DNA of 64,000 nt from the NCBI GenBank assembly GCA_012295275.1, contig CM022672.1, forward strand, positions 12,214,001-12,278,000, read 5' to 3'. This stretch comes from Chrysomallon squamiferum (lineage: Eukaryota; Animalia; Mollusca). The translations under genes were made by a program, and so were the position numbers. Shown one piece after another: positions 1-64,000 of the stretch. The notes below the pieces were generated by a model. That model worked only from the letters and a program-made list of their open reading frames with translations, ran no database searches and was not told the DNA's origin. Position 1 is the stretch's first letter. Every line of letters begins with the position of its first letter.

Positions 1-211
1 ATCTCAGTTACATTAATATTAAATTAGTGTTACACATGGCATTTATAATTATAATAACCATATTTATGACTGTTAACATAAATCATAATTTGACAGTCAT
101 TTAAGTTAAAATGCTCAGACCATTTCAAGCTCTAAATGAATGTAATATATATATATATACAGTGTTTTTGATATTTTAAATGATATGTTAAAGTGGTTAA
201 TTTTGTTTCAG

Positions 212-3200
212 TGTTTCATACAGACAGATGGAGTATGAGTGGTAAACACACTGAAGCTCTGTACAGTGACACTTTGTCCGAAAGGTACTCCTTTATCCAA
301 GTTTATTGTAAAACTGATAAAAGGCCTTCTATGTCACTGTTATTTTTTTTTTAAGAAGAAGTTGTCTTTTCTTTGATATAAATGCTGACTTTATTGCAAC
401 AGAAATTTTAATTTCTGTTATGTAATTTTAAAAAACTCCTTTGTTTGAAAAAGAATGGATAGCTGTGTTTATAATAAATATTTTTATCTGGACTCTAATA
501 ATTACACTGAATAAATGTAAAATGTTAATAATTTTAAAATAAAAAACCTAATCCACAGTCTTTTTACACTGACTTTTATTTCTTTTTAAAGGAAGAATGA
601 ATACAAACTCGAAAACCTGGTGGGTAAACCAGAATCGGGCCTCCATCTGATTTTAAGACACCTTACAAGAGATCACCATTTGTACCATCAGCTCAGAATA
701 CCAGTAAACCAGAAGTGAAGAAGTCCAAAGCTCCTATATTTTATCCTAAATCTGCCATAAAATGCATTCAGACAAGTAATAAACAGAAAATTTCAACATT
801 TGAAACTCCTTCAGGTCAAGCAGTAGATGGTGGGACAGAATGTTTTGCAGATGCCAGGCAGAAACAAGAGGAGATTATCAAAGCTAAAAAGAAACAGAAA
901 ATTCGTCCAGTTTGTGGAAGGTTGTCTGCATTGAAGTCAAACCATTCTAGATACAAGTATTCAGATCTGTCACTGCAAACTGATCTTTCTGTGTCACAGG
1001 TAGAATTTATGTTTAGAACTTTAAATTTGTCCTGCTTATTTTTTTATTACTGCACATAAAATATTAGCTTAAATATATGTACACATTTATAAGACAGCAG
1101 CAATAGATTAAAATAAATTTTTAAAAATGTAAATATATGTATTGTTTCTAGAAGAATTTATAAGTCCAGTTATTACAGAAATCTTGTTAGTTGTATTGCT
1201 AACTGTGTTCATTTTTCTTTAGACTTTTATTTTCTAAAGAAATGCCAGTTCACCACAATTATTTGAGTAACAAAATTGTTTAAGTTCACACTGAGTTACA
1301 TTATTATTATTTATTTTTCTTCTTTTATATGCAGAAGTGATAATTTTTGTTATTTTCACATTGAACATATTAAATTACTGGTTAAATAATCTGAAACTGA
1401 TCTTCTGTTATTTTCAAAATGTTCTTATGTATTTTAGATCTATAACCATTACCACAGAGAAATGATATAATTTCTATTCTTCTTTCCAGTTAACAAATTT
1501 TGGCATACATACTTCCACATTTAACATATCCAGCACAAATGCTCAGGATTATAGATTTGACATGAAACACTTCTATCCCAGCCTTCAATCACATGTCCTT
1601 GTTGGAGATGGTGCCTTTCTTGTTGCTGATGATAAAGGTTTTTCTGGACATGAAGAATTCTACAGGTCAGTCAAAAATTGTTTAAAAAAAACTTCGGAAA
1701 CAAAAAATTAAAAACCTAAAGAAATTCCAGAATTTTTTTTAAAGTGCTAGCATAATAATTATTCTGTTCAACCCTGATAACAAAAGTATATTGTTATTTA
1801 TCTTAAATGTGTGCATGTATGTATAAGTATATCTATGTTTATGATAATATATTCAGGTCGTTTTTTCATAACATATTTTGTTTGAGTAATATTTAGGTAA
1901 AATTTTAAATTTCTCTTTGAAATATAATAACTGATGTAAAATAATAAATGATATAATGAATTTAATATAAATTTGTGCAATATCTTAAATTTGGTGGTTC
2001 TGTTTAATACAAATCAGTTTGATTTCAGAGGTTTCTTAACCATTCAAGGAGTTGACCCATCTCTTGTGACAGAAGCATGGATTACCAACCACTACCGATG
2101 GATTGTGTGGAAGCTAGCCACTTACGAAATAGTTTTTCCCCTCCATTTTGGAGGAAGGTATTATCAAATAGAAATCTTTATTTATCTCTTCCTCTGTCTG
2201 AATCTGCATTCTTTGACATTTATTTTATAACATTATTTTTAGTATGAATAAATTATTATTTATTTTAATGTATGTCCAACAGCTTACTGCTAATGAATAT
2301 TTGATGTCAAACACTAATATATTTTGTTTTATTTGTAATTAGAAAGTCGGAGATGAACACTTATGTCACCTCTCTTACTGATTAATAGCAGAAGATACTT
2401 TTATCAATAGACAGAAAGCCCATAGTTTTTAATTCCATTAACCATCAAAGTATTTTTCCCTGACTAACTCATTTTTTTATTTAATATTACATCAAGTCCT
2501 TCATGTGCATCATGGTACAAAAATGACTATTATATTTTTTTTATTTTTAGATCTCTCACACCAGATTCAGTGATGTTTCAGCTAAAATACAGATATGACA
2601 GAGAAATAGACAATTGTCAAAGGTTTATTATTTATTATCATTCAGACTTAATAAGGAAAAATAGTTTTTGAAATAATGCTTAACATTTTGAATGTTGTTA
2701 ATACAATTCCCATAAAGAAAGTGTCCTTTTCCTCCCTCCCAGAAAAATGTTGAAAAATTTATAAAAAGGCTGGCTTTTATTTTCCATTTATTATTTTACT
2801 GTTTGTTGGATGGAGAGAGTGAGGTCATACAAAAAAAAAAAAACCCAAACCCATTTAAAAATCTTTTTAAAAATTTAAAAATTAAAATATCAGTTTAAAA
2901 ATTTACTTAATTATCCTTTTTTTGAGTAATCTTTAAATTAGTTTTTTTACTTATTTTATTTTCATATTTCACAAACCCGAGATTTTTTACTTTCTTTGAA
3001 ATAACAATGATAGTATGGTCTAAAAAAAACCTTTGCTTAGAAACTTTATTGTCTTATCAAAATTTTGTTTTATTTTCTCCTTCAATCCTTACTGCCTCAA
3101 TTCACTTATTGAAGTATATTATTAAGGATGACTGTTTTTCAGGTCTTGCTTGAAGAAAATAATGGAAAAGGATGACACAGCTTGTAAGAGAAATGATCCT

Positions 3201-6200
3201 GTGTGTAGCAGGAATATCATCTGTGACTCCAGAATCAAGTGGGACAAAGAAAAACATAAATGGTCCAGAGGTATACAGATATACAAAACTAACATTCTTT
3301 ATTAAAAAAACAAGACTTTGATATGTTTTTATTTATTGTTATTTTGAACATTTTGTCTTTGGTATATAATAATACATTTAAAAAACTAAATTAAAAAAGA
3401 GCCCTAAAAAAAAGTAAAATCCAAAAATCAAAAGAAAAACTAAGTTAAATAGATAAATAAATACATAAATAATAATAATAATAATAGTTTAAAAAATAAT
3501 AAATAAAATTTGAAAAAAAAGTGTTTCTTTTATTTTAAAAATCAACTGTATATTTTAATATATTTTTAATTATGAAGTTTTCTCTTTATTTGAAATTAAG
3601 CTTCTTTTCTTCTACAGGTTTTTCTAGAGCTGACAGACAGCTGGTATAGTATTAAAGGAAAAAATGGACGGTGCTTTGTTGGAGATGGTGGAAAAGAAAA
3701 CGAATAGTGGTGGGACAGAAACTGTGTATCAGTGGGGCAGAACTTGGAGGCAGTGAAGATGCCTGTTCACCACTTGAGGTCAGTTTGGATCTCTGATTCA
3801 GAGTTAACTGTTAATACTAAAAGATACTTTAGGTACAGAGAAGGTTAAAATCTTGACCATTATTTGTGGTCATTAAGGATACACATTAATATATTCGGTC
3901 AGTAATTAAAAGATTTTGTCATCAATATCAAAAACAGTTAATTTTTACTTGTCCTCCAATTTTATTTATGTCCTATTAAAAACTGATTATGAGATATTTT
4001 AAAATTTATTTATATATTTAATTATTTATTTATTATTATGGTTGTTGTTGTTGTTGTTAATATTTTTTCAGATGTTGTTAACTAAATAATATATTCTTTG
4101 AGCCCAAATGGATCTAAATTGTCTTCAGAAACATAATCACCACATTCAAAAATATTTCTAAAAAATCTAGGCACATTTTATTTATTTATTTTTGAAAACG
4201 CAAGCACTATTTATTTATTTATTTCTTTACTTTTTTTTAAAATCCAGGCACCAGCTTCTTTGTTTTTGAAGATGTCGATGAATTCCACTCGTCCTGCCTC
4301 CTGGGACAGTCGCCTTGGATACATGCGATTTCCGTGTCCACTCTGCGTGTCAATCTGCTCTCTGCATTGTAGTGGTGGCCTTGTTGGCTGCGTTGATGCT
4401 GTAGTCCAGAGAGTATATCCAGTGATGGTAAGTATTCAGTAAAGAAATACAAAAACAGTAAAATCGAAACATGCCCAAACATGTTCACGTATATGAATTT
4501 AGATTGTGAATTAAATTGATATATTTTTTTATCAAATGCATTCTAGATTCCTTTTGCTATGGGATTTTAAAACTATAAAAAAAATATAATGGTTTGTCTA
4601 TTTCAATATTATTATTAATTCTGTATAATTATATATCCATTTTAAAAAAGATGTTCAGTGTTTTTTTAATATAACCTGCATTATGCAGTTATTTCCTTCC
4701 TATTATAATTTAAATAAATGATTTTATTTTCATTCTGTAGTTTTGGAAACTAAATTACAAATGAATAACTCTTTGTTGTGCTGCTGGACAAAAATATTTG
4801 ATTCAGTTCTTGTAGCTGAATCATAGAAAGTGTTAAAATTTTTCCATTTAAAGAAAACACTTTGTGTGTGTGTGGGTGTGTGTGAGAGTGAATTAGAGTG
4901 TGAGTTTGTGTGTGTGTGTATGTGTGTGTTTGTGTTTTTCTGTATAGACTGATACATGGTACCTGTTATTTGCGTTTTCAGTACATGGAAAAGAAAAGTG
5001 ATGGTTCGACAACATTTCGGACGGCAGAGGCTGAGGAGAGAATTCAGCGTCAGTTTGAACAGATAAAGCAAGTCAAGATGGAGAAACTCTATGACAAGAT
5101 ACAGGCAAAGTTTGAAAAAGAAGAAATTCAAGGCAGGTCAACGTGATTTTTATGTTAACTGGGAACTTCTTTTAAAGTTATTTGTTTAAATGAAAATTTG
5201 TTTGATTAATTTATTTGATTTCAGTAATATCCATTGCCTAACCTATAACATTATTTCTTGCAGTAAACAGAAAACCTGGAAGAAAATTACGAAGACAAGA
5301 TGTTGAAAGACTGCAGTCAGGACTTGAAATATTTGAGGCAGTTGAAAGCTCACTTAACCCTGAAGAATTACATGTATGTACATCTAGGTTGTACTTTATT
5401 TCAAATTTGAGAACAATGATGGTGTTGTTAGTTTACATTTGTTAAAAATTAGAAAAAAAACAAAAAAACAAAAAAACTTACTGGTCATGTTACATGCTTG
5501 TCTTATAAAGAAGTAAAACAGCTGGTTTAATACAGGTGAGCTATGTGCAACAGAGGCATTCAGATGTAAACTTGCTGGAATATAATCATGTTGATTTTTA
5601 TTTTGTTTGTTAACTGTAGAAATCTGTAAGAGGCTGAATAGCAGAAGTTCAGAGAAGCGTTAGAACACCTTGGCACCTACAAATTCCACATCATAGTTCT
5701 GTACTGAAAGGTGTATATAAAAAAAAAAAAATGAATTTTGATGAAAAACTTTGATTTACCAGATGATTTATCTAACGTTATATTCTTAAATAACTGATGT
5801 AATTTCTTTTTGCTTTCTTCTAGAGCTGGCTGAGTGCAGAGCAACAGCATCTGATGGAGGAACACCAGCGTCGATGCAGGGAACAGATACAACAGCAGCT
5901 GCAAGCTGATTTTCAGAAAGCTTGGGAAGAGCTACCTGGGGTGTGTGTCCTCTCCTCTTTATTCATTTACTGTCAGATAACAGGCATCAATCCATGCTCG
6001 TTATTTAAGCCTAACAAACATCTTTCTATAATTTTCAGGCTTAAATCATAGGCATCTATATAGTTATTTAAGTGAATAAACATGTGTTAATAAATGGATG
6101 AATAAACAACAGCAAACTAGATAAGAATATTTCAGGTTTTTAGGTGCTTTATTAATGAAAAGCACATGGAATAATTGAAACTAATACCCATTACTTAAGT

Positions 6201-9200
6201 AAATGTTCTAACACTTTTTATTGTTGTGAAAAAAACAAATGTAGTTAAGCAAAAACTCAGTTAAGAAAAAACAAAAACTGAATTTAAAAAAAGAAGATTT
6301 TGATAACTGCTTAATAATAAATAATATTAAAATCAACAGTTAATTTTAATTAAAACCATTTAATGTTAAAGTTTAACATGCAAGTATAGATCAACATTAT
6401 ATATATCTATATGTTTTTGTTTTTGGAATCAACTGAATCTGCTTTTCTAACATAGTGAAGTCTTTACTGATAAATAAGACAAATAATAGTCTAGTCTATA
6501 CAAAACTGAGAAGTGAGTAAAAAGCAAAACAACATTTCTATCAAATTAATTATAAATATATATATATATATATATATATTTTAACATTTTTCCTTTTTAA
6601 GGATGACAAAGAGAGAAAAGTTACACCTGTATTGAAGATTCGAATTGTTGGATGTTCAAAACCAGACATAGATTCAAAAACAAGTGAGAATGTTTACGTT
6701 TATATTTTCTACAGATATTAATAAGGATGATAAAATATTTTGTGTCCATATTGAAATGTATAGATTTTTATTTCTTTTTCAATACTAAATTATAACTTTG
6801 ATTGAGTTTATACGGTCAAATTTGTTTTGGAGTGGTGTTGGAAATAATTTATTATTTGTTTTGTGTTAGGGTGCTGAAAATAAACAGACAACAACATTTT
6901 TTCTAGACCTCTATTTTAGAAATCTTGACTTTTTTTGGTTTTTAAATATTTTTTATTTATTTATGAAAATTTTAAATCCATTTTTTATTTTTTTCAATTC
7001 AGCTACACTAGTGACCATTTGGAGACCAACTCCAGACTGGATGGACTTGAAGGAAGGGAAAAGATACAAATTTTATAGCCTAACTTCATCATCTGCAAAG
7101 TAACTAATATATTTGTCCTGAAATTTCAAATAACTACTATTTACTATTTTATTAAACTGACAAAAATACGGGATCATATTCTGATACATTTTAATATAAG
7201 GAAAACAATTTCAAAATCAGTTCATTTTAATTTTTTATTTACTTTTTAAAAACACTTGATTGTTAATCATTCTTGTTTGTCTCTCTCCATAAGGAAAGTG
7301 ACTACATAAGCACTGTATTTTAAATAGTGTTGTTTTCACAGTGATATATTTTCTGTTTTAGAAGTCGATTACACAGTTACAGTGTTCACCTGACAGCAAG
7401 TAGACAGAGCTGTGTCAAGGAACAGAAAATTGATGAAAACTATCTCGATCTCATCTATGAACCAAGAGAGGTAAACATAACAATTTTTAACCCCCCAAAA
7501 TGATTGCAAACATGTACATAAACCAGTTAATATAAATGTATATTAGAAACAGTTTATATTGAGTGCTTTATTAGTTCATAATATTATATTTCTTTGGATG
7601 GATAATCGTAAATGTACTCAAAATATCTGAACATTATGGAATGCGAGTAAAATTAAAAAATAAATAAATTATGACATAAAGAGAAAATAACAGTAATAAC
7701 TACACAGAATATTGTTTTAAAAGTATGAAAAACTAAAAGTAAGCTTTTTCTGCTTCCTTCACGTTTAATTTGAAAAGGGAGACTTCAGATTTCATTTGTA
7801 CAAAAACTGTAGAAAAGCTTTTCAATGGTGTCTTACTTTAACAGATGTGGAAAGTGCGAGATCTGTGTCGTCGAGCTCCACCCAACAACGAGTTTGATTT
7901 CGTTGGTGTCGTCGTGGAAATTTCCTCAGACAGGTCAGTAAGAGTTGAATTCCTAATATTTTCAAGTTTGAATATTGAATCTTACAATCATATTTTAAAG
8001 TTTCATTCTAAACCATTACAAAATATTAACTTTCTCAGAAAAAACAAAAACAAAAATAACCAGTATAACAAACAGTCAACTGAGAGAATTTTTTAAAATA
8101 ATGTGTTATTTTTTAAATGTTTTTATGAGAAACTAAAATAATATTGTTAAATACCTTACATGTCCTATTAAACTTTAGAAAAAAGATGAAATACCTGGCT
8201 TTAAATAAATATCATATTTAAAATACTGAATTGATGGTTGTAAATTTTTTTGTATCCAGTGATAAAAGGTTGAACACAGTATATTCTGCAGATGTAGATG
8301 GAGATATCATTGCAGTAAGGTTCTGGGGTGGCATTCAGGTGAAATTTACATATTACTTTTATTTACTTAAGTTACGTAAGTTTTTACATACCTCATACAT
8401 TACATAATAAAAGGATAATAACTTAGAAAAATAACTTTGTCATTTGATGTGTTTATATTTTTTATTGTATAAATAATTTTCTAATAGGTTAAAAATGAGA
8501 TGCTATAAAAATTTGGGGTACCAATTAAGGAGCTAATTTAATATTTATGAAGTTTATTATTGTTAAATTCATAATTTTTCACAATGTTGAAAATACATGT
8601 TATATTCACAGAGTTTTGGTTTAAGTGATATTCTGCAAGATGGCAAGGTGTTTGTTGCTAAGAATTTAGTGTTGAAATGGTCTCATAGTGTTGGTGTTGT
8701 GACAGTTGATGCCTATATGGAGGTGAGTCACTTCAGCCACACCAGCAATTCTCAAGAACAAAGGAAACACCTGGAGAAATTGAAAAATATTATACAGGTG
8801 AGATAGCATAATGATGAAAATGGTGTATTTATATTTATGCATTATCCTTCAAAGGGCGTTGAATTGCAGCCAGAGTGTACATAAAGTTCAGTTCAGTTCA
8901 GAAAACAGTCACCATTTATTTGAAGGCTTCAGAACTGACATTGTGACTCTTGGAGTCTAGTTTAGAATGAAAATAGTTTTGAGATAATTAGTGTAGAAGG
9001 TATTAAAGTGTATTAAACAAAATTGTAAATTTAATAAAGTGTACTAGGTATAGTCAAATGTGACATATATTATCAACAGTTACTTTCTTCTTCAGGATTC
9101 GAACACTGTGGTTCTCAGATTTTCATTTTTTAGTTTCATTCAAAAAAAGTAACTGCTAAATATTATTTTGATATTTAATGAAACCATAATTTAATAAATC

Positions 9201-9305
9201 AAGCACATGCTATTAAAATTCTAAATTGCTGAATTATCATAATTATTATAACCTTTTTAAACACTTTGATATATATTTAAGCCATTAGAAATCATATTTT
9301 CAAAA

Positions 9306-9349
<44 letters not shown>

Positions 9350-9363
9350 CAGAAGAAGAAGAA

Positions 9364-9394
<31 letters not shown>

Positions 9395-10361
9395 GTTATT
9401 ATTATTACATTTTATAATGGTGTTTCAGAATTTTAAATATATTTTCCTTCTTTAAGGTTGAAAAGGAGAATTTCTTGCAAACAGCTAAAACCAGATTATC
9501 CAATCTCCAAAGACTAAGACCTGTGTTTCATTCTGAAAGTAAACTACCAACAGCAACAGCAGAGTGTAATCAGAAACAGCTTTCAAAACAATGCTTACGG
9601 GAAAAGTCCGATGCAGTATGCTAATTGTTTTCTTTTTATTTCTTCTTCATTAATGGAATTAAATTTTTGTCTCAAAACAATGATGTATAGAAAAATTTAA
9701 AATATTTGATGATTACCATTAAAAAAAGAAAAAAGAATAATACTTATAATAAAAATAATAACTAAAAAGTAAACTAAAGGAATTTAATTGTTAGAATATT
9801 AAAATTAAAATAAGAAAGCATAATTAAGATTTCTCCTAGTCTGTCAACAGATACATTATTTTATATTGATCATCATTATAACACTTGTAGGTTATTTGAT
9901 TTCAGATAATTGATTGCAAAAAACCTCCAACATCAAACCATAACTTAAAAACATGGAATAATTATAGTTGTCATACATTAATATAAAAAAATTGTTTAAT
10001 TTTTTGTTATTTTTAATTATATTGCATATGTATATACAGTTTGTGTTTTTCTAGTAATAAAATATTAAAGTCTTTTATTTGTAACGAATTCTGTAACTTT
10101 ACATCTTCGCAGGAATTTCTAGACAATCTTCCACCAGACTGTGTTCAGAGTCTGTTCTCACCAATGGATGAAAGTTTTAACTCTCAGAGAGATATAGGTT
10201 CTACATCATCAGATGAGAACTTGATCAAGAAACAAAAAGAAGCCGTTCACAACAAGATGGCCAAACTTCTGTTGTACAGTTCTCCTAAACCTCTCTCCCC
10301 TCTCAGTTCAGGTGTGTCACCAGCAGCCTTCAAGAAGTTTAAATCACCACTAAATCATTAG
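212..10361 (+). CDS. BRCA2: BRCA2 ortholog, 3' portion (5' exons with BRC repeats lie upstream of the window)
   Basis: Hand-spliced exons: 212-284 (tentative), 592-999, 1490-1665, 2029-2157, 2551-2622, 3143-3270, 3618-3778, 4248-4427, 4982-5132/5136, 5264/5271-5373, 5824-5940, 6602-6683, 7003-7099, 7362-7470, 7845-7933, 8260-8338, 8612-8797, 9457-9615, 10113-10361 (TAG). Diagnostic BRCA2 motifs: GVDPSLVTEAWITNHYRWIVWKLA, QLKYRYDREID, LKKIMEKDD, LELTDSWY, GQKLCISGAEL, NSTRPASWDSRLG, GGLVGCVDAVVQRVYP, VTIWRP, LKEGKRY, EFDFVGVVV, and C-terminal VSPAAFKKFKSP. Apparent frame breaks in exons 592-999, 3143-3270 and 3618-3778. Confidence 0.96.
9306..9408. repeat. Inverted microsatellite (AAT)n - GAA spacer - (ATT)n
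   Basis: GTAAT(AAT)n at 9306-9349, a short cagaagaagaagaat spacer, then (ATT)n...ATTAC at 9365-9408; lies in a BRCA2 intron. Confidence 0.85.
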
Positions 10362-11409
10362 AAAAACCCGTCATAGGTGTCATAAAGATAACCTTAATGT
10401 TCGTTAATACTATGCAAGACCTTTAATAGGTGTTCAAAAATATTTTTAATATTAGACAAACTTATGAATTTTTAGCATTTACTATAAATTTGTCTTTATC
10501 AAATTATATCAATATAGCTTTATTAACAGATAAGTATAAATAGTGCGTTTATTGTTTTATTCTTTTTTTTTTATCGTATTGTACTTTTTCTTTATCAAGA
10601 TTGTATGAATATTTATTTATCAGATACAATCAGTATAATGTTTTCTTTATGATGAGTAGATGTATTTTTTTCTTACCAAACTGGATCACACTGAAAACAT
10701 AGCAGGTTCACTTTTCATGAATTATATACTGCCTTAATATTTTGTTGAATTTTGTTATTGATGTCTCTGAAAGTTTAATAAACTATTGTTATATCTAATG
10801 GAGTTAAATGTTTTTTTTTGTTTAACAACCCAGTGATTACTTTTCTATCAGTATCTACTGATGTGAAAAATACCTGATACTTAAATGTGAAAAAAAAAAA
10901 AACATCAGTTATATCCCAAAACTTGGACCATAAGTGACTTGCCATGTTAGAACTGTATATCTGCATTTACATATTTTTTGTATTGTTTGCTTTATTAATA
11001 GAAAAAAAAGAAGTGAAGTCTACAAAAACTACTTAAATTTCATTCAGATCAAGGTTTAAAGTAATATCTTTTTACATTGTAAACATAGTTATTAATTTTT
11101 TTTTTTTTACTAATATTTACCTTATCGAAATAAAACAATGAGAAGTATTTTTAATTTCTTATGCTTAAAGGATTAATTACAATTTATAGTTCACTGACGC
11201 CGAAATCTATCAAAAGTATAACATTGTATAAGTTAATATTCTGATAAAGTATATATGTTTTTACAAAAAACAGTAGCAAAAACAACAATAATAAATTATA
11301 TAAATAATGTATTGCCTGTATTGTATTTTGCTACGTAACTATATCTACTATGTTTAAATATTGGATTAAATTCAGAATAATGATGTAATCTTTCCCCAGG
11401 ATTAAAATG

Positions 11410-11570
11410 TTACCGGTGCATCTGACTGGCACTACACCGGGAGTACGTGTTATGTCTATAGGCTATGAACTTTTGTTTGGAAATATGTCAAAGTTTTACA
11501 TAAACAGTCGACTACGTGATAATGAGCTTTACATTTCTGGTAACATGTAAGATATGTGAAGCACCAAAAG
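11410..11570 (+). promoter_or_regulatory. Probable promoter and non-coding first exon of the P450 gene
   Basis: Locally CpG-enriched stretch ending at a donor (aaaag|gtaaac, GT at 11571). The first coding exon is preceded by a splice acceptor (ttttag at 12754), which implies an upstream UTR exon. The start position is approximate. Confidence 0.35.
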
Positions 11571-12771
11571 GTAAACTTTCAAGTGTTAGTACTATTATAG
11601 TTACAAGAACGGCATTCGCGTGCATTAACTAATACTATAGACTATAGTATAATAGTAATAGTAATAGTAATAATGTATTAGTAATAACTAATGCCTTCCT
11701 TTAGTAAATCATTTGTTAGTGTTTTATTTTAGATCTGTCACAGTGAGATTAAAATGCCTTTCGGTAATAAATCATTTTTAAAAACTGTCAGCTTTTAAAT
11801 TTACTGATATTCAGTTTTGTGAAATGAGAAACTATCGTTCGTAAAAATAAACGCGCCTCATTATGTCATCGGATGAACTTTGAATTATCAGTATTTAGAC
11901 AAAGGCAAAAATGTGAACAGTTATTGAAAAACTATCGAGCAAAAAACCTTTTTTTTTTTTTTTTTTTTTTTTGTTTTTTTACCTGTAACTGGTAAAAATT
12001 TATTACTGTGGCAAAGTAACGCGACATATTTTACAAAGGAGGAACGAAACTAGCATTGTTATTCTTGACGCGATACCGGAACAACAACAACAACAATTAA
12101 AAAAAAAAAAAAAAAATAAATAAATAAATAATAAATAAATAAATATATAAATAAAAATTAATAAAAGAGTATATTTAAGACTGTTATAAAAGATCTAAAC
12201 TTTTATCTTAATAAATAACTTGATTTTGTTTAAAAAATTAGAGTCAGTATCTTTGTTTCTAAAAATAGTAATGTCAAAAGTTAGCTGGAGTTTATTTATG
12301 TGACGAGAAGGTAAACAATATCTGATGTCTGTGATCAGCTCACACGACCTCATGTATTTCCCGGCTGTTTTACGTTTCATAAAACTACCAACTTATTTTG
12401 TTACCCATGTAAAAAATAATATGTTTAAAACAATATAAAACAAGTAAAATTATAAAAATAAATAAAATATGTAAAATTAATAAATGAAATAAAACATTTG
12501 ACATGAATACAAATTCATTATTATTATTATTATTTTTTTTAATTTAATTGTTATTATTATTATTAACTCCATTTATTCTTGAAATAAAGTAAATGAAAAA
12601 CAAATATGATTAAATTAAGAAAGAAATATGTTTTATTCTTAAAACCAGTATTGGTGAGATATTGTTTCTATTGTTCACATAGTTGGCAAAATGGGTTTTC
12701 AAATATTAAAAACCATAAAAACTATATATTATTATTATATATATATTTTTTTAGAACAATAACTTCACACA

Positions 12772-13363
12772 ATGGGTTCTGCATTGTCCACATTTCTTGA
12801 CTTGTATGACAAAGGAAAGACAGAAGTGAAATGGAAAGATGTTGCAGTGTTTACTGGTATCCTGGCATTAACCTGGTATCTTTACAAAATACTCGTAAAA
12901 CCTTTCACATCACCCCTAAGAAAGGTAGACTTCCTACATTAATTAACAGTATTTAATTTGTATAAATTTAAATCTTAGTGGTAAAAATTAAAATTAAAAA
13001 TAAAATACTTTGTGTATATTGAATTTATGTGTACAAACAAGTAGTCTAAATATGTTGTGTATGCTTCCATAAGATTAAGCATGTTTGTAATATAAAAAAA
13101 AAAAAAAAACAACAACCCTCCCCCAGAACTTTGCAAAAATGTATTATATGTTTATTTACTGATTAATCTTTACATTTTTATACAGCATGAAAGATGAAAG
13201 TGTTTTGGGATTGTAAGCAAAATTAGCTTTCTCTAAATGTTTTTATTTTAATTTTATTTTTAGTAATATATTAAAAATAATAATAATAACAAAAAACCCC
13301 AAATATTCTTGAATTTTATTTTTCTGTAGCAGATTAAAATGTTAAGGTCTAATTAATAATTTT

Positions 13364-13399
<36 letters not shown>

Positions 13400-15202
13400 T
13401 TTCAATCTACTTTTAATATTTTTAATTTAATTTTAGATTCCTGGACCACCATATCGACCAATTGTTGGGAATATGTTTGATGCCTTGAAACATGAAGCTA
13501 TGACAAATACAATAAAGTAAAAATATATTAAAACCTGAATAGACTTTTAAAAAAAATATATATTTATTCCTGTCAGTATAAAATCATGCAAGGAACGTAT
13601 TTTGTTGGATTTTTGTAATTATTAATACAGAAAAATATTAATAAATTGATAATATATTGTCAGTGGAACATTCACATCTTAAATAATTTGCTTAATTACT
13701 ATCCACAATATATACAATACACATGTAAAAAAATATCAAACAATTAATAATTACTGTTATCTAATTTAAACCAAAAAAAATGCTTTTGTTTTTCTTTTTT
13801 TCAACAAAATCATTTACTTCATAAAATAAAAAAATTAAAAAAATTACATCGTAAATGATTATACTTTAAAAAATAATACATAAATTTAGCATTTTTTAAA
13901 GTATGTAATTATAATAATAAGATTCAAGCACCATCATCATCATCATCATCATCATGACCATTATCATGAAGCTGTAGTGTCCCAATTTTGGTTGATAGCC
14001 TCGGCATGCTGTTACTTCATCTTCCTGAATTGCACTGTGCTTTGACAAAATTATATCTCCTTATCAGCACTTATCTGAATCATCGCTCCATTCTCTCACT
14101 GGTCTTTGTCTAGATTGTTTCCCTTCAAATAATTATATCTATTTTTTTTTTTAATATACATTGCCTGTATTTGTATTTATTTGTATTTTAGATGGATGAA
14201 GCAGTACAAAAGTCGTTTTATCCGATTCTATTTTCTTAATGGACAGGAGAACCTGCTTGTAGCTGATCCAGAGATTGTGAAATACATCAACGTCACAAAC
14301 AGTAAAAACTATGGAAAAGTTGATATGTAAGAATTCACTGGTTATTAAATTATTACCTTTTTTTTTGGTTTGATTTAATTTTAATTTTTTTAATTTTTAA
14401 TTTGCTTTAAATTATTTTTATGTTTTTAACTTCATTTTGAAAAAAAAAAAGAAAAGGAAAAAAAAAAGAAGCTGATATTTTTATTTTTTTTATTTAAAAA
14501 AAAAAATGAGATTTAAAAAAATATTAAAACAAAGTGTCAATTTTATTTTTATTTTTAATTTTATGTTTTGTAAATGCTTTTGTAAAAATATTTTATTCCT
14601 TTATTTTTATTTATTTATTTATTTTAATATTTTTATCCTTTTTAACATCAAATTCAGTTTAATTTATTATATAGGAATCGATTTAATTAACTTTTTATTT
14701 TTATATTTGTTTTAAACACGTATATAAAAAATCCAGAAACCTAAGGATTAATTATTTAATTAGTTATTTAAATTTATTTAATTTAATTTTGTAATTTAAT
14801 TAAACTTAAAAAGTAAAAAAAAAAAAATTATTTAATTTTATTTAATTTGCATTCAATTTCATTTTGCAAAATTAGAATACAGCCAATACTGAAACAAATA
14901 AATAAGAAATCAGGGTAATCAAAAAACAAAAAAACAAAACAACAGAATTTAAAATTGTATTCTGTTCTATTCTGTTTTCTTATTGTTTCTCTGTGCTACG
15001 AAAACTGTTTCAGAAAAGTGCTGCTGAATGGAACAGTGAAAGACTTTGTCCTGTCTCTTGACGGTTCCGCTCATCACGCCTTAAAGAAATTGCTCAATCC
15101 TTCTTTTAAACTCAAAGTTGTTGAAGGTAAACATTCATTATGTAAAAGTACAAACTGTAACAATAGAAATTATTTATATTAATAAGAGTATTAAAATTAT
15201 CA

Positions 15203-15233
<31 letters not shown>

Positions 15234-18200
15234 TTACAGTCAATATGTCTAAGCATTGTTGTGTATTAAATTATTAATTTAAGGAAAGTATAACATTTTC
15301 AGACAATATTCCTAAAAGTGCTAAGTATTTAAATTACTAATTTAAAGAAAATGTTGATTTTTCCGGATAATATTTCATGTTTTACCAAGTATTTAAAATA
15401 TTAAATTAAAGAAAAAGATTACAATTTCAGACAGTGTTCCATGTTTTGCTGAGTTTGCTGAGAAGCTGGTGTCAGTGTGGAATCAGCAGATAGAGGAAAG
15501 AGGGGAGCCAGCAGTGGTGAAAGCACAGATATACATGACTGCCGTGGTAACCATTTATTTTAGTAGCTTCCTTGAAAATAAAATTCCATAAATAAACCCA
15601 AAGAAAAATATTTTTTTATTTAAAATAATAATTATGTAATAACTATAATTAAAAAAAACCCCAAGAAACAAACAAAACAACAACAACACAATTGAAAAAA
15701 AACGAAGAAAAAAAAACGAAACGAAGAAGGAAACCATACCCCTTAAAATAAAATAGCTACATTTATTATTAACAGTTGTTTAAAATGTAAATCATATACC
15801 CCTATCACTGGAACCATGTATTATTCAGTTTATTTGCACATAAATTAAACAGGCTATATATTTTTACTTAAATAATTTAGATATTTTTGTTTTTAGACTT
15901 TGGATGTGATTTGCATGTGTGGATTTGGTTACAGTATGAATGCGATAGAAAATCCAGAAAAGGCTGGGGTCTATGCTTTCAAGAGACTTCTGTTTGGGGA
16001 GCAGGTTAGGTGAGTATGCCCAAATGTTTCAAAAATGCCTTACCTTCCTTTCAAAAATTAAATATAAACCAAAATAATTATCTTTAGTTAATTGGAGTTA
16101 TCTTCCCTATTATTTGTTCAAAAATTATTGCAGCTGACCACTTAGAAAAATCTTTTTCATTTAGAGATGCACTACTTTTTAATAATGAGATCTTAATTCA
16201 GATAGATGTAAAAGTCTATATTTTGTATGCTATAATATACAGAGATGTGCTATTCATGACAACACAACTTAATCCATATACAAAATACAGACTGAGTAAT
16301 TATTGTAATTAAATTAAATTTAAAAACAAATAAGAAGAAAATGCCTAATAAATAGTTAGGGACCTGTATGATAATTTTTCTACTTTTCCATTTTGTTTTA
16401 GAAAACTGTTTGCTTTCTTTACAGACTTACTAATCTGATTCCATTCTTGAAATTAATTCCATCCAAGGAAAAAACACAAAGGAAAAAAGACATTGCACTT
16501 CTCAAGTGAGACTTTTGTTTTATTTGTATTTTAAATTGATTATTGTGAGAGTTGCATTTCACACTGGTATAAAATTTTAATCGTTTTACCTTGAATGTCA
16601 CAGTCTCTTACCTGCCTTAATGCAGAATAAGAATTGACATTAATGATTCTTTGAAGGTAAATCAAATCAATTTAATTTAGAAAATAATAGTAAACTAAAG
16701 ATATAAGGCATAATGTCTTTCCACTTGGATAGACTCAGTTATTAACATCATTAACAAGTTTGTTCTTGCCATAAACAAAACAAACACACACACACACACA
16801 CATACACACAGACAGACAGACACAGATACTACAGTTGTTTATGTAGGATATAAATAAGAAGAAATTTTCAAAACATTCTAAAATTACTGGGACAATTATT
16901 TCATCATATTTCTAAATTATTCTCTTTTATACACATTTTATTTCACAGCATTCAGCATTTGCTTGAATGAGTAGTTAATCTTTTTTCTGTATTCTCTTTT
17001 TCTCAGATCCATTGTAATGAATGTTCTTTCAGAACACAAACAGATGCTGAAGGATAATCCTGAAGCTTTGAGTAAGATATTTTAATCACACCTTGTACAA
17101 ATATAATCAAATCATTTGAAGAAATAAAGCTTTTGTTATACTTTTATATAAAAATAAATAAAACAAAAACTTTGTTGATTCAGTGAAATAGTCTATATTT
17201 ATTCTCTGAATATGTCCAAGTTAGGTTTTATTATTATTTTTCTGTTGTCCAGTTGTCCAGTCTTAATTAATAATACAAATAAATAGTCTAAATATATTCT
17301 ACATGAAAGAATGTATGTCCAAGTTATGATTTATTAATATCAAGTTTTCTAATAATGAAATATAAAAACAAAAGTTTAAAAATGTCTGGTTTCTGCATTA
17401 TTTCTCTTTTTATGACATGATTACATACTGATCAGAGCAATCTGCTGTAAAGTTTTTTCCAGTGTTGTAAGAAAAAGGATATCTACTAGTCTGCCATTTT
17501 TGTCTTTGACATGGCAAATCTAATTGTAAAATTTTACAATGGCAACATTCAGATTTTTCTTTTATTGTTATATTTTGTTATGACCATTATATTACACCAT
17601 TTATTCTTATCACCGACATGTATTTTAGTTTTTAATTTTTTCACTTTTTAAAAATTCTTCTTCTTTAGAAATGAAGAGCAACAGCAATCTTCTAACATCT
17701 CTTGTTTTGGCACATGATGAAAATGGCAATCCTTTGAATGATGAAGTCATTTTTTCTAATGTTGCTGGATTCATGTTTGCTGGGTTTGAGGTGAAAAATA
17801 ATTTTCTTTTGTTTTCTGGTCTTGAGTTTTAAAGCACATTGAAATCCCAGAGTGATACTGACCTAATTAAGGCACAATTTAATGCAGTACCCAGAGTTTC
17901 TTGATAGAATTTTCTGAAAGAATTCACAACTCTGCCTACTTCTAACTGAAAATAAAGTTTACTGAGCTTATTGACATTTAACAAACTAATTGTCTGCAAT
18001 ATATATTGAAAATATCAAAGGTATAACAGGTAAAATATTTTTAATATTTCATTTTTAGAACAGGACCTTAGTCAACTTGGTTTTTTTTAAAAAGTGAAAT
18101 GAATTCCATTACATATTACAGTATCTTTATTAATATTCACGATTCAAATAAAATTCATGATCTGTTAATCATCTAGGATATGTTTGATTTACCTTCTTTT

Positions 18201-20571
18201 ATTTTATGAGGTCAGTTTTTATACAGTAATGTAAATACTTTATTATCTTCAAAGACTGATGTTAAAAGTAATGAATAAAACAGTTAGTTGGAAAAATATT
18301 TAGCTTATTCTACCATAATAACATTCAAATATGTTACTAAGTTTACCAATAACAGCAAATATTGAAATTATAGGAGAAATAGACAAGCATTGTAGATGAT
18401 ACAATATATTGTAGAATTTCTTACAAATTCAGTGTATTGTGACTGATAAAGTTGTCTTTATAGCTATACAGGAAGTTATTGTTTGTGAAAGCTGTGGTGG
18501 TCACTAAAGGTACTAAAGATGTTATGAGGTTTTTATCAGATTTTCTTTGTTCAATTTATTCAGACAACCAGCCATTCACTGACGTGGACTCTGTTAAATT
18601 TGGCTCAGCATCCTGACTGTCAGGAGAAAGCCAGAAAGGAAGTGATGTCACAGATAACAAAAGGTCAGCCAATCACTGCAGAAGATTTGGAAAAGATGCC
18701 ATACACAGCCTGCTGCATCAAAGAATCTCTGAGGTAGAAACTGAACTTTAAACCAAAACACATTAATAACTAATATAGTAATTATAATTAATAATAATAA
18801 TAATAACAGAAGCAGCAATAGTGGTAGTAGTAGTTGTATTACTAATAACAGTAACGAAAGCAATATTTATAAATTATGCTTTCAACTTCGTATTATTGTA
18901 ATCATTATGATTTTGAGTAATATGTTTAGACATTTAGCCTTTTACATACAGAGTGACTACAAATTGTACATTTCCAGGAATTTGATCAAACAGTAAATTC
19001 ATATTTTAATTTATGAAAACTACAGTTCTTTGCAAGTTAATTAAAAATGGTGACTTTCTAGTTAAAGTTAATGTTTGCAGAGAATATTTGAAGGTAATAT
19101 TATCAATATGTTATAACTGGAAGTGGTACTATGCATGTATTATAAACAGAGATAATATTATCTATATATTATAAGCAAAGGTAATATTTGAGATATATTA
19201 TAAATAAAGATAATTTTTTATGGATTATATTATAAGCAAAGATAATATTTGAGATACATTATAAATAAAGATAATTTTATGGATTATATTATAAGCAAAG
19301 GTAATATTTGAGATATATTATAAATAAAGATAATTTTATGGATAATTTATACATCATGTTTTTGTTCATTTTAGACTGTTTCCACCTTTAACTGCGTACT
19401 GGAGAAAACCAATACATGATGATGTCATAAAAGGTTATTTTATTCCTAAAGGCACACCTATAGGGATTAGTGTTGGAGCTCTTCATAGGTGAGATAGATA
19501 AACTGTATATGAGACAGAAAAAGAACATTCTATGTAATATGTTTTTAGCTTATTTGAGACTTTGGAATTGGTGATTAAGTTGCAATAAAAACAGTCTAGC
19601 AAGTTCTGAAAAATATAGTTCATAATTTTTCAAATTTTAATTATTGGAATACTTGTATAACCTATTATGTCCCAAATGCTGTTTAATCTCTGATTTACTT
19701 ACTGCTAGACATACTCTCAGATTATGGTTGTTCTATTTCAAGAATATTTTATTTAATCAGACATTCACACTTGATCTATGTGTCCTTCATGCCACCATTT
19801 TAAACTGCATTTACACCAGCCACTGAAAAGTATATAAGTGGTTAGAATCATGCAATAAAAATTAAAGGACTATAAATTTTGATACATCTTAAACTGTTTC
19901 AGGTTAGCTTCAAAAATGTTTCTTTTTTTTTTTTTTCTTAATTTTTTTTTTTTTCTCATAGGTTAGCTTTAATAATAGCATCAAAATCATCAGTATTTAT
20001 TTGAAATAAAATTATTATGTATTTTTGAATAGGAACCATTAAAAAAACTGGAAACCCATTAATGGTTACCAGAGGTCATGTTAATAAACTTCTTCGTATA
20101 CTTGCAAATTGTTATTTTATTGTTTTGGTCCAGCCTATGATTGCAATCTCTTCACACATAGACTTTAAATAATCTAAGTGACACTAAAGCCAATTTTTAC
20201 TGATTCTGAAGATTTTACTCTTTCTTATTTTTTGCTTAAAATTCAAAATATTTCTGTCGAAGACCTTTGATTCTTTACTCTGTAATCAATTTTATTTGTA
20301 TTTCAGACTGCCTGAAAACTGGGATGACCCAGATTCATTCAAGCCTGAAAGATTCATGGAGCAAATCCCACATTACAAATACATACCTTTTGGCATTGGT
20401 CCATACATGTGTCTTGGGAATAGATTCTCAATGATGGAGTCCAGAACTATTCTTGCTGTTCTGCTGCAAAATTTTAGATTTGAGATGGTTCCTGGCTTCA
20501 CTTTCAAGAGGATTGCAACACCAGTAATGCAACCAAAACCACCTCTGATTCTTAGAGTTTCTAGAGTGTAA
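12772..20571 (+). CDS. Microsomal cytochrome P450, 508 aa, 12 coding exons (clan not firmly assigned; CYP4/CYP46/CYP3-like features)
   Basis: Exons 12772-12924, 13437-13516, 14192-14326, 15014-15126, 15431-15546, 15897-16009, 16425-16505, 17007-17071, 17669-17790, 18564-18733, 19375-19488, 20307-20571; all phases consistent, total 1527 nt. Motifs: N-terminal TM helix, IPGPP hinge, TLDVIC, I-helix FAGFE|TT, K-helix ESLR, PERF, heme loop FGIGPYMCLG. Confidence 0.95.
13930..14130 (-). mobile_element. 5'-truncated, degenerate RTE-type LINE 3' end in P450 intron 2
   Basis: The minus strand translates FEGKQSRQRPVREWSDD, resembling the GxRxRGRPxxxWxDD motif at the end of RTE-clade ORF2. It is followed by stops and ends in a (GAT)n tail ((CAT)n on +, 13932-13955). 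Confidence 0.5.
19138..19345. repeat. Minisatellite, about 60-bp unit made of two ~30-bp subunits, about 3.5 copies
   Basis: Recurring tattataagcaaaggtaatatttgagatatattataaataaagataattttatggatta in P450 intron 10. Confidence 0.85.
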
Positions 20572-22019
20572 TTTCAAAACTGGAAGATTGGATTGGTGGT
20601 TTTGTAATTTTATAGAAACTTGCACATGAACATTTCAGAAATGGTTATTGATGTAAACTCATTTAAAAGAAATTGGTGATTTCTATGAAAATAATGCTGA
20701 CATCTCTGGAGATGATAAATTTGTGTACATAAAAGATAATTATATGTGGACATATTTGTGTGTAAAAAATTCTAACCTTAATATTTTGTTTTATCATGTG
20801 AATATTAAATATGCGATATACTCCACTGACATTTTATACCATTTTCATAACAATAAAGTATATGTAAATATATTATTATTATTAGTAGTAGTAGTAGCAG
20901 TAAACATATTTTATTTAATATAGAAAAACTGACCAAAACCTTGACAATAAATACATTCTTGAAGTCTTTCATAAATTTTATAAAACAAAAGATAATAATC
21001 AAGTTTAGAGATCTGGTCATAGCAGAGACCAAGTCAGAACTTGAATTAATTAACCACTTTGAATGTAGCAAGATAAAAAGAAATGTAAAAAAGAAAGAAA
21101 AGGGGAAGAAGAAAAAAAAAAATAAAATAAAAAATAAAACCACTCCCTATATGGTGAACTAAAATCAACAATAAATTTGTATTCTATTAAATATTTTTAT
21201 ATATATATATATATATAGTCTTTCTAAATTTTTTCAGAAATTACTGAAAGCACTGAAAAAGATACTTGTATGAAATTCCATCAAACTTGAAAACAATTTG
21301 GTGGCACTATGAAATATAGTAAAAGAGTACTTTTATTGCATTTGAAAGTGATAACAATGAACAAGAGAAATTAATTATTTTTTATATATATTATTATTAT
21401 TGTTATTATTATATATTTTTAAAATTTATTAACAACAACAACAACAAAAAAAGAATAATGATAATTCGAGATTTAATCAATTAAATACTTTGTTAAAATA
21501 TTTGTTTCTCGAAATGCATTAACAATTCAATAAACAACGCGCATGGAATAATCTAATAACCCAAGTATTAGGATAAATTAAATAATAAAAAAATAATAAA
21601 CAAAAATAAATAAATAAATTGTAATTCGTTAACTGGCGAATATACATTGTTATATAAAATCATACTGTATTTTATCTTTAAAAATAATAATAATAAAAAA
21701 TAAATAAATAAAATATGTAAATTAATTAAATAAATTAAAATAAATAAAGTAATAAATAAAACAATTTTTTAAACTTATAAAACATATTTTATAATCGTAT
21801 CTAATTTATTTATTGCGGAAAACGTTCCGATCATTCCTTCCGTTCTTTTTTTTATTTTTTAAATTTATTTATTATTATGATTTATTTTATAATTAGACAA
21901 AATAAATATGTTTTCTAGAGTCAAAACATCACTATAAAAAAAAAAAAAATCTATGACTTCAAAAATATATATATAAAAATCGATTTTAAAACAGCGATAA
22001 ATTATAACAACGCTCTATC

Positions 22020-22180
22020 TATTCTCGCACTAATTATAACTAGTGATAAGCGGAAGAACTACTTTCAACGTGGTCCAAAAATATTTGAACAACATAATAA
22101 TAATAATAATAAAAAAAATAAAATAATTAATTAACTATTTTGTAAAAAAGTGATTATAACTAATAAGAGACAAATAATAG
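22020..22180 (+). promoter_or_regulatory. Probable promoter and 5'UTR exon of the ARM-Tudor-Schlafen gene
   Basis: ETS-like GCGGAAG near 22050, local CpGs, and a strong donor ag|gtaagg at 22180/22181. Acceptor ttttag at 22740 precedes the ATG at 22756. Confidence 0.4.
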
Positions 22181-22755
22181 GTAAGGAATCATGTTCTGAT
22201 ACTAATTAAATGAAATTATTCTAACAACGAGCCCAGCATCTTAAAGCCAGAAAATCATCGAGTAAATTTTGTTACATTTAGTTTAATATGTTTTTTTTTT
22301 TTTCTTTTTAAAAATTAATAACAGTCCACGTGTTATAATTAAAAACAAAAATTTTGTTGGAGTATTATAACAAAAACGTTTTTTAATTTTCAATTTCGAT
22401 TTGACAAGATAAAACTGAAGGCTTGAACAAGAAGATGATGGAGCTAAAAGAATTAGGAAAATCAAAAAAATAATAATAATGTTCCCAATGAAAAAATTTC
22501 AAAACCAAATGAAAGAAAAACAAAACAAAACGGTTATGATGATAACAGATAATAAATAAATAAATAAACAGAAGCAACAATATTTAAAAAATTAAGTAAA
22601 AACGAAACAAAACTCCCACAAAACAAAAAAGAACAAAAAATACTCTATTACACAGACTACCTAGTTTATCATTATAAACCATATTTCAAATAAAACTTGA
22701 TACTGATATGCTTTTTATTACTTTATTACATTTGTTTTAGCAATTCTAGGAAGCC

Positions 22756-25700
22756 ATGTCAGAGTTGTTTTCATTCACCACATCTGAAAACAGTGTCCAG
22801 TGTTCCATCCTGAGATACTTACTGGACCTGCTTGCAGAGGATAGAAATCCCACTGTAAGATGTGCAACCATGTGTATCCTTGTGGACATCTTCAAAGCAG
22901 ATACTTCAGAGAAAAGCATCAAGAACTGTTTAGAATTGGGTTTAATAAGTGTCCTTAGAGAGGCCATCAGCTTACAGTTAAAGCTTGATAAATGTGATCT
23001 GATGACAATTATGCATCTGAAATGTGTTGTTAAGATTATCTGGCAGATTTCGCTGCTTCACAATGTGGTACTGAAGGAATGTTTTTCTTCTTCATTTCTG
23101 GAAGATTTGTGGGTTTGTCTTCAGTCAAATGGACCTTTTTTTGGGTACTCTTTGGCATTTTCTAACAAGCTGGAAGAAATTTGTAAAAAGAAATATATTG
23201 CTGGGAAATGTAAACCTTTGAAGATGACAGCTGCTATTTCAGAGGAATTGAAAAAGTATAACTTTTTCGAGAACTACCATGAACTTCCAAAGAGGTTGTA
23301 TGAATGCAAGCTCATTGATTCCAGTGAGGGCAAGGAAATGAATATTTCTGATTATTTGATTGAATTAAACTTAGCTTGGCCATCAGATGAAATGAGTGAA
23401 TTTGATTCTGAAACATCCAGAGACATTTTTATCACTGAAGTAATTGCAGGATGTTACTTCTGGGCCCAGGTTGGACAGGCAACAGTATCAAAAAGTCAGA
23501 AGATCAGTTCCATAATCAGTTCTTACAGATCAAATCTTCGTAAATCGTTGTGCAAAACAGGTGAACTTGTGGTAGTAGTGACCAATACAGATGGGCTTGA
23601 GGTTTGTTACAGAGCTAGAGTGATAAGTTATAATCATGGTCAAGTGAAGGTGTTTGCATTTGACTTTGGTTTCACAGGTTTTGTCCACGAGAACGATGTG
23701 TTCGCTTTGCCAGTTGTGGTGGGAATGCTGGAATTTCCAGTGCTAGCTTCTCTTTGTGTTCTATCAGGTAAATTAATCAAAGAATATTTAATTTAGAGTA
23801 GATCTGTTTTTCTTTTTATATTAATAAACTTAAATTTATTTAATTATTTATTCATTTATTTTTTATTTAATTTTATTTTTATTCTGTTTTATTTTGTTTT
23901 TAATTTTTTTTAGAGAATATATATAATTAGTTTATGTTACAAGATATATAACTGGTTAATGTCAACAACTAATTATAAAAAATTGTTTTTCTAGGTGTAA
24001 AACCCTCACCTGTTGACTCATATTTAGTATCAACTGTTGCTGCTGCAATCTGCAATTTAATCAGATTTAGCTATGCTAACTGTGGGTATTTTAAATAAAA
24101 TTATCTGAATTATATCATTAAAAAGCACGCTAATATTTAATACTCACAGATGACTAATATAAATTTAACACTAAAATATTAATTAATTTTATCTATCACA
24201 ATTAATTAGAATAGATAATAATTGATTTTTATTATAATACATTAATTAATGATAAAAGAAATTTATGTTAATTAATGAACATTACAGGTTATTCAAATTT
24301 ATTTAAATGTAATTAATAAAAATTAAGTGTAATTATTAATTATTGAAATTAAACTTAACTGTAATTATTAAACTTTGTAGGCCTAACACTGATAACTTTG
24401 GGAGCACCAGACAATATGTTGCCACTACTAAAATATCCCAATCCAACCATCATCATTCAGATTCTGAGAATTATCAACAACATTACTCGCAGTTCAGCAC
24501 ATAAGAAATCAATGTCCTTGAAAACTCTTGTTACTGTTCTGGGTAACGCTTCATTTTCACCTATCTATTCAGTTTGTATTGCATGTTGATCACAAACTGC
24601 TTAAAATGAGCTGTTGTATTCTAATATACAACACACTCACTTTAACCATGGCTTTATCCAGGATTTCAGAAAAGAGTATGTTTAGTCAGTGACAAATCAG
24701 GATGTCAGAAAAATGTTGGATTGGTGGTTAATTTTTTACTGTAGCAGATATTTTACAATTTATATATTGTTATTGGAATGTTTCATTTATGTTAAGTAGA
24801 AACCTGTACATGTGTTATGTTAACATTTACACCTAAAATCACAAATAATTAATTTTGTCCTGGCATAAATTAAATAATATATGAATCTTATTATCATTGC
24901 CTGTATAACAGAAACCTTTGTGATAATATGTAAAGGTTAATATTATTTACAAAACTTATTTACAAGTGCATATGTATCAAAGGAGACTACAGTTTAAAGT
25001 TATATCTTACAAATGTATTATTTTCAGTTACTTCTGCTTCTGAATCTGTCTTTATTCTGTTCTCAAAATGTTAATACAGATCTCTGCAAAACTGTTATCT
25101 CAGACGATAAATTGCCAAGCAAAATGAACTGTTGGATTGTTGAAGGTTGTCTTGCATGCATTGCTAATCTACTGAAGCTCAATTGTCAGTATAGAGATGA
25201 ATTCCAGAATAAACAAGGTTTGTCTTGCTAAGTAACTGCCGAAAAGTTTCAGTAATAGTTTTTCAGCAGTGGAATGTGGAGACTGCTTAGCTGTGATGAG
25301 CAGATGAGTTGATATACTTGAAAGTACCTAAATTTGGGACATATACAAAGTTTTCAATATATTTAACTAGATTAAGTCAAAATAGTGAGTTTCAACAATT
25401 CTGTAAAATGTTATTTTATAATTCTTTCTGTCTCTCTCATGAAAACCCCAGAAATGTGCAGTGTACAGATATTTTGCATATAGACTTTTTGTCTGCAGTG
25501 ATAATCTGAGTTCAGTGAAAAATAAGAAAATATGTTTGTTTGCAAATGCAGTCAGTCAGTTATTAATGTAGTCCATCATTTTTGCTATTGTTTTGAAAAT
25601 GTTAAGATTATGAATTCATTATTCAACAAAATATTTCAAGGTAGATCTTATATTTTATGAATATATTTTATTTATGATTATAATTTATACACATATGCAG

Positions 25701-28641
25701 TTTAGTTCTGTTGTTTTGAAGAATTAAAGAATATGAATTCATTATTTAAAAGAATCATTAAATATGGTTCTTGTTTTGTTTAACTATATTTTATTTCTGA
25801 TTATAATTTATTTACATACAAAGTTTGGTTCTTTTGTTTCAAAAAATTAAAAATGATAAATTAATGCTTAACACAATCATTCAAGATATAGCTCTGTTGT
25901 TTTGCTATCTTATTTTTGCATCCTTTTTTTTTTTTTTTTCATGTAATTTAGTTTAAAAAAAAAAAAATTATTTTCTATTTTTTTAAATTCATTTTTATTA
26001 CAGATGTTTTTTCTTACAGGTTTGGATATTGTGCTAAAAGCTGTCAGTCAAACTGATCGTTTTTCTAAGATTTACAAACTGTCTGTTCAGGTACTGCGAA
26101 ACTTTGTGTCAACAGCAGGTGTTCATATTTCACTTCAAGACACTGCAGTTACCGATAGATATTCACTACATACTGGGTAATATTAGTTATATTATAAACT
26201 TAATATATATTTTTTTTAATAGTTATCTCATAAAAAAATTAACAAGCTTGTTAGAGATAGGGTTAGTGATTGGTATGTTGATTATGAGTGATTGGAGAAA
26301 GAGCCTAGAGTAGATGTATATTTTATAATGGAACCCTATGTAAAATGGATATTGGTGTGAGATGTTTGTGAGATACAGAGAGATATTTAACAACTGTTAG
26401 TATTAAAATATGTAGAGTTGTCATTAAATTAATTTTCATTCAGTTTGTTATTAAAATGAATTGAGTTTTTAATAAACTAATATTCATCAGCTCATCAAGC
26501 CTTTGGAGTTTAGTGGGAAGTTCTTGATTTTAATTACACTGTAAATTGAGATATACATATTTATTTTATAAATATACTGAACATTTCCACAACATACATT
26601 TTATACATTAAAAAATCTTAGTATATTTCCGTCAGGTCAAATGGAATTCCGTCATGATACAACATCTTTCTACATACTAATTACTGTACTAGTTCAAGCA
26701 CAAACTAATTTGGTTTTCTTTTCTTTTTCCCAGGGAAACAATGAATGATGCCACAAGAAGTAATACTGCTATTTCAGTCAGTTTATGTTTTCGTATATAA
26801 TATAATTTTAAATGTTTTTTTTTCATTTTTTTTTCAATAAAATATAAAAATTTGAAGAAACAGTGATTTTTATTGTGATATTAATTAAATCAGATAATGT
26901 TATATTTCTGATTTTTTTTATATATCTCTAATATTATATATATTAATATAAAGATGAATACAAAGGGAGTATTTTGAAGTTCCATGTTACTTAATAGTTA
27001 CTTTTATCAGTTACATATGTTCTTTGTAATATTGTTGTTGTTTTTTTTGTTTTTTTAAATATATGTTACAAACTGTTTTAATAACTAATGCAGCCTGTTG
27101 CTTATGGATATGAAGATCATGATGATGGCGGTGATATTGTTGATGATGATGATGTTGATGATGAAATAAGTGGTAAAGACTGCAGGGTTGCAGATACATT
27201 AGGTAATGTTATTTCTGTTGACAATGTAATTTAAAATGAACACGGATTCTTATTGGTTATTTTCTACAATCATTTCCTGTGAACATAATCAAATGTAGAG
27301 GCATGTACAAACACATAAAAATATATACCTACACAAAGGCATATACAGCCACACAAAAATGTACACACACACAGACAGTCATATACACAAAGACATAAAT
27401 ACAATCATACCTACATATAAATTGCATTCAGAAGATTATATTAATTTTTGATTATTTTTAAATCAGTATCAGTAAATACTACCAAAAATTAGTTCTGAAA
27501 ACTTTAATATAACTTTCTAACAACAAGTGTTTTCTTAACACATGCACACACATACACACATATTTAAAAAAAAAAATGTTGACCTATAACAACAAATACT
27601 TTTGTAAGAAATAGCATTAGTCAGTAATAACACTATAGAAAAAGCTTTTGTTCACTTTTTAAAATTGTTATTTTGACTGTTTACCATGTTGTTCCACATG
27701 CATTGAAAACCGATATTTAAAACCGAGTTAATTTGATAGTGTTCAATACCAGTAATATGATTGGCAATCTTTTGCATACTTACATATCCTTGTGGGTTTT
27801 TTGGTAATAATGACAATTTAAAGATCCAGTTGAATTAAAGTCACTGATGCATTGTAATATTGTGTCAGAGAAGTTGTTGAGAGTATGTTTTTTTTTTTTT
27901 CAAATATGATTGGTGGCAACTTGGTGGAATTTGAAAAATTTGTAGTGCTGTGACTGTTACAGTGGCCTGTGTGGACAGGTGATCATTCTGAATAGAAGGA
28001 AATGCTATGGGGGGTGGTGGTGGTTGTATTTGTGGTGGCTGTTATTGGCGGGTGAGAATTCTGAACAGGTTTTGACTTTCATGTGTTTTGTACATACACA
28101 CGCACACACAAATACACATGCACTGGCAGCAAATGTGGATTGATAATAAGGTATCATGGTGTGTTTCATGTTTTGCAGATGTCACTTCTTCATCCATTGT
28201 GCCAGTGAATATATCCAGTCTGTGTGAAGCGCCTGCAGCTTATTATGAATATGGTAACATTTTATTAATTCTTAATTAATGTCAATAATTAACAATTTAT
28301 GAAAATTTATGTAAATTTTTAATATTTTTCCTAATCTTTTATTTTTTTATTTTTTATTTAATTTTTTTTTTAAATTATAGTATATATTAATATTAAATAA
28401 AAAAAACAATAATAATAAACAAATTAATAAATAAATAAATAAAAAATATTTGTTTCAGAAACTGAGGTGCTGTTTTCTGATGATGCTACTCACGAGCTTC
28501 GACCCAATCGTCACCTGTCAGAAATCACAGCTGATTCTGTCCTTAAGATTGTCTGTTCAATGCTGAACAGTGGTAAATTCTCTTTAATACCAAGCAGTTA
28601 TTTCAGTGTTTTATTAAAAGTAATTCTGCTTTGTAGAAAAT

Positions 28642-28676
<35 letters not shown>

Positions 28677-30478
28677 GTATGTATTTATTTCTTGAAGATA
28701 CATAAAGCATTTTAAATATAAATGTAAATCTTAAAAACTGATGGAAACATGTGAATACCACAGGAAATTAATTTAAGTTATAACAGTGCTTAGTAATGTT
28801 TTTATTTTTCTTTGCAATTTATATTTTCATTTACAATGCTTTATGCATCTTTGAAAATTTCTTAACATTAAATCACAATATTTGTTCTGTAAAATTAATT
28901 ATTAAAAAACTAACTAAAAAAAACAACTATAAGCCTTGTCATTATCCAATCAAATTAATAGGCTAAGTGATTAATGGTTAACACTATTTTCATCTATTTT
29001 AGAATATTTATTTGAAAAAAAATGTCTGACTAAAAACTCTTTAACATTTAGTACAGATCTTTACCCTATTAACGTTTAAAAAAAACCCCATTTATTTGGA
29101 CAGGACGAAACTGTACAATCTACTTTGGCGTTGGTAAGGATCAGAAGGTGTATGGCATGCTGCTTACCAGGGAAAACCGAGATGAGTTTCGACTTGGCGT
29201 TGACAGATTGATGACCAGATTGACTCCTCCAGTTCTGTACTTCCAGTATGAACTGGTTTATGTCCCTGTGGTGAAGATCACTGGTGAGGAGAAGTCAAGA
29301 CGTATCACCCCCATAGAAAATTTATTTATTGCAGGTAAGTAAAGATGTTTCTTTTAATATTTTTAATATTTTTTTTATTAAACAGGATTGTAAGAAATTG
29401 ATTGATGCTTGATTCATTTGAAAATTGGTAAAAAAAGAAAAAAAAAAGAAGGAATTTTAGATATTTTTAAAAAGAGTTATGAAAAAAGAAAGAATTGTAA
29501 TAAACTGGATAGATGTTTTAACAGTAAATGTATAACCGATTTCAGTAGATTTTAATTTAATACAAAATTAATGACGGAGAATGTTCTGATGGCTTAAATA
29601 TGTTCTGTTAATAAATTACTTTATAAAGTGTTCTTTATTCACAAAGAGGTGAATATAAACTGTGTAATTTTGTATTTCAAGCATCATAAGTAAAAGTTAA
29701 ATATTACAAAACAGAAAAATAAAATTTGTTTATTATAATCACTTTAGTAATCACTGATAAATTTCTTTTTACTTTGAATATAAAACATAATAAATCAAAA
29801 TTCCTGAAGATAGAAATATACACATACCTTTTCCTATCCATACATTTTTTGTATCTAAAAAACCCCCAAAATTTAAAATTGTATGCATATTTTTATTTTC
29901 CAAATTACAGAAATTCGACTGAATTCAAGTTCCTCCACACTGTATGCTATAGCCTCGACAGAGCAGTGTTTCTACAGGTTTGGCTCAGACACTTCACTTT
30001 TGTCCTGTCAGGTAATTAATTCATTAAACATCATACCAAAATTACTGTTAAATAATTTATTTTATTTATTTCAGACAATTGCTCTTACACCAGTATATTT
30101 AAATTAAAGAATTAAAATGTTATTTTGGTTTATTTCACACTGTTATGATTATTATACTATGTTAATTTCAAAGGATGATGACAAAAAAAAAAAAAAAAAA
30201 ACAAATAAAAACAAACAAATCTGACATACTCAAAAGTATACAAACTTCTGTTCTTTTTTTTTTTCTTTTTTTTAATGTTTCGAGTTCCTACCATAAGAGC
30301 TTCACATTAGTATTTAATTTAAAATTTGGTGATAAAGATTAAATATTTATTTCTCTTCATCTAACATCAAAGAAGTTTTTGTTTCACACAGGAGGTAAGA
30401 CATCTGGCTGTTTTTGCAATGGAGGAAATATACAAAGAAGAAATCCTGGCTTTGAGAAAAGAGTTGTCTTCCCTGTAG
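22756..30478 (+). CDS. Uncharacterised 771-aa protein: ARM/HEAT-like repeats + extended Tudor + ARM-like repeats + acidic linker + Schlafen (AlbA_2, SLFNL1-like) domain + C-terminal coiled coil
   Basis: Exons 22756-23767, 23995-24081, 24381-24542, 25080-25217, 26020-26176, 26734-26776, 27094-27202, 28179-28253, 28459-28572, 29104-29334, 29911-30011, 30392-30478 (TAG); phases all consistent, total 2316 nt. Tudor: IFITEV..FWAQV..GELVVV..CYRARVI..VKVFAFDFGF..VFALP..FPVLASLCVLSGVKP. Schlafen: FSDDATHELR..IVCSMLNSGRNCTIYFGVGKDQKVYGM..RDEFRLGVDRLM..LTPPV..YELVYVPV..FIAEIRL..LY..CFYRFG. Confidence 0.88.
23419..24006 (+). other. Extended Tudor (TDRD-type) domain coding segment, spanning intron 23768-23994
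   Basis: Matches the TDRD eTudor pattern VxIT.V..FW.Q ... G.LV ... YRA.V ... V.F.DFG ... LP ... P.LA..C.L.GV.P. Confidence 0.8.
25585..25905. repeat. Degenerate intronic tandem repeat, period about 123 bp
   Basis: tatgaattcattatt at about 25609 and 25732; tatattttattt..gattataatttat and gttctgttgttttg also recur. Confidence 0.6.
27960..28077 (+). mobile_element. Possible eroded 3' end of a Tc1/mariner-pogo type MITE
   Basis: GC-richer block with gacaggtgatc / ggtggctgttatt subrepeats ending in acaggttttgact, resembling the CAGTCAAACCTGT-type TIR end of invertebrate TcMar MITEs (from memory). No matching 5' TIR found. Confidence 0.3.
28241..30478 (+). other. Schlafen/AlbA_2 domain plus terminal coiled coil coding segment (5 exons)
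   Basis: Collinear with the recalled SLFNL1 pattern [69 protein letters not shown]..coiled coil. Confidence 0.85.
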
Positions 30479-31091
30479 AGGAAATCTTTAGATATATTTT
30501 GGAGGAATAAAAAGATTTTAGCTCAGACATTTATTTCGATATATTTTTCAGACACTTGAAGTTCTTTTTCAAACTGTCTGATAGTCACAAAACTGAAATA
30601 ACAGAATTGACCATTTTTGAAGAAATTAAAAAGAAACTGTTTGTTAATTATTTTAAATAATTTTTTTAGTGTTTTAATGGTTTTTGTTCAGTATTTTAAT
30701 TTTTTTTAATGGTTTGTTGAGACTCATGATAAATCTGAAGTTTTGTGTCTTTCTGAAGAGATTTGTCTCCTCCAACTGATTTTTAATAACTGTTTTTTAA
30801 AAATTTTCCATTTTTATGTTTTTCACATCGAGAATTGAATATTATCTAAAATATTCATACATCTATCAAATACTTCACTGTCAAAAACACGTTTTATGTT
30901 TATTTTGTAATGTTATTTAGAATTATTACTTCCAGTTTGAATTCTGATAAAAAAAAATTATGAAAATCATATAGCTTGTAAACTTGGATTCGTATTCATT
31001 AAAAAAAATATCCATTTCAGGTCTCTTCTACTGACTGTCACTGCAAAGTGTTTTTTTGTTTTTTCATTTCATTTGCTTCATTTTCATATAC

Positions 31092-31560
31092 TTTGCAGTG
31101 GAGGAAATATACAAAGAAGAAATCCTGGCTTTGAGAAAAGAGTTGTCTTCCTTGTAGAGAAAATCTTCGTATATAAATTTTGGAGGAGTAAAAAGATTTT
31201 TCTTCAGTGATTTATTTCTATATATTTTGTAGAGATTTGAAGTTTTTTTTCAAACTCTGTGATGTTCACACACCTAAAATCACAGAAGTGACAATCTTTG
31301 AAGATATCAAAAAGAAGTTGTTAATTATTTTAAATAGTTTTTCTTTCATGTTTTAATAGTTTATGTTCAATATTTTAAATACTTTTTCTTTAATGTTTTA
31401 ATAGTTGTTGTACAATATTTAAATTGTTTTTAATGGTTCGTTGAGATTGAAGATAATTCTGAAGTTTTGTGTCTTTCTGAAGAGATTTGTCTCCTTCAAG
31501 AATTATATAGTTTGTAAACTTGGATTTGTATTCCTTTTTTATATATCTTGTTTCTCTTCT
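31092..31560 (+). repeat. Diverged tandem duplicate of the 3' part of the last exon and 3'UTR of the ARM-Tudor-Schlafen gene
   Basis: tttgca(a/g)tggaggaaatatacaaagaagaaatcctggctttgagaaaagagttgtcttcc occurs at about 30413 and 31092. Downstream UTR blocks are also repeated: ctgaagttttgtgtctttctgaagagatttgtctcc and ttgtaaacttggatt. Confidence 0.9.
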
Positions 31561-32162
31561 TCTTCTTCTTCTTGTTATTATTTCACAGTAATAACAGAAT
31601 GTTAAAACATAATTCTTAAGTTTAAATGTTAACATTTCAAGAAAGGAATCTTCCATTACTATTCATTATGGATTATTATTATTATAATTTGTTTGTTTTT
31701 GATCTTGAAATTCAGGATTTATCAGTGTCATTTAAGAGATATTGATATATCTTTCCCACAGAGAATTCAGAAAATTTATTTTAATACAAATTATTATTAT
31801 TTTTTTGTTAAGTACTTACTTCAGTAATTATACCAGAAACGTTTGTCAAAATTAGTCAATAAAAATGTTCACATTATTCCTGTTTTTTGTTACGATTTTG
31901 CATGCATTTTCTGATTTCCGTTTCTGCTTTGTTTTGTTTTTGCTTACATTTATGTGTGTGTGTGTGTGTGTGTGTGCTCTTGTGGTTTTTATTGTGTTGT
32001 TGTATTTAGGTCTTTCGTTTATTAAGTGCTAAATATATTAATCCTCTTTTAAATATCTTTAAGACGTAAATTCCTTAGCTTTTGTCAATTCTTATCAGTC
32101 ATTATGTAGATGTCTTTTTTTAATAGATAATTATATATTACTACTACTACTACTACTACTAC

Positions 32163-32195
<33 letters not shown>

Positions 32196-32272
32196 CATCA
32201 TTATTATTATAAACCAGATCACAATTCTGTTCGCTCTTCCCATTTCATTTGCATAAATTAACATAAATTAAC

Positions 32273-33049
32273 CTGTCTAAAAAGAACAAGCGGAAGTTCC
32301 GGTGACGTATATACAATGATGCTTGCGTCAATAAAACTGGATCCAGCCTGATAATGGTATGTCACAGCCTTCCAATCACCAATTCCTTTCAACTTCAGCG
32401 TACCGTTGTTTGAGGAAAATGTTTGCCCATCTGCACGGAAGAAAGAAGGGCCGCTGTTCAACCATGTGACATCATTTACCAGAATGCTGTACGATCCATC
32501 CTGGTTTATATTTACCTTCATGTCTCCGTTACCAGACGACAAAGACTAACTGAGAGCTAAAATTAGTTTTAAAAACAAAGACATTCTCCGCAAATCAATT
32601 TTAGTTTCAAGTGTTACTGATGTATATAGTGCCTAGAGTGTTGAGACTTATTCTTCTTGTATTATTACTCCCCCTCACCATTACACACTTGATAGTTCAG
32701 TTTAAAATGATAGTTTTCATATAAAAATAAGCATTAACAATTTATGTTCTAGTTCCTTTGAGTATAATGTCATAAATGCATTTGTTGTTGTTCTTGTTAG
32801 GTGTGATTTGGGTGTTTTATTTTTTCTTGTTTTGTGTGTGTATGCATGTGCACGAATTATTTTCTTAGTGGGTGTGAATAAAAATCCAGTAAAAATAATT
32901 CTTCTTATTATTATTTTTATTATCATAATGAAAGATATGGGTAATGTATCTTTAAAAAAAACAAAAAAACCCCACTAAATATGAAACAGTTACTCACCTA
33001 CAACACAGGTTAGTAATACATTTAATTGACATATTAAAATATTTGCCAT
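32273..33049 (-). pseudogene. Orphan 5' fragment of a secreted, beta-rich (possibly glycoside-hydrolase-associated) invertebrate protein gene with an in-frame stop
   Basis: Exon 33049-32998 (MANILICQLNVLLTCVV, donor gtgagt) spliced to 32556, or an alternative ATG at 32584 (MSLFLKLILALS), read in the same frame into TAG (32548-32546). The frame continues SLSSGNGDMKVNINQDGSYSILVNDVTWLNSGPSFFRADGQTFSS...PLVLFRQ to a donor at 32273. No further exons recognised downstream. Confidence 0.6.
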
Positions 33050-33699
33050 CACGATAAACACTTTGTGTTATACTACAACAGTAAGTAAACTGTAAGATGT
33101 ATTTGACATGTGATGCGTTATCTTGGACATCTGCAGATAACATTTATCAAATTCGGCTATACGATGATAACATGTTAAAAGTTGGTTATGTGTAGATCAT
33201 CGATATTATTATTAGGTTGATGCTATCATTAGAGTACATACTGAAGATCAGCAGGGTTATAAGCCTTTGTGCTTATAAAATATAATTCATTTTCTAGCTG
33301 AATTATTTATTTTTAAAGCATATAAATTCCAGCGCTTATGCTGTTAAGGAAAAGTAGAATCTGATTCAAAATTATGTCATTTAATTGAAAATAATTTCAA
33401 ATCAACATTTTAAGTGATAAGATTTTATCAGTTGTTTATTCTTTGTTGGTGTGTATTACTTTTACCATTCAAGTTATAACGTGAATGGTCGCTTTACATG
33501 CATAATTAAGAAAGAGGCTGTAAGTTATAGTATAACTGTTTCATTTTCACTGGTTGATTTCAAATCAATATCCGATTGTTCACTGAAGACAAAAAAGTAA
33601 GTAATGTTTTAGTCGTTAAAACCATTTTATCTTCATAAACAAACCGTTTAACTTTCTTCTATAAACACTATTTATTCTAAATTGTTATTCATTGTCAGT

Positions 33700-33977
33700 A
33701 ATGCTTGGGACCGGAAGTGTTTCGGATTTTGGAATATAAGGAAATAGCATGTGATTAGAATGTACGTCTAATTATGAATTCCATTTATTTTTACTATAAA
33801 GCTTACACAGATAGTCTGCAGAATTTTTAAAATAATATTTTTAATAATTTTGTGCATAAAATACGGTTTGTATATGCAAAAAAAAAAAAAAAAAAGTCCT
33901 AAGATATTATTATTATTCTAATGCTAGGAAAAGTTTCAGATTTCGGATCTTTTCGGATCAGAGATCCTCAACCTGTA
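33700..33977 (+). mobile_element. Tigger4/MER46-like non-autonomous pogo DNA transposon remnant (5' TIR lost)
   Basis: aatgcttgggaccggaagtgtttcggattttggaata ... ttttaataattttgtgcataaaa ... aaaagtttcagatttcggatcttttcggatcagagatcctcaacctg followed by TA. Matches the recalled Tigger4 subterminal repeats and the ...CTCAACCTG|TA terminus. Confidence 0.7.
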
Positions 33978-34140
33978 TTAGAAAACGCTGGATATTATGC
34001 AAAAAAATGAAAAAAACAAATAAACTAAAAAAGATTTTACGTCTTATAAAATTAAACTAAACTACAATACATAAGCGCTGTTTATGATTATCAATTAAAC
34101 GTCAATGCATCCATAACATATTGCTTTTCATAATTAATTT

Positions 34141-37100
34141 TTTTTTGTGCACGTATTGGAAACGAGCTGTTCCCCATGGGTGGGGCGTGCGGCACTTTTC
34201 ACCCGTGTAGGGCAACCCTTGCCCCACTTTTGGGTATGTGCGCCCGATTTTTCCCACGTGCACAGAAAAAGTTATTGCACTTTGAAAAAGGTACCCCTAG
34301 CATTTTCAACGAAACTTGAAAAAATTCGATTTTCAAAAGTTGAAAATCCGTGTGGCACTATTCCGTGCGGTCGGGAAAAATATTTCAACGTGTGCAAAGG
34401 TGCGCGCCGTCGGGGCGAGTGTGGCAAAATCGTTTCCAACATTTTCCAAAGGTGCTGCACCTTTAGAAAATGCGTTTGAAAAAAAAAACGCAAAAATTTT
34501 CAAAAATATGTGCGTTTTTTGTGCACGTGTCGGAAACGAGTTGTTCCCCTTGGGTGGGGCGTGCGGCACTTTTCACCCGTGTAGGGCAACCCTTGCCCCA
34601 CTTTTGGGTATGTGCGCCCGATTTTTCCCACGTGCACAGAAAAAGTTATTGCACTTTGAAAAAGGTACCCCTAGCATTTTCAACGAAACTTGAAAAAATT
34701 CGATTTTCAAAAGTTGAAAATCCGTGTGGCACTATTCCGTGCGGTCGGGAAAAATATTTCAACGTGTGCAAAAGGTGCGCGCCGTCGGGGCGAGTGTGGC
34801 AAAATCGTTTCCAACATTTTCCAAAGGTGCTGCACCTTTAGAAAATGCGTTTGAAAAAAAAACGAGCAAATTTTCAAAAATATGTGCGTTTTTTGTGCAC
34901 GTGTCGGAAACGAGTTGTTCCCCTTGGGTGGGGCGTGCGGCACTTTTCACCCGTGTAGGGCAACCCTTGCCCCACTTTTGGGTATGTGCGCCCGATTTTT
35001 CCCACGTGCACAGAAAAAGTTATTGCACTTTGAAAAAGGTACCCCTAGCATTTTCAACGAAACTTGAAAAAATTCGATTTTCAAAGTTGAAAATCCGTGT
35101 GGCACTATTCCGTGCGGTCGGGAAAAATATTTCAACGTGTGCAAAAGGTGCGCGCCGTCGGGGCGAGTGTGGCAAAATCGTTTCCAACATTTTCCAAAGG
35201 TGCTGCACCTTTAAAATGCGTTTGAAAAAAAAACGAGCAAATTTTCAAAAATATGTGCGTTTTTTGTGCACGTGTCGGAAACGAGTTGTTCCCCTTGGGT
35301 GGGGCGTGCGGCACTTTTCACCCGTGTAGGGCAACCCTTGCCCCACTTTTGGGTATGTGCGCCCGATTTTTCCCACGTGCACAGAAAAAGTTATTGCACT
35401 TTGAAAAAGGTACCCCTAGCATTTTCAACGAAACTTGAAAAAATTCGATTTTCAAAAGTTGAAAATCCGTGTGGCACTATTCCGTGCGGTCGGGAAAAAT
35501 ATTTCAACGTGTGCAAAAGGTGCGCGCCGTCGGGGCGAGTGTGGCAAAATCGTTTCCAACATTTTCCAAAGGTGCTGCACCTTTAGAAAATGCGTTTGAA
35601 AAAAAAACGAGCAAATTTTCAAAAATATGTGCGTTTTTTGTGCACGTGTCGGAAACGAGTTGTTCCCCTTGGGTGGGGCGTGCGGCACTTTTCACCCGTG
35701 TAGGGCAACCCTTGCCCCCACTTTTTTTGGGTATGTGCGCCCGATTTTTCCCGTGCACAGAAAAAAAAGTTATTGCACTTTGAAAAAGGTACCCCTAGCA
35801 TTTTCAACGAAACTTGAAAAAATTCGATTTTCAAAAGTTGAAAATCCGTGTGGCACTATTCCGTGCGGTCGGGAAAAATATTTCAACGTGTGCAAAAGGT
35901 GCGCGCCGTCGGGGCGAGTGTGGCAAAATCGTTTCCAACATTTTCCAAAGGTGCTGCACCTTTAGAAAATGCGTTTGAAAAAAAAACGAGCAAATTTTCA
36001 AAAATATGTGCGTTTTTTGTGCACGTGTCGGAAACGAGTTGTTCCCCTTGGGTGGGGCGTGCGGCACTTTTCACCCGTGTAGGGCAACCCTTGCCCCACT
36101 TTTGGGTATGTGCGCCCGATTTTTCCCACGTGCACAGAAAAAGTTATTGCACTTTGAAAAAGGTACCCCTAGCATTTTCAACGAAACTTGAAAAAAATTC
36201 GATTTTCAAAAGTTGAAAATCCGTGTGGCACTATTCCGTGCGGTCGGGAAAAATATTTCAACGTGTGCAAAAGGTGCGCGCCGTCGGGGCGAGTGTGGCA
36301 AAATCGTTTCCAACATTTTCCAAAGGTGCTGCACCTTTAGAAAATGCGTTTGAAAAAAAAAGCAAATTTTCAAAAATATGTGCGTTTTTTGTGCACGTGT
36401 CGGAAACGAGTTGTTGTTCCCCTTAGGTGGGGGGCGTGCGGCACTTTTCACCCGTGTAGGGCAACCCTTGCCCCACTTTTGGGTATGTGCGCCCGATTTT
36501 TCCCACGTGCACAGAAAAAGTTATTGCACTTTGAAAAAGGTACCCCTAGCATTTTCAACGAAACTTGAAAAAATTCGATTTTCAAAAGTTGAAAATCCGT
36601 GTGGCACTATTCCGTGCGGTCGGGAAAAATATTTCAACGTGTGCAAAAGGTGCGCGCCGTCGGGGCGAGTGTGGCAAAATCGTTTCCAACATTTTCCAAA
36701 GGTGCTGCACCTTTAGAAAATGCGTTTGAAAAAAAAAACAAATTTTTCAAAATATGTGCGTTTTTGTGCGTGCTCGGAAACGAGTTGTTCCCCTTGGGTG
36801 GGGCGTGCGGCACTTTTCACCCGTGTAGGGCAACCCTTGCCCCACTTTTGGGTATGTGCGCCCGATTTTTCCCACGTGCACAGAAAAAGTTATTGCACTT
36901 TGAAAAAGGTACCCCTAGCATTTTCAACGAAACTTGAAAAAATTCGATTTTCAAAAGTTGAAAATCCGTGTGGCACTATTCCGTGCGGTCGGGAAAAATA
37001 TTTCAACGTGTGCAAAAGGTGCGCGCCGTCGGGGCGAGTGTGGCAAAATCGTTTCCAACATTTTCCAAAGGTGCTGCACCTTTAGAAAATGCGTTTGAAA

Positions 37101-40100
37101 AAAAAACGAGCAAATTTTCAAAAATATGTGCGTTTTTTGTGCACGTGTCGGAAACGAGTTGTTCCCCTTGGGTGGGGCGTGCGGCACTTTTCACCCGTGT
37201 AGGGCAACCCTTGCCCCACTTTTGGGTATGTGCGCCCGATTTTCCCACGTGCACAGAAAAAGTTATTGCACTTTGAAAAAGGTACCCCTAGCATTTTCAA
37301 CGAAACTTGAAAAAATTCGATTTTCAAAAGTTGAAAATCCGTGTGGCACTATTCCGTGCGGTCGGGAAAAATATTTCAACGTGTGCAAAAGGTGCGCGCC
37401 GTCGGGGCGAGTGTGGCAAAATCGTTTCCAACATTTTCCAAAGGTGCTGCACCTCTTTTAGAAAATGCGTTTGAAAAAAAAACGAGCAAATTTTCAAAAA
37501 TATGTGCGTTTTTTGTGCACGTGTCGGAAACGAGTTGTTCCCCTTGGGTGGGGCGTGCGGCACTTTTCACCCGTGTAGGGCAACCCTTGCCCCACTTTTG
37601 GGTATGTGCGCCCGATTTTTCCCACGTGCACAGAAAAAGTTATTGCACTTTGAAAAAGGTACCCCTAGCATTTTCAACGAAACTTGAAAAAATTCGATTT
37701 TCAAAAGTTGAAAATCCGTGTGGCACTATTCCGTGCGGTCGGGAAAAATATTTCAACGTGTGCAAAAGGTGCGCGCCGTCGGGGCGAGTGTGGCAAAATC
37801 GTTTCCAACATTTTCCAAAGGTGCTGCACCTTTAGAAAATGCGTTTGAAAAAAAAACGAGCAAATTTTCAAAATATGTGCGTTTTTTGTGCACGTGTCGG
37901 AAACGAGTTGTTCCCCTTAGGTCGGGGGGCGTGCGGCACTTTTCACCCGTGTAGGGCAACCCTTGCCCCACTTTTGGGTATGTGCGCCCGATTTTTCCCA
38001 CGTGCACAGAAAAAGTTATTGCACTTTGAAAAAGGTACCCCTAGCATTTTCAACGAAACTTGAAAAAATTCGATTTTCAAAAGTTGAAAATCCGTGTGGC
38101 ACTATTCCGTGCGGTCGGGAAAAATATTTCAACGTGTGCAAAAGGTGCGCGCCGTCGGGGCGAGTGTGGCAAAATCGTTTCCAACATTTTCCAAAGGTGC
38201 TGCACCTTTAGAAAATGCGTTTGAAAAAAAAAACGAGCAAATTTTCAAAATATGTGCGTTTTTTGTGCACGTGTCGGAAACGAGTTGTTCCCCTTGGGTG
38301 GGGCGTGCGGCACTTTTCACCCGTGTAGGGCAACCCTTGCCCCACTTTTGGGTATGTGCGCCCGATTTTTCCCACGTGCACAGAAAAAGTTATTGCACTT
38401 TGAAAAAGGTACCCCTAGCATTTTCAACGAAACTTGAAAAAATTCGATTTTCAAAAGTTGAAAATCCGTGTGGCACTATTCCGTGCGGTCGGGAAAAATA
38501 TTTCAACGTGTGCAAAAGTGCGCGCCGTCGGGGCGAGTGTGGCAAAATCGTTTCCAACATTTTCCAAAGGTGCTGCACCTTTAGAAAATGCGTTTGAAAA
38601 AAAAAACGAAAATTTTCAAAATATGTGCGTTTTTGTGCGTAATCGGAAACGAGTTGTTCCCCTTGGGTGGGGCGTGCGGCACTTTTCACCCGTGTAGGGC
38701 AACCCTTGCCCCACTTTTGGGTATGTGCGCCCGATTTTTCCCACGTGCACAGAAAAAGTTATTGCACTTTGAAAAAGGTACCCCTAGCATTTTCAACGAA
38801 ACTTGAAAAAATTCGATTTTCAAAAGTTGAAAATCCGTGTGGCACTATTCCGTGCGGTCGGGAAAAATATTTCAACGTGTGCAAAAGGTGCGCCCGTCGG
38901 GGCGAAAATCGTTTCCAACATTTTCCAAAGTGGCAAAATCGTTTCCAACATTTTCCAAAGGTGCTGCACCTTTAGAAAATGCGTTTGAAAAAAAAACGAG
39001 CAAATTTTCAAAAATATGTGCGTTTTTTGTGCACGTGTCGGAAACGAGTTGTTCCCCTTGGGTGGGGCGTGCGGCACTTTTCACCCGTGTGGGCAACCCG
39101 TTTGCCCCGAACAAATTTTTTTGGGTATGTGCGCCCGATTTTTCCCACGTGCACAGAAAAGTTATTGCACTTTGAAAAAAAAGGTACCCCTAGCATTTTC
39201 AACGAAACTTGAAAAAATTCGATTTTCAAAAGTTGAAAATCCGTGTGGCAATATTCCGTGCGGTCGGGAAAAATATTTCAACGTGTGCAAAAGGTGCGCG
39301 CCGTCGGGGCGAGTGTGGCAAAATCGTTTCCAACATTTTCAAAGGTGCTGCACCTTTAGAAAATGCGTTTGAAAAAAAAAACGAGCAAATTTTCAAAAAT
39401 ATGTGCGTTTTTTGTGCACGTGTCGGAAACGAGTTGTTCCCCTTGGGTGGGGCGTGCGGCACTTTTCACCCGTGTAGGGCAACCCTTGCCCCACTTTTGG
39501 GTATGTGCGCCCGATTTTTCCCACGTGCACAGAAAAAGTTATTGCACTTTGAAAAAGGTACCCCTAGCATTTTCAACGAAACTTGAAAAAATTCGATTTT
39601 CAAAAGTTGAAAATCCGTGTGGCACTATTCCGTGCGGTCGGGAAAAATATTTCAACGTGTGCAAAAGGTGCGCGCCGTCGGGGCGAGTGTGGCAAAATCG
39701 TTTCCAACATTTTCCAAAGGTGCTGCACCTTTAGAAAATGCGTTTGAAAAAAAAAACGAGCAAATTTTCAAAAATATGTGCGTTTTTTGTGCACGTGTCG
39801 GAAACGAGTTGTTCCCCTTATTTTTCCCACGTGCACAGAAAAAGTTATTGCACTTTGAAAAAGGTACCCCTTGGTTGGGGCGTGCGGGGCGGGGCGTGCG
39901 GCACTTTTTCGGGGCGTGCGGCACTTTTCACCCGTGTGGGGCAACCCTTGCCCTTTTGGGTATGTGCGCCCGATTTTTCCACGTGCACAGAAAAAAAGTT
40001 ATTGCACTTTGAAAAAGGTACCCCTAGCATTTTCAACGAAACTTGAAAAAATTCGATTTTCAAAAGTTGAAAATCCGTGTGGCACTATTCCGTGCGGTCG

Positions 40101-41294
40101 GGAAAAATATTTCAACGTGTGCAAAAGGTGCGCGCCGTCGGGGCGAGTGTGGCAAAATCGTTTCCAACATTTTCCAAAGGTGCTGCACCTTTAGAAAATG
40201 CGTTTGAAAAAAAAACGAGCAAATTTTCAAAAATATGTGCGTTTTTTGTGCACGTGTCGGAAACGAGTTGTTCCCCTTGGGTGGGGCGTGCGGCACTTTT
40301 CACCCGTGTAGGGCAACCCTTGCCCCACTTTTGGGTATGTGCGCCCGATTTTTCCCACGTGCACAGAAAAAGTTATTGCACTTTGAAAAAGGTACCCCTA
40401 GCATTTTCAACGAAACTTGAAAAAATTCGATTTTCAAAAGTTGAAAATCCGTGTGGCACTATTCCGTGCGGTCGGGAAAAATATTTCAACGTGTGCAAAA
40501 GGTGCGCGCCGTCGGGGCGGGGCGAGTGTGGCAAAATCGTTTCCAACATTTTCCAAAGGTGCTGCACCTTTAGAAAATGCGTTTGAAAAAAAAAACGAGC
40601 AAATTTTCAAAAATATGTGCGTTTTTTGTGCACGTGTCGGAAACGAGTTGTTCCCCTTGGGTGGGGCGTGCGGCACTTTTCACCCGTGTAGGGCAACCCT
40701 TGCCCCACTTTTGGGTATGTGCGCCCGATTTTTCCCACGTGCACAGAAAAAGTTATTGCACTTTGAAAAAGGTACCCCTAGCATTTTCAACGAAACTTGA
40801 AAAAATTCGATTTTCAAAAGTTGAAAATCCGTGTGGCACTATTCCGTGCGGTCGGGAAAAATATTTCAACGTGTGCAAAAGGTGCGCGCCGTCGGGGCGA
40901 GTGTGGCAAAATCGTTTCCAACATTTTCCAAAGGTGCTGCACCTTTAGAAAATGCGTTTGAAAAAAAAACGAGCAAATTTTCAAAAATATGTGCGTTTTT
41001 TGTGCACGTGTCGGAAACGAGTTGTTCCCCTTGGGTGGGGCGTGCGGCACTTTTCACCCGTGTAGGGCAACCCTTGCCCACTTTTTTGGGTATGTGCGCC
41101 CGATTTTTCCCACGTGCACAGAAAAGTTATTGCACTTTGAAAAAGGTACCCCTAGCATTTTCAACGAAACTTGAAAAAATTCGATTTTCAAAAGTTGAAA
41201 ATCCGTGTGGCACTATTCCGTGCGGTCGGGAAAAATATTTCAACGTGTGCAAAAGGTGCGCGCCGTCGGGGCGAGTGTGGCAAAATCGTTTCCA
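34141..41294. repeat. Tandem satellite, 374-bp monomer, about 19 copies, truncated by an assembly gap
   Basis: Monomer starts (gtgcacg) at 34147, 34521, 34895 and onward; period 374. Copies near-identical; much more GC- and CpG-rich than the flanks. Confidence 0.98.
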
Positions 41295-41494
41295 NNNNNN
41301 NNNNNNNNNNNNNNNNNNNNNNNNNNNNNNNNNNNNNNNNNNNNNNNNNNNNNNNNNNNNNNNNNNNNNNNNNNNNNNNNNNNNNNNNNNNNNNNNNNNN
41401 NNNNNNNNNNNNNNNNNNNNNNNNNNNNNNNNNNNNNNNNNNNNNNNNNNNNNNNNNNNNNNNNNNNNNNNNNNNNNNNNNNNNNNNNNNNNNN
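41295..41494. other. Assembly gap (200 N)
   Basis: Run of exactly 200 N, typical of a fixed-size scaffolding gap. Confidence 0.99.
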
Positions 41495-41594
41495 AATGGT
41501 ACAAATGAAAGAATAATTATGTATTCTATTAAAATAAAGTATTTGTTTTTGTTTATTTATTTATTTATTTATTTTAATTTTTTTTTTTTTTTTT

Positions 41595-41628
<34 letters not shown>

Positions 41629-41645
41629 TTGTTTGTGTTTGTTTT

Positions 41646-41967
41646 AGATTTGAAATGAAATTGTACAAAAGTGGTAGTTTTCTTCTGGAATAATTTAGCT
41701 GATTAGTAAAAATATTTGGAGGTCTTGAGATCATTTTTAAATGAACAGTCATGAAAACAAGTCTGGTTGCTTTACTACTAGAAAATTACTGAACGTGGAC
41801 ACTAGGTTTGTATAAAGAGCGATGGAAGTTTGTATGGCTTTGTAAGTGCGAGTGGTTTTATGTTACTTGTTAAAAAAAAAACAGACACAGGCACAATAAA
41901 TGTTTTTAGAAAAAACAACTTTTTGTTTAAATAAGGTCCACATTTATCATTAATTATAAAAATTAAC

Positions 41968-42013
<46 letters not shown>

Positions 42014-42074
42014 TCTATTTTATTGTAGTTTTTAAACTGACACATATTATTAACATATTTTTTATTTATGCTTC

Positions 42075-42105
<31 letters not shown>

Positions 42106-42725
42106 ATTAATATTATTATTATTATTTGGAAAAGTTCTTTGGTTTTGTTTTTTGTTTATAGCTCTCTCTAACGAAAACTGACGAAACATTGCGCCTTTAC
42201 GAAATCTCACTCGGTGTATATGCGTGTTCATAAAGAGTCCACAATTCCAACAACACTGGTTACACTCTGGAAACAAAATAAAATGATTTGCGACAAGAGG
42301 AAATAGGGCTGAAACTAGTATTTTATGGAAGGGTGTAAGTTCAGTTTAGTCGACAAAAATTTTCGAGATAATAGGAGATTCAATGAAAGGGTCGTGGCAT
42401 TATTTACTGAATGATCACTTTTCAGATCTGAAGACAGTGTTGTCTCTGCAGTCGTTCCATTATTATCTCTTCTTTTATCACTCTTCCCTGTATTAACAGC
42501 AGATTTGAAATGAAATGGTACAAAAAAGTTTTGGTTTTCTTCTGAATAATTTAGCTGATTTACTACTAGTAAAAATATTTGGAGGTCTTGACATCATTTT
42601 TAAATGAATAGTCATGAAAAAAAAGACTGGTTGCTTTACTACTAGAAAATGCAGGTTGGGATTTCGATGTTATTTTTAAATTACCGAATGTGGACACTAG
42701 GTTTGCATCAGAGCTCTGGAAGTTT
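41646..42725 (+). repeat. Diverged direct duplication of a ~190-220 bp block (41646-41830 and 42501-42725)
   Basis: agatttgaaatgaaat(t/g)gtacaaaa...aataatttagctgatt...agtaaaaatatttggaggtcttga...gtcatgaaaa...tggacactaggtttg...tggaagttt present twice. Confidence 0.85.
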
Positions 42726-43089
42726 TAACATGAAGTCGCACGAGCTCTTGTTATTACAGAAGACACACGTCAGTCTAGTAAATGTTGTGGTAAGGTTAGA
42801 ACTGACACTTTTGTTTTGAGACACAAATGAACTTTTAAAACAGGATTATATGCCAGAATGAAACAGCTTTGCTTCAAATGAAAATTCATAGCCATATCTG
42901 TTTGATGTAAATTAGTTGCATTGAATAAAGCTATTTTATCATTCATTCATTTATTCATTCATTTTATTATTGGACCCTACTTTTTGCGCAGGGTTCTAGA
43001 TTTGGAAACGATATATATTCCATATATCCTATATATTTAAGTATATCCTTTATATAGTTTTGTAATACATGCATTGTTCAATGGTTTTC

Positions 43090-43194
<105 letters not shown>

Positions 43195-46100
43195 CAAAGT
43201 TTGCCATTAACTTTTCCATGTCTTAAATTCCAGTTTCCAGTGTAACTTAAATACAACTTTCTGACTTTTATTTATTATTACTTTTTTATCTCCATATACA
43301 TTTTTTCTTACTTTTATGTTCATATATTATTAGTATGTATTTCCCATTCCAGCAAATCCCTTCTACCCAATGCTTAATCAAATGCTCCTCCGTTTATTAC
43401 AACAACAAAAAAAAAATAAAAAAAAATAAAGTTCTGCTAACAGAAAAAGAGTAGCCCACAATGTGGTGGCATTGGTTTTGCTTTTTCATTAACAGTAGAG
43501 TTGTTAATGAGCACATGGAGAGGTTATAAGCTCTGGTTAATATACAGACCTTCTAAAACAAGTGTTAATATGCAATACTTACAGTGTACAGATTGAAATG
43601 ATATCACACAGGTCTTATCTGAAATTGTTAGGTTATATTAAAATCCAGCCATTGATATAACATGGATAAAAATGTATCATTACAATGAAATATTTCTTCC
43701 TTACTTCTTTAATTACTTACATTTAAAAATAGAAAAAAACACAACATAATATTTTCTTTTTAAATTTTATTTAAGCAAATGATTACATACAATTACAAGT
43801 AAAAGAAATTTGCAAAGGAAAATGTTTATTCGTTTATCTCCACTTTGGCAGATAAGAGAAGTAATTAGTGGATGGAGACTCTTCTGTCTTAAAGTAACTC
43901 AGTAAAAATTACAAGTTGACAAAGGAAAATTATATTTGTCATGATGTTATTTGATACAGAGTTCAATTACACTAATTTAAAAATTACATATTAATCTTTA
44001 TATCCATACTCTTACCAGATAAATAAAAATATCAACTGATATTGATTGCCACTTCTGCGAGATATAAAGCATGTAAAATAAGAAAACATCTTATAATATA
44101 TAATCTACTATGTTTATATAACATTTACATTTCATACTGTGATGTACAGAAGAATATGAATGCAATGTCCATCCACTGTGAAATTATAACATTTTCAAAA
44201 ATTAGCCAATTAGACATTTACTTGGTAAAGAATTGAAAAAGTGAATTGTATCAGAAACAAAATAATGGTAATACATAGATGTTTATAATATTATGCATTT
44301 TAATTAGCATTTCTGTTAAATAAATGTACCTCGATTCTCGATATAATACAAATCAGTGTAATTAGTAAAATAATAATTGAAGTGATTGGGAATTTAAGTT
44401 TTTGTGTTAATTAAAAAGTCTATTATTTAAATCCACTTTTGAATTACTTTACCTTTTCGTTTTTTCGCTCTTGAAACAAAATCTTATGAATTAGACTTTA
44501 AGAGAATTCACCACTCTAGTGTTTGAGATGAAAATCTTACAGTCACTCCTAAGTAAGAATAGCATTATCTGGCCAAAGTGGGGACATTTTCAGAATTATC
44601 ACACATCTATTTTTATAAATAATGCTGCAGCATATGTTTTTGTTTTTTTCCCCTTTATTTTTCCAGGGGGATGTTTGTTTTTTTAATTAACAGACGTAAC
44701 TGTATTTGTTAAAGTGTACCTTACATTTTGTTAAACTACAGTTATCAGTTTATTATTTCCAACGTTTACTGAAAATAAAGACAGACTGTATAATAACATG
44801 CTTATGCACATTAAATGCAAGCTGGCACTTTACTCTTATTGTGATGTGTCTTAATACAGAAAATAATTTCAAAATTATAATGAGTAAACTGTTTCAGTAT
44901 ATGATGGATATTTTTCAATTCTGTTTATAACTGGAAATGTTAATATCCATTCATCTTCAAAAGCTTGTTATTGTATTGTCAGACTTTGTTATTAACAAAG
45001 ATTGTTTACAAAATGTTATATTGTTTGTTTATATGATCAAGGACTTCCCATTCTATTAAATATTTCCACTTTAAATGTTTAAATGATGAATTATTCATCA
45101 TTAAATTATTTGTTTGTCAATCAGATAAACATTTTTAAAATATTGTAATTGTCATAACTGAAGATTATATGCAATTCCAAAAAATATTTCTGATAGAAAT
45201 TATTGTAAATAATTACTATAATATTATGGATTTTCAGATTATTATTTAAATTTTAATTTTCTTAAAATACAGTTAGTGAAATAAAAAGCATAGAGTGTAT
45301 ATTCCATATTTCTATTGATAAATTGTTACAAAATTTAAATAACCGGTAACCAGTACTGAATTAATTCATATTTACAACAATATGTGTGATACATTTAAAA
45401 AGAAATTATTTACAAAAACAATCTGGTTATTTACATAACTGAAATTAAGTGGATATCATGATTAATATATGTGGGTTGTATCTGTGGATGTATTATACAT
45501 TGTATGTGGTATTTATAATCAGTTGTATGTGTGTATGTATGTATGTGTTTATGTATGTGTGTATGTATGTATGTATGTATGTATATATATATATATATAT
45601 ATAGGTATTATGTATGTGTGTATATATGAATGTGTGTGTGTATGTATATATGTTTATGTTTGTATATGTGTGTTGTGTATGTATGTGTGTTAAATGTTAA
45701 TCATATAAAACTCAGTCATCAATTCTCAATAATCAACTGTAATAATTTTACTCAGAGTTATATCATTATTTCGTATGAAAGCTAAACAAAATAACACATG
45801 TTATTATTATTAAAAATATTTCTTATATAGGAATGTGAAAAAACACCACACAAAAACTAGAAAGCTAGAAATTAATGTATTCATCACATCTAAACCATTA
45901 ATACAGTGTTAACCAAAAATAAGCAGACAATAGGTTGGCCAGCAATCTGAGAACCTTCATTGATAAAATGTTCCATACATTTATTTTCTATTGGTATATG
46001 TTAATTTTTTTTTTTTTAAATTCCTGTTGTATACAAAACATTGAGATATAATTCTACACGTAATCTGAAAATAAACATCATTTACTGTCCACCTACTTTT

Positions 46101-46384
46101 ATATCACAATTTTTATCAAGAAATTTCAAACATTAAACTAGTAAATAAACAAATAAAAATTGTGTATTTATGCTATGTCAATCAAAATTGTTCTATCCGG
46201 AATTAATGGCTCATCATTATTTTAATCACAAAAAATTAAAAATAATATACAAATAATAATTTTTTTCTTTCTTGGATTGGACAAATTGTGATCATACACA
46301 GAAAATAAAATTCCCATTTTTATCCTGATAATTTTAATAAACCTCATTTTCAAATTATTATCAGCTAACATTAGTCAAAAAAAC

Positions 46385-47080
46385 AGAAACAAAATACAGA
46401 ATAAATTTGTGTCAGAAAAACATTAAAATACACAATTAGTATTTCTCAGAGAGAAGTCAAATTACAAAATAATTGTCTTTAAGTCAAAACACACAAATAC
46501 AGAATATTTGTCAAAATAAAATAAATAACAATACACAATGAATATTTGTTAGAAAGAAGTAAAAGATGCAGTGATTAACAGAATAAAGTCAAATTATAAA
46601 TAATTGTCTTTAAGTCAAAACACACAATACAGAATATGTCAAAACATACAATGAATATTTGTTAGAAAGAAGTAAAAGATGCAGTGATTAACAGAATAAA
46701 GTCAAATTACAAAATAACTGTCTTTAAGTCAAAACACACAAATACAGAATACTTGTTAAAAAGAAATAAAATATGGAATGATTAATAGAATAAAATCAAA
46801 TTACAAAATAACTTTCTTTAAGTCAAAACACACAAATACAAAATATTTGTCAAAATAAAATAAATAAAAATACACAATGAATATTTGTTGGAAAGAAGTA
46901 AAAGATGCAGTGATTAACAGAATAAAGGTATATTGCAAAATAATTATTTGTAAGTAGAAAGACACAAATACAGAATATTTGTCCAAAAAAAAGAAGAAAA
47001 TAGACAATGAATATTTGTTAGAAAGAAGTAAAAGATACAATGATTAATAGAATAAAGTCAAATTAGAAAATTACTGTCTC
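46385..47080. repeat. Degenerate tandem repeat (about 95-132 bp units, 5-6 copies) just downstream of the PARP stop codon
   Basis: Recurring gaatatttgttagaaagaagtaaaagatgcagtgattaacagaataaagtcaaattacaaaataattgtctttaagtcaaaacacacaaatac. Confidence 0.85.
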
Positions 47081-47275
47081 AAAGAATTCATAATAATATA
47101 CAGTGAATATTTTTTTTACAAAGAAGTCACTACACAAAATATTTACCAGAAAGATGTAAATTTAGACCGTGTTTATCAAAAAGAAATCAGTTACACATTA
47201 ATAACAAAAAATGTATGTTCTGTTTATATCTAATCTACCAATAAAAAGTTTGTTATAAAGCCAATAAGTATGACA

Positions 47276-50200
47276 TTATTCACACTTAACAGTAAGCATG
47301 TATTCTGGATAAGCCTGGGTGTCATTAAATATAACAAATGTTTGTGGATCATTTGTGTTGTCTACGACAGAGTCATATAATTTCTTACTGGCTTCATCAA
47401 TGAAAGGAGGAACTCTATCTGATGGTGAAATTTTGTCGCTGTACACTCCTGTGATGACCTTACTAAGGAATAAATATTTCTTTTTGTCTTCTTCTTTGCA
47501 GTATTTGCTGAGAGCAAGTGCTGATTTTACAGTGAAATAGACTCCCTGTCCTAAATCATTTACTGAAGAAAAAAAAAAAAAAAAAAACATTTAAAAAATC
47601 AATATTTGGATAAAATTTGAAATGATAAAAACAATGGTTTTTTGGAAATAAATATTTGTGGTTTTTTCTCTTTTTAAAAAAACCCAAAATATATAAATAG
47701 ATATTAGGTAATGTTGTGTAATAACACAAATAATATTACCACAAAAATAAAAATTAATTTCAAATCTAATTTGAATAAAACAAAAATACTGAAAAATTTA
47801 TAAATAAATCTTTTAGAAAATAATTTTGATATAAAAATCCCCCAAATATTATAAATTTAAATTTTTAAAGAGAAAAATGTATAAAATATTTTAAATGTAA
47901 TTGTTAGAAAATAATTCAATATTTTAATTTTTTATACATGCCCATCCAAAAAGCTAACATATTATTTTAAATCTAATTTTTAGAAAATAATTAAAAAGCT
48001 CATTAATCTATTTTTTTATAAAAAAAAAAAAAAAAAAAAACCCAAACAAAACAAAAAAACTAGCAAATATTCAAAATCTAATTTTTTTGAAAATAAATCA
48101 AAACATTTAATTTTAATTTTAAGGAAAAAAACAACTAAAATCTTATTAATTACAAATTTTCTACTTCTAAACAGTTTTTCAGCATTTGACATACCATCTT
48201 GATTGCAAAAGCTGCGATTGAATCCATAGGCTGCAATGCTGGTCTGCATTTTGCATTCTGTTCCATGCCAAAGACTCTTTTCATTTGTTTTGTTTGGATT
48301 GTCTTTGTTAGCTTTCTCTGCCCGCATCTTGTACTGCTGATAGAGGGTCCTACTCTGTATACGGTCAATCTACAATTTGAACAAAATATGCATGTAACTT
48401 CTAATGATTTACTTTAAATAAGAACGTTTTTAATGTAAATAACGATAGGTTGAGATGATAATGGTATTTATATTCATTAAAAGCAAAATTCAGGGCATAT
48501 ATTATTTAACTGTATGGAAGAAAATACATTTTATTTTTGACTCACATTCAAAAATTGAATGTCCTGTAAATTTATAAGTAATGAATTTATGGGCAACTGT
48601 TATTTTGATAATGATTTTTCAAGGCAGGGCAAAAAGTGCAACTGATTATTTCAAATATATATATATATAACAACAGCACACAGTATTTTCATATTCATTT
48701 CTAGAACATTTGTTTCTTTAAAAAACATGAAGTTCAAAATATGGACATTATTTATTACTTACTCTAATGATTTTGCATTTTTCAGAATCAATGGTCGATG
48801 TAAACTCAGTTTCAACCTTTTTGTATTCTTCAGTGCTGTTGTCAATTTTCTCCATGGTCATATCTTTTTGCATTGTACTCCAGTGATCTGGTAATTGGAT
48901 GGAGGCAGCTGAAAAAGTAATCATAATTATATGTTTATAATTCTGACATCTTTAAAAATCATTTCAGAATAATAATAATAATAATAATAATATTAATAAT
49001 AATAATAATTTGCGATAATAATAATAATAATAATAATAATAATATAATAATATATAGTAATAATAAGTCATGAATATTTTTTTAGTTGGGTCTACAAATC
49101 TTTATCAAGAATTATATTTAGGCATAATCATTTTAATAAATAAATATCTCAGCCTATTTGTCTGATCTTTTGCACAAGAGACAGAAAAGCAGTGGTAAAA
49201 ATTCAGCCTATTTGTCTGATCTTTTGCACAAGAGACAGAATAAATATTTAGTTTGCAACATCACTCAAGTCAATACAATGTTAGACATCTTCTAACTCCT
49301 TTCATTGTGTGTGTGTGCTTACATTCCAACAGATTTTTGCGGATGACCGTCAAAGCTTCATCTGGTTCATCTTTAGGGTATTCCAACCATTTATTAAAAT
49401 CAATAACATATTTTCCATCTTCTGTATCATACAAGTAAAATGACTCTCCAGCATTGTAAGCTTTGTCTATTTTGAAATTTATTTCTATTTCATACTCATC
49501 CAATTGTGTTTTACCATCCTCATCAGTACCAACAGTGTACCACTGTACAACCTTGGCTAAATTTTTAGCATTTTCATTCTCTTGTTTCAGCTTTTCATTT
49601 TCTCTAATAACTTCCTGAATTTTACTGCTGGCTTCCAACACAGCCTTTTGAAGACCCTTGACAACAATTTTCCCTTTGGGTTTGTTTACAGTTATATCAA
49701 CTTCATTCACGTTTGAGATGTTTGTAATATCATTTATCTAAAAAAAAAGAAAAAAGAAATTCATTAAAAAGAAACTCAAATATGGATTGGGTATGTCAAT
49801 CACTTGCTCTCTAATTGAATATGTACAACTAATAAATCTATGAACAGAAATTGGTGTTTGTAGAAACTGCAATATCATTTAATTATAGAAAATATATCAA
49901 AAATGTTTATGAAGAGGTAACTTACCATTTCATCATCCCATTCAATGATACACTTCTCGTCCATCGTCTTTGTCTTTACTTGCTTATCATACTCATCAAA
50001 AATGAACTTAACAGCTTTAGCAATATCACTTTTATTATCTGAGTAGATGTTTAGAGTTACTGAAGACTTAGCTGAAGACCTTTTCATTTCTAAATGCTTT
50101 CTGTTTACTTTGATGTCAGGATTTGGGGATTGTTTTGGTTTTGGTTTCATCACTCGATGAGCTAAAATTAAAGGGAAATATTTATATCTGTATTATTTAT

Positions 50201-53200
50201 GCTTATTTGTATTTGATGAAATTTGTTATAATTATTATTTTATTAAAGTTTTATTAATATTATTATCACTTTAAAAATTACTATTTAATTATACTGTAAA
50301 CTGTCATCATTTAAAAAGTTAAGATATTTTAAATTATTTACGAATTATTTTATAAAAGATTTGAGTTATATTGTTATTATTTTATAAAAGATTTGAGTTA
50401 TATTTATTGTTATTATTTTAAAAATTATTTACTAGTATTATTATCTTTGAAAAAATGAAATTCCAATTTTATTAAATATTTGTTATTTCTAAAAAAAAAT
50501 TACTGTTTCATTATTAGTGAATAAAAAACACAAAAACATTTCTTGGGTAATTATTTTTTAGATGAGATGAGATGTGTTCTTTGAAAAGATAATAAATATC
50601 TTTACAGAAGCAGTATTTTTATACTTGCACATTATTTTTTTTTTTATTATCTCAAGCCATTAACAGGTTATGTTAACCAGTGATATGTTTGTTTTTATTA
50701 GTTTCTGTTAGCTTTTAGATAATTATTAAAAAACATTTTTTAGCTAGATAAATAAAAGGATATTTCATGGTTCATGTTCTTAAACATAATCTATATATTA
50801 CCAAAATTAACAAATGATTTCCAAATACTTAAATTTTTTGGATTTTCTTTCAAAACGGAAATGAAACAATGAAAAATCTTAAAAATAGTAAACAAAGTCG
50901 CTGAATGTCAAACAGGCCAGAATTAAAACATTGCATTATTAGAATTGCATACTATTATTATTACTGAAAAGCAACAAAAAACTCCTTTAGAAAACAAAAA
51001 ACGCACTGTACATCATATAAACCTCCAAGTGGAATCTGAAAAACTTAAAAAAAATTATAAATTTATTCTTCCTTTTTTAATATTATTATTTTAAATTTTT
51101 TAGTTTAGTTTTACTAATTTATTATTTATTATGTTATTCTTTTTCAATAATTATGTATATGTTAAAAGTTTTATTTAGATATTTCCTTACAAATAAACAC
51201 TAGATGTTCTATTTTTAGGGACTTGAAGTGAACGATAATTGACCTGCACTTTTTAAGTTTTATCTTTAAGAAATACATACATAAATAAATATATAAAACA
51301 TTTAACATTAAGAATTATTTTAATAATATATTTATTAAATGTATTAATTTCATTAAAGAGTTGATTATTATTATAAAAATACTACATTATTAGATTTAAT
51401 TATGTTATCATAATTTAAAAAAATAATGATGATAGAGATATTCATAATAAAACCCATCAAAACCAAAATATCTTAAGCTGGTTTACATAAAAAAATATAA
51501 AGAATATTTCAAAAATTAAGATATGTCTGTTAGATTTACCTTCTTCGTGCTTTGGCACTTTTTTCAGATGTTTTTGGGCTTCTGCTTTAAATACCTAGTA
51601 TTAATAAATAAAGAAGTAATATCATTGTTGGTGCATTAAGAGTAGTAAATTTTATTATTTCCATAATATTTGTATATCAATGTGTCACCTTTTAAAGATA
51701 TATTTATTAAATACCAAAATTTGTTAAATTATAACAAATTATATACATCTTTTTTTAATCTGCGAAAATATTGTAAATATTACTGGTTTAAATAATATGA
51801 GAAATTTAAAACTTGTCTAATTTTACTTCTTTTTTTTTCTTTAAAAAAGCAATATATGTCTGATTTAAAACTAGATTATTAAAGAAATATATTCGAATTT
51901 TGTAGACATGTTTTTTTATCAAAGAAATGTTTCTAATCTTCTTAACTTTAACAAATTTAAATTTCATGAAGTTTTTAAACTTGTATTTTAATCTTCTTAA
52001 TTTTAACAAATTTAAATTTCATGAAGTTTTTTAACTTTACCTGTATTGTTTTCTCATCACTGGGGTGAAGTACAAACTTGATGTCATGAAGGCTGTCTTC
52101 TGGACTCTCCTCAATAAACTTCAGAACAGTTTTGTACATCAGTTCTGCAACAAGCTCACGAGGATATTTAAGGATTCCAGTGCCAAGTGCAGGAATGGCT
52201 ACTGTCTTCAGTTTAGAATCTACTGCCATGTTTAATATTTTCTTAATTGTGTTTTCAAGAACCTACAACATAAAACAGGCCAATTTCTTTTCTTCTTTTT
52301 TTTAAATAAGTATTTTATTTTATTTTATTTTTTGGTTTTTTTTTTTTTTTTTTTTTATAGTTTGGTGAAAAGTGAGAGATTATATAGAAGTAGCTAATAA
52401 AATATAAAATATATATCAGCTCAACAAACCATTGTTTGGATGATGGATGTTGTTTTTTTTAATTGGGTTTTTGGGTTGTTTTTTAAATGGGTTTTTTTAC
52501 AGTTTTTGAAAAAAAAAAAGCCTATTATTTCCCAGTTAATTAAGAGGAAACAAAGAAAGAAAGGAAAATGATTACTAATGAAGGTATAGAATTGCTCTGT
52601 AAACAGAAAATACTATTTACTTGAGTATAATATATAATTTAATATTCAGTGATCTCAACATGGGAGAAGAATGATACTAAGGTTAGAAATATTATGCATA
52701 CAATAAAATTGAAAAAAAAACCTGTTTGTGAAGGACAATGATTTGTATGTTCTTATTACTGATATCAATAAAAATATTATAAATAAATAAATAACGTAAA
52801 TATTTAAAAATTAGTTAGTTGTGTTTTTTATTTGGAGGTTTATTATTTATTAAATTATTATGTTAATTAGTAATTGAATTTTAAAATGAAAAAACAAAAA
52901 CAAAAAATGACATTCTTGATTCCTTAACTATTTTTGTGTAACTATGCATTTTTGCTGAATTCCAAACCATGAATTTTTTGAATCAGGAATTCATTTCAGG
53001 TAACAGTGGAAGTGACAAAATTTCTAGGAATTCATTTGAAGTAGACTAATGGTGGTAGGAGTAAATCATCTAATAGAATTTGTATACTTCCAAGTAATTA
53101 TTTTGTTGTTTCGGACTAAGCAGCAATATTCAAGTATGTTGTAAAATATTTAAACTCATATATCTCTTCACAATTTGAAAGTATTCTCATGATGTTTTTA

Positions 53201-56200
53201 TTTTTCTGAATATATTAGAAGAAATTACATCAAATCAGTCCAGTTTTAGAAGAAGGCTGGTGCTCAGATATTTTTAAACTATACATTGACTGAACAACAA
53301 AAATCCTAAACATATGACACTTGGAAGTATGTAAAATATATTTAGCCTGTTCTTCCTATCACCTAATGTAAGTTTTAAGGTTTTAATTTACCATCTTTCC
53401 ATTCTGTTTGAAATCTGGGAGGCAAACATGATAAATATTTGTAACTCATGGAACGTTTTCCAGGTCCTGTAACTGCAACATCTCCCATCTTAATTCCATT
53501 AGGATATTTGCTTTTGCATTCTTCTTGCACCTTAGGGCCTGAATGCTCTAGAATTGATTTAGATACAGCACCTTGTGAAAGAGCAAGTGATGTATTGCTT
53601 GAATTGACCAAAACATCAGACTGAAAATTAAAATAGAAAAAACTACATTCATAATTAATGTATGGTGTTCATGCCAACAAGATGCAATAACAGTCCATTA
53701 AACACAACAGTATTCAGGAGTATATCTTATACTTGTATTTAAGATATTTAATGACTATTCAGTGATCAGAAAGACTCACCTCTTCTTTACCCATGTCGGT
53801 CTCTGTGATGAGGATACGTGTCAGACCATTCACTTCTAAAATACTGGCTGGATCCAGCTCTTCTGTGTAGAGTGGAACTTCTGGCTCTGTTCATCACCAT
53901 TAAAAAGATTTATTATATGGAACTAAAAATTGACTATTAAATCTTGTTGGTTATTTTTTGTTGTTGTTGTTTGTTTGAGGGTTTCTTTTGGGTTTTTTAA
54001 AAATTATAATAACTTATATTTCAGATGGTTTCATTGATTTGTAAAAATAAACAAACTGAGTCATAAACTGTTGTTGAATGTTTTAATTATAATGTCATGT
54101 ACACAATTAAGAATTATATATAACAGATATTTTCTTTGATATTTTTTGGAACATCTTACAACTGAATAGATTGTGGTTAATGAACAACAATAAAGATATG
54201 TAAAATATGTGGTGTGTTTATGTTACTGTATGATGTTAATAATATTTTTTCACATGCTTTTATTTCAAGGGCACATGGCTAATGCAACTGAATGGTAAGT
54301 TGTCACATCAAAAGATACTTTAGTGCCCATTATGTATTTAATCACATTTAGATACTCCGAATTAAATTAATTATGAATGAATTGTCTATAACAGTATATT
54401 TTATCTTTTACTTATCTTTTCATGTTGTTTCATTTCCACTATCTGTTTATCTGTTATACTGAGGTTCAGTCCTAGATTTAAACTTTGAATTTCACAAGTC
54501 TTATATTTTCTTTCTGAGTGATACAAAATCACTACAATCAGTGACTCTGTCTTCATTGTTTGATGAAAATTGCACTATGATAAAAATTAAAATATGTTAA
54601 CACTTTGAATTACTTTTAATAGTGATTCAAATATAGCTGAGAATTAAACACAAGTTAAAAACACAAACTGGGTCACCAGATTTTGGTATATTGTGAAAAA
54701 ACAAAAAAGCTTTTGTTATTACTTTACCTTGCTCTGTTTGTTCAACTCGTTTTTTTGATGAATGCTTGGGATTACCTTTCAGATGTGAAGATTCACTGAA
54801 TATTTCTCCTTCCTTAAAATATTCACAAGTTTCTCTGAATTCTGCCATCAGTTGATGTACAAGAAAGCTATCCTTCTCTGTTACATACACTTTCTCTATT
54901 CCACTGAATGACTGGTGTTGAAAGCATTGACAGACAGCACTGACAAATGCTGTGATATGCTCTTCAGATGCCAAACTAGTTGTGATACCTTTTCCCTTAA
55001 ACATAGCAAAAGCGATGGTGGAATAATTGTTCTCTGAAGTATATTCAAAGCATTTCATGAGTGTTGAACGTATTACATTTCTGGGTTCATCTAAACTGTC
55101 TGGGGTTGGGCCAACAGCCTGTATAATTATTTTACTGTCAAAGTTTCCAGAATTTCTTGGATGAATGTCTCCTTCAGTTAGCTCTCCCTGTGCTTCAGAC
55201 AAACTATCCAATTTAGCTGGTTTAAAATAAAAAAATAATAATAATAATAATAATAATAATAATTAAAAAGTAATATTAGTTATGTGTGTATATAAAACAT
55301 ACATACATATATATATATATAAAAACACACACAGACACACACACTTACACATTCTTATGCATATATACTGTGTTGTATATAAATATAGAGACAGTCATAA
55401 ATGGTATTATTTTACAACAGCAAAGAAATAATAGAGTTAATTGACATAATTATGTTTCACAGGTTAACATGACATGAATAAAATTAACATGACAAGCATT
55501 CGATATTATTGTGCTTTTGTTACCAAACACATACTTTTGTATTGAAGAAAGGATTCCTACTTTCTGTTTTAACTTATAATTGCAACTGTTACACCATAGT
55601 GTGCTATTTGTTGACTCTGATGATCCAGTTCAGCATGAATAAAAAATCAGTGAAAGAAAAAAGACTATGCTTGTTTATTTACTTGTAGAAAATGGATCTA
55701 TTCTACCAAATCCTACAAATGATGTTGAATGCATCAAGCAGGAAGTTATTTTGTTCAAACTTTGTATGTATAATGAATGAAAATACTAGACAAAAGGTTA
55801 TTAAATGTCTGACACAGATATAGAAAAAATCCGAAATTAGAATTATTAAAATTAGAACTACACAAATCAGAATCATCTATATAACGGAAGTATATTTACC
55901 TTGCTTTAAAACTAATTTTGCTTCTTCAGATGCAGGAGCCAAATCTGTATTTGCTTCAATGACAACAACATCAATCTTATGTTTCAGAGACAAACCCACA
56001 AGACTACCATGCACAATGTGCAGCGTTATTTCTCCAGGGAAACTGCAAGAGCCTTTTATTTTACAGTTTTCCATCTCTTTGTAATACTTATCATCCCAAT
56101 CAATAATGCAGCGATTTTTTTTCTCGACTAACCTTAAAAAGTCATCTGTTAAAAATGTCTTTATACCAGGTTTATCAAAGGACTGACTGGTGCAGAATAT

Positions 56201-59200
56201 TTGATGTGCAATTGTATTCAAAACAGTTTTCACCTCTGTCAATCCAATTTTTGTAGCTTTGATAGTTATGACATATTCAGGTCTGGATTCCTTGCATACA
56301 ATATCGATGTGATTGTGCCTGAATCTTTGTTTAATTTCATCAATCTGCGTTTGACAGTGCTTAACAATGAACTTTTTCTCATTTCTGGGTAAATCAGCAG
56401 TTTCAGTATAAATTGAGTTTTCTTGAATAAAACTGTTCATCTCTGTCATGGCAGCATGGACATCTTCACCAATACCAGCAACTACAATCTGTGATGATTC
56501 TGCTAGGTAAACGACCTTCAACTGATGTTCATATTTTTGTTCAATTTCAGTAACTTTATCTTTGAAACTGGGCGCTTTGACCAAAGGTAAATTTTCATGA
56601 TCAAGTTCTTTCATTGTTTGTTTGATGGAGTTCCCTAGAAATATTTTTGTCTTGTTGATGTCAGACTGTGACAAAGAGTAAATTCTGACATGCCTGTCAC
56701 TTGCTTCCCATGATGCAGCATACCTGTTCTCCCCTTGTAGCAGTTTCCTGTGAAGGTGGTGACATACTTCTGGTTGCTGAAAAAGATATAATATAAATTC
56801 TGGAAAATCTTCAAAATCCTGCTGTGTGATCTTATCCATTTCCTCATAAATCTTAGAAAATAAATCGTTTATTTCTTCAGGAACACCAGTAATTGTGACA
56901 CGTTCACTGTTATTCACATCAATTTTGACATCTTCAAATATTTCTTCTAGTTTTGTTATAAAACCAGAAGCCTTAAGGATTCTTAGTTTACAAGCTGAAA
57001 AGGTTTTGGTTTCTGTCCTTATTCTCTTTGTTCTCTCAAATTTTGCAGTAAGATCAGTACATGTGTTTTTTATTTCTACTGGCAAATCACCAAGTGACTG
57101 TCCAGCAATGATAACATCATATTTTTCATCATCAAAAAATATCTTGTACTCTGTTATTTTACTCAGTTCTTTTGACTCAGTGCTTTTCTTCATATCAGTC
57201 CAAATGTCAGCTGAGCATCCAATGTGCTGAACTTCTATCTTGTCAATAAATTGCTGTGCACTGGATTTCACATCATCAGTCCATGTAGCTGCAATATTCC
57301 TTGAACCTGGACTATCCATTGTAAATGTTGGTCTTATTTCAATTTGATTTAACTGGGAGTCTAATAGTGCTTCAGCCGAGTAATTCTTCAAAGTGTTTTG
57401 GAAATGTGAAAGGTTTTCTTCTATAAACATAATCTTGTATCTGTTTATATTATCCAAGAAGAAAGGATTTGGTACTTTATTCCACTTAGTTTCCGAGGTG
57501 CCTCCTGACAAACCAAGACATTTGTGGTAAAGGGAAACTTCTATTTTATGGCTGGAAAGCTTATGTTCTTTCTGCTTCAGTACATTGCTAACAACTGAAA
57601 AGAGTAAATCAAAACTAACATTTCAGTTTATTATTAATTTTCATTATATGTTAAATATGCAATTTGTTTTATATAATGATAAGAGAGTGGAAGGCTCTTC
57701 CATGGATTATTCTTATCAGCAGCAACAATCTTTTAAATGATCTTTACTTCAGGCCTTACTCTAATGAAAAATGCATGGATATTTGTAAGTAAGAACTACA
57801 CAGGCTCTTGGTTTCAAAAATAGGCACTGACATTTTGAGGTTCAGGATTTTGATAATTCTTAAAAAATATATTTAATTTTTGTATTTTATCCCTGAAACA
57901 TTATTATCATCAGAATACTATTATCAAAACCAAAATTAATAAATGAAAGGGAAAGATTTCCTTCTCCATATCAGATCTTAACAAGAATAACATTTTTAAG
58001 CATGTCTGCTATGTCTTTTTACCATTTTCATCCTCAAATGTCACAACAGCATATTTTCTTTCAGAGTCTATTTCAACATTTGTGACATCCTTTCCTCCAC
58101 TTCTTCTTTCATTTTCAAAATACATCTGAATAGCATCAGGTGTTACATCACCAAAGCATTTTACAAGTATACTCTTGGAGATTGGTATTCTCTTGACCTG
58201 AAGTATTTTCCCTTTAAACTCCTTTGAAGTCACAGTTTTGGAGATCTTTTCAAAATCTAAATAAAAATAAAATTATGACACATTCACACAAAGATGTATT
58301 CTTAAATATAGACAGATAGATGAAGAATATGCCTTTCTTTTATATTACTATAAAGAGACTTATATACATATACAGGTACAAAAGCCCTGGTTCCAAAGTC
58401 TTTTTAGATAATCAATTTTTTAGTGGACCAAAAGAATCACATAATTCAATAATAATATATATACATTCCATATCTAACAAGCACCATTTTTTACTGTAAG
58501 TGTACACTTAATAAATCTTAAATGTATATTAAATAATTAAACATTAGAATAAAATCACGTTTTATTATTAAAAAACAAAACTTAACTGTAACTTAATGAA
58601 TCTCAAATGCCTGATCTAAACAAATTCCAGATCCCAGCATATGCAAAATCAATGAGATACCTTTATATGAAGAGTGCATGTCTGTATTAAATCATCTATC
58701 ACAGAACTTTTATTAATCTCTTCACTTTTTTAACTGTTTGTTGCCATCTGACCACAAAAATTTGAACAATAATAATAGTAGATAAAATTAATCATTTATT
58801 CTGCTATCAGCAGAACTTCTGTTGTAACTCAGTGTAATGTGACAACTGAAGAACAGTCTGGAATCTAAGAAATGTTTTTTGTGATATGTTTGTGAATTAG
58901 ATAATCTCACTGAACATGTAACTGTTTAAAATAAGAAAAATTCTTACAAAGTAATATATCAAATGGAAAGTAACTTCACATTAATTTCAAAATGCATTTT
59001 TGTTGTGATGCCTTAATTTCAACATTTAAAATAATAATTTTTTATATTTTTTGTATATAAATACTTTTTTTTTTTTTTTTACAAACCTATTGGTTTTGTA
59101 AATGAAACAAGAACTGTGCCAACATCTTCTCCAAATAGTATCCCACCATCATCAGCTACATCATAGTGACTTCGAGCCTCTACGAAATTGGTGATCGTGT

Positions 59201-60101
59201 CAGTAGTTGATGATTCAGGAACATTAGTCAGAAGAATTTTGTCTTTGTACATCTGTGGTGGTTGATAAGGTTTTATTGTTACATGATTTCCTTCAATGGT
59301 GTGACTTTTCTTCAAAACTGTTTCCACATCTGAAAAACATATCAATGGAGACTTTGACAGATAAAACTGATGGTTAATTTATAATTTTCATAACAATAGA
59401 AAAATGTCTATTTCACCTTTTAGAAGGTGATGCTAACATTATATACAAATATACAATTATTCATTTATTTATTTTTTTTTTTTGTGGGTTGATAAATTAT
59501 TATCATTATTGTCTAATTTATCATTTTCATTATGTGTTAATGTGTTCACTGTGATAGTGTTATTGTGTTAATATGTAATTTTCTTTATGTATTAAATATG
59601 TAAAATGTGAACTGTTTGATTATTAACAAGTTACTTCATTCTAATAATATACATTATGTGTTAAATTATATTTTCATTTTTTATAAATGTGTGATATTTT
59701 TATTGTAAAATAAGATCAAAATTCAAAATTGTTGTGTCTAGTATTTTTGATGAAATCCATAGTTAGAAATATTATTAAAAGAAATACAAGGTTAAATATT
59801 TAACAACAGTTCAATGTGATTTTGTTTTTTTAAATAACATTAAAAACAAAAAAAAGCTGTTGCTCCATTTATTGGATATTTTATAGACTAGTCTATATAT
59901 TGGACTAATTCCAGTGCCAGCTAGTAGCTCCATAGCTCATGAAATTTTATATATTATGTATGTATGTCTGTGGTTAACATCTATATGTATGTGTGTATTG
60001 TATAAGTATGTATGTGTGTGTGTGTATGTATAGATAGATAGTTGTTAATCTAGAATAGCTAATAATAGTTGCAGCAGAGAGTTTCTATGTACATAAGTCT
60101 G

Positions 60102-60145
<44 letters not shown>

Positions 60146-63100
60146 CCAGTATGGACCAAAAACTGGAATTGGAAATAGCCAAACTGACACTCAGTCTGTA
60201 CTCAACCACTGAGCTATATGTTTTTCCCTTAATGTCATTGTTAAATATAGAAGGAAAAAGTAACTGAAAGAAAGTAATTGAAAATACACAAAACCTGACA
60301 AATAAATGCAATAAAACTGACCAGTTGGGTGTATACTGAACAGATTCCATATTTTTTAAGTGCATTAATCTTGTTGGATTGATATGATTTTTTAAAAATC
60401 TTTTTGACTGATTTTAATTAATTTGTTTTTGTAGACTTCATTTATATGGGATGGTTTGATATGTAAGAGAGAAAATTTCGATTGCATCTGTGGTTATTAA
60501 GAAGTTATTTTTGATTTCTGTGTCATCACTTTAAAACATAATTTTTTCAAAAAGTCTTCAAACTCAAGTCTGAATTGTTTCACTATTAACAAGTTAATTA
60601 TATCATCACTTTAAAAATTAATTATTAAAAATTATTTTTAACCTTGAAAAAATATCTAGACTGTAAACTGTATTGTTTCAAACAGATTAATTACAGAAAC
60701 TTACCTTCAACACTTTCAAAAGTAACATACATGAGTCCCTCTTCATCACGATCAATATCTTTAACTTGGACACCCCCTCCTCGTCTCTTGTTTTCAAAAT
60801 ATAAGCTTACTGAGTCATCAGATATTGAACCACAACCTTTAATAACAACTGTTGTCTGTGCTTCATTTTCTTCACCAGACAGTTCTTCTTCCTTTTCTTC
60901 TTCAGATTCTGTTTCTGAATCTTCACCGGCAACAGTGACCTCAAGATTTCTGCCACAAACTTTGTGTTGTCTTTGCACAACTTTTTCAGCCACTTAAAAA
61001 TAATTAAAATGTTCCTCATCTTAGTCTTTTAAAGCTTAACACAGTGAAAATATAATTTAATGCCATTTTATTTCAAACTTTACATGTAATCATTGTTATT
61101 TTTATACATACTTAATACATGAGTAAATAAGTTCGTAAATTTACTTGATAAAAGCCCTTGCCTATCTTATATTATGATAATCATGTGTGAATTTAAGTGT
61201 GGAAATAACTGGAAAAAAATAATATTAAAAACTGAAATCCTTATGGTTGCAGATTTGAATGAAATGTCATTTTATACTAAAAGAAGATAAAGATAATACA
61301 AGTTATTTTAAATTAAAACAATTCTACCACTTTTGTTAAAATATCATAAACTATTTTTGATAATTAATTAATGAAAAACTGATTTTAATTCAACTAAATA
61401 ATCTATATTTTAATATTTATGTGCATTTTTAAATTTAGGACTCCTTTTAGCAAATGCCACAGACGGCATTAGCTTTGTCTGGCCTGTTGATGATGATATG
61501 TGAGAAGAACATCACAGCTACCATTCCTGTTTATTATCTTTTCCAAATCTTTATGTTGCAGCTTGTCATAAATAATAACGCAAATACATGGGAAACTGCT
61601 CAGCCAGTGTTCTTAAAACAATAAAACCAACCAGGCAATATTATAAACTATTCTTAAACAAACCTTCTAAACAGTTTAATATTAGTTAATACATTCCATG
61701 TACAATGATGACATTGGTTATTATTATTAACTGACCTGCATGGATCTTTTAAATTATTCTTCCTGTAGACATTAAGACAATAGACATTAAAGCACAAACT
61801 TTAGCTTTTGTATAAACCTGTTTTGAGGCAGTGGATGTAATAGGAAATTGCTCAGCTTAAGATTTTAGATATATAAAGACTAACCTCCATCTTCCTCAAA
61901 GGTTATGTAAAGGACACCTTTTCTCAATTTGATTTCTTCAATGCTTCCACCACCAGATTTCTTTGTATTTTCAAAGTACATTTCCATGAATTCAGCTGCA
62001 TCTTCTTCAATCTTCTTCTCTGCACTTTTCACAACTACTGATTTTTTTGTTTTTGTTTCTTCAGTTGTAGAAGCATCAAATGGTTGAACATGCAGCGTTC
62101 TTTTTCCAACTTGGTGGCTTTGTCTTGACAGTACTCTTTGGGCAACTGAAATATATATTAAAATGCTTTAAACCTTTGGTATATGAATCTCTCAGGTTTT
62201 CAAAACAAACTGGAAAGAAAGAGTTCTTAGTTGTAAAGCTACAAGAATATTATTTGTTAAAAGAAAATTCACTCGTGAACCTACAAGGACATTCATTGAC
62301 TTTATCAATCAGTTTCTTTCTCACTCACATAAACTAGCTGAAAAAAACAACTTAAAAAAAAATATTAAAAAATCCTTGTATTTTCTCTTCAGATTATTAA
62401 TATCTTGTATTTTTGTAAAGGACAAATACAAAGTTTTCAGATTATGCTTTAAATATTTGTCAGTTGAAAAGTTTAATCCAAATGTAACATTTGGCTATTA
62501 CAGGGTTTTTCGTCTGACAGATTAGATATTAAAATCCAATCAGATGCAAAAGTCAAATGTTCAAATACACAACTTCAGAATAATTAGAAACTGAAACTTC
62601 AAGAAAAATGAATAATTATAATCCTAGTTAGTTAGAAATTACAATTTATAAATAGCACTGTATTGGATTTTTGACACAGGTGAAAACAAAAATTGATTAT
62701 TAAAGTTTTCTGTCAAAAAAAAAAGATACTATAATAACTGGAAACAAGTGTTTTAATACTATCACATTATCTAAATCAAACCTGTTTCATCTTGAAATGT
62801 TATGTAGATGATTTTCTTCTTCTTGTCAGGCTTGAATTCTGATAGTGTTCCACCTCCAGATTTCTTTTTGGCTTTCAAAATATAATTCAATAACTTCAAA
62901 ATCATCTTTGGTGATGTTTTTTCCTTCCCATGTTACCATAACAGTATTCATTAGTTTTGTTGTTTTTTCTTCTTCCTCAGCCTGGTCAAGCAGTTCAACC
63001 ATAAGTGTTCTCTTATTGACAAAGTGAGGACTTTTTGCCAAAACCCTTTGAGTAACTGAAAATATTTTCAAAATAATCTTCTGTTTTCTTTCTTTTTTCT

Positions 63101-63772
63101 TTTTTTAAACAGTGAATTAAGAAAAAATTAATTTAAAGTCCAGACTTCCTGTATTTACATTTTATATATGTATTTTTTTTTAAAGAACAGATATTAGATG
63201 CAAATGCACTAAAAACAATAAATTAACAAAACAAATTAACAAAAAAAATGATTATATGATTTTCAAACAAAGGATTGTAAGTTAACAAAATTACTTGAAA
63301 TCCACAATGTGCTACACTTGTATTTCATGAAAAAGTTAATTAGATATAAATTAAAGGTTTATAAAGGGAAATTTATGAAAATAAAAGGATTTTCAACATT
63401 GCTCCAATTTTTAACTCTGAAAATGTTGCATGCAATTTAAAGTCTGCTACATTTATACTTAATATCATTACACATTGTTTTTCTTAAAACAAACATTCAG
63501 GATTCAAAATGTAATAAATTAATTATAAGTTTATAAATGAATTTTTTAAAATTAATTTACAGTATTTCATAGTTGCCATGTTAGTGCAGTTGTTATAGGT
63601 CTGGACTCATAATTGTAAAGGTCATGATTTCAATGTCACAGAACTGCACTATTGTCATATGTTAACTTTGGTAACTGTGGTTCACTCAGCTGTAAGTGAG
63701 AACCTAACAGGAAATGGCTGTTAGGTGTATGTGACAATACAAAACTAATTTATGTTTTCAACCAAATTTGCA

Positions 63773-63822
<50 letters not shown>

Positions 63823-64000
63823 GATTCATCAATAATTAAATCTTTAACATTTTTAAGAAAATTTACCTTTTTCATCTTCAAAGGTAATGTAAATTTCCTT
63901 TTTCTTCTTATTATGCTCAAAATTGGTTACATTTTCTCCCCCAGATTTCCTCTTATTTTCAAAATACATTTCCAATATTTCAGCTTCTTCAACAGTAAGA
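47276..64000 (-). CDS. PARP14: PARP14/PARP9-like macrodomain mono-ADP-ribosyltransferase (at least 6 RRM-like units, KH-like region, 2 macrodomains, WWE, PARP catalytic domain); 5' end lies beyond the window
   Basis: Exons in transcript order: >64000-63867, 63055-62782, 62145-61885, 60992-60705, 59329-59087, 58256-58023, 57594-55900, 55216-54728, (54574-54412 candidate), 53886-53780, 53620-53392, 52262-52041, 51594-51540, 50161-49926, 49737-49323, 48908-48763, 48369-48195, 47562-47276 (TAA). Motifs: YFENxRRSGG repeats, IIQAVGP, VLVNSSN..GAVSKSIL, VAIPALGTG, VQWY..YVIDF (WWE), LPDHW, LWHGT, GFNRSFC, GQGVYF, YDSVVD, QAYPEY. Exact orthology (PARP14 versus a lineage-specific paralog) is uncertain. 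Confidence 0.9.
49149..49240. repeat. Short intronic direct repeat (38-bp core, 54-bp spacing)
   Basis: tcagcctatttgtctgatcttttgcacaagagacagaa at 49149 and 49203. Confidence 0.9.
51935..52038. repeat. Short direct repeat (~54 bp) next to the donor of a macrodomain exon
   Basis: taatcttcttaa(c/t)tttaacaaatttaaatttcatgaagttttt occurs twice. Confidence 0.85.
63575..63720 (+). mobile_element. Degenerate tRNA-derived SINE in a PARP intron
   Basis: A-box-like tagtgcagttgtta and B-box-like gatttcaatgtc, then ttcactcagctgtaagtgagaacct, resembling the CACTCAGCTGTAAATGxGTACC segment of conserved-domain metazoan SINEs (from memory). Confidence 0.45.

Follow-up and report, generated by a model that had tools for sequence, protein, structure and literature searches.

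ARM-Tudor-Schlafen proteins, a conserved animal family with a predicted member in Chrysomallon squamiferum

What could be the function of a protein carrying ARM repeats, an extended Tudor domain and a Schlafen fold on one and the same polypeptide chain, and is such a chain a genuine gene product? The question is raised by a predicted gene located at 22756..30478 of the window, i.e., the whole analysed stretch of 64,000 nucleotides from the mollusc Chrysomallon squamiferum, which an initial annotation had considered as a candidate factor for piRNA-like RNA processing. In the accessible parts of the literature, C. elegans is the only animal known to process piRNAs with Schlafen folds, and the question of whether such processing is ancient is raised there.

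The predicted gene and the range of its family

The whole predicted gene, delineated from its open reading frame, its splice signals and its homology to P0001, a 788-aa protein of Gigantopelta aegis, lies on the + strand, like all features described below, and comprises 12 coding exons, located at 22756-23767, 23995-24081, 24381-24542 and 25080-25217 (exons 1-4), 26020-26176, 26734-26776, 27094-27202 and 28179-28253 (exons 5-8), and 28459-28572, 29104-29334, 29911-30011 and 30392-30478 (exons 9-12). Joined together, the exons give 2,316 nt encoding 771 aa and a stop codon, devoid of any internal stop; all of the 11 introns are of the GT-AG type, with a GC content of 0.235 versus 0.395 for the exons. 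The predicted protein aligns end to end with P0001 with 47% identity, so that the frame-consistent 771-aa reading frame over 12 exons, proposed initially, holds as a predicted model. A tblastn search with P0001 matched 10 of the 12 exons; the two others, exons 6 and 7, encode part of an acidic linker and are placed by splice signals and frame alone. Open reading frame fragments from other assemblies break at the positions of introns in the 12-exon model: among the 17 fragments that extend across the Tudor core, 7 stop within 4 aa of the end of exon 1, and 5 out of 52 begin and stop at the limits of exon 10. Four RNA runs from one study contained a fraction of 0.20-0.34 of the words sampled in 22700-30600, close to the exon share (0.29), a measure of word content that carries no evidence on junctions. 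Word-indexed protein searches, an insensitive method, returned 1, 3 and 5 matches.

Since the junctions are predicted and exons 6 and 7 are devoid of homology support, the model might have fused a Tudor gene with a neighbouring Schlafen gene. Such an artefact is hardly credible, however, because P0001 is a single protein homologous over the whole length, Tudor and Schlafen parts occur together in 40 proteins, and full-length relatives sit on intron-free contigs. The latter are scarcely longer than the coding sequence, e.g., 789 aa on 2,499-2,841 nt, 867 aa on 3,132 nt, 810 aa on 2,677-2,855 nt and 842 aa on 2,872-2,964 nt, and therefore probably correspond to one spliced mRNA.

The Chrysomallon protein belongs to a conserved family of animal ARM-Tudor-Schlafen proteins, labelled as uncharacterised in databases, which extends from corals to amphioxus. 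A survey of the architecture across animal proteins, suggested in the initial annotation, retrieved the combined Tudor and Schlafen parts in 40 of 91 related proteins shorter than 1,300 aa, 24 of which possess all five parts. The members with a taxon name belong to molluscs, an annelid, amphioxus, hemichordates, ticks, insects and a coral. The Tudor core is absent from a sponge relative and from rows P0035 and P0088, and may thus be dispensable. The tree broadly matches animal phylogeny, with a support of 100 each for molluscs, hemichordates, insects and ticks; a clade of 11 rows, including both named tick proteins, may represent an expansion. Vertebrates, flies and nematodes did not appear among the 23 clusters looked up (17 with a taxon name; best 150 of 1,293 matches). 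Drosophila Squash was considered as a derived family member and dropped, this protein being disordered and fly-specific according to the accessible part of PMC13523842. Neither the ARM-Tudor-Schlafen architecture nor any of six member gene identifiers was found described in the literature, subscription papers and supplements aside, which agrees with the earlier statement that the architecture has no known characterised counterpart. Because databases already give both Pfam labels for some members, what is new is the family itself, together with its structure and probable function, rather than the detection of the domains.

A predicted insertion of an extended Tudor domain into an ARM solenoid

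The initial annotation proposed ARM-like repeats followed by an extended Tudor domain, a Schlafen domain and a coiled-coil tail. The fusion of the domains is borne out by Pfam, by P0001 and by the 40 proteins, whereas the order has to be corrected, since the Tudor domain is predicted to sit inside the ARM solenoid: the chain consists of a first ARM half, the extended Tudor domain, a second ARM half, an acidic linker, the Schlafen fold and an amphipathic helix. The profile and structure matches expected initially were found for all three domains (TUDOR, E 4e-9; AlbA_2, 27.6 bits in P0001; ARM, Z 23.4). That first account lacked three features: the predicted placement of the Tudor domain within a single ARM solenoid, the apparent circular permutation of this domain, and the distribution of the family among animals. 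All structural statements refer to the model of the Gigantopelta homolog P0001, folded from a set of 58 sequences (a fold from three sequences reached a pLDDT of 44.7), and not to the Chrysomallon protein.

Exon 1 (aa 1-337; 22756..23767), delimited by Pfam and by the end common to the 7 fragments from elsewhere, encodes the first ARM half together with almost the entire inserted extended Tudor domain. The first half of the solenoid (aa about 11-122; 22786..23121) corresponds to helices 8-119 of the homolog model and superposes continuously on ARM proteins with the second half (aa 348-497, exons 2-5; 24024..26111), in which N400 and N450 are conserved. According to the model, six tandem three-helix repeats build up a single ARM solenoid that is interrupted by the extended Tudor domain, residues 13-497 of P0001 aligning with 239 residues of a 242-residue ARM protein with a rmsd of 2.5, and Pfam Arm is recognized in 13 of the 58 members. 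The top match of the wide structure search is CNOT9 (258 of 270 residues aligned, with Z 23.7 and a rmsd of 2.8), although these wide lists are filled by ARM matches and provide no information on the Tudor and Schlafen parts. This match and the conservation of N400 and N450 could suggest a general adaptor of mRNA decay or of RNPs, acting outside the small-RNA pathways, in which the six-repeat ARM solenoid would bind peptides like CNOT9 and the Schlafen fold would only bind RNA. However, importin-alpha and designed ARM proteins score equally well (Z 23.4-25.0), and CNOT9 shares 12% identity, so that the match reveals the fold only, and an adaptor of this type appears quite improbable.

Within the inserted domain, the N-terminal half of the SN fold and the Tudor core (aa 222-337; 23419..23766) were located from the Pfam TUDOR match at 222-336 in exon 1 (37 bits for a cut-off of 23), the alignment to a canonical profile and the residue counts of the cage. 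TUDOR is recognized in 38 of the 58 members at E<=0.01. In the model, the core barrel superposes on those of TDRD2, Papi and Tudor with a rmsd of 2.1-3.2 over 116-131 columns and is of the TDRD type; among solved structures, it best matches TDRKH/Papi, Tudor-SN and fly Tudor, and the remaining matches of the family search, among those listed (best 150 of 1,293), are long tandem-Tudor proteins. The C-terminal half of the SN fold, which follows the Tudor core in TDRD-type domains, does not follow it in the family: hhalign locates it upstream (aa about 131-206; 23146..23373) with a probability of 88.5% (E 2.7e-6), compared to 0.3% downstream, and it occurs upstream in all 12 rows, out of 56, that have both halves above the thresholds. 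In a reciprocal search, this half matches downstream of the Tudor cores of tandem-Tudor proteins. Single family sequences showed no gain with a permuted over a normal-order canonical profile, 16 of 45 scoring higher and 25 lower, with a median of -0.2 bits. The extended Tudor domain is thus apparently circularly permuted, as judged from profiles and the model, and no description of such a natural permutation, nested in an ARM solenoid, was found in the literature.

Residues T276, Y285, A301, F304 and F306 occupy the cage positions of the Chrysomallon protein, instead of four aromatic residues and an Asn. The aromatic residue located two positions before the conserved Asp occurs in none of 56 family rows, compared to 243 of 250 canonical windows, the cage Asn in 3/56 versus 230/250, and the first cage position, for which the loop alignment is less sure, in 1/56 versus 230/250. 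From these aligned sequences, the methyl-arginine cage is lost across the family. The recruitment of PIWI through symmetric dimethyl-arginine, as claimed initially, is consequently not supported: a Tudor domain that reads this mark on PIWI tails and brings in the nuclease is very unlikely, in spite of its core of the TDRD type and of the F or Y that replaces the Asn in 26 of the 56 rows and could make a different pocket.

The Schlafen fold and its conserved charges

The second ARM half is followed by a predicted disordered acidic linker (aa about 498-588, exons 5-8; 26112..28234), recognized from its composition, with 4 K/R for 20 D/E in aa 500-590, and from the homolog model, in which most residues of 501-604 have a pLDDT below 50. 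The Schlafen/AlbA_2 fold (aa about 590-741, exons 8-11; 28238..30005) comes next and is the most conserved part of the family, with a mean top-residue share of 0.45 versus 0.30-0.38 in the ARM and Tudor parts, and contains the majority of the conserved polar residues. SLFN_AlbA_2 exceeds its cut-off of 25.3 bits in P0001, gives E 0.046 for exon 10 of Chrysomallon alone, and is recognized in 46 of the 58 members at E<=0.01. Foldseek retrieved SLFN13, 5, 12 and 11 at E 3e-5 to 1e-4, with a rmsd of about 9. The homolog model contains one AlbA_2 fold (605-756), as in PUCH subunits, and not the two-lobed SLFN core in one chain. In the Atlas, the domain neighbours mollusc AlbA_2 clusters (scores 0.94 and 0.93), SLFNL1-like clusters appearing only at low TM; an Atlas feature search with the whole protein gave no usable match. 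Profile searches of the 58 members found no SPRY of the TOFU-2 type and no SAM, NTPase, OB or RRM domain, with a weak SIR2 match in one row, so that neither the SAMD9/9L architecture (SAM, AlbA_2, SIR2, P-loop NTPase, TPR, OB) nor that of SLFNL1 (RRM and a single AlbA_2) occurs among them. The chain terminates with an amphipathic helix (exons 11-12; 30006..30478, including the stop codon), which corresponds to helix 758-787 of the homolog model and displays heptad-like hydrophobic positions 757, 761, 764, 768 and 771. No C-terminal membrane helix of the SLFL-3/4 type was found, the five top hydropathy windows all beginning at aa 315-321.

The motif D602-D603-x-x-H606-E607-x-R609 (28479..28502) was identified by alignment to the pig SLFN11 chain 7fex and by family counts. 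D602, E607 and R609 align with the E-x4-E-x-K of SLFN11, three positions essential in this enzyme according to the accessible part of PMC9482658, their equivalence to E209/E214/K216 in human numbering being deduced from the spacing in pig SLFN11 and from the same source. The trio is kept in 5 of 57 family domains, the Chrysomallon protein among them, where it would fit an active enzyme more than a pseudo-enzyme.

Two readings make the Schlafen fold an enzyme by itself. According to the first one, the protein would be a stress or innate-immune endonuclease directed against tRNA or rRNA, like SAMD9 or SLFN11, in which the ARM-Tudor head senses a signal and the Schlafen domains are released to dimerise and shut down translation. 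SAMD9 (E 1.9e-6) and SLFN11 (E 1.2e-5) are the best sequence matches of the domain among solved structures, ahead of SLFN14 and SLFN5, AlbA_2 domains are broadly linked to defence in the available part of PMC12680541, the Chrysomallon protein has D/E/R at the essential positions, and the 11-row clade with the tick proteins may be an expansion. This reading is nevertheless doubtful, the trio being complete in only 5/57 domains, NTPase, helicase and other STAND sensor families being absent from the 58 members, and the tree, in which a minority of the rows carry a taxon name, looking vertical and low-copy. According to the second one, a rebuilt site made of D603, H606, E607, D659, D666 and arginines would replace E-E-K, and a homodimer would cut a specific RNA in the absence of another SLFN partner. 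The conservation of D603 (51/57), H606 (41/57), an acidic residue at 607 (46/57) and R732 (55/57), and that of D659 (55/57) and D666 (54/57), which lie with R662 (55/57) in the family-conserved charged helix R655-x-x-R658-D659-x-x-R662-x-G-x-D666 (29169..29204), is consistent with such a site. These charges may instead form a partner or RNA surface, however, and position 607 is H or A in 10/57; a rebuilt active site is improbable.

Proposed role and comparison with known systems

The preferred reading, to which we assign a probability of roughly 40%, is a docking subunit similar to TOFU-1 and TOFU-6, in which the single Schlafen fold would mediate oligomerisation on a particle of the germ granules or of the PIWI pathway. 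The ARM solenoid with its cage-less extended Tudor domain would dock the protein on this particle, the SN surface or the ARM groove presumably binding peptides independently of methylation, and the association of the Schlafen fold with others of its kind would allow RNA to be bound and cut. Oligomerisation is suggested because one SLFN fold equals half of the mammalian SLFN core, PUCH needs three of them, and the amphipathic helix C-terminal to the domain is conserved. Most members would be non-catalytic or regulatory subunits like TOFU-1, the Chrysomallon protein possibly being still catalytic; its D602/E607/R609 trio would count against the docking role. The context would be that of small RNAs or piRNAs; domains of the Tudor-SN type also act outside the piRNA pathway.

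In C. elegans, the extended Tudor domain of TOFU-6 binds the SLFN protein TOFU-1, itself devoid of catalytic residues, by its SN surface and away from the cage (PMC10567574); that of BmVreteno also binds its partner away from the cage, according to the accessible part of PMC10711660. Two mutually binding worm parts are thus fused here in one chain. The likeness to PUCH put forward initially is therefore retained as an analogy, based on the single SLFN fold per chain and on the combination of an extended Tudor and a SLFN domain, partners in worms (PMC10567574) and fused here; the only sequence signal towards TOFU-6 is a weak match (E 0.013).

A broader and unlikely interpretation considers the family as an ancestral animal module for piRNA processing, in which the functions divided between TOFU-6 and PUCH in C. 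elegans reside on one chain. The module would have arisen when a circularly permuted Tudor unit, excised from a tandem Tudor array, became inserted into an ARM solenoid, and would have persisted from cnidarians to amphioxus. If so, most animal phyla would possess a Zucchini-independent endonuclease for the ends of piRNAs or other small RNAs, overlooked since the usual model organisms have lost or rebuilt the module. The fusion being kept in molluscs, annelids, arthropods, deuterostome invertebrates and a cnidarian, the candidate could be tested in experimentally accessible systems, e.g., limpet, locust, amphioxus or tick cells.

With respect to known systems, the family resembles PUCH (TOFU-1, TOFU-2, SLFL-3/4) and the PETISCO subunit TOFU-6 by a single SLFN fold per chain, a cage-independent extended Tudor domain and the existence of catalytically dead subunits (PMC10567574), but the separate binding partners of worms are fused here on an ARM solenoid, and both the C-terminal membrane helix and SPRY are lacking. 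It shares a Tudor core within a SN fold with the TDRD-type proteins TDRKH/Papi, Tudor, Tudor-SN and Vreteno, from which it differs by the SN C-half that precedes the core, the loss of the aromatic cage and Asn, the insertion of the module in ARM repeats and its fusion to a Schlafen fold. Vertebrate SLFNL1, itself functionally uncharacterised according to the available part of 10.1101/2024.01.12.575368, and mollusc single-AlbA_2 proteins also possess one C-terminal SLFN fold, whereas the family adds an ARM-Tudor head and its 58 members are devoid of the RRM of SLFNL1. Finally, SAMD9/9L and SLFN11/13/14 have in common with the family the AlbA_2 fold and an alignable E-x4-E-x-K region, in contrast to their second SLFN lobe, helicase, SAM, SIR2-like, NTPase and OB parts, which are missing here, and to their catalytic set, which is not family-wide.

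Gene model and genomic surroundings

The predicted gene, located at window positions 22756-30478 of the forward strand, consists of 12 exons in AT-rich animal DNA. The joined exons (2,316 nt) encode 771 residues followed by a stop, with no internal stop codon; all 11 introns are of the GT-AG type and the GC content is 0.235 in introns versus 0.395 in exons. The single open frame uniting ARM, Tudor and Schlafen regions, as proposed in the initial annotation, is borne out by this uninterrupted frame and by the end-to-end alignment (47% identity) with a 788-aa protein from Gigantopelta aegis (LOC121383655, hereafter P0001), which starts at model residue 4 and is the single match to exon 1 in the protein search. 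In tblastn, P0001 covers 10 of the 12 exons, and exons 6 and 7, located outside this coverage, are based on splice signals and frame. ORF fragments from other assemblies are interrupted at the exon limits of this model: among the 17 that span the Tudor core, 7 stop at the exon 1 boundary, and both ends of exon 10 are matched by 5 of 52. Several relatives occur full length on contigs scarcely exceeding their own coding sequence, which implies that they are encoded by a single spliced mRNA. An artefact of gene modelling is extremely improbable.

An acceptor-like AG preceding the ATG points to a probable further exon upstream, which may add codons. A strong donor-like site (22179-22185, forward strand), about 560 bp 5' of this acceptor, is a candidate end for a 5' exon. 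Intron 4 contains a direct repeat (25585-25904; period of about 120 bp, 75% identity), and the segment 30413-30775, which spans the 3' part of the last exon plus the 3' flank, recurs at 31092-31499 as a degenerate tandem copy (77% identity) that is preceded by an AG and devoid of the start of that exon.

Elsewhere in the window, the forward strand carries BRCA2 exons (about 1466-10358; BRCA-2_helical E 7e-16, OB1 E 3e-5) and a cytochrome P450 gene (about 15000-20571; last exon E 4.5e-21) ending some 2.2 kb 5' of the predicted gene. A 95-codon exon-like frame on the reverse strand (32261-32545; GC 0.42, no Pfam match) probably belongs to another gene. Further on come a satellite (34141-41294) of about 19 copies of a 374-bp unit, 95-97% identical, with a GC content of about 0.45 versus about 0.27 around it, and a PARP14-like gene on the reverse strand (about 47279-63104) with RRM, KH, Macro, WWE and PARP matches.

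Distribution of the family among animals

Among 1.84 billion representatives, a three-sequence profile matched 1,293, and the best 150 of these matches were listed. Family counts rest on 91 proteins shorter than 1,300 aa that match a family domain profile among the matches listed, leaving out 63 long proteins of the tandem-Tudor type as well as four near-copies of one relative, P0003. On this basis, the architecture extends well beyond this gene, as the initial annotation had suggested searching for: Tudor and Schlafen domains coexist in 40/91 proteins, and all five parts in 24/91. Mollusc members come from Gigantopelta, Patella, Babylonia, Sinanodonta, Argopecten, Solemya, Mercenaria and the chiton Liolophura, and other relatives from Owenia (annelid), Branchiostoma, Saccoglossus, Ptychodera, Ornithodoros, Rhipicephalus, Schistocerca, Ischnura, Acropora and the sponge Sycon, whose protein possesses a Schlafen domain and a weak ARM match and lacks the Tudor core. 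Names are carried by 17 of the 23 clusters looked up, and the labels of named members read uncharacterised, hypothetical, or a domain name only.

In a tree of 35 rows, groups are obtained for molluscs, for bivalves, for insects, for ticks and for hemichordates, with weak deeper branches and five long branches; P0001 is the sister of the window protein (support 100), a placement indicating a gastropod. An 11-row clade (99/99), comprising P0058, P0101 and nine other rows and including both named tick proteins, exhibits a shorter C-terminal helix and may represent a tick expansion. In P0035 (Ptychodera), P0088 and P0068 (Sycon), the Tudor core alone is missing from the alignment and the flanking SN elements are kept; these are possibly isoforms or lineages dropping the Tudor barrel. 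The ARM-Tudor-Schlafen proteins form a real and ancient animal family, apparently as yet unstudied, with an unusual nested structure.

A predicted ARM solenoid with an inserted, apparently permuted Tudor module

The AlphaFold2 model was built on the homologue P0001 rather than on the window protein, with 58 sequences (mean pLDDT 85.6, pTM 0.68). Over residues 7-497, the model can be superposed on known ARM proteins as a single unbroken solenoid spanning about 240-260 residues (e.g., 239/242 residues, rmsd 2.5, Z 23.4; 235/238 residues, rmsd 2.0, Z 24.0), in agreement with the ARM fold expected beforehand. Since this superposition is continuous despite a Tudor module (residues ~120-344) lying between both ARM halves, the prediction is that the module forms an insertion within a single ARM domain. 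The remainder of the chain consists of an acidic linker predicted to be disordered, one AlbA_2 fold and, finally, an amphipathic helix whose hydrophobic positions show heptad-like spacing. A general RNP adaptor seems a rather unlikely reading of the protein, the structural match to CNOT9 being tied with those to other ARM proteins.

Judging from profile alignments, the extended Tudor module appears circularly permuted. The SN half normally located after the Tudor core aligns upstream of it, at residues 131-206 (hhalign 88.5%, E 2.7e-6), versus 0.3% and no match for the region downstream. This C-half lies upstream in all 12 rows, among 56, that pass the thresholds for both halves. Reciprocally, the upstream segment of the family matches 22 places in 15 of the 63 tandem-Tudor proteins, all situated 3-46 residues past a Tudor core. 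Held-out canonical domains all gain from the C-half in normal order (50/50, median 21.5 bits), and family sequences show zero gain. Speaking against a permutation, the permuted profile is not better than the normal one on family sequences, scoring higher for 16 and lower for 25 of 45 scored; the family segment carries an insertion of about 23 residues, which may account for this shortfall. A simple route to such a module would be its excision from a tandem Tudor array.

The cage is degenerate in the window protein (T276, Y285, A301, F304, F306). In 56 hand-picked family rows compared with 250 canonical windows drawn from 460, an aromatic residue two positions before the conserved Asp occurs in 0/56 versus 243/250, and the cage Asn in 3/56 versus 230/250; two further positions, set by the pattern used to select the canonical windows, were left out. 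Canonical reading of methyl-arginine by this Tudor domain is accordingly very improbable.

The Schlafen domain and the proposed function

The Schlafen domain is the most conserved part of the family. According to PMC9482658, E209, E214 and K216 of SLFN11 are essential and D252 is dispensable. When the family profile is aligned with pig SLFN11, D602, E607 and R609 occupy the essential places (human numbering inferred from spacing). The window protein keeps all three in conservative form and is one of the 5 among 57 domains to do so (matches under 120 aa and four near-copies left out); across the 57, the positions are acidic in 14/57, acidic in 46/57 and basic in 23/57, respectively. The residues conserved family-wide are instead D603, H606, N631, R658, D659, R662, D666 and R732; an active enzyme with a rebuilt catalytic site is an unlikely reading.

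The best-supported reading, to which we assign a probability of about 0.4, is that the protein serves as a subunit for docking and oligomerisation within a Schlafen-fold RNA-processing complex of germ granules; everything in it past the anatomy is what we infer. As described in PMC10567574, PUCH, the piRNA-precursor nuclease of C. elegans, requires three SLFN folds, one fold being half of the mammalian core; TOFU-1 is catalytically dead, and the eTudor in TOFU-6, a subunit of PETISCO, contacts TOFU-1 through its SN surface, away from the cage. Vreteno provides a second example of cage-independent binding (PMC10711660). The family thus unites in one chain two parts which, in worms, are mutual binding partners. 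The mechanism put forward in the initial annotation is partly supported, in its likeness to PUCH (an eTudor with a single SLFN fold), and its methyl-arginine recruitment is not supported, the cage being degenerate.

In full-text literature searches, neither the architecture nor a permuted extended Tudor nor any of six member gene ids was described; the family could already appear in supplementary domain tables or subscription papers. An immune or stress tRNA nuclease, somewhat doubtful as a reading, draws on the best sequence matches, SAMD9 and SLFN11. SAMD9 has an unlike domain architecture, as has SLFNL1, and SLFN11-type proteins differ from the family, which has one SLFN lobe. Canonical TDRD readers differ in both the cage and the order of the SN halves. 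For the docking and oligomerisation subunit, PUCH with TOFU-6 would be the closest working likeness, as an analogy which does not imply orthology.
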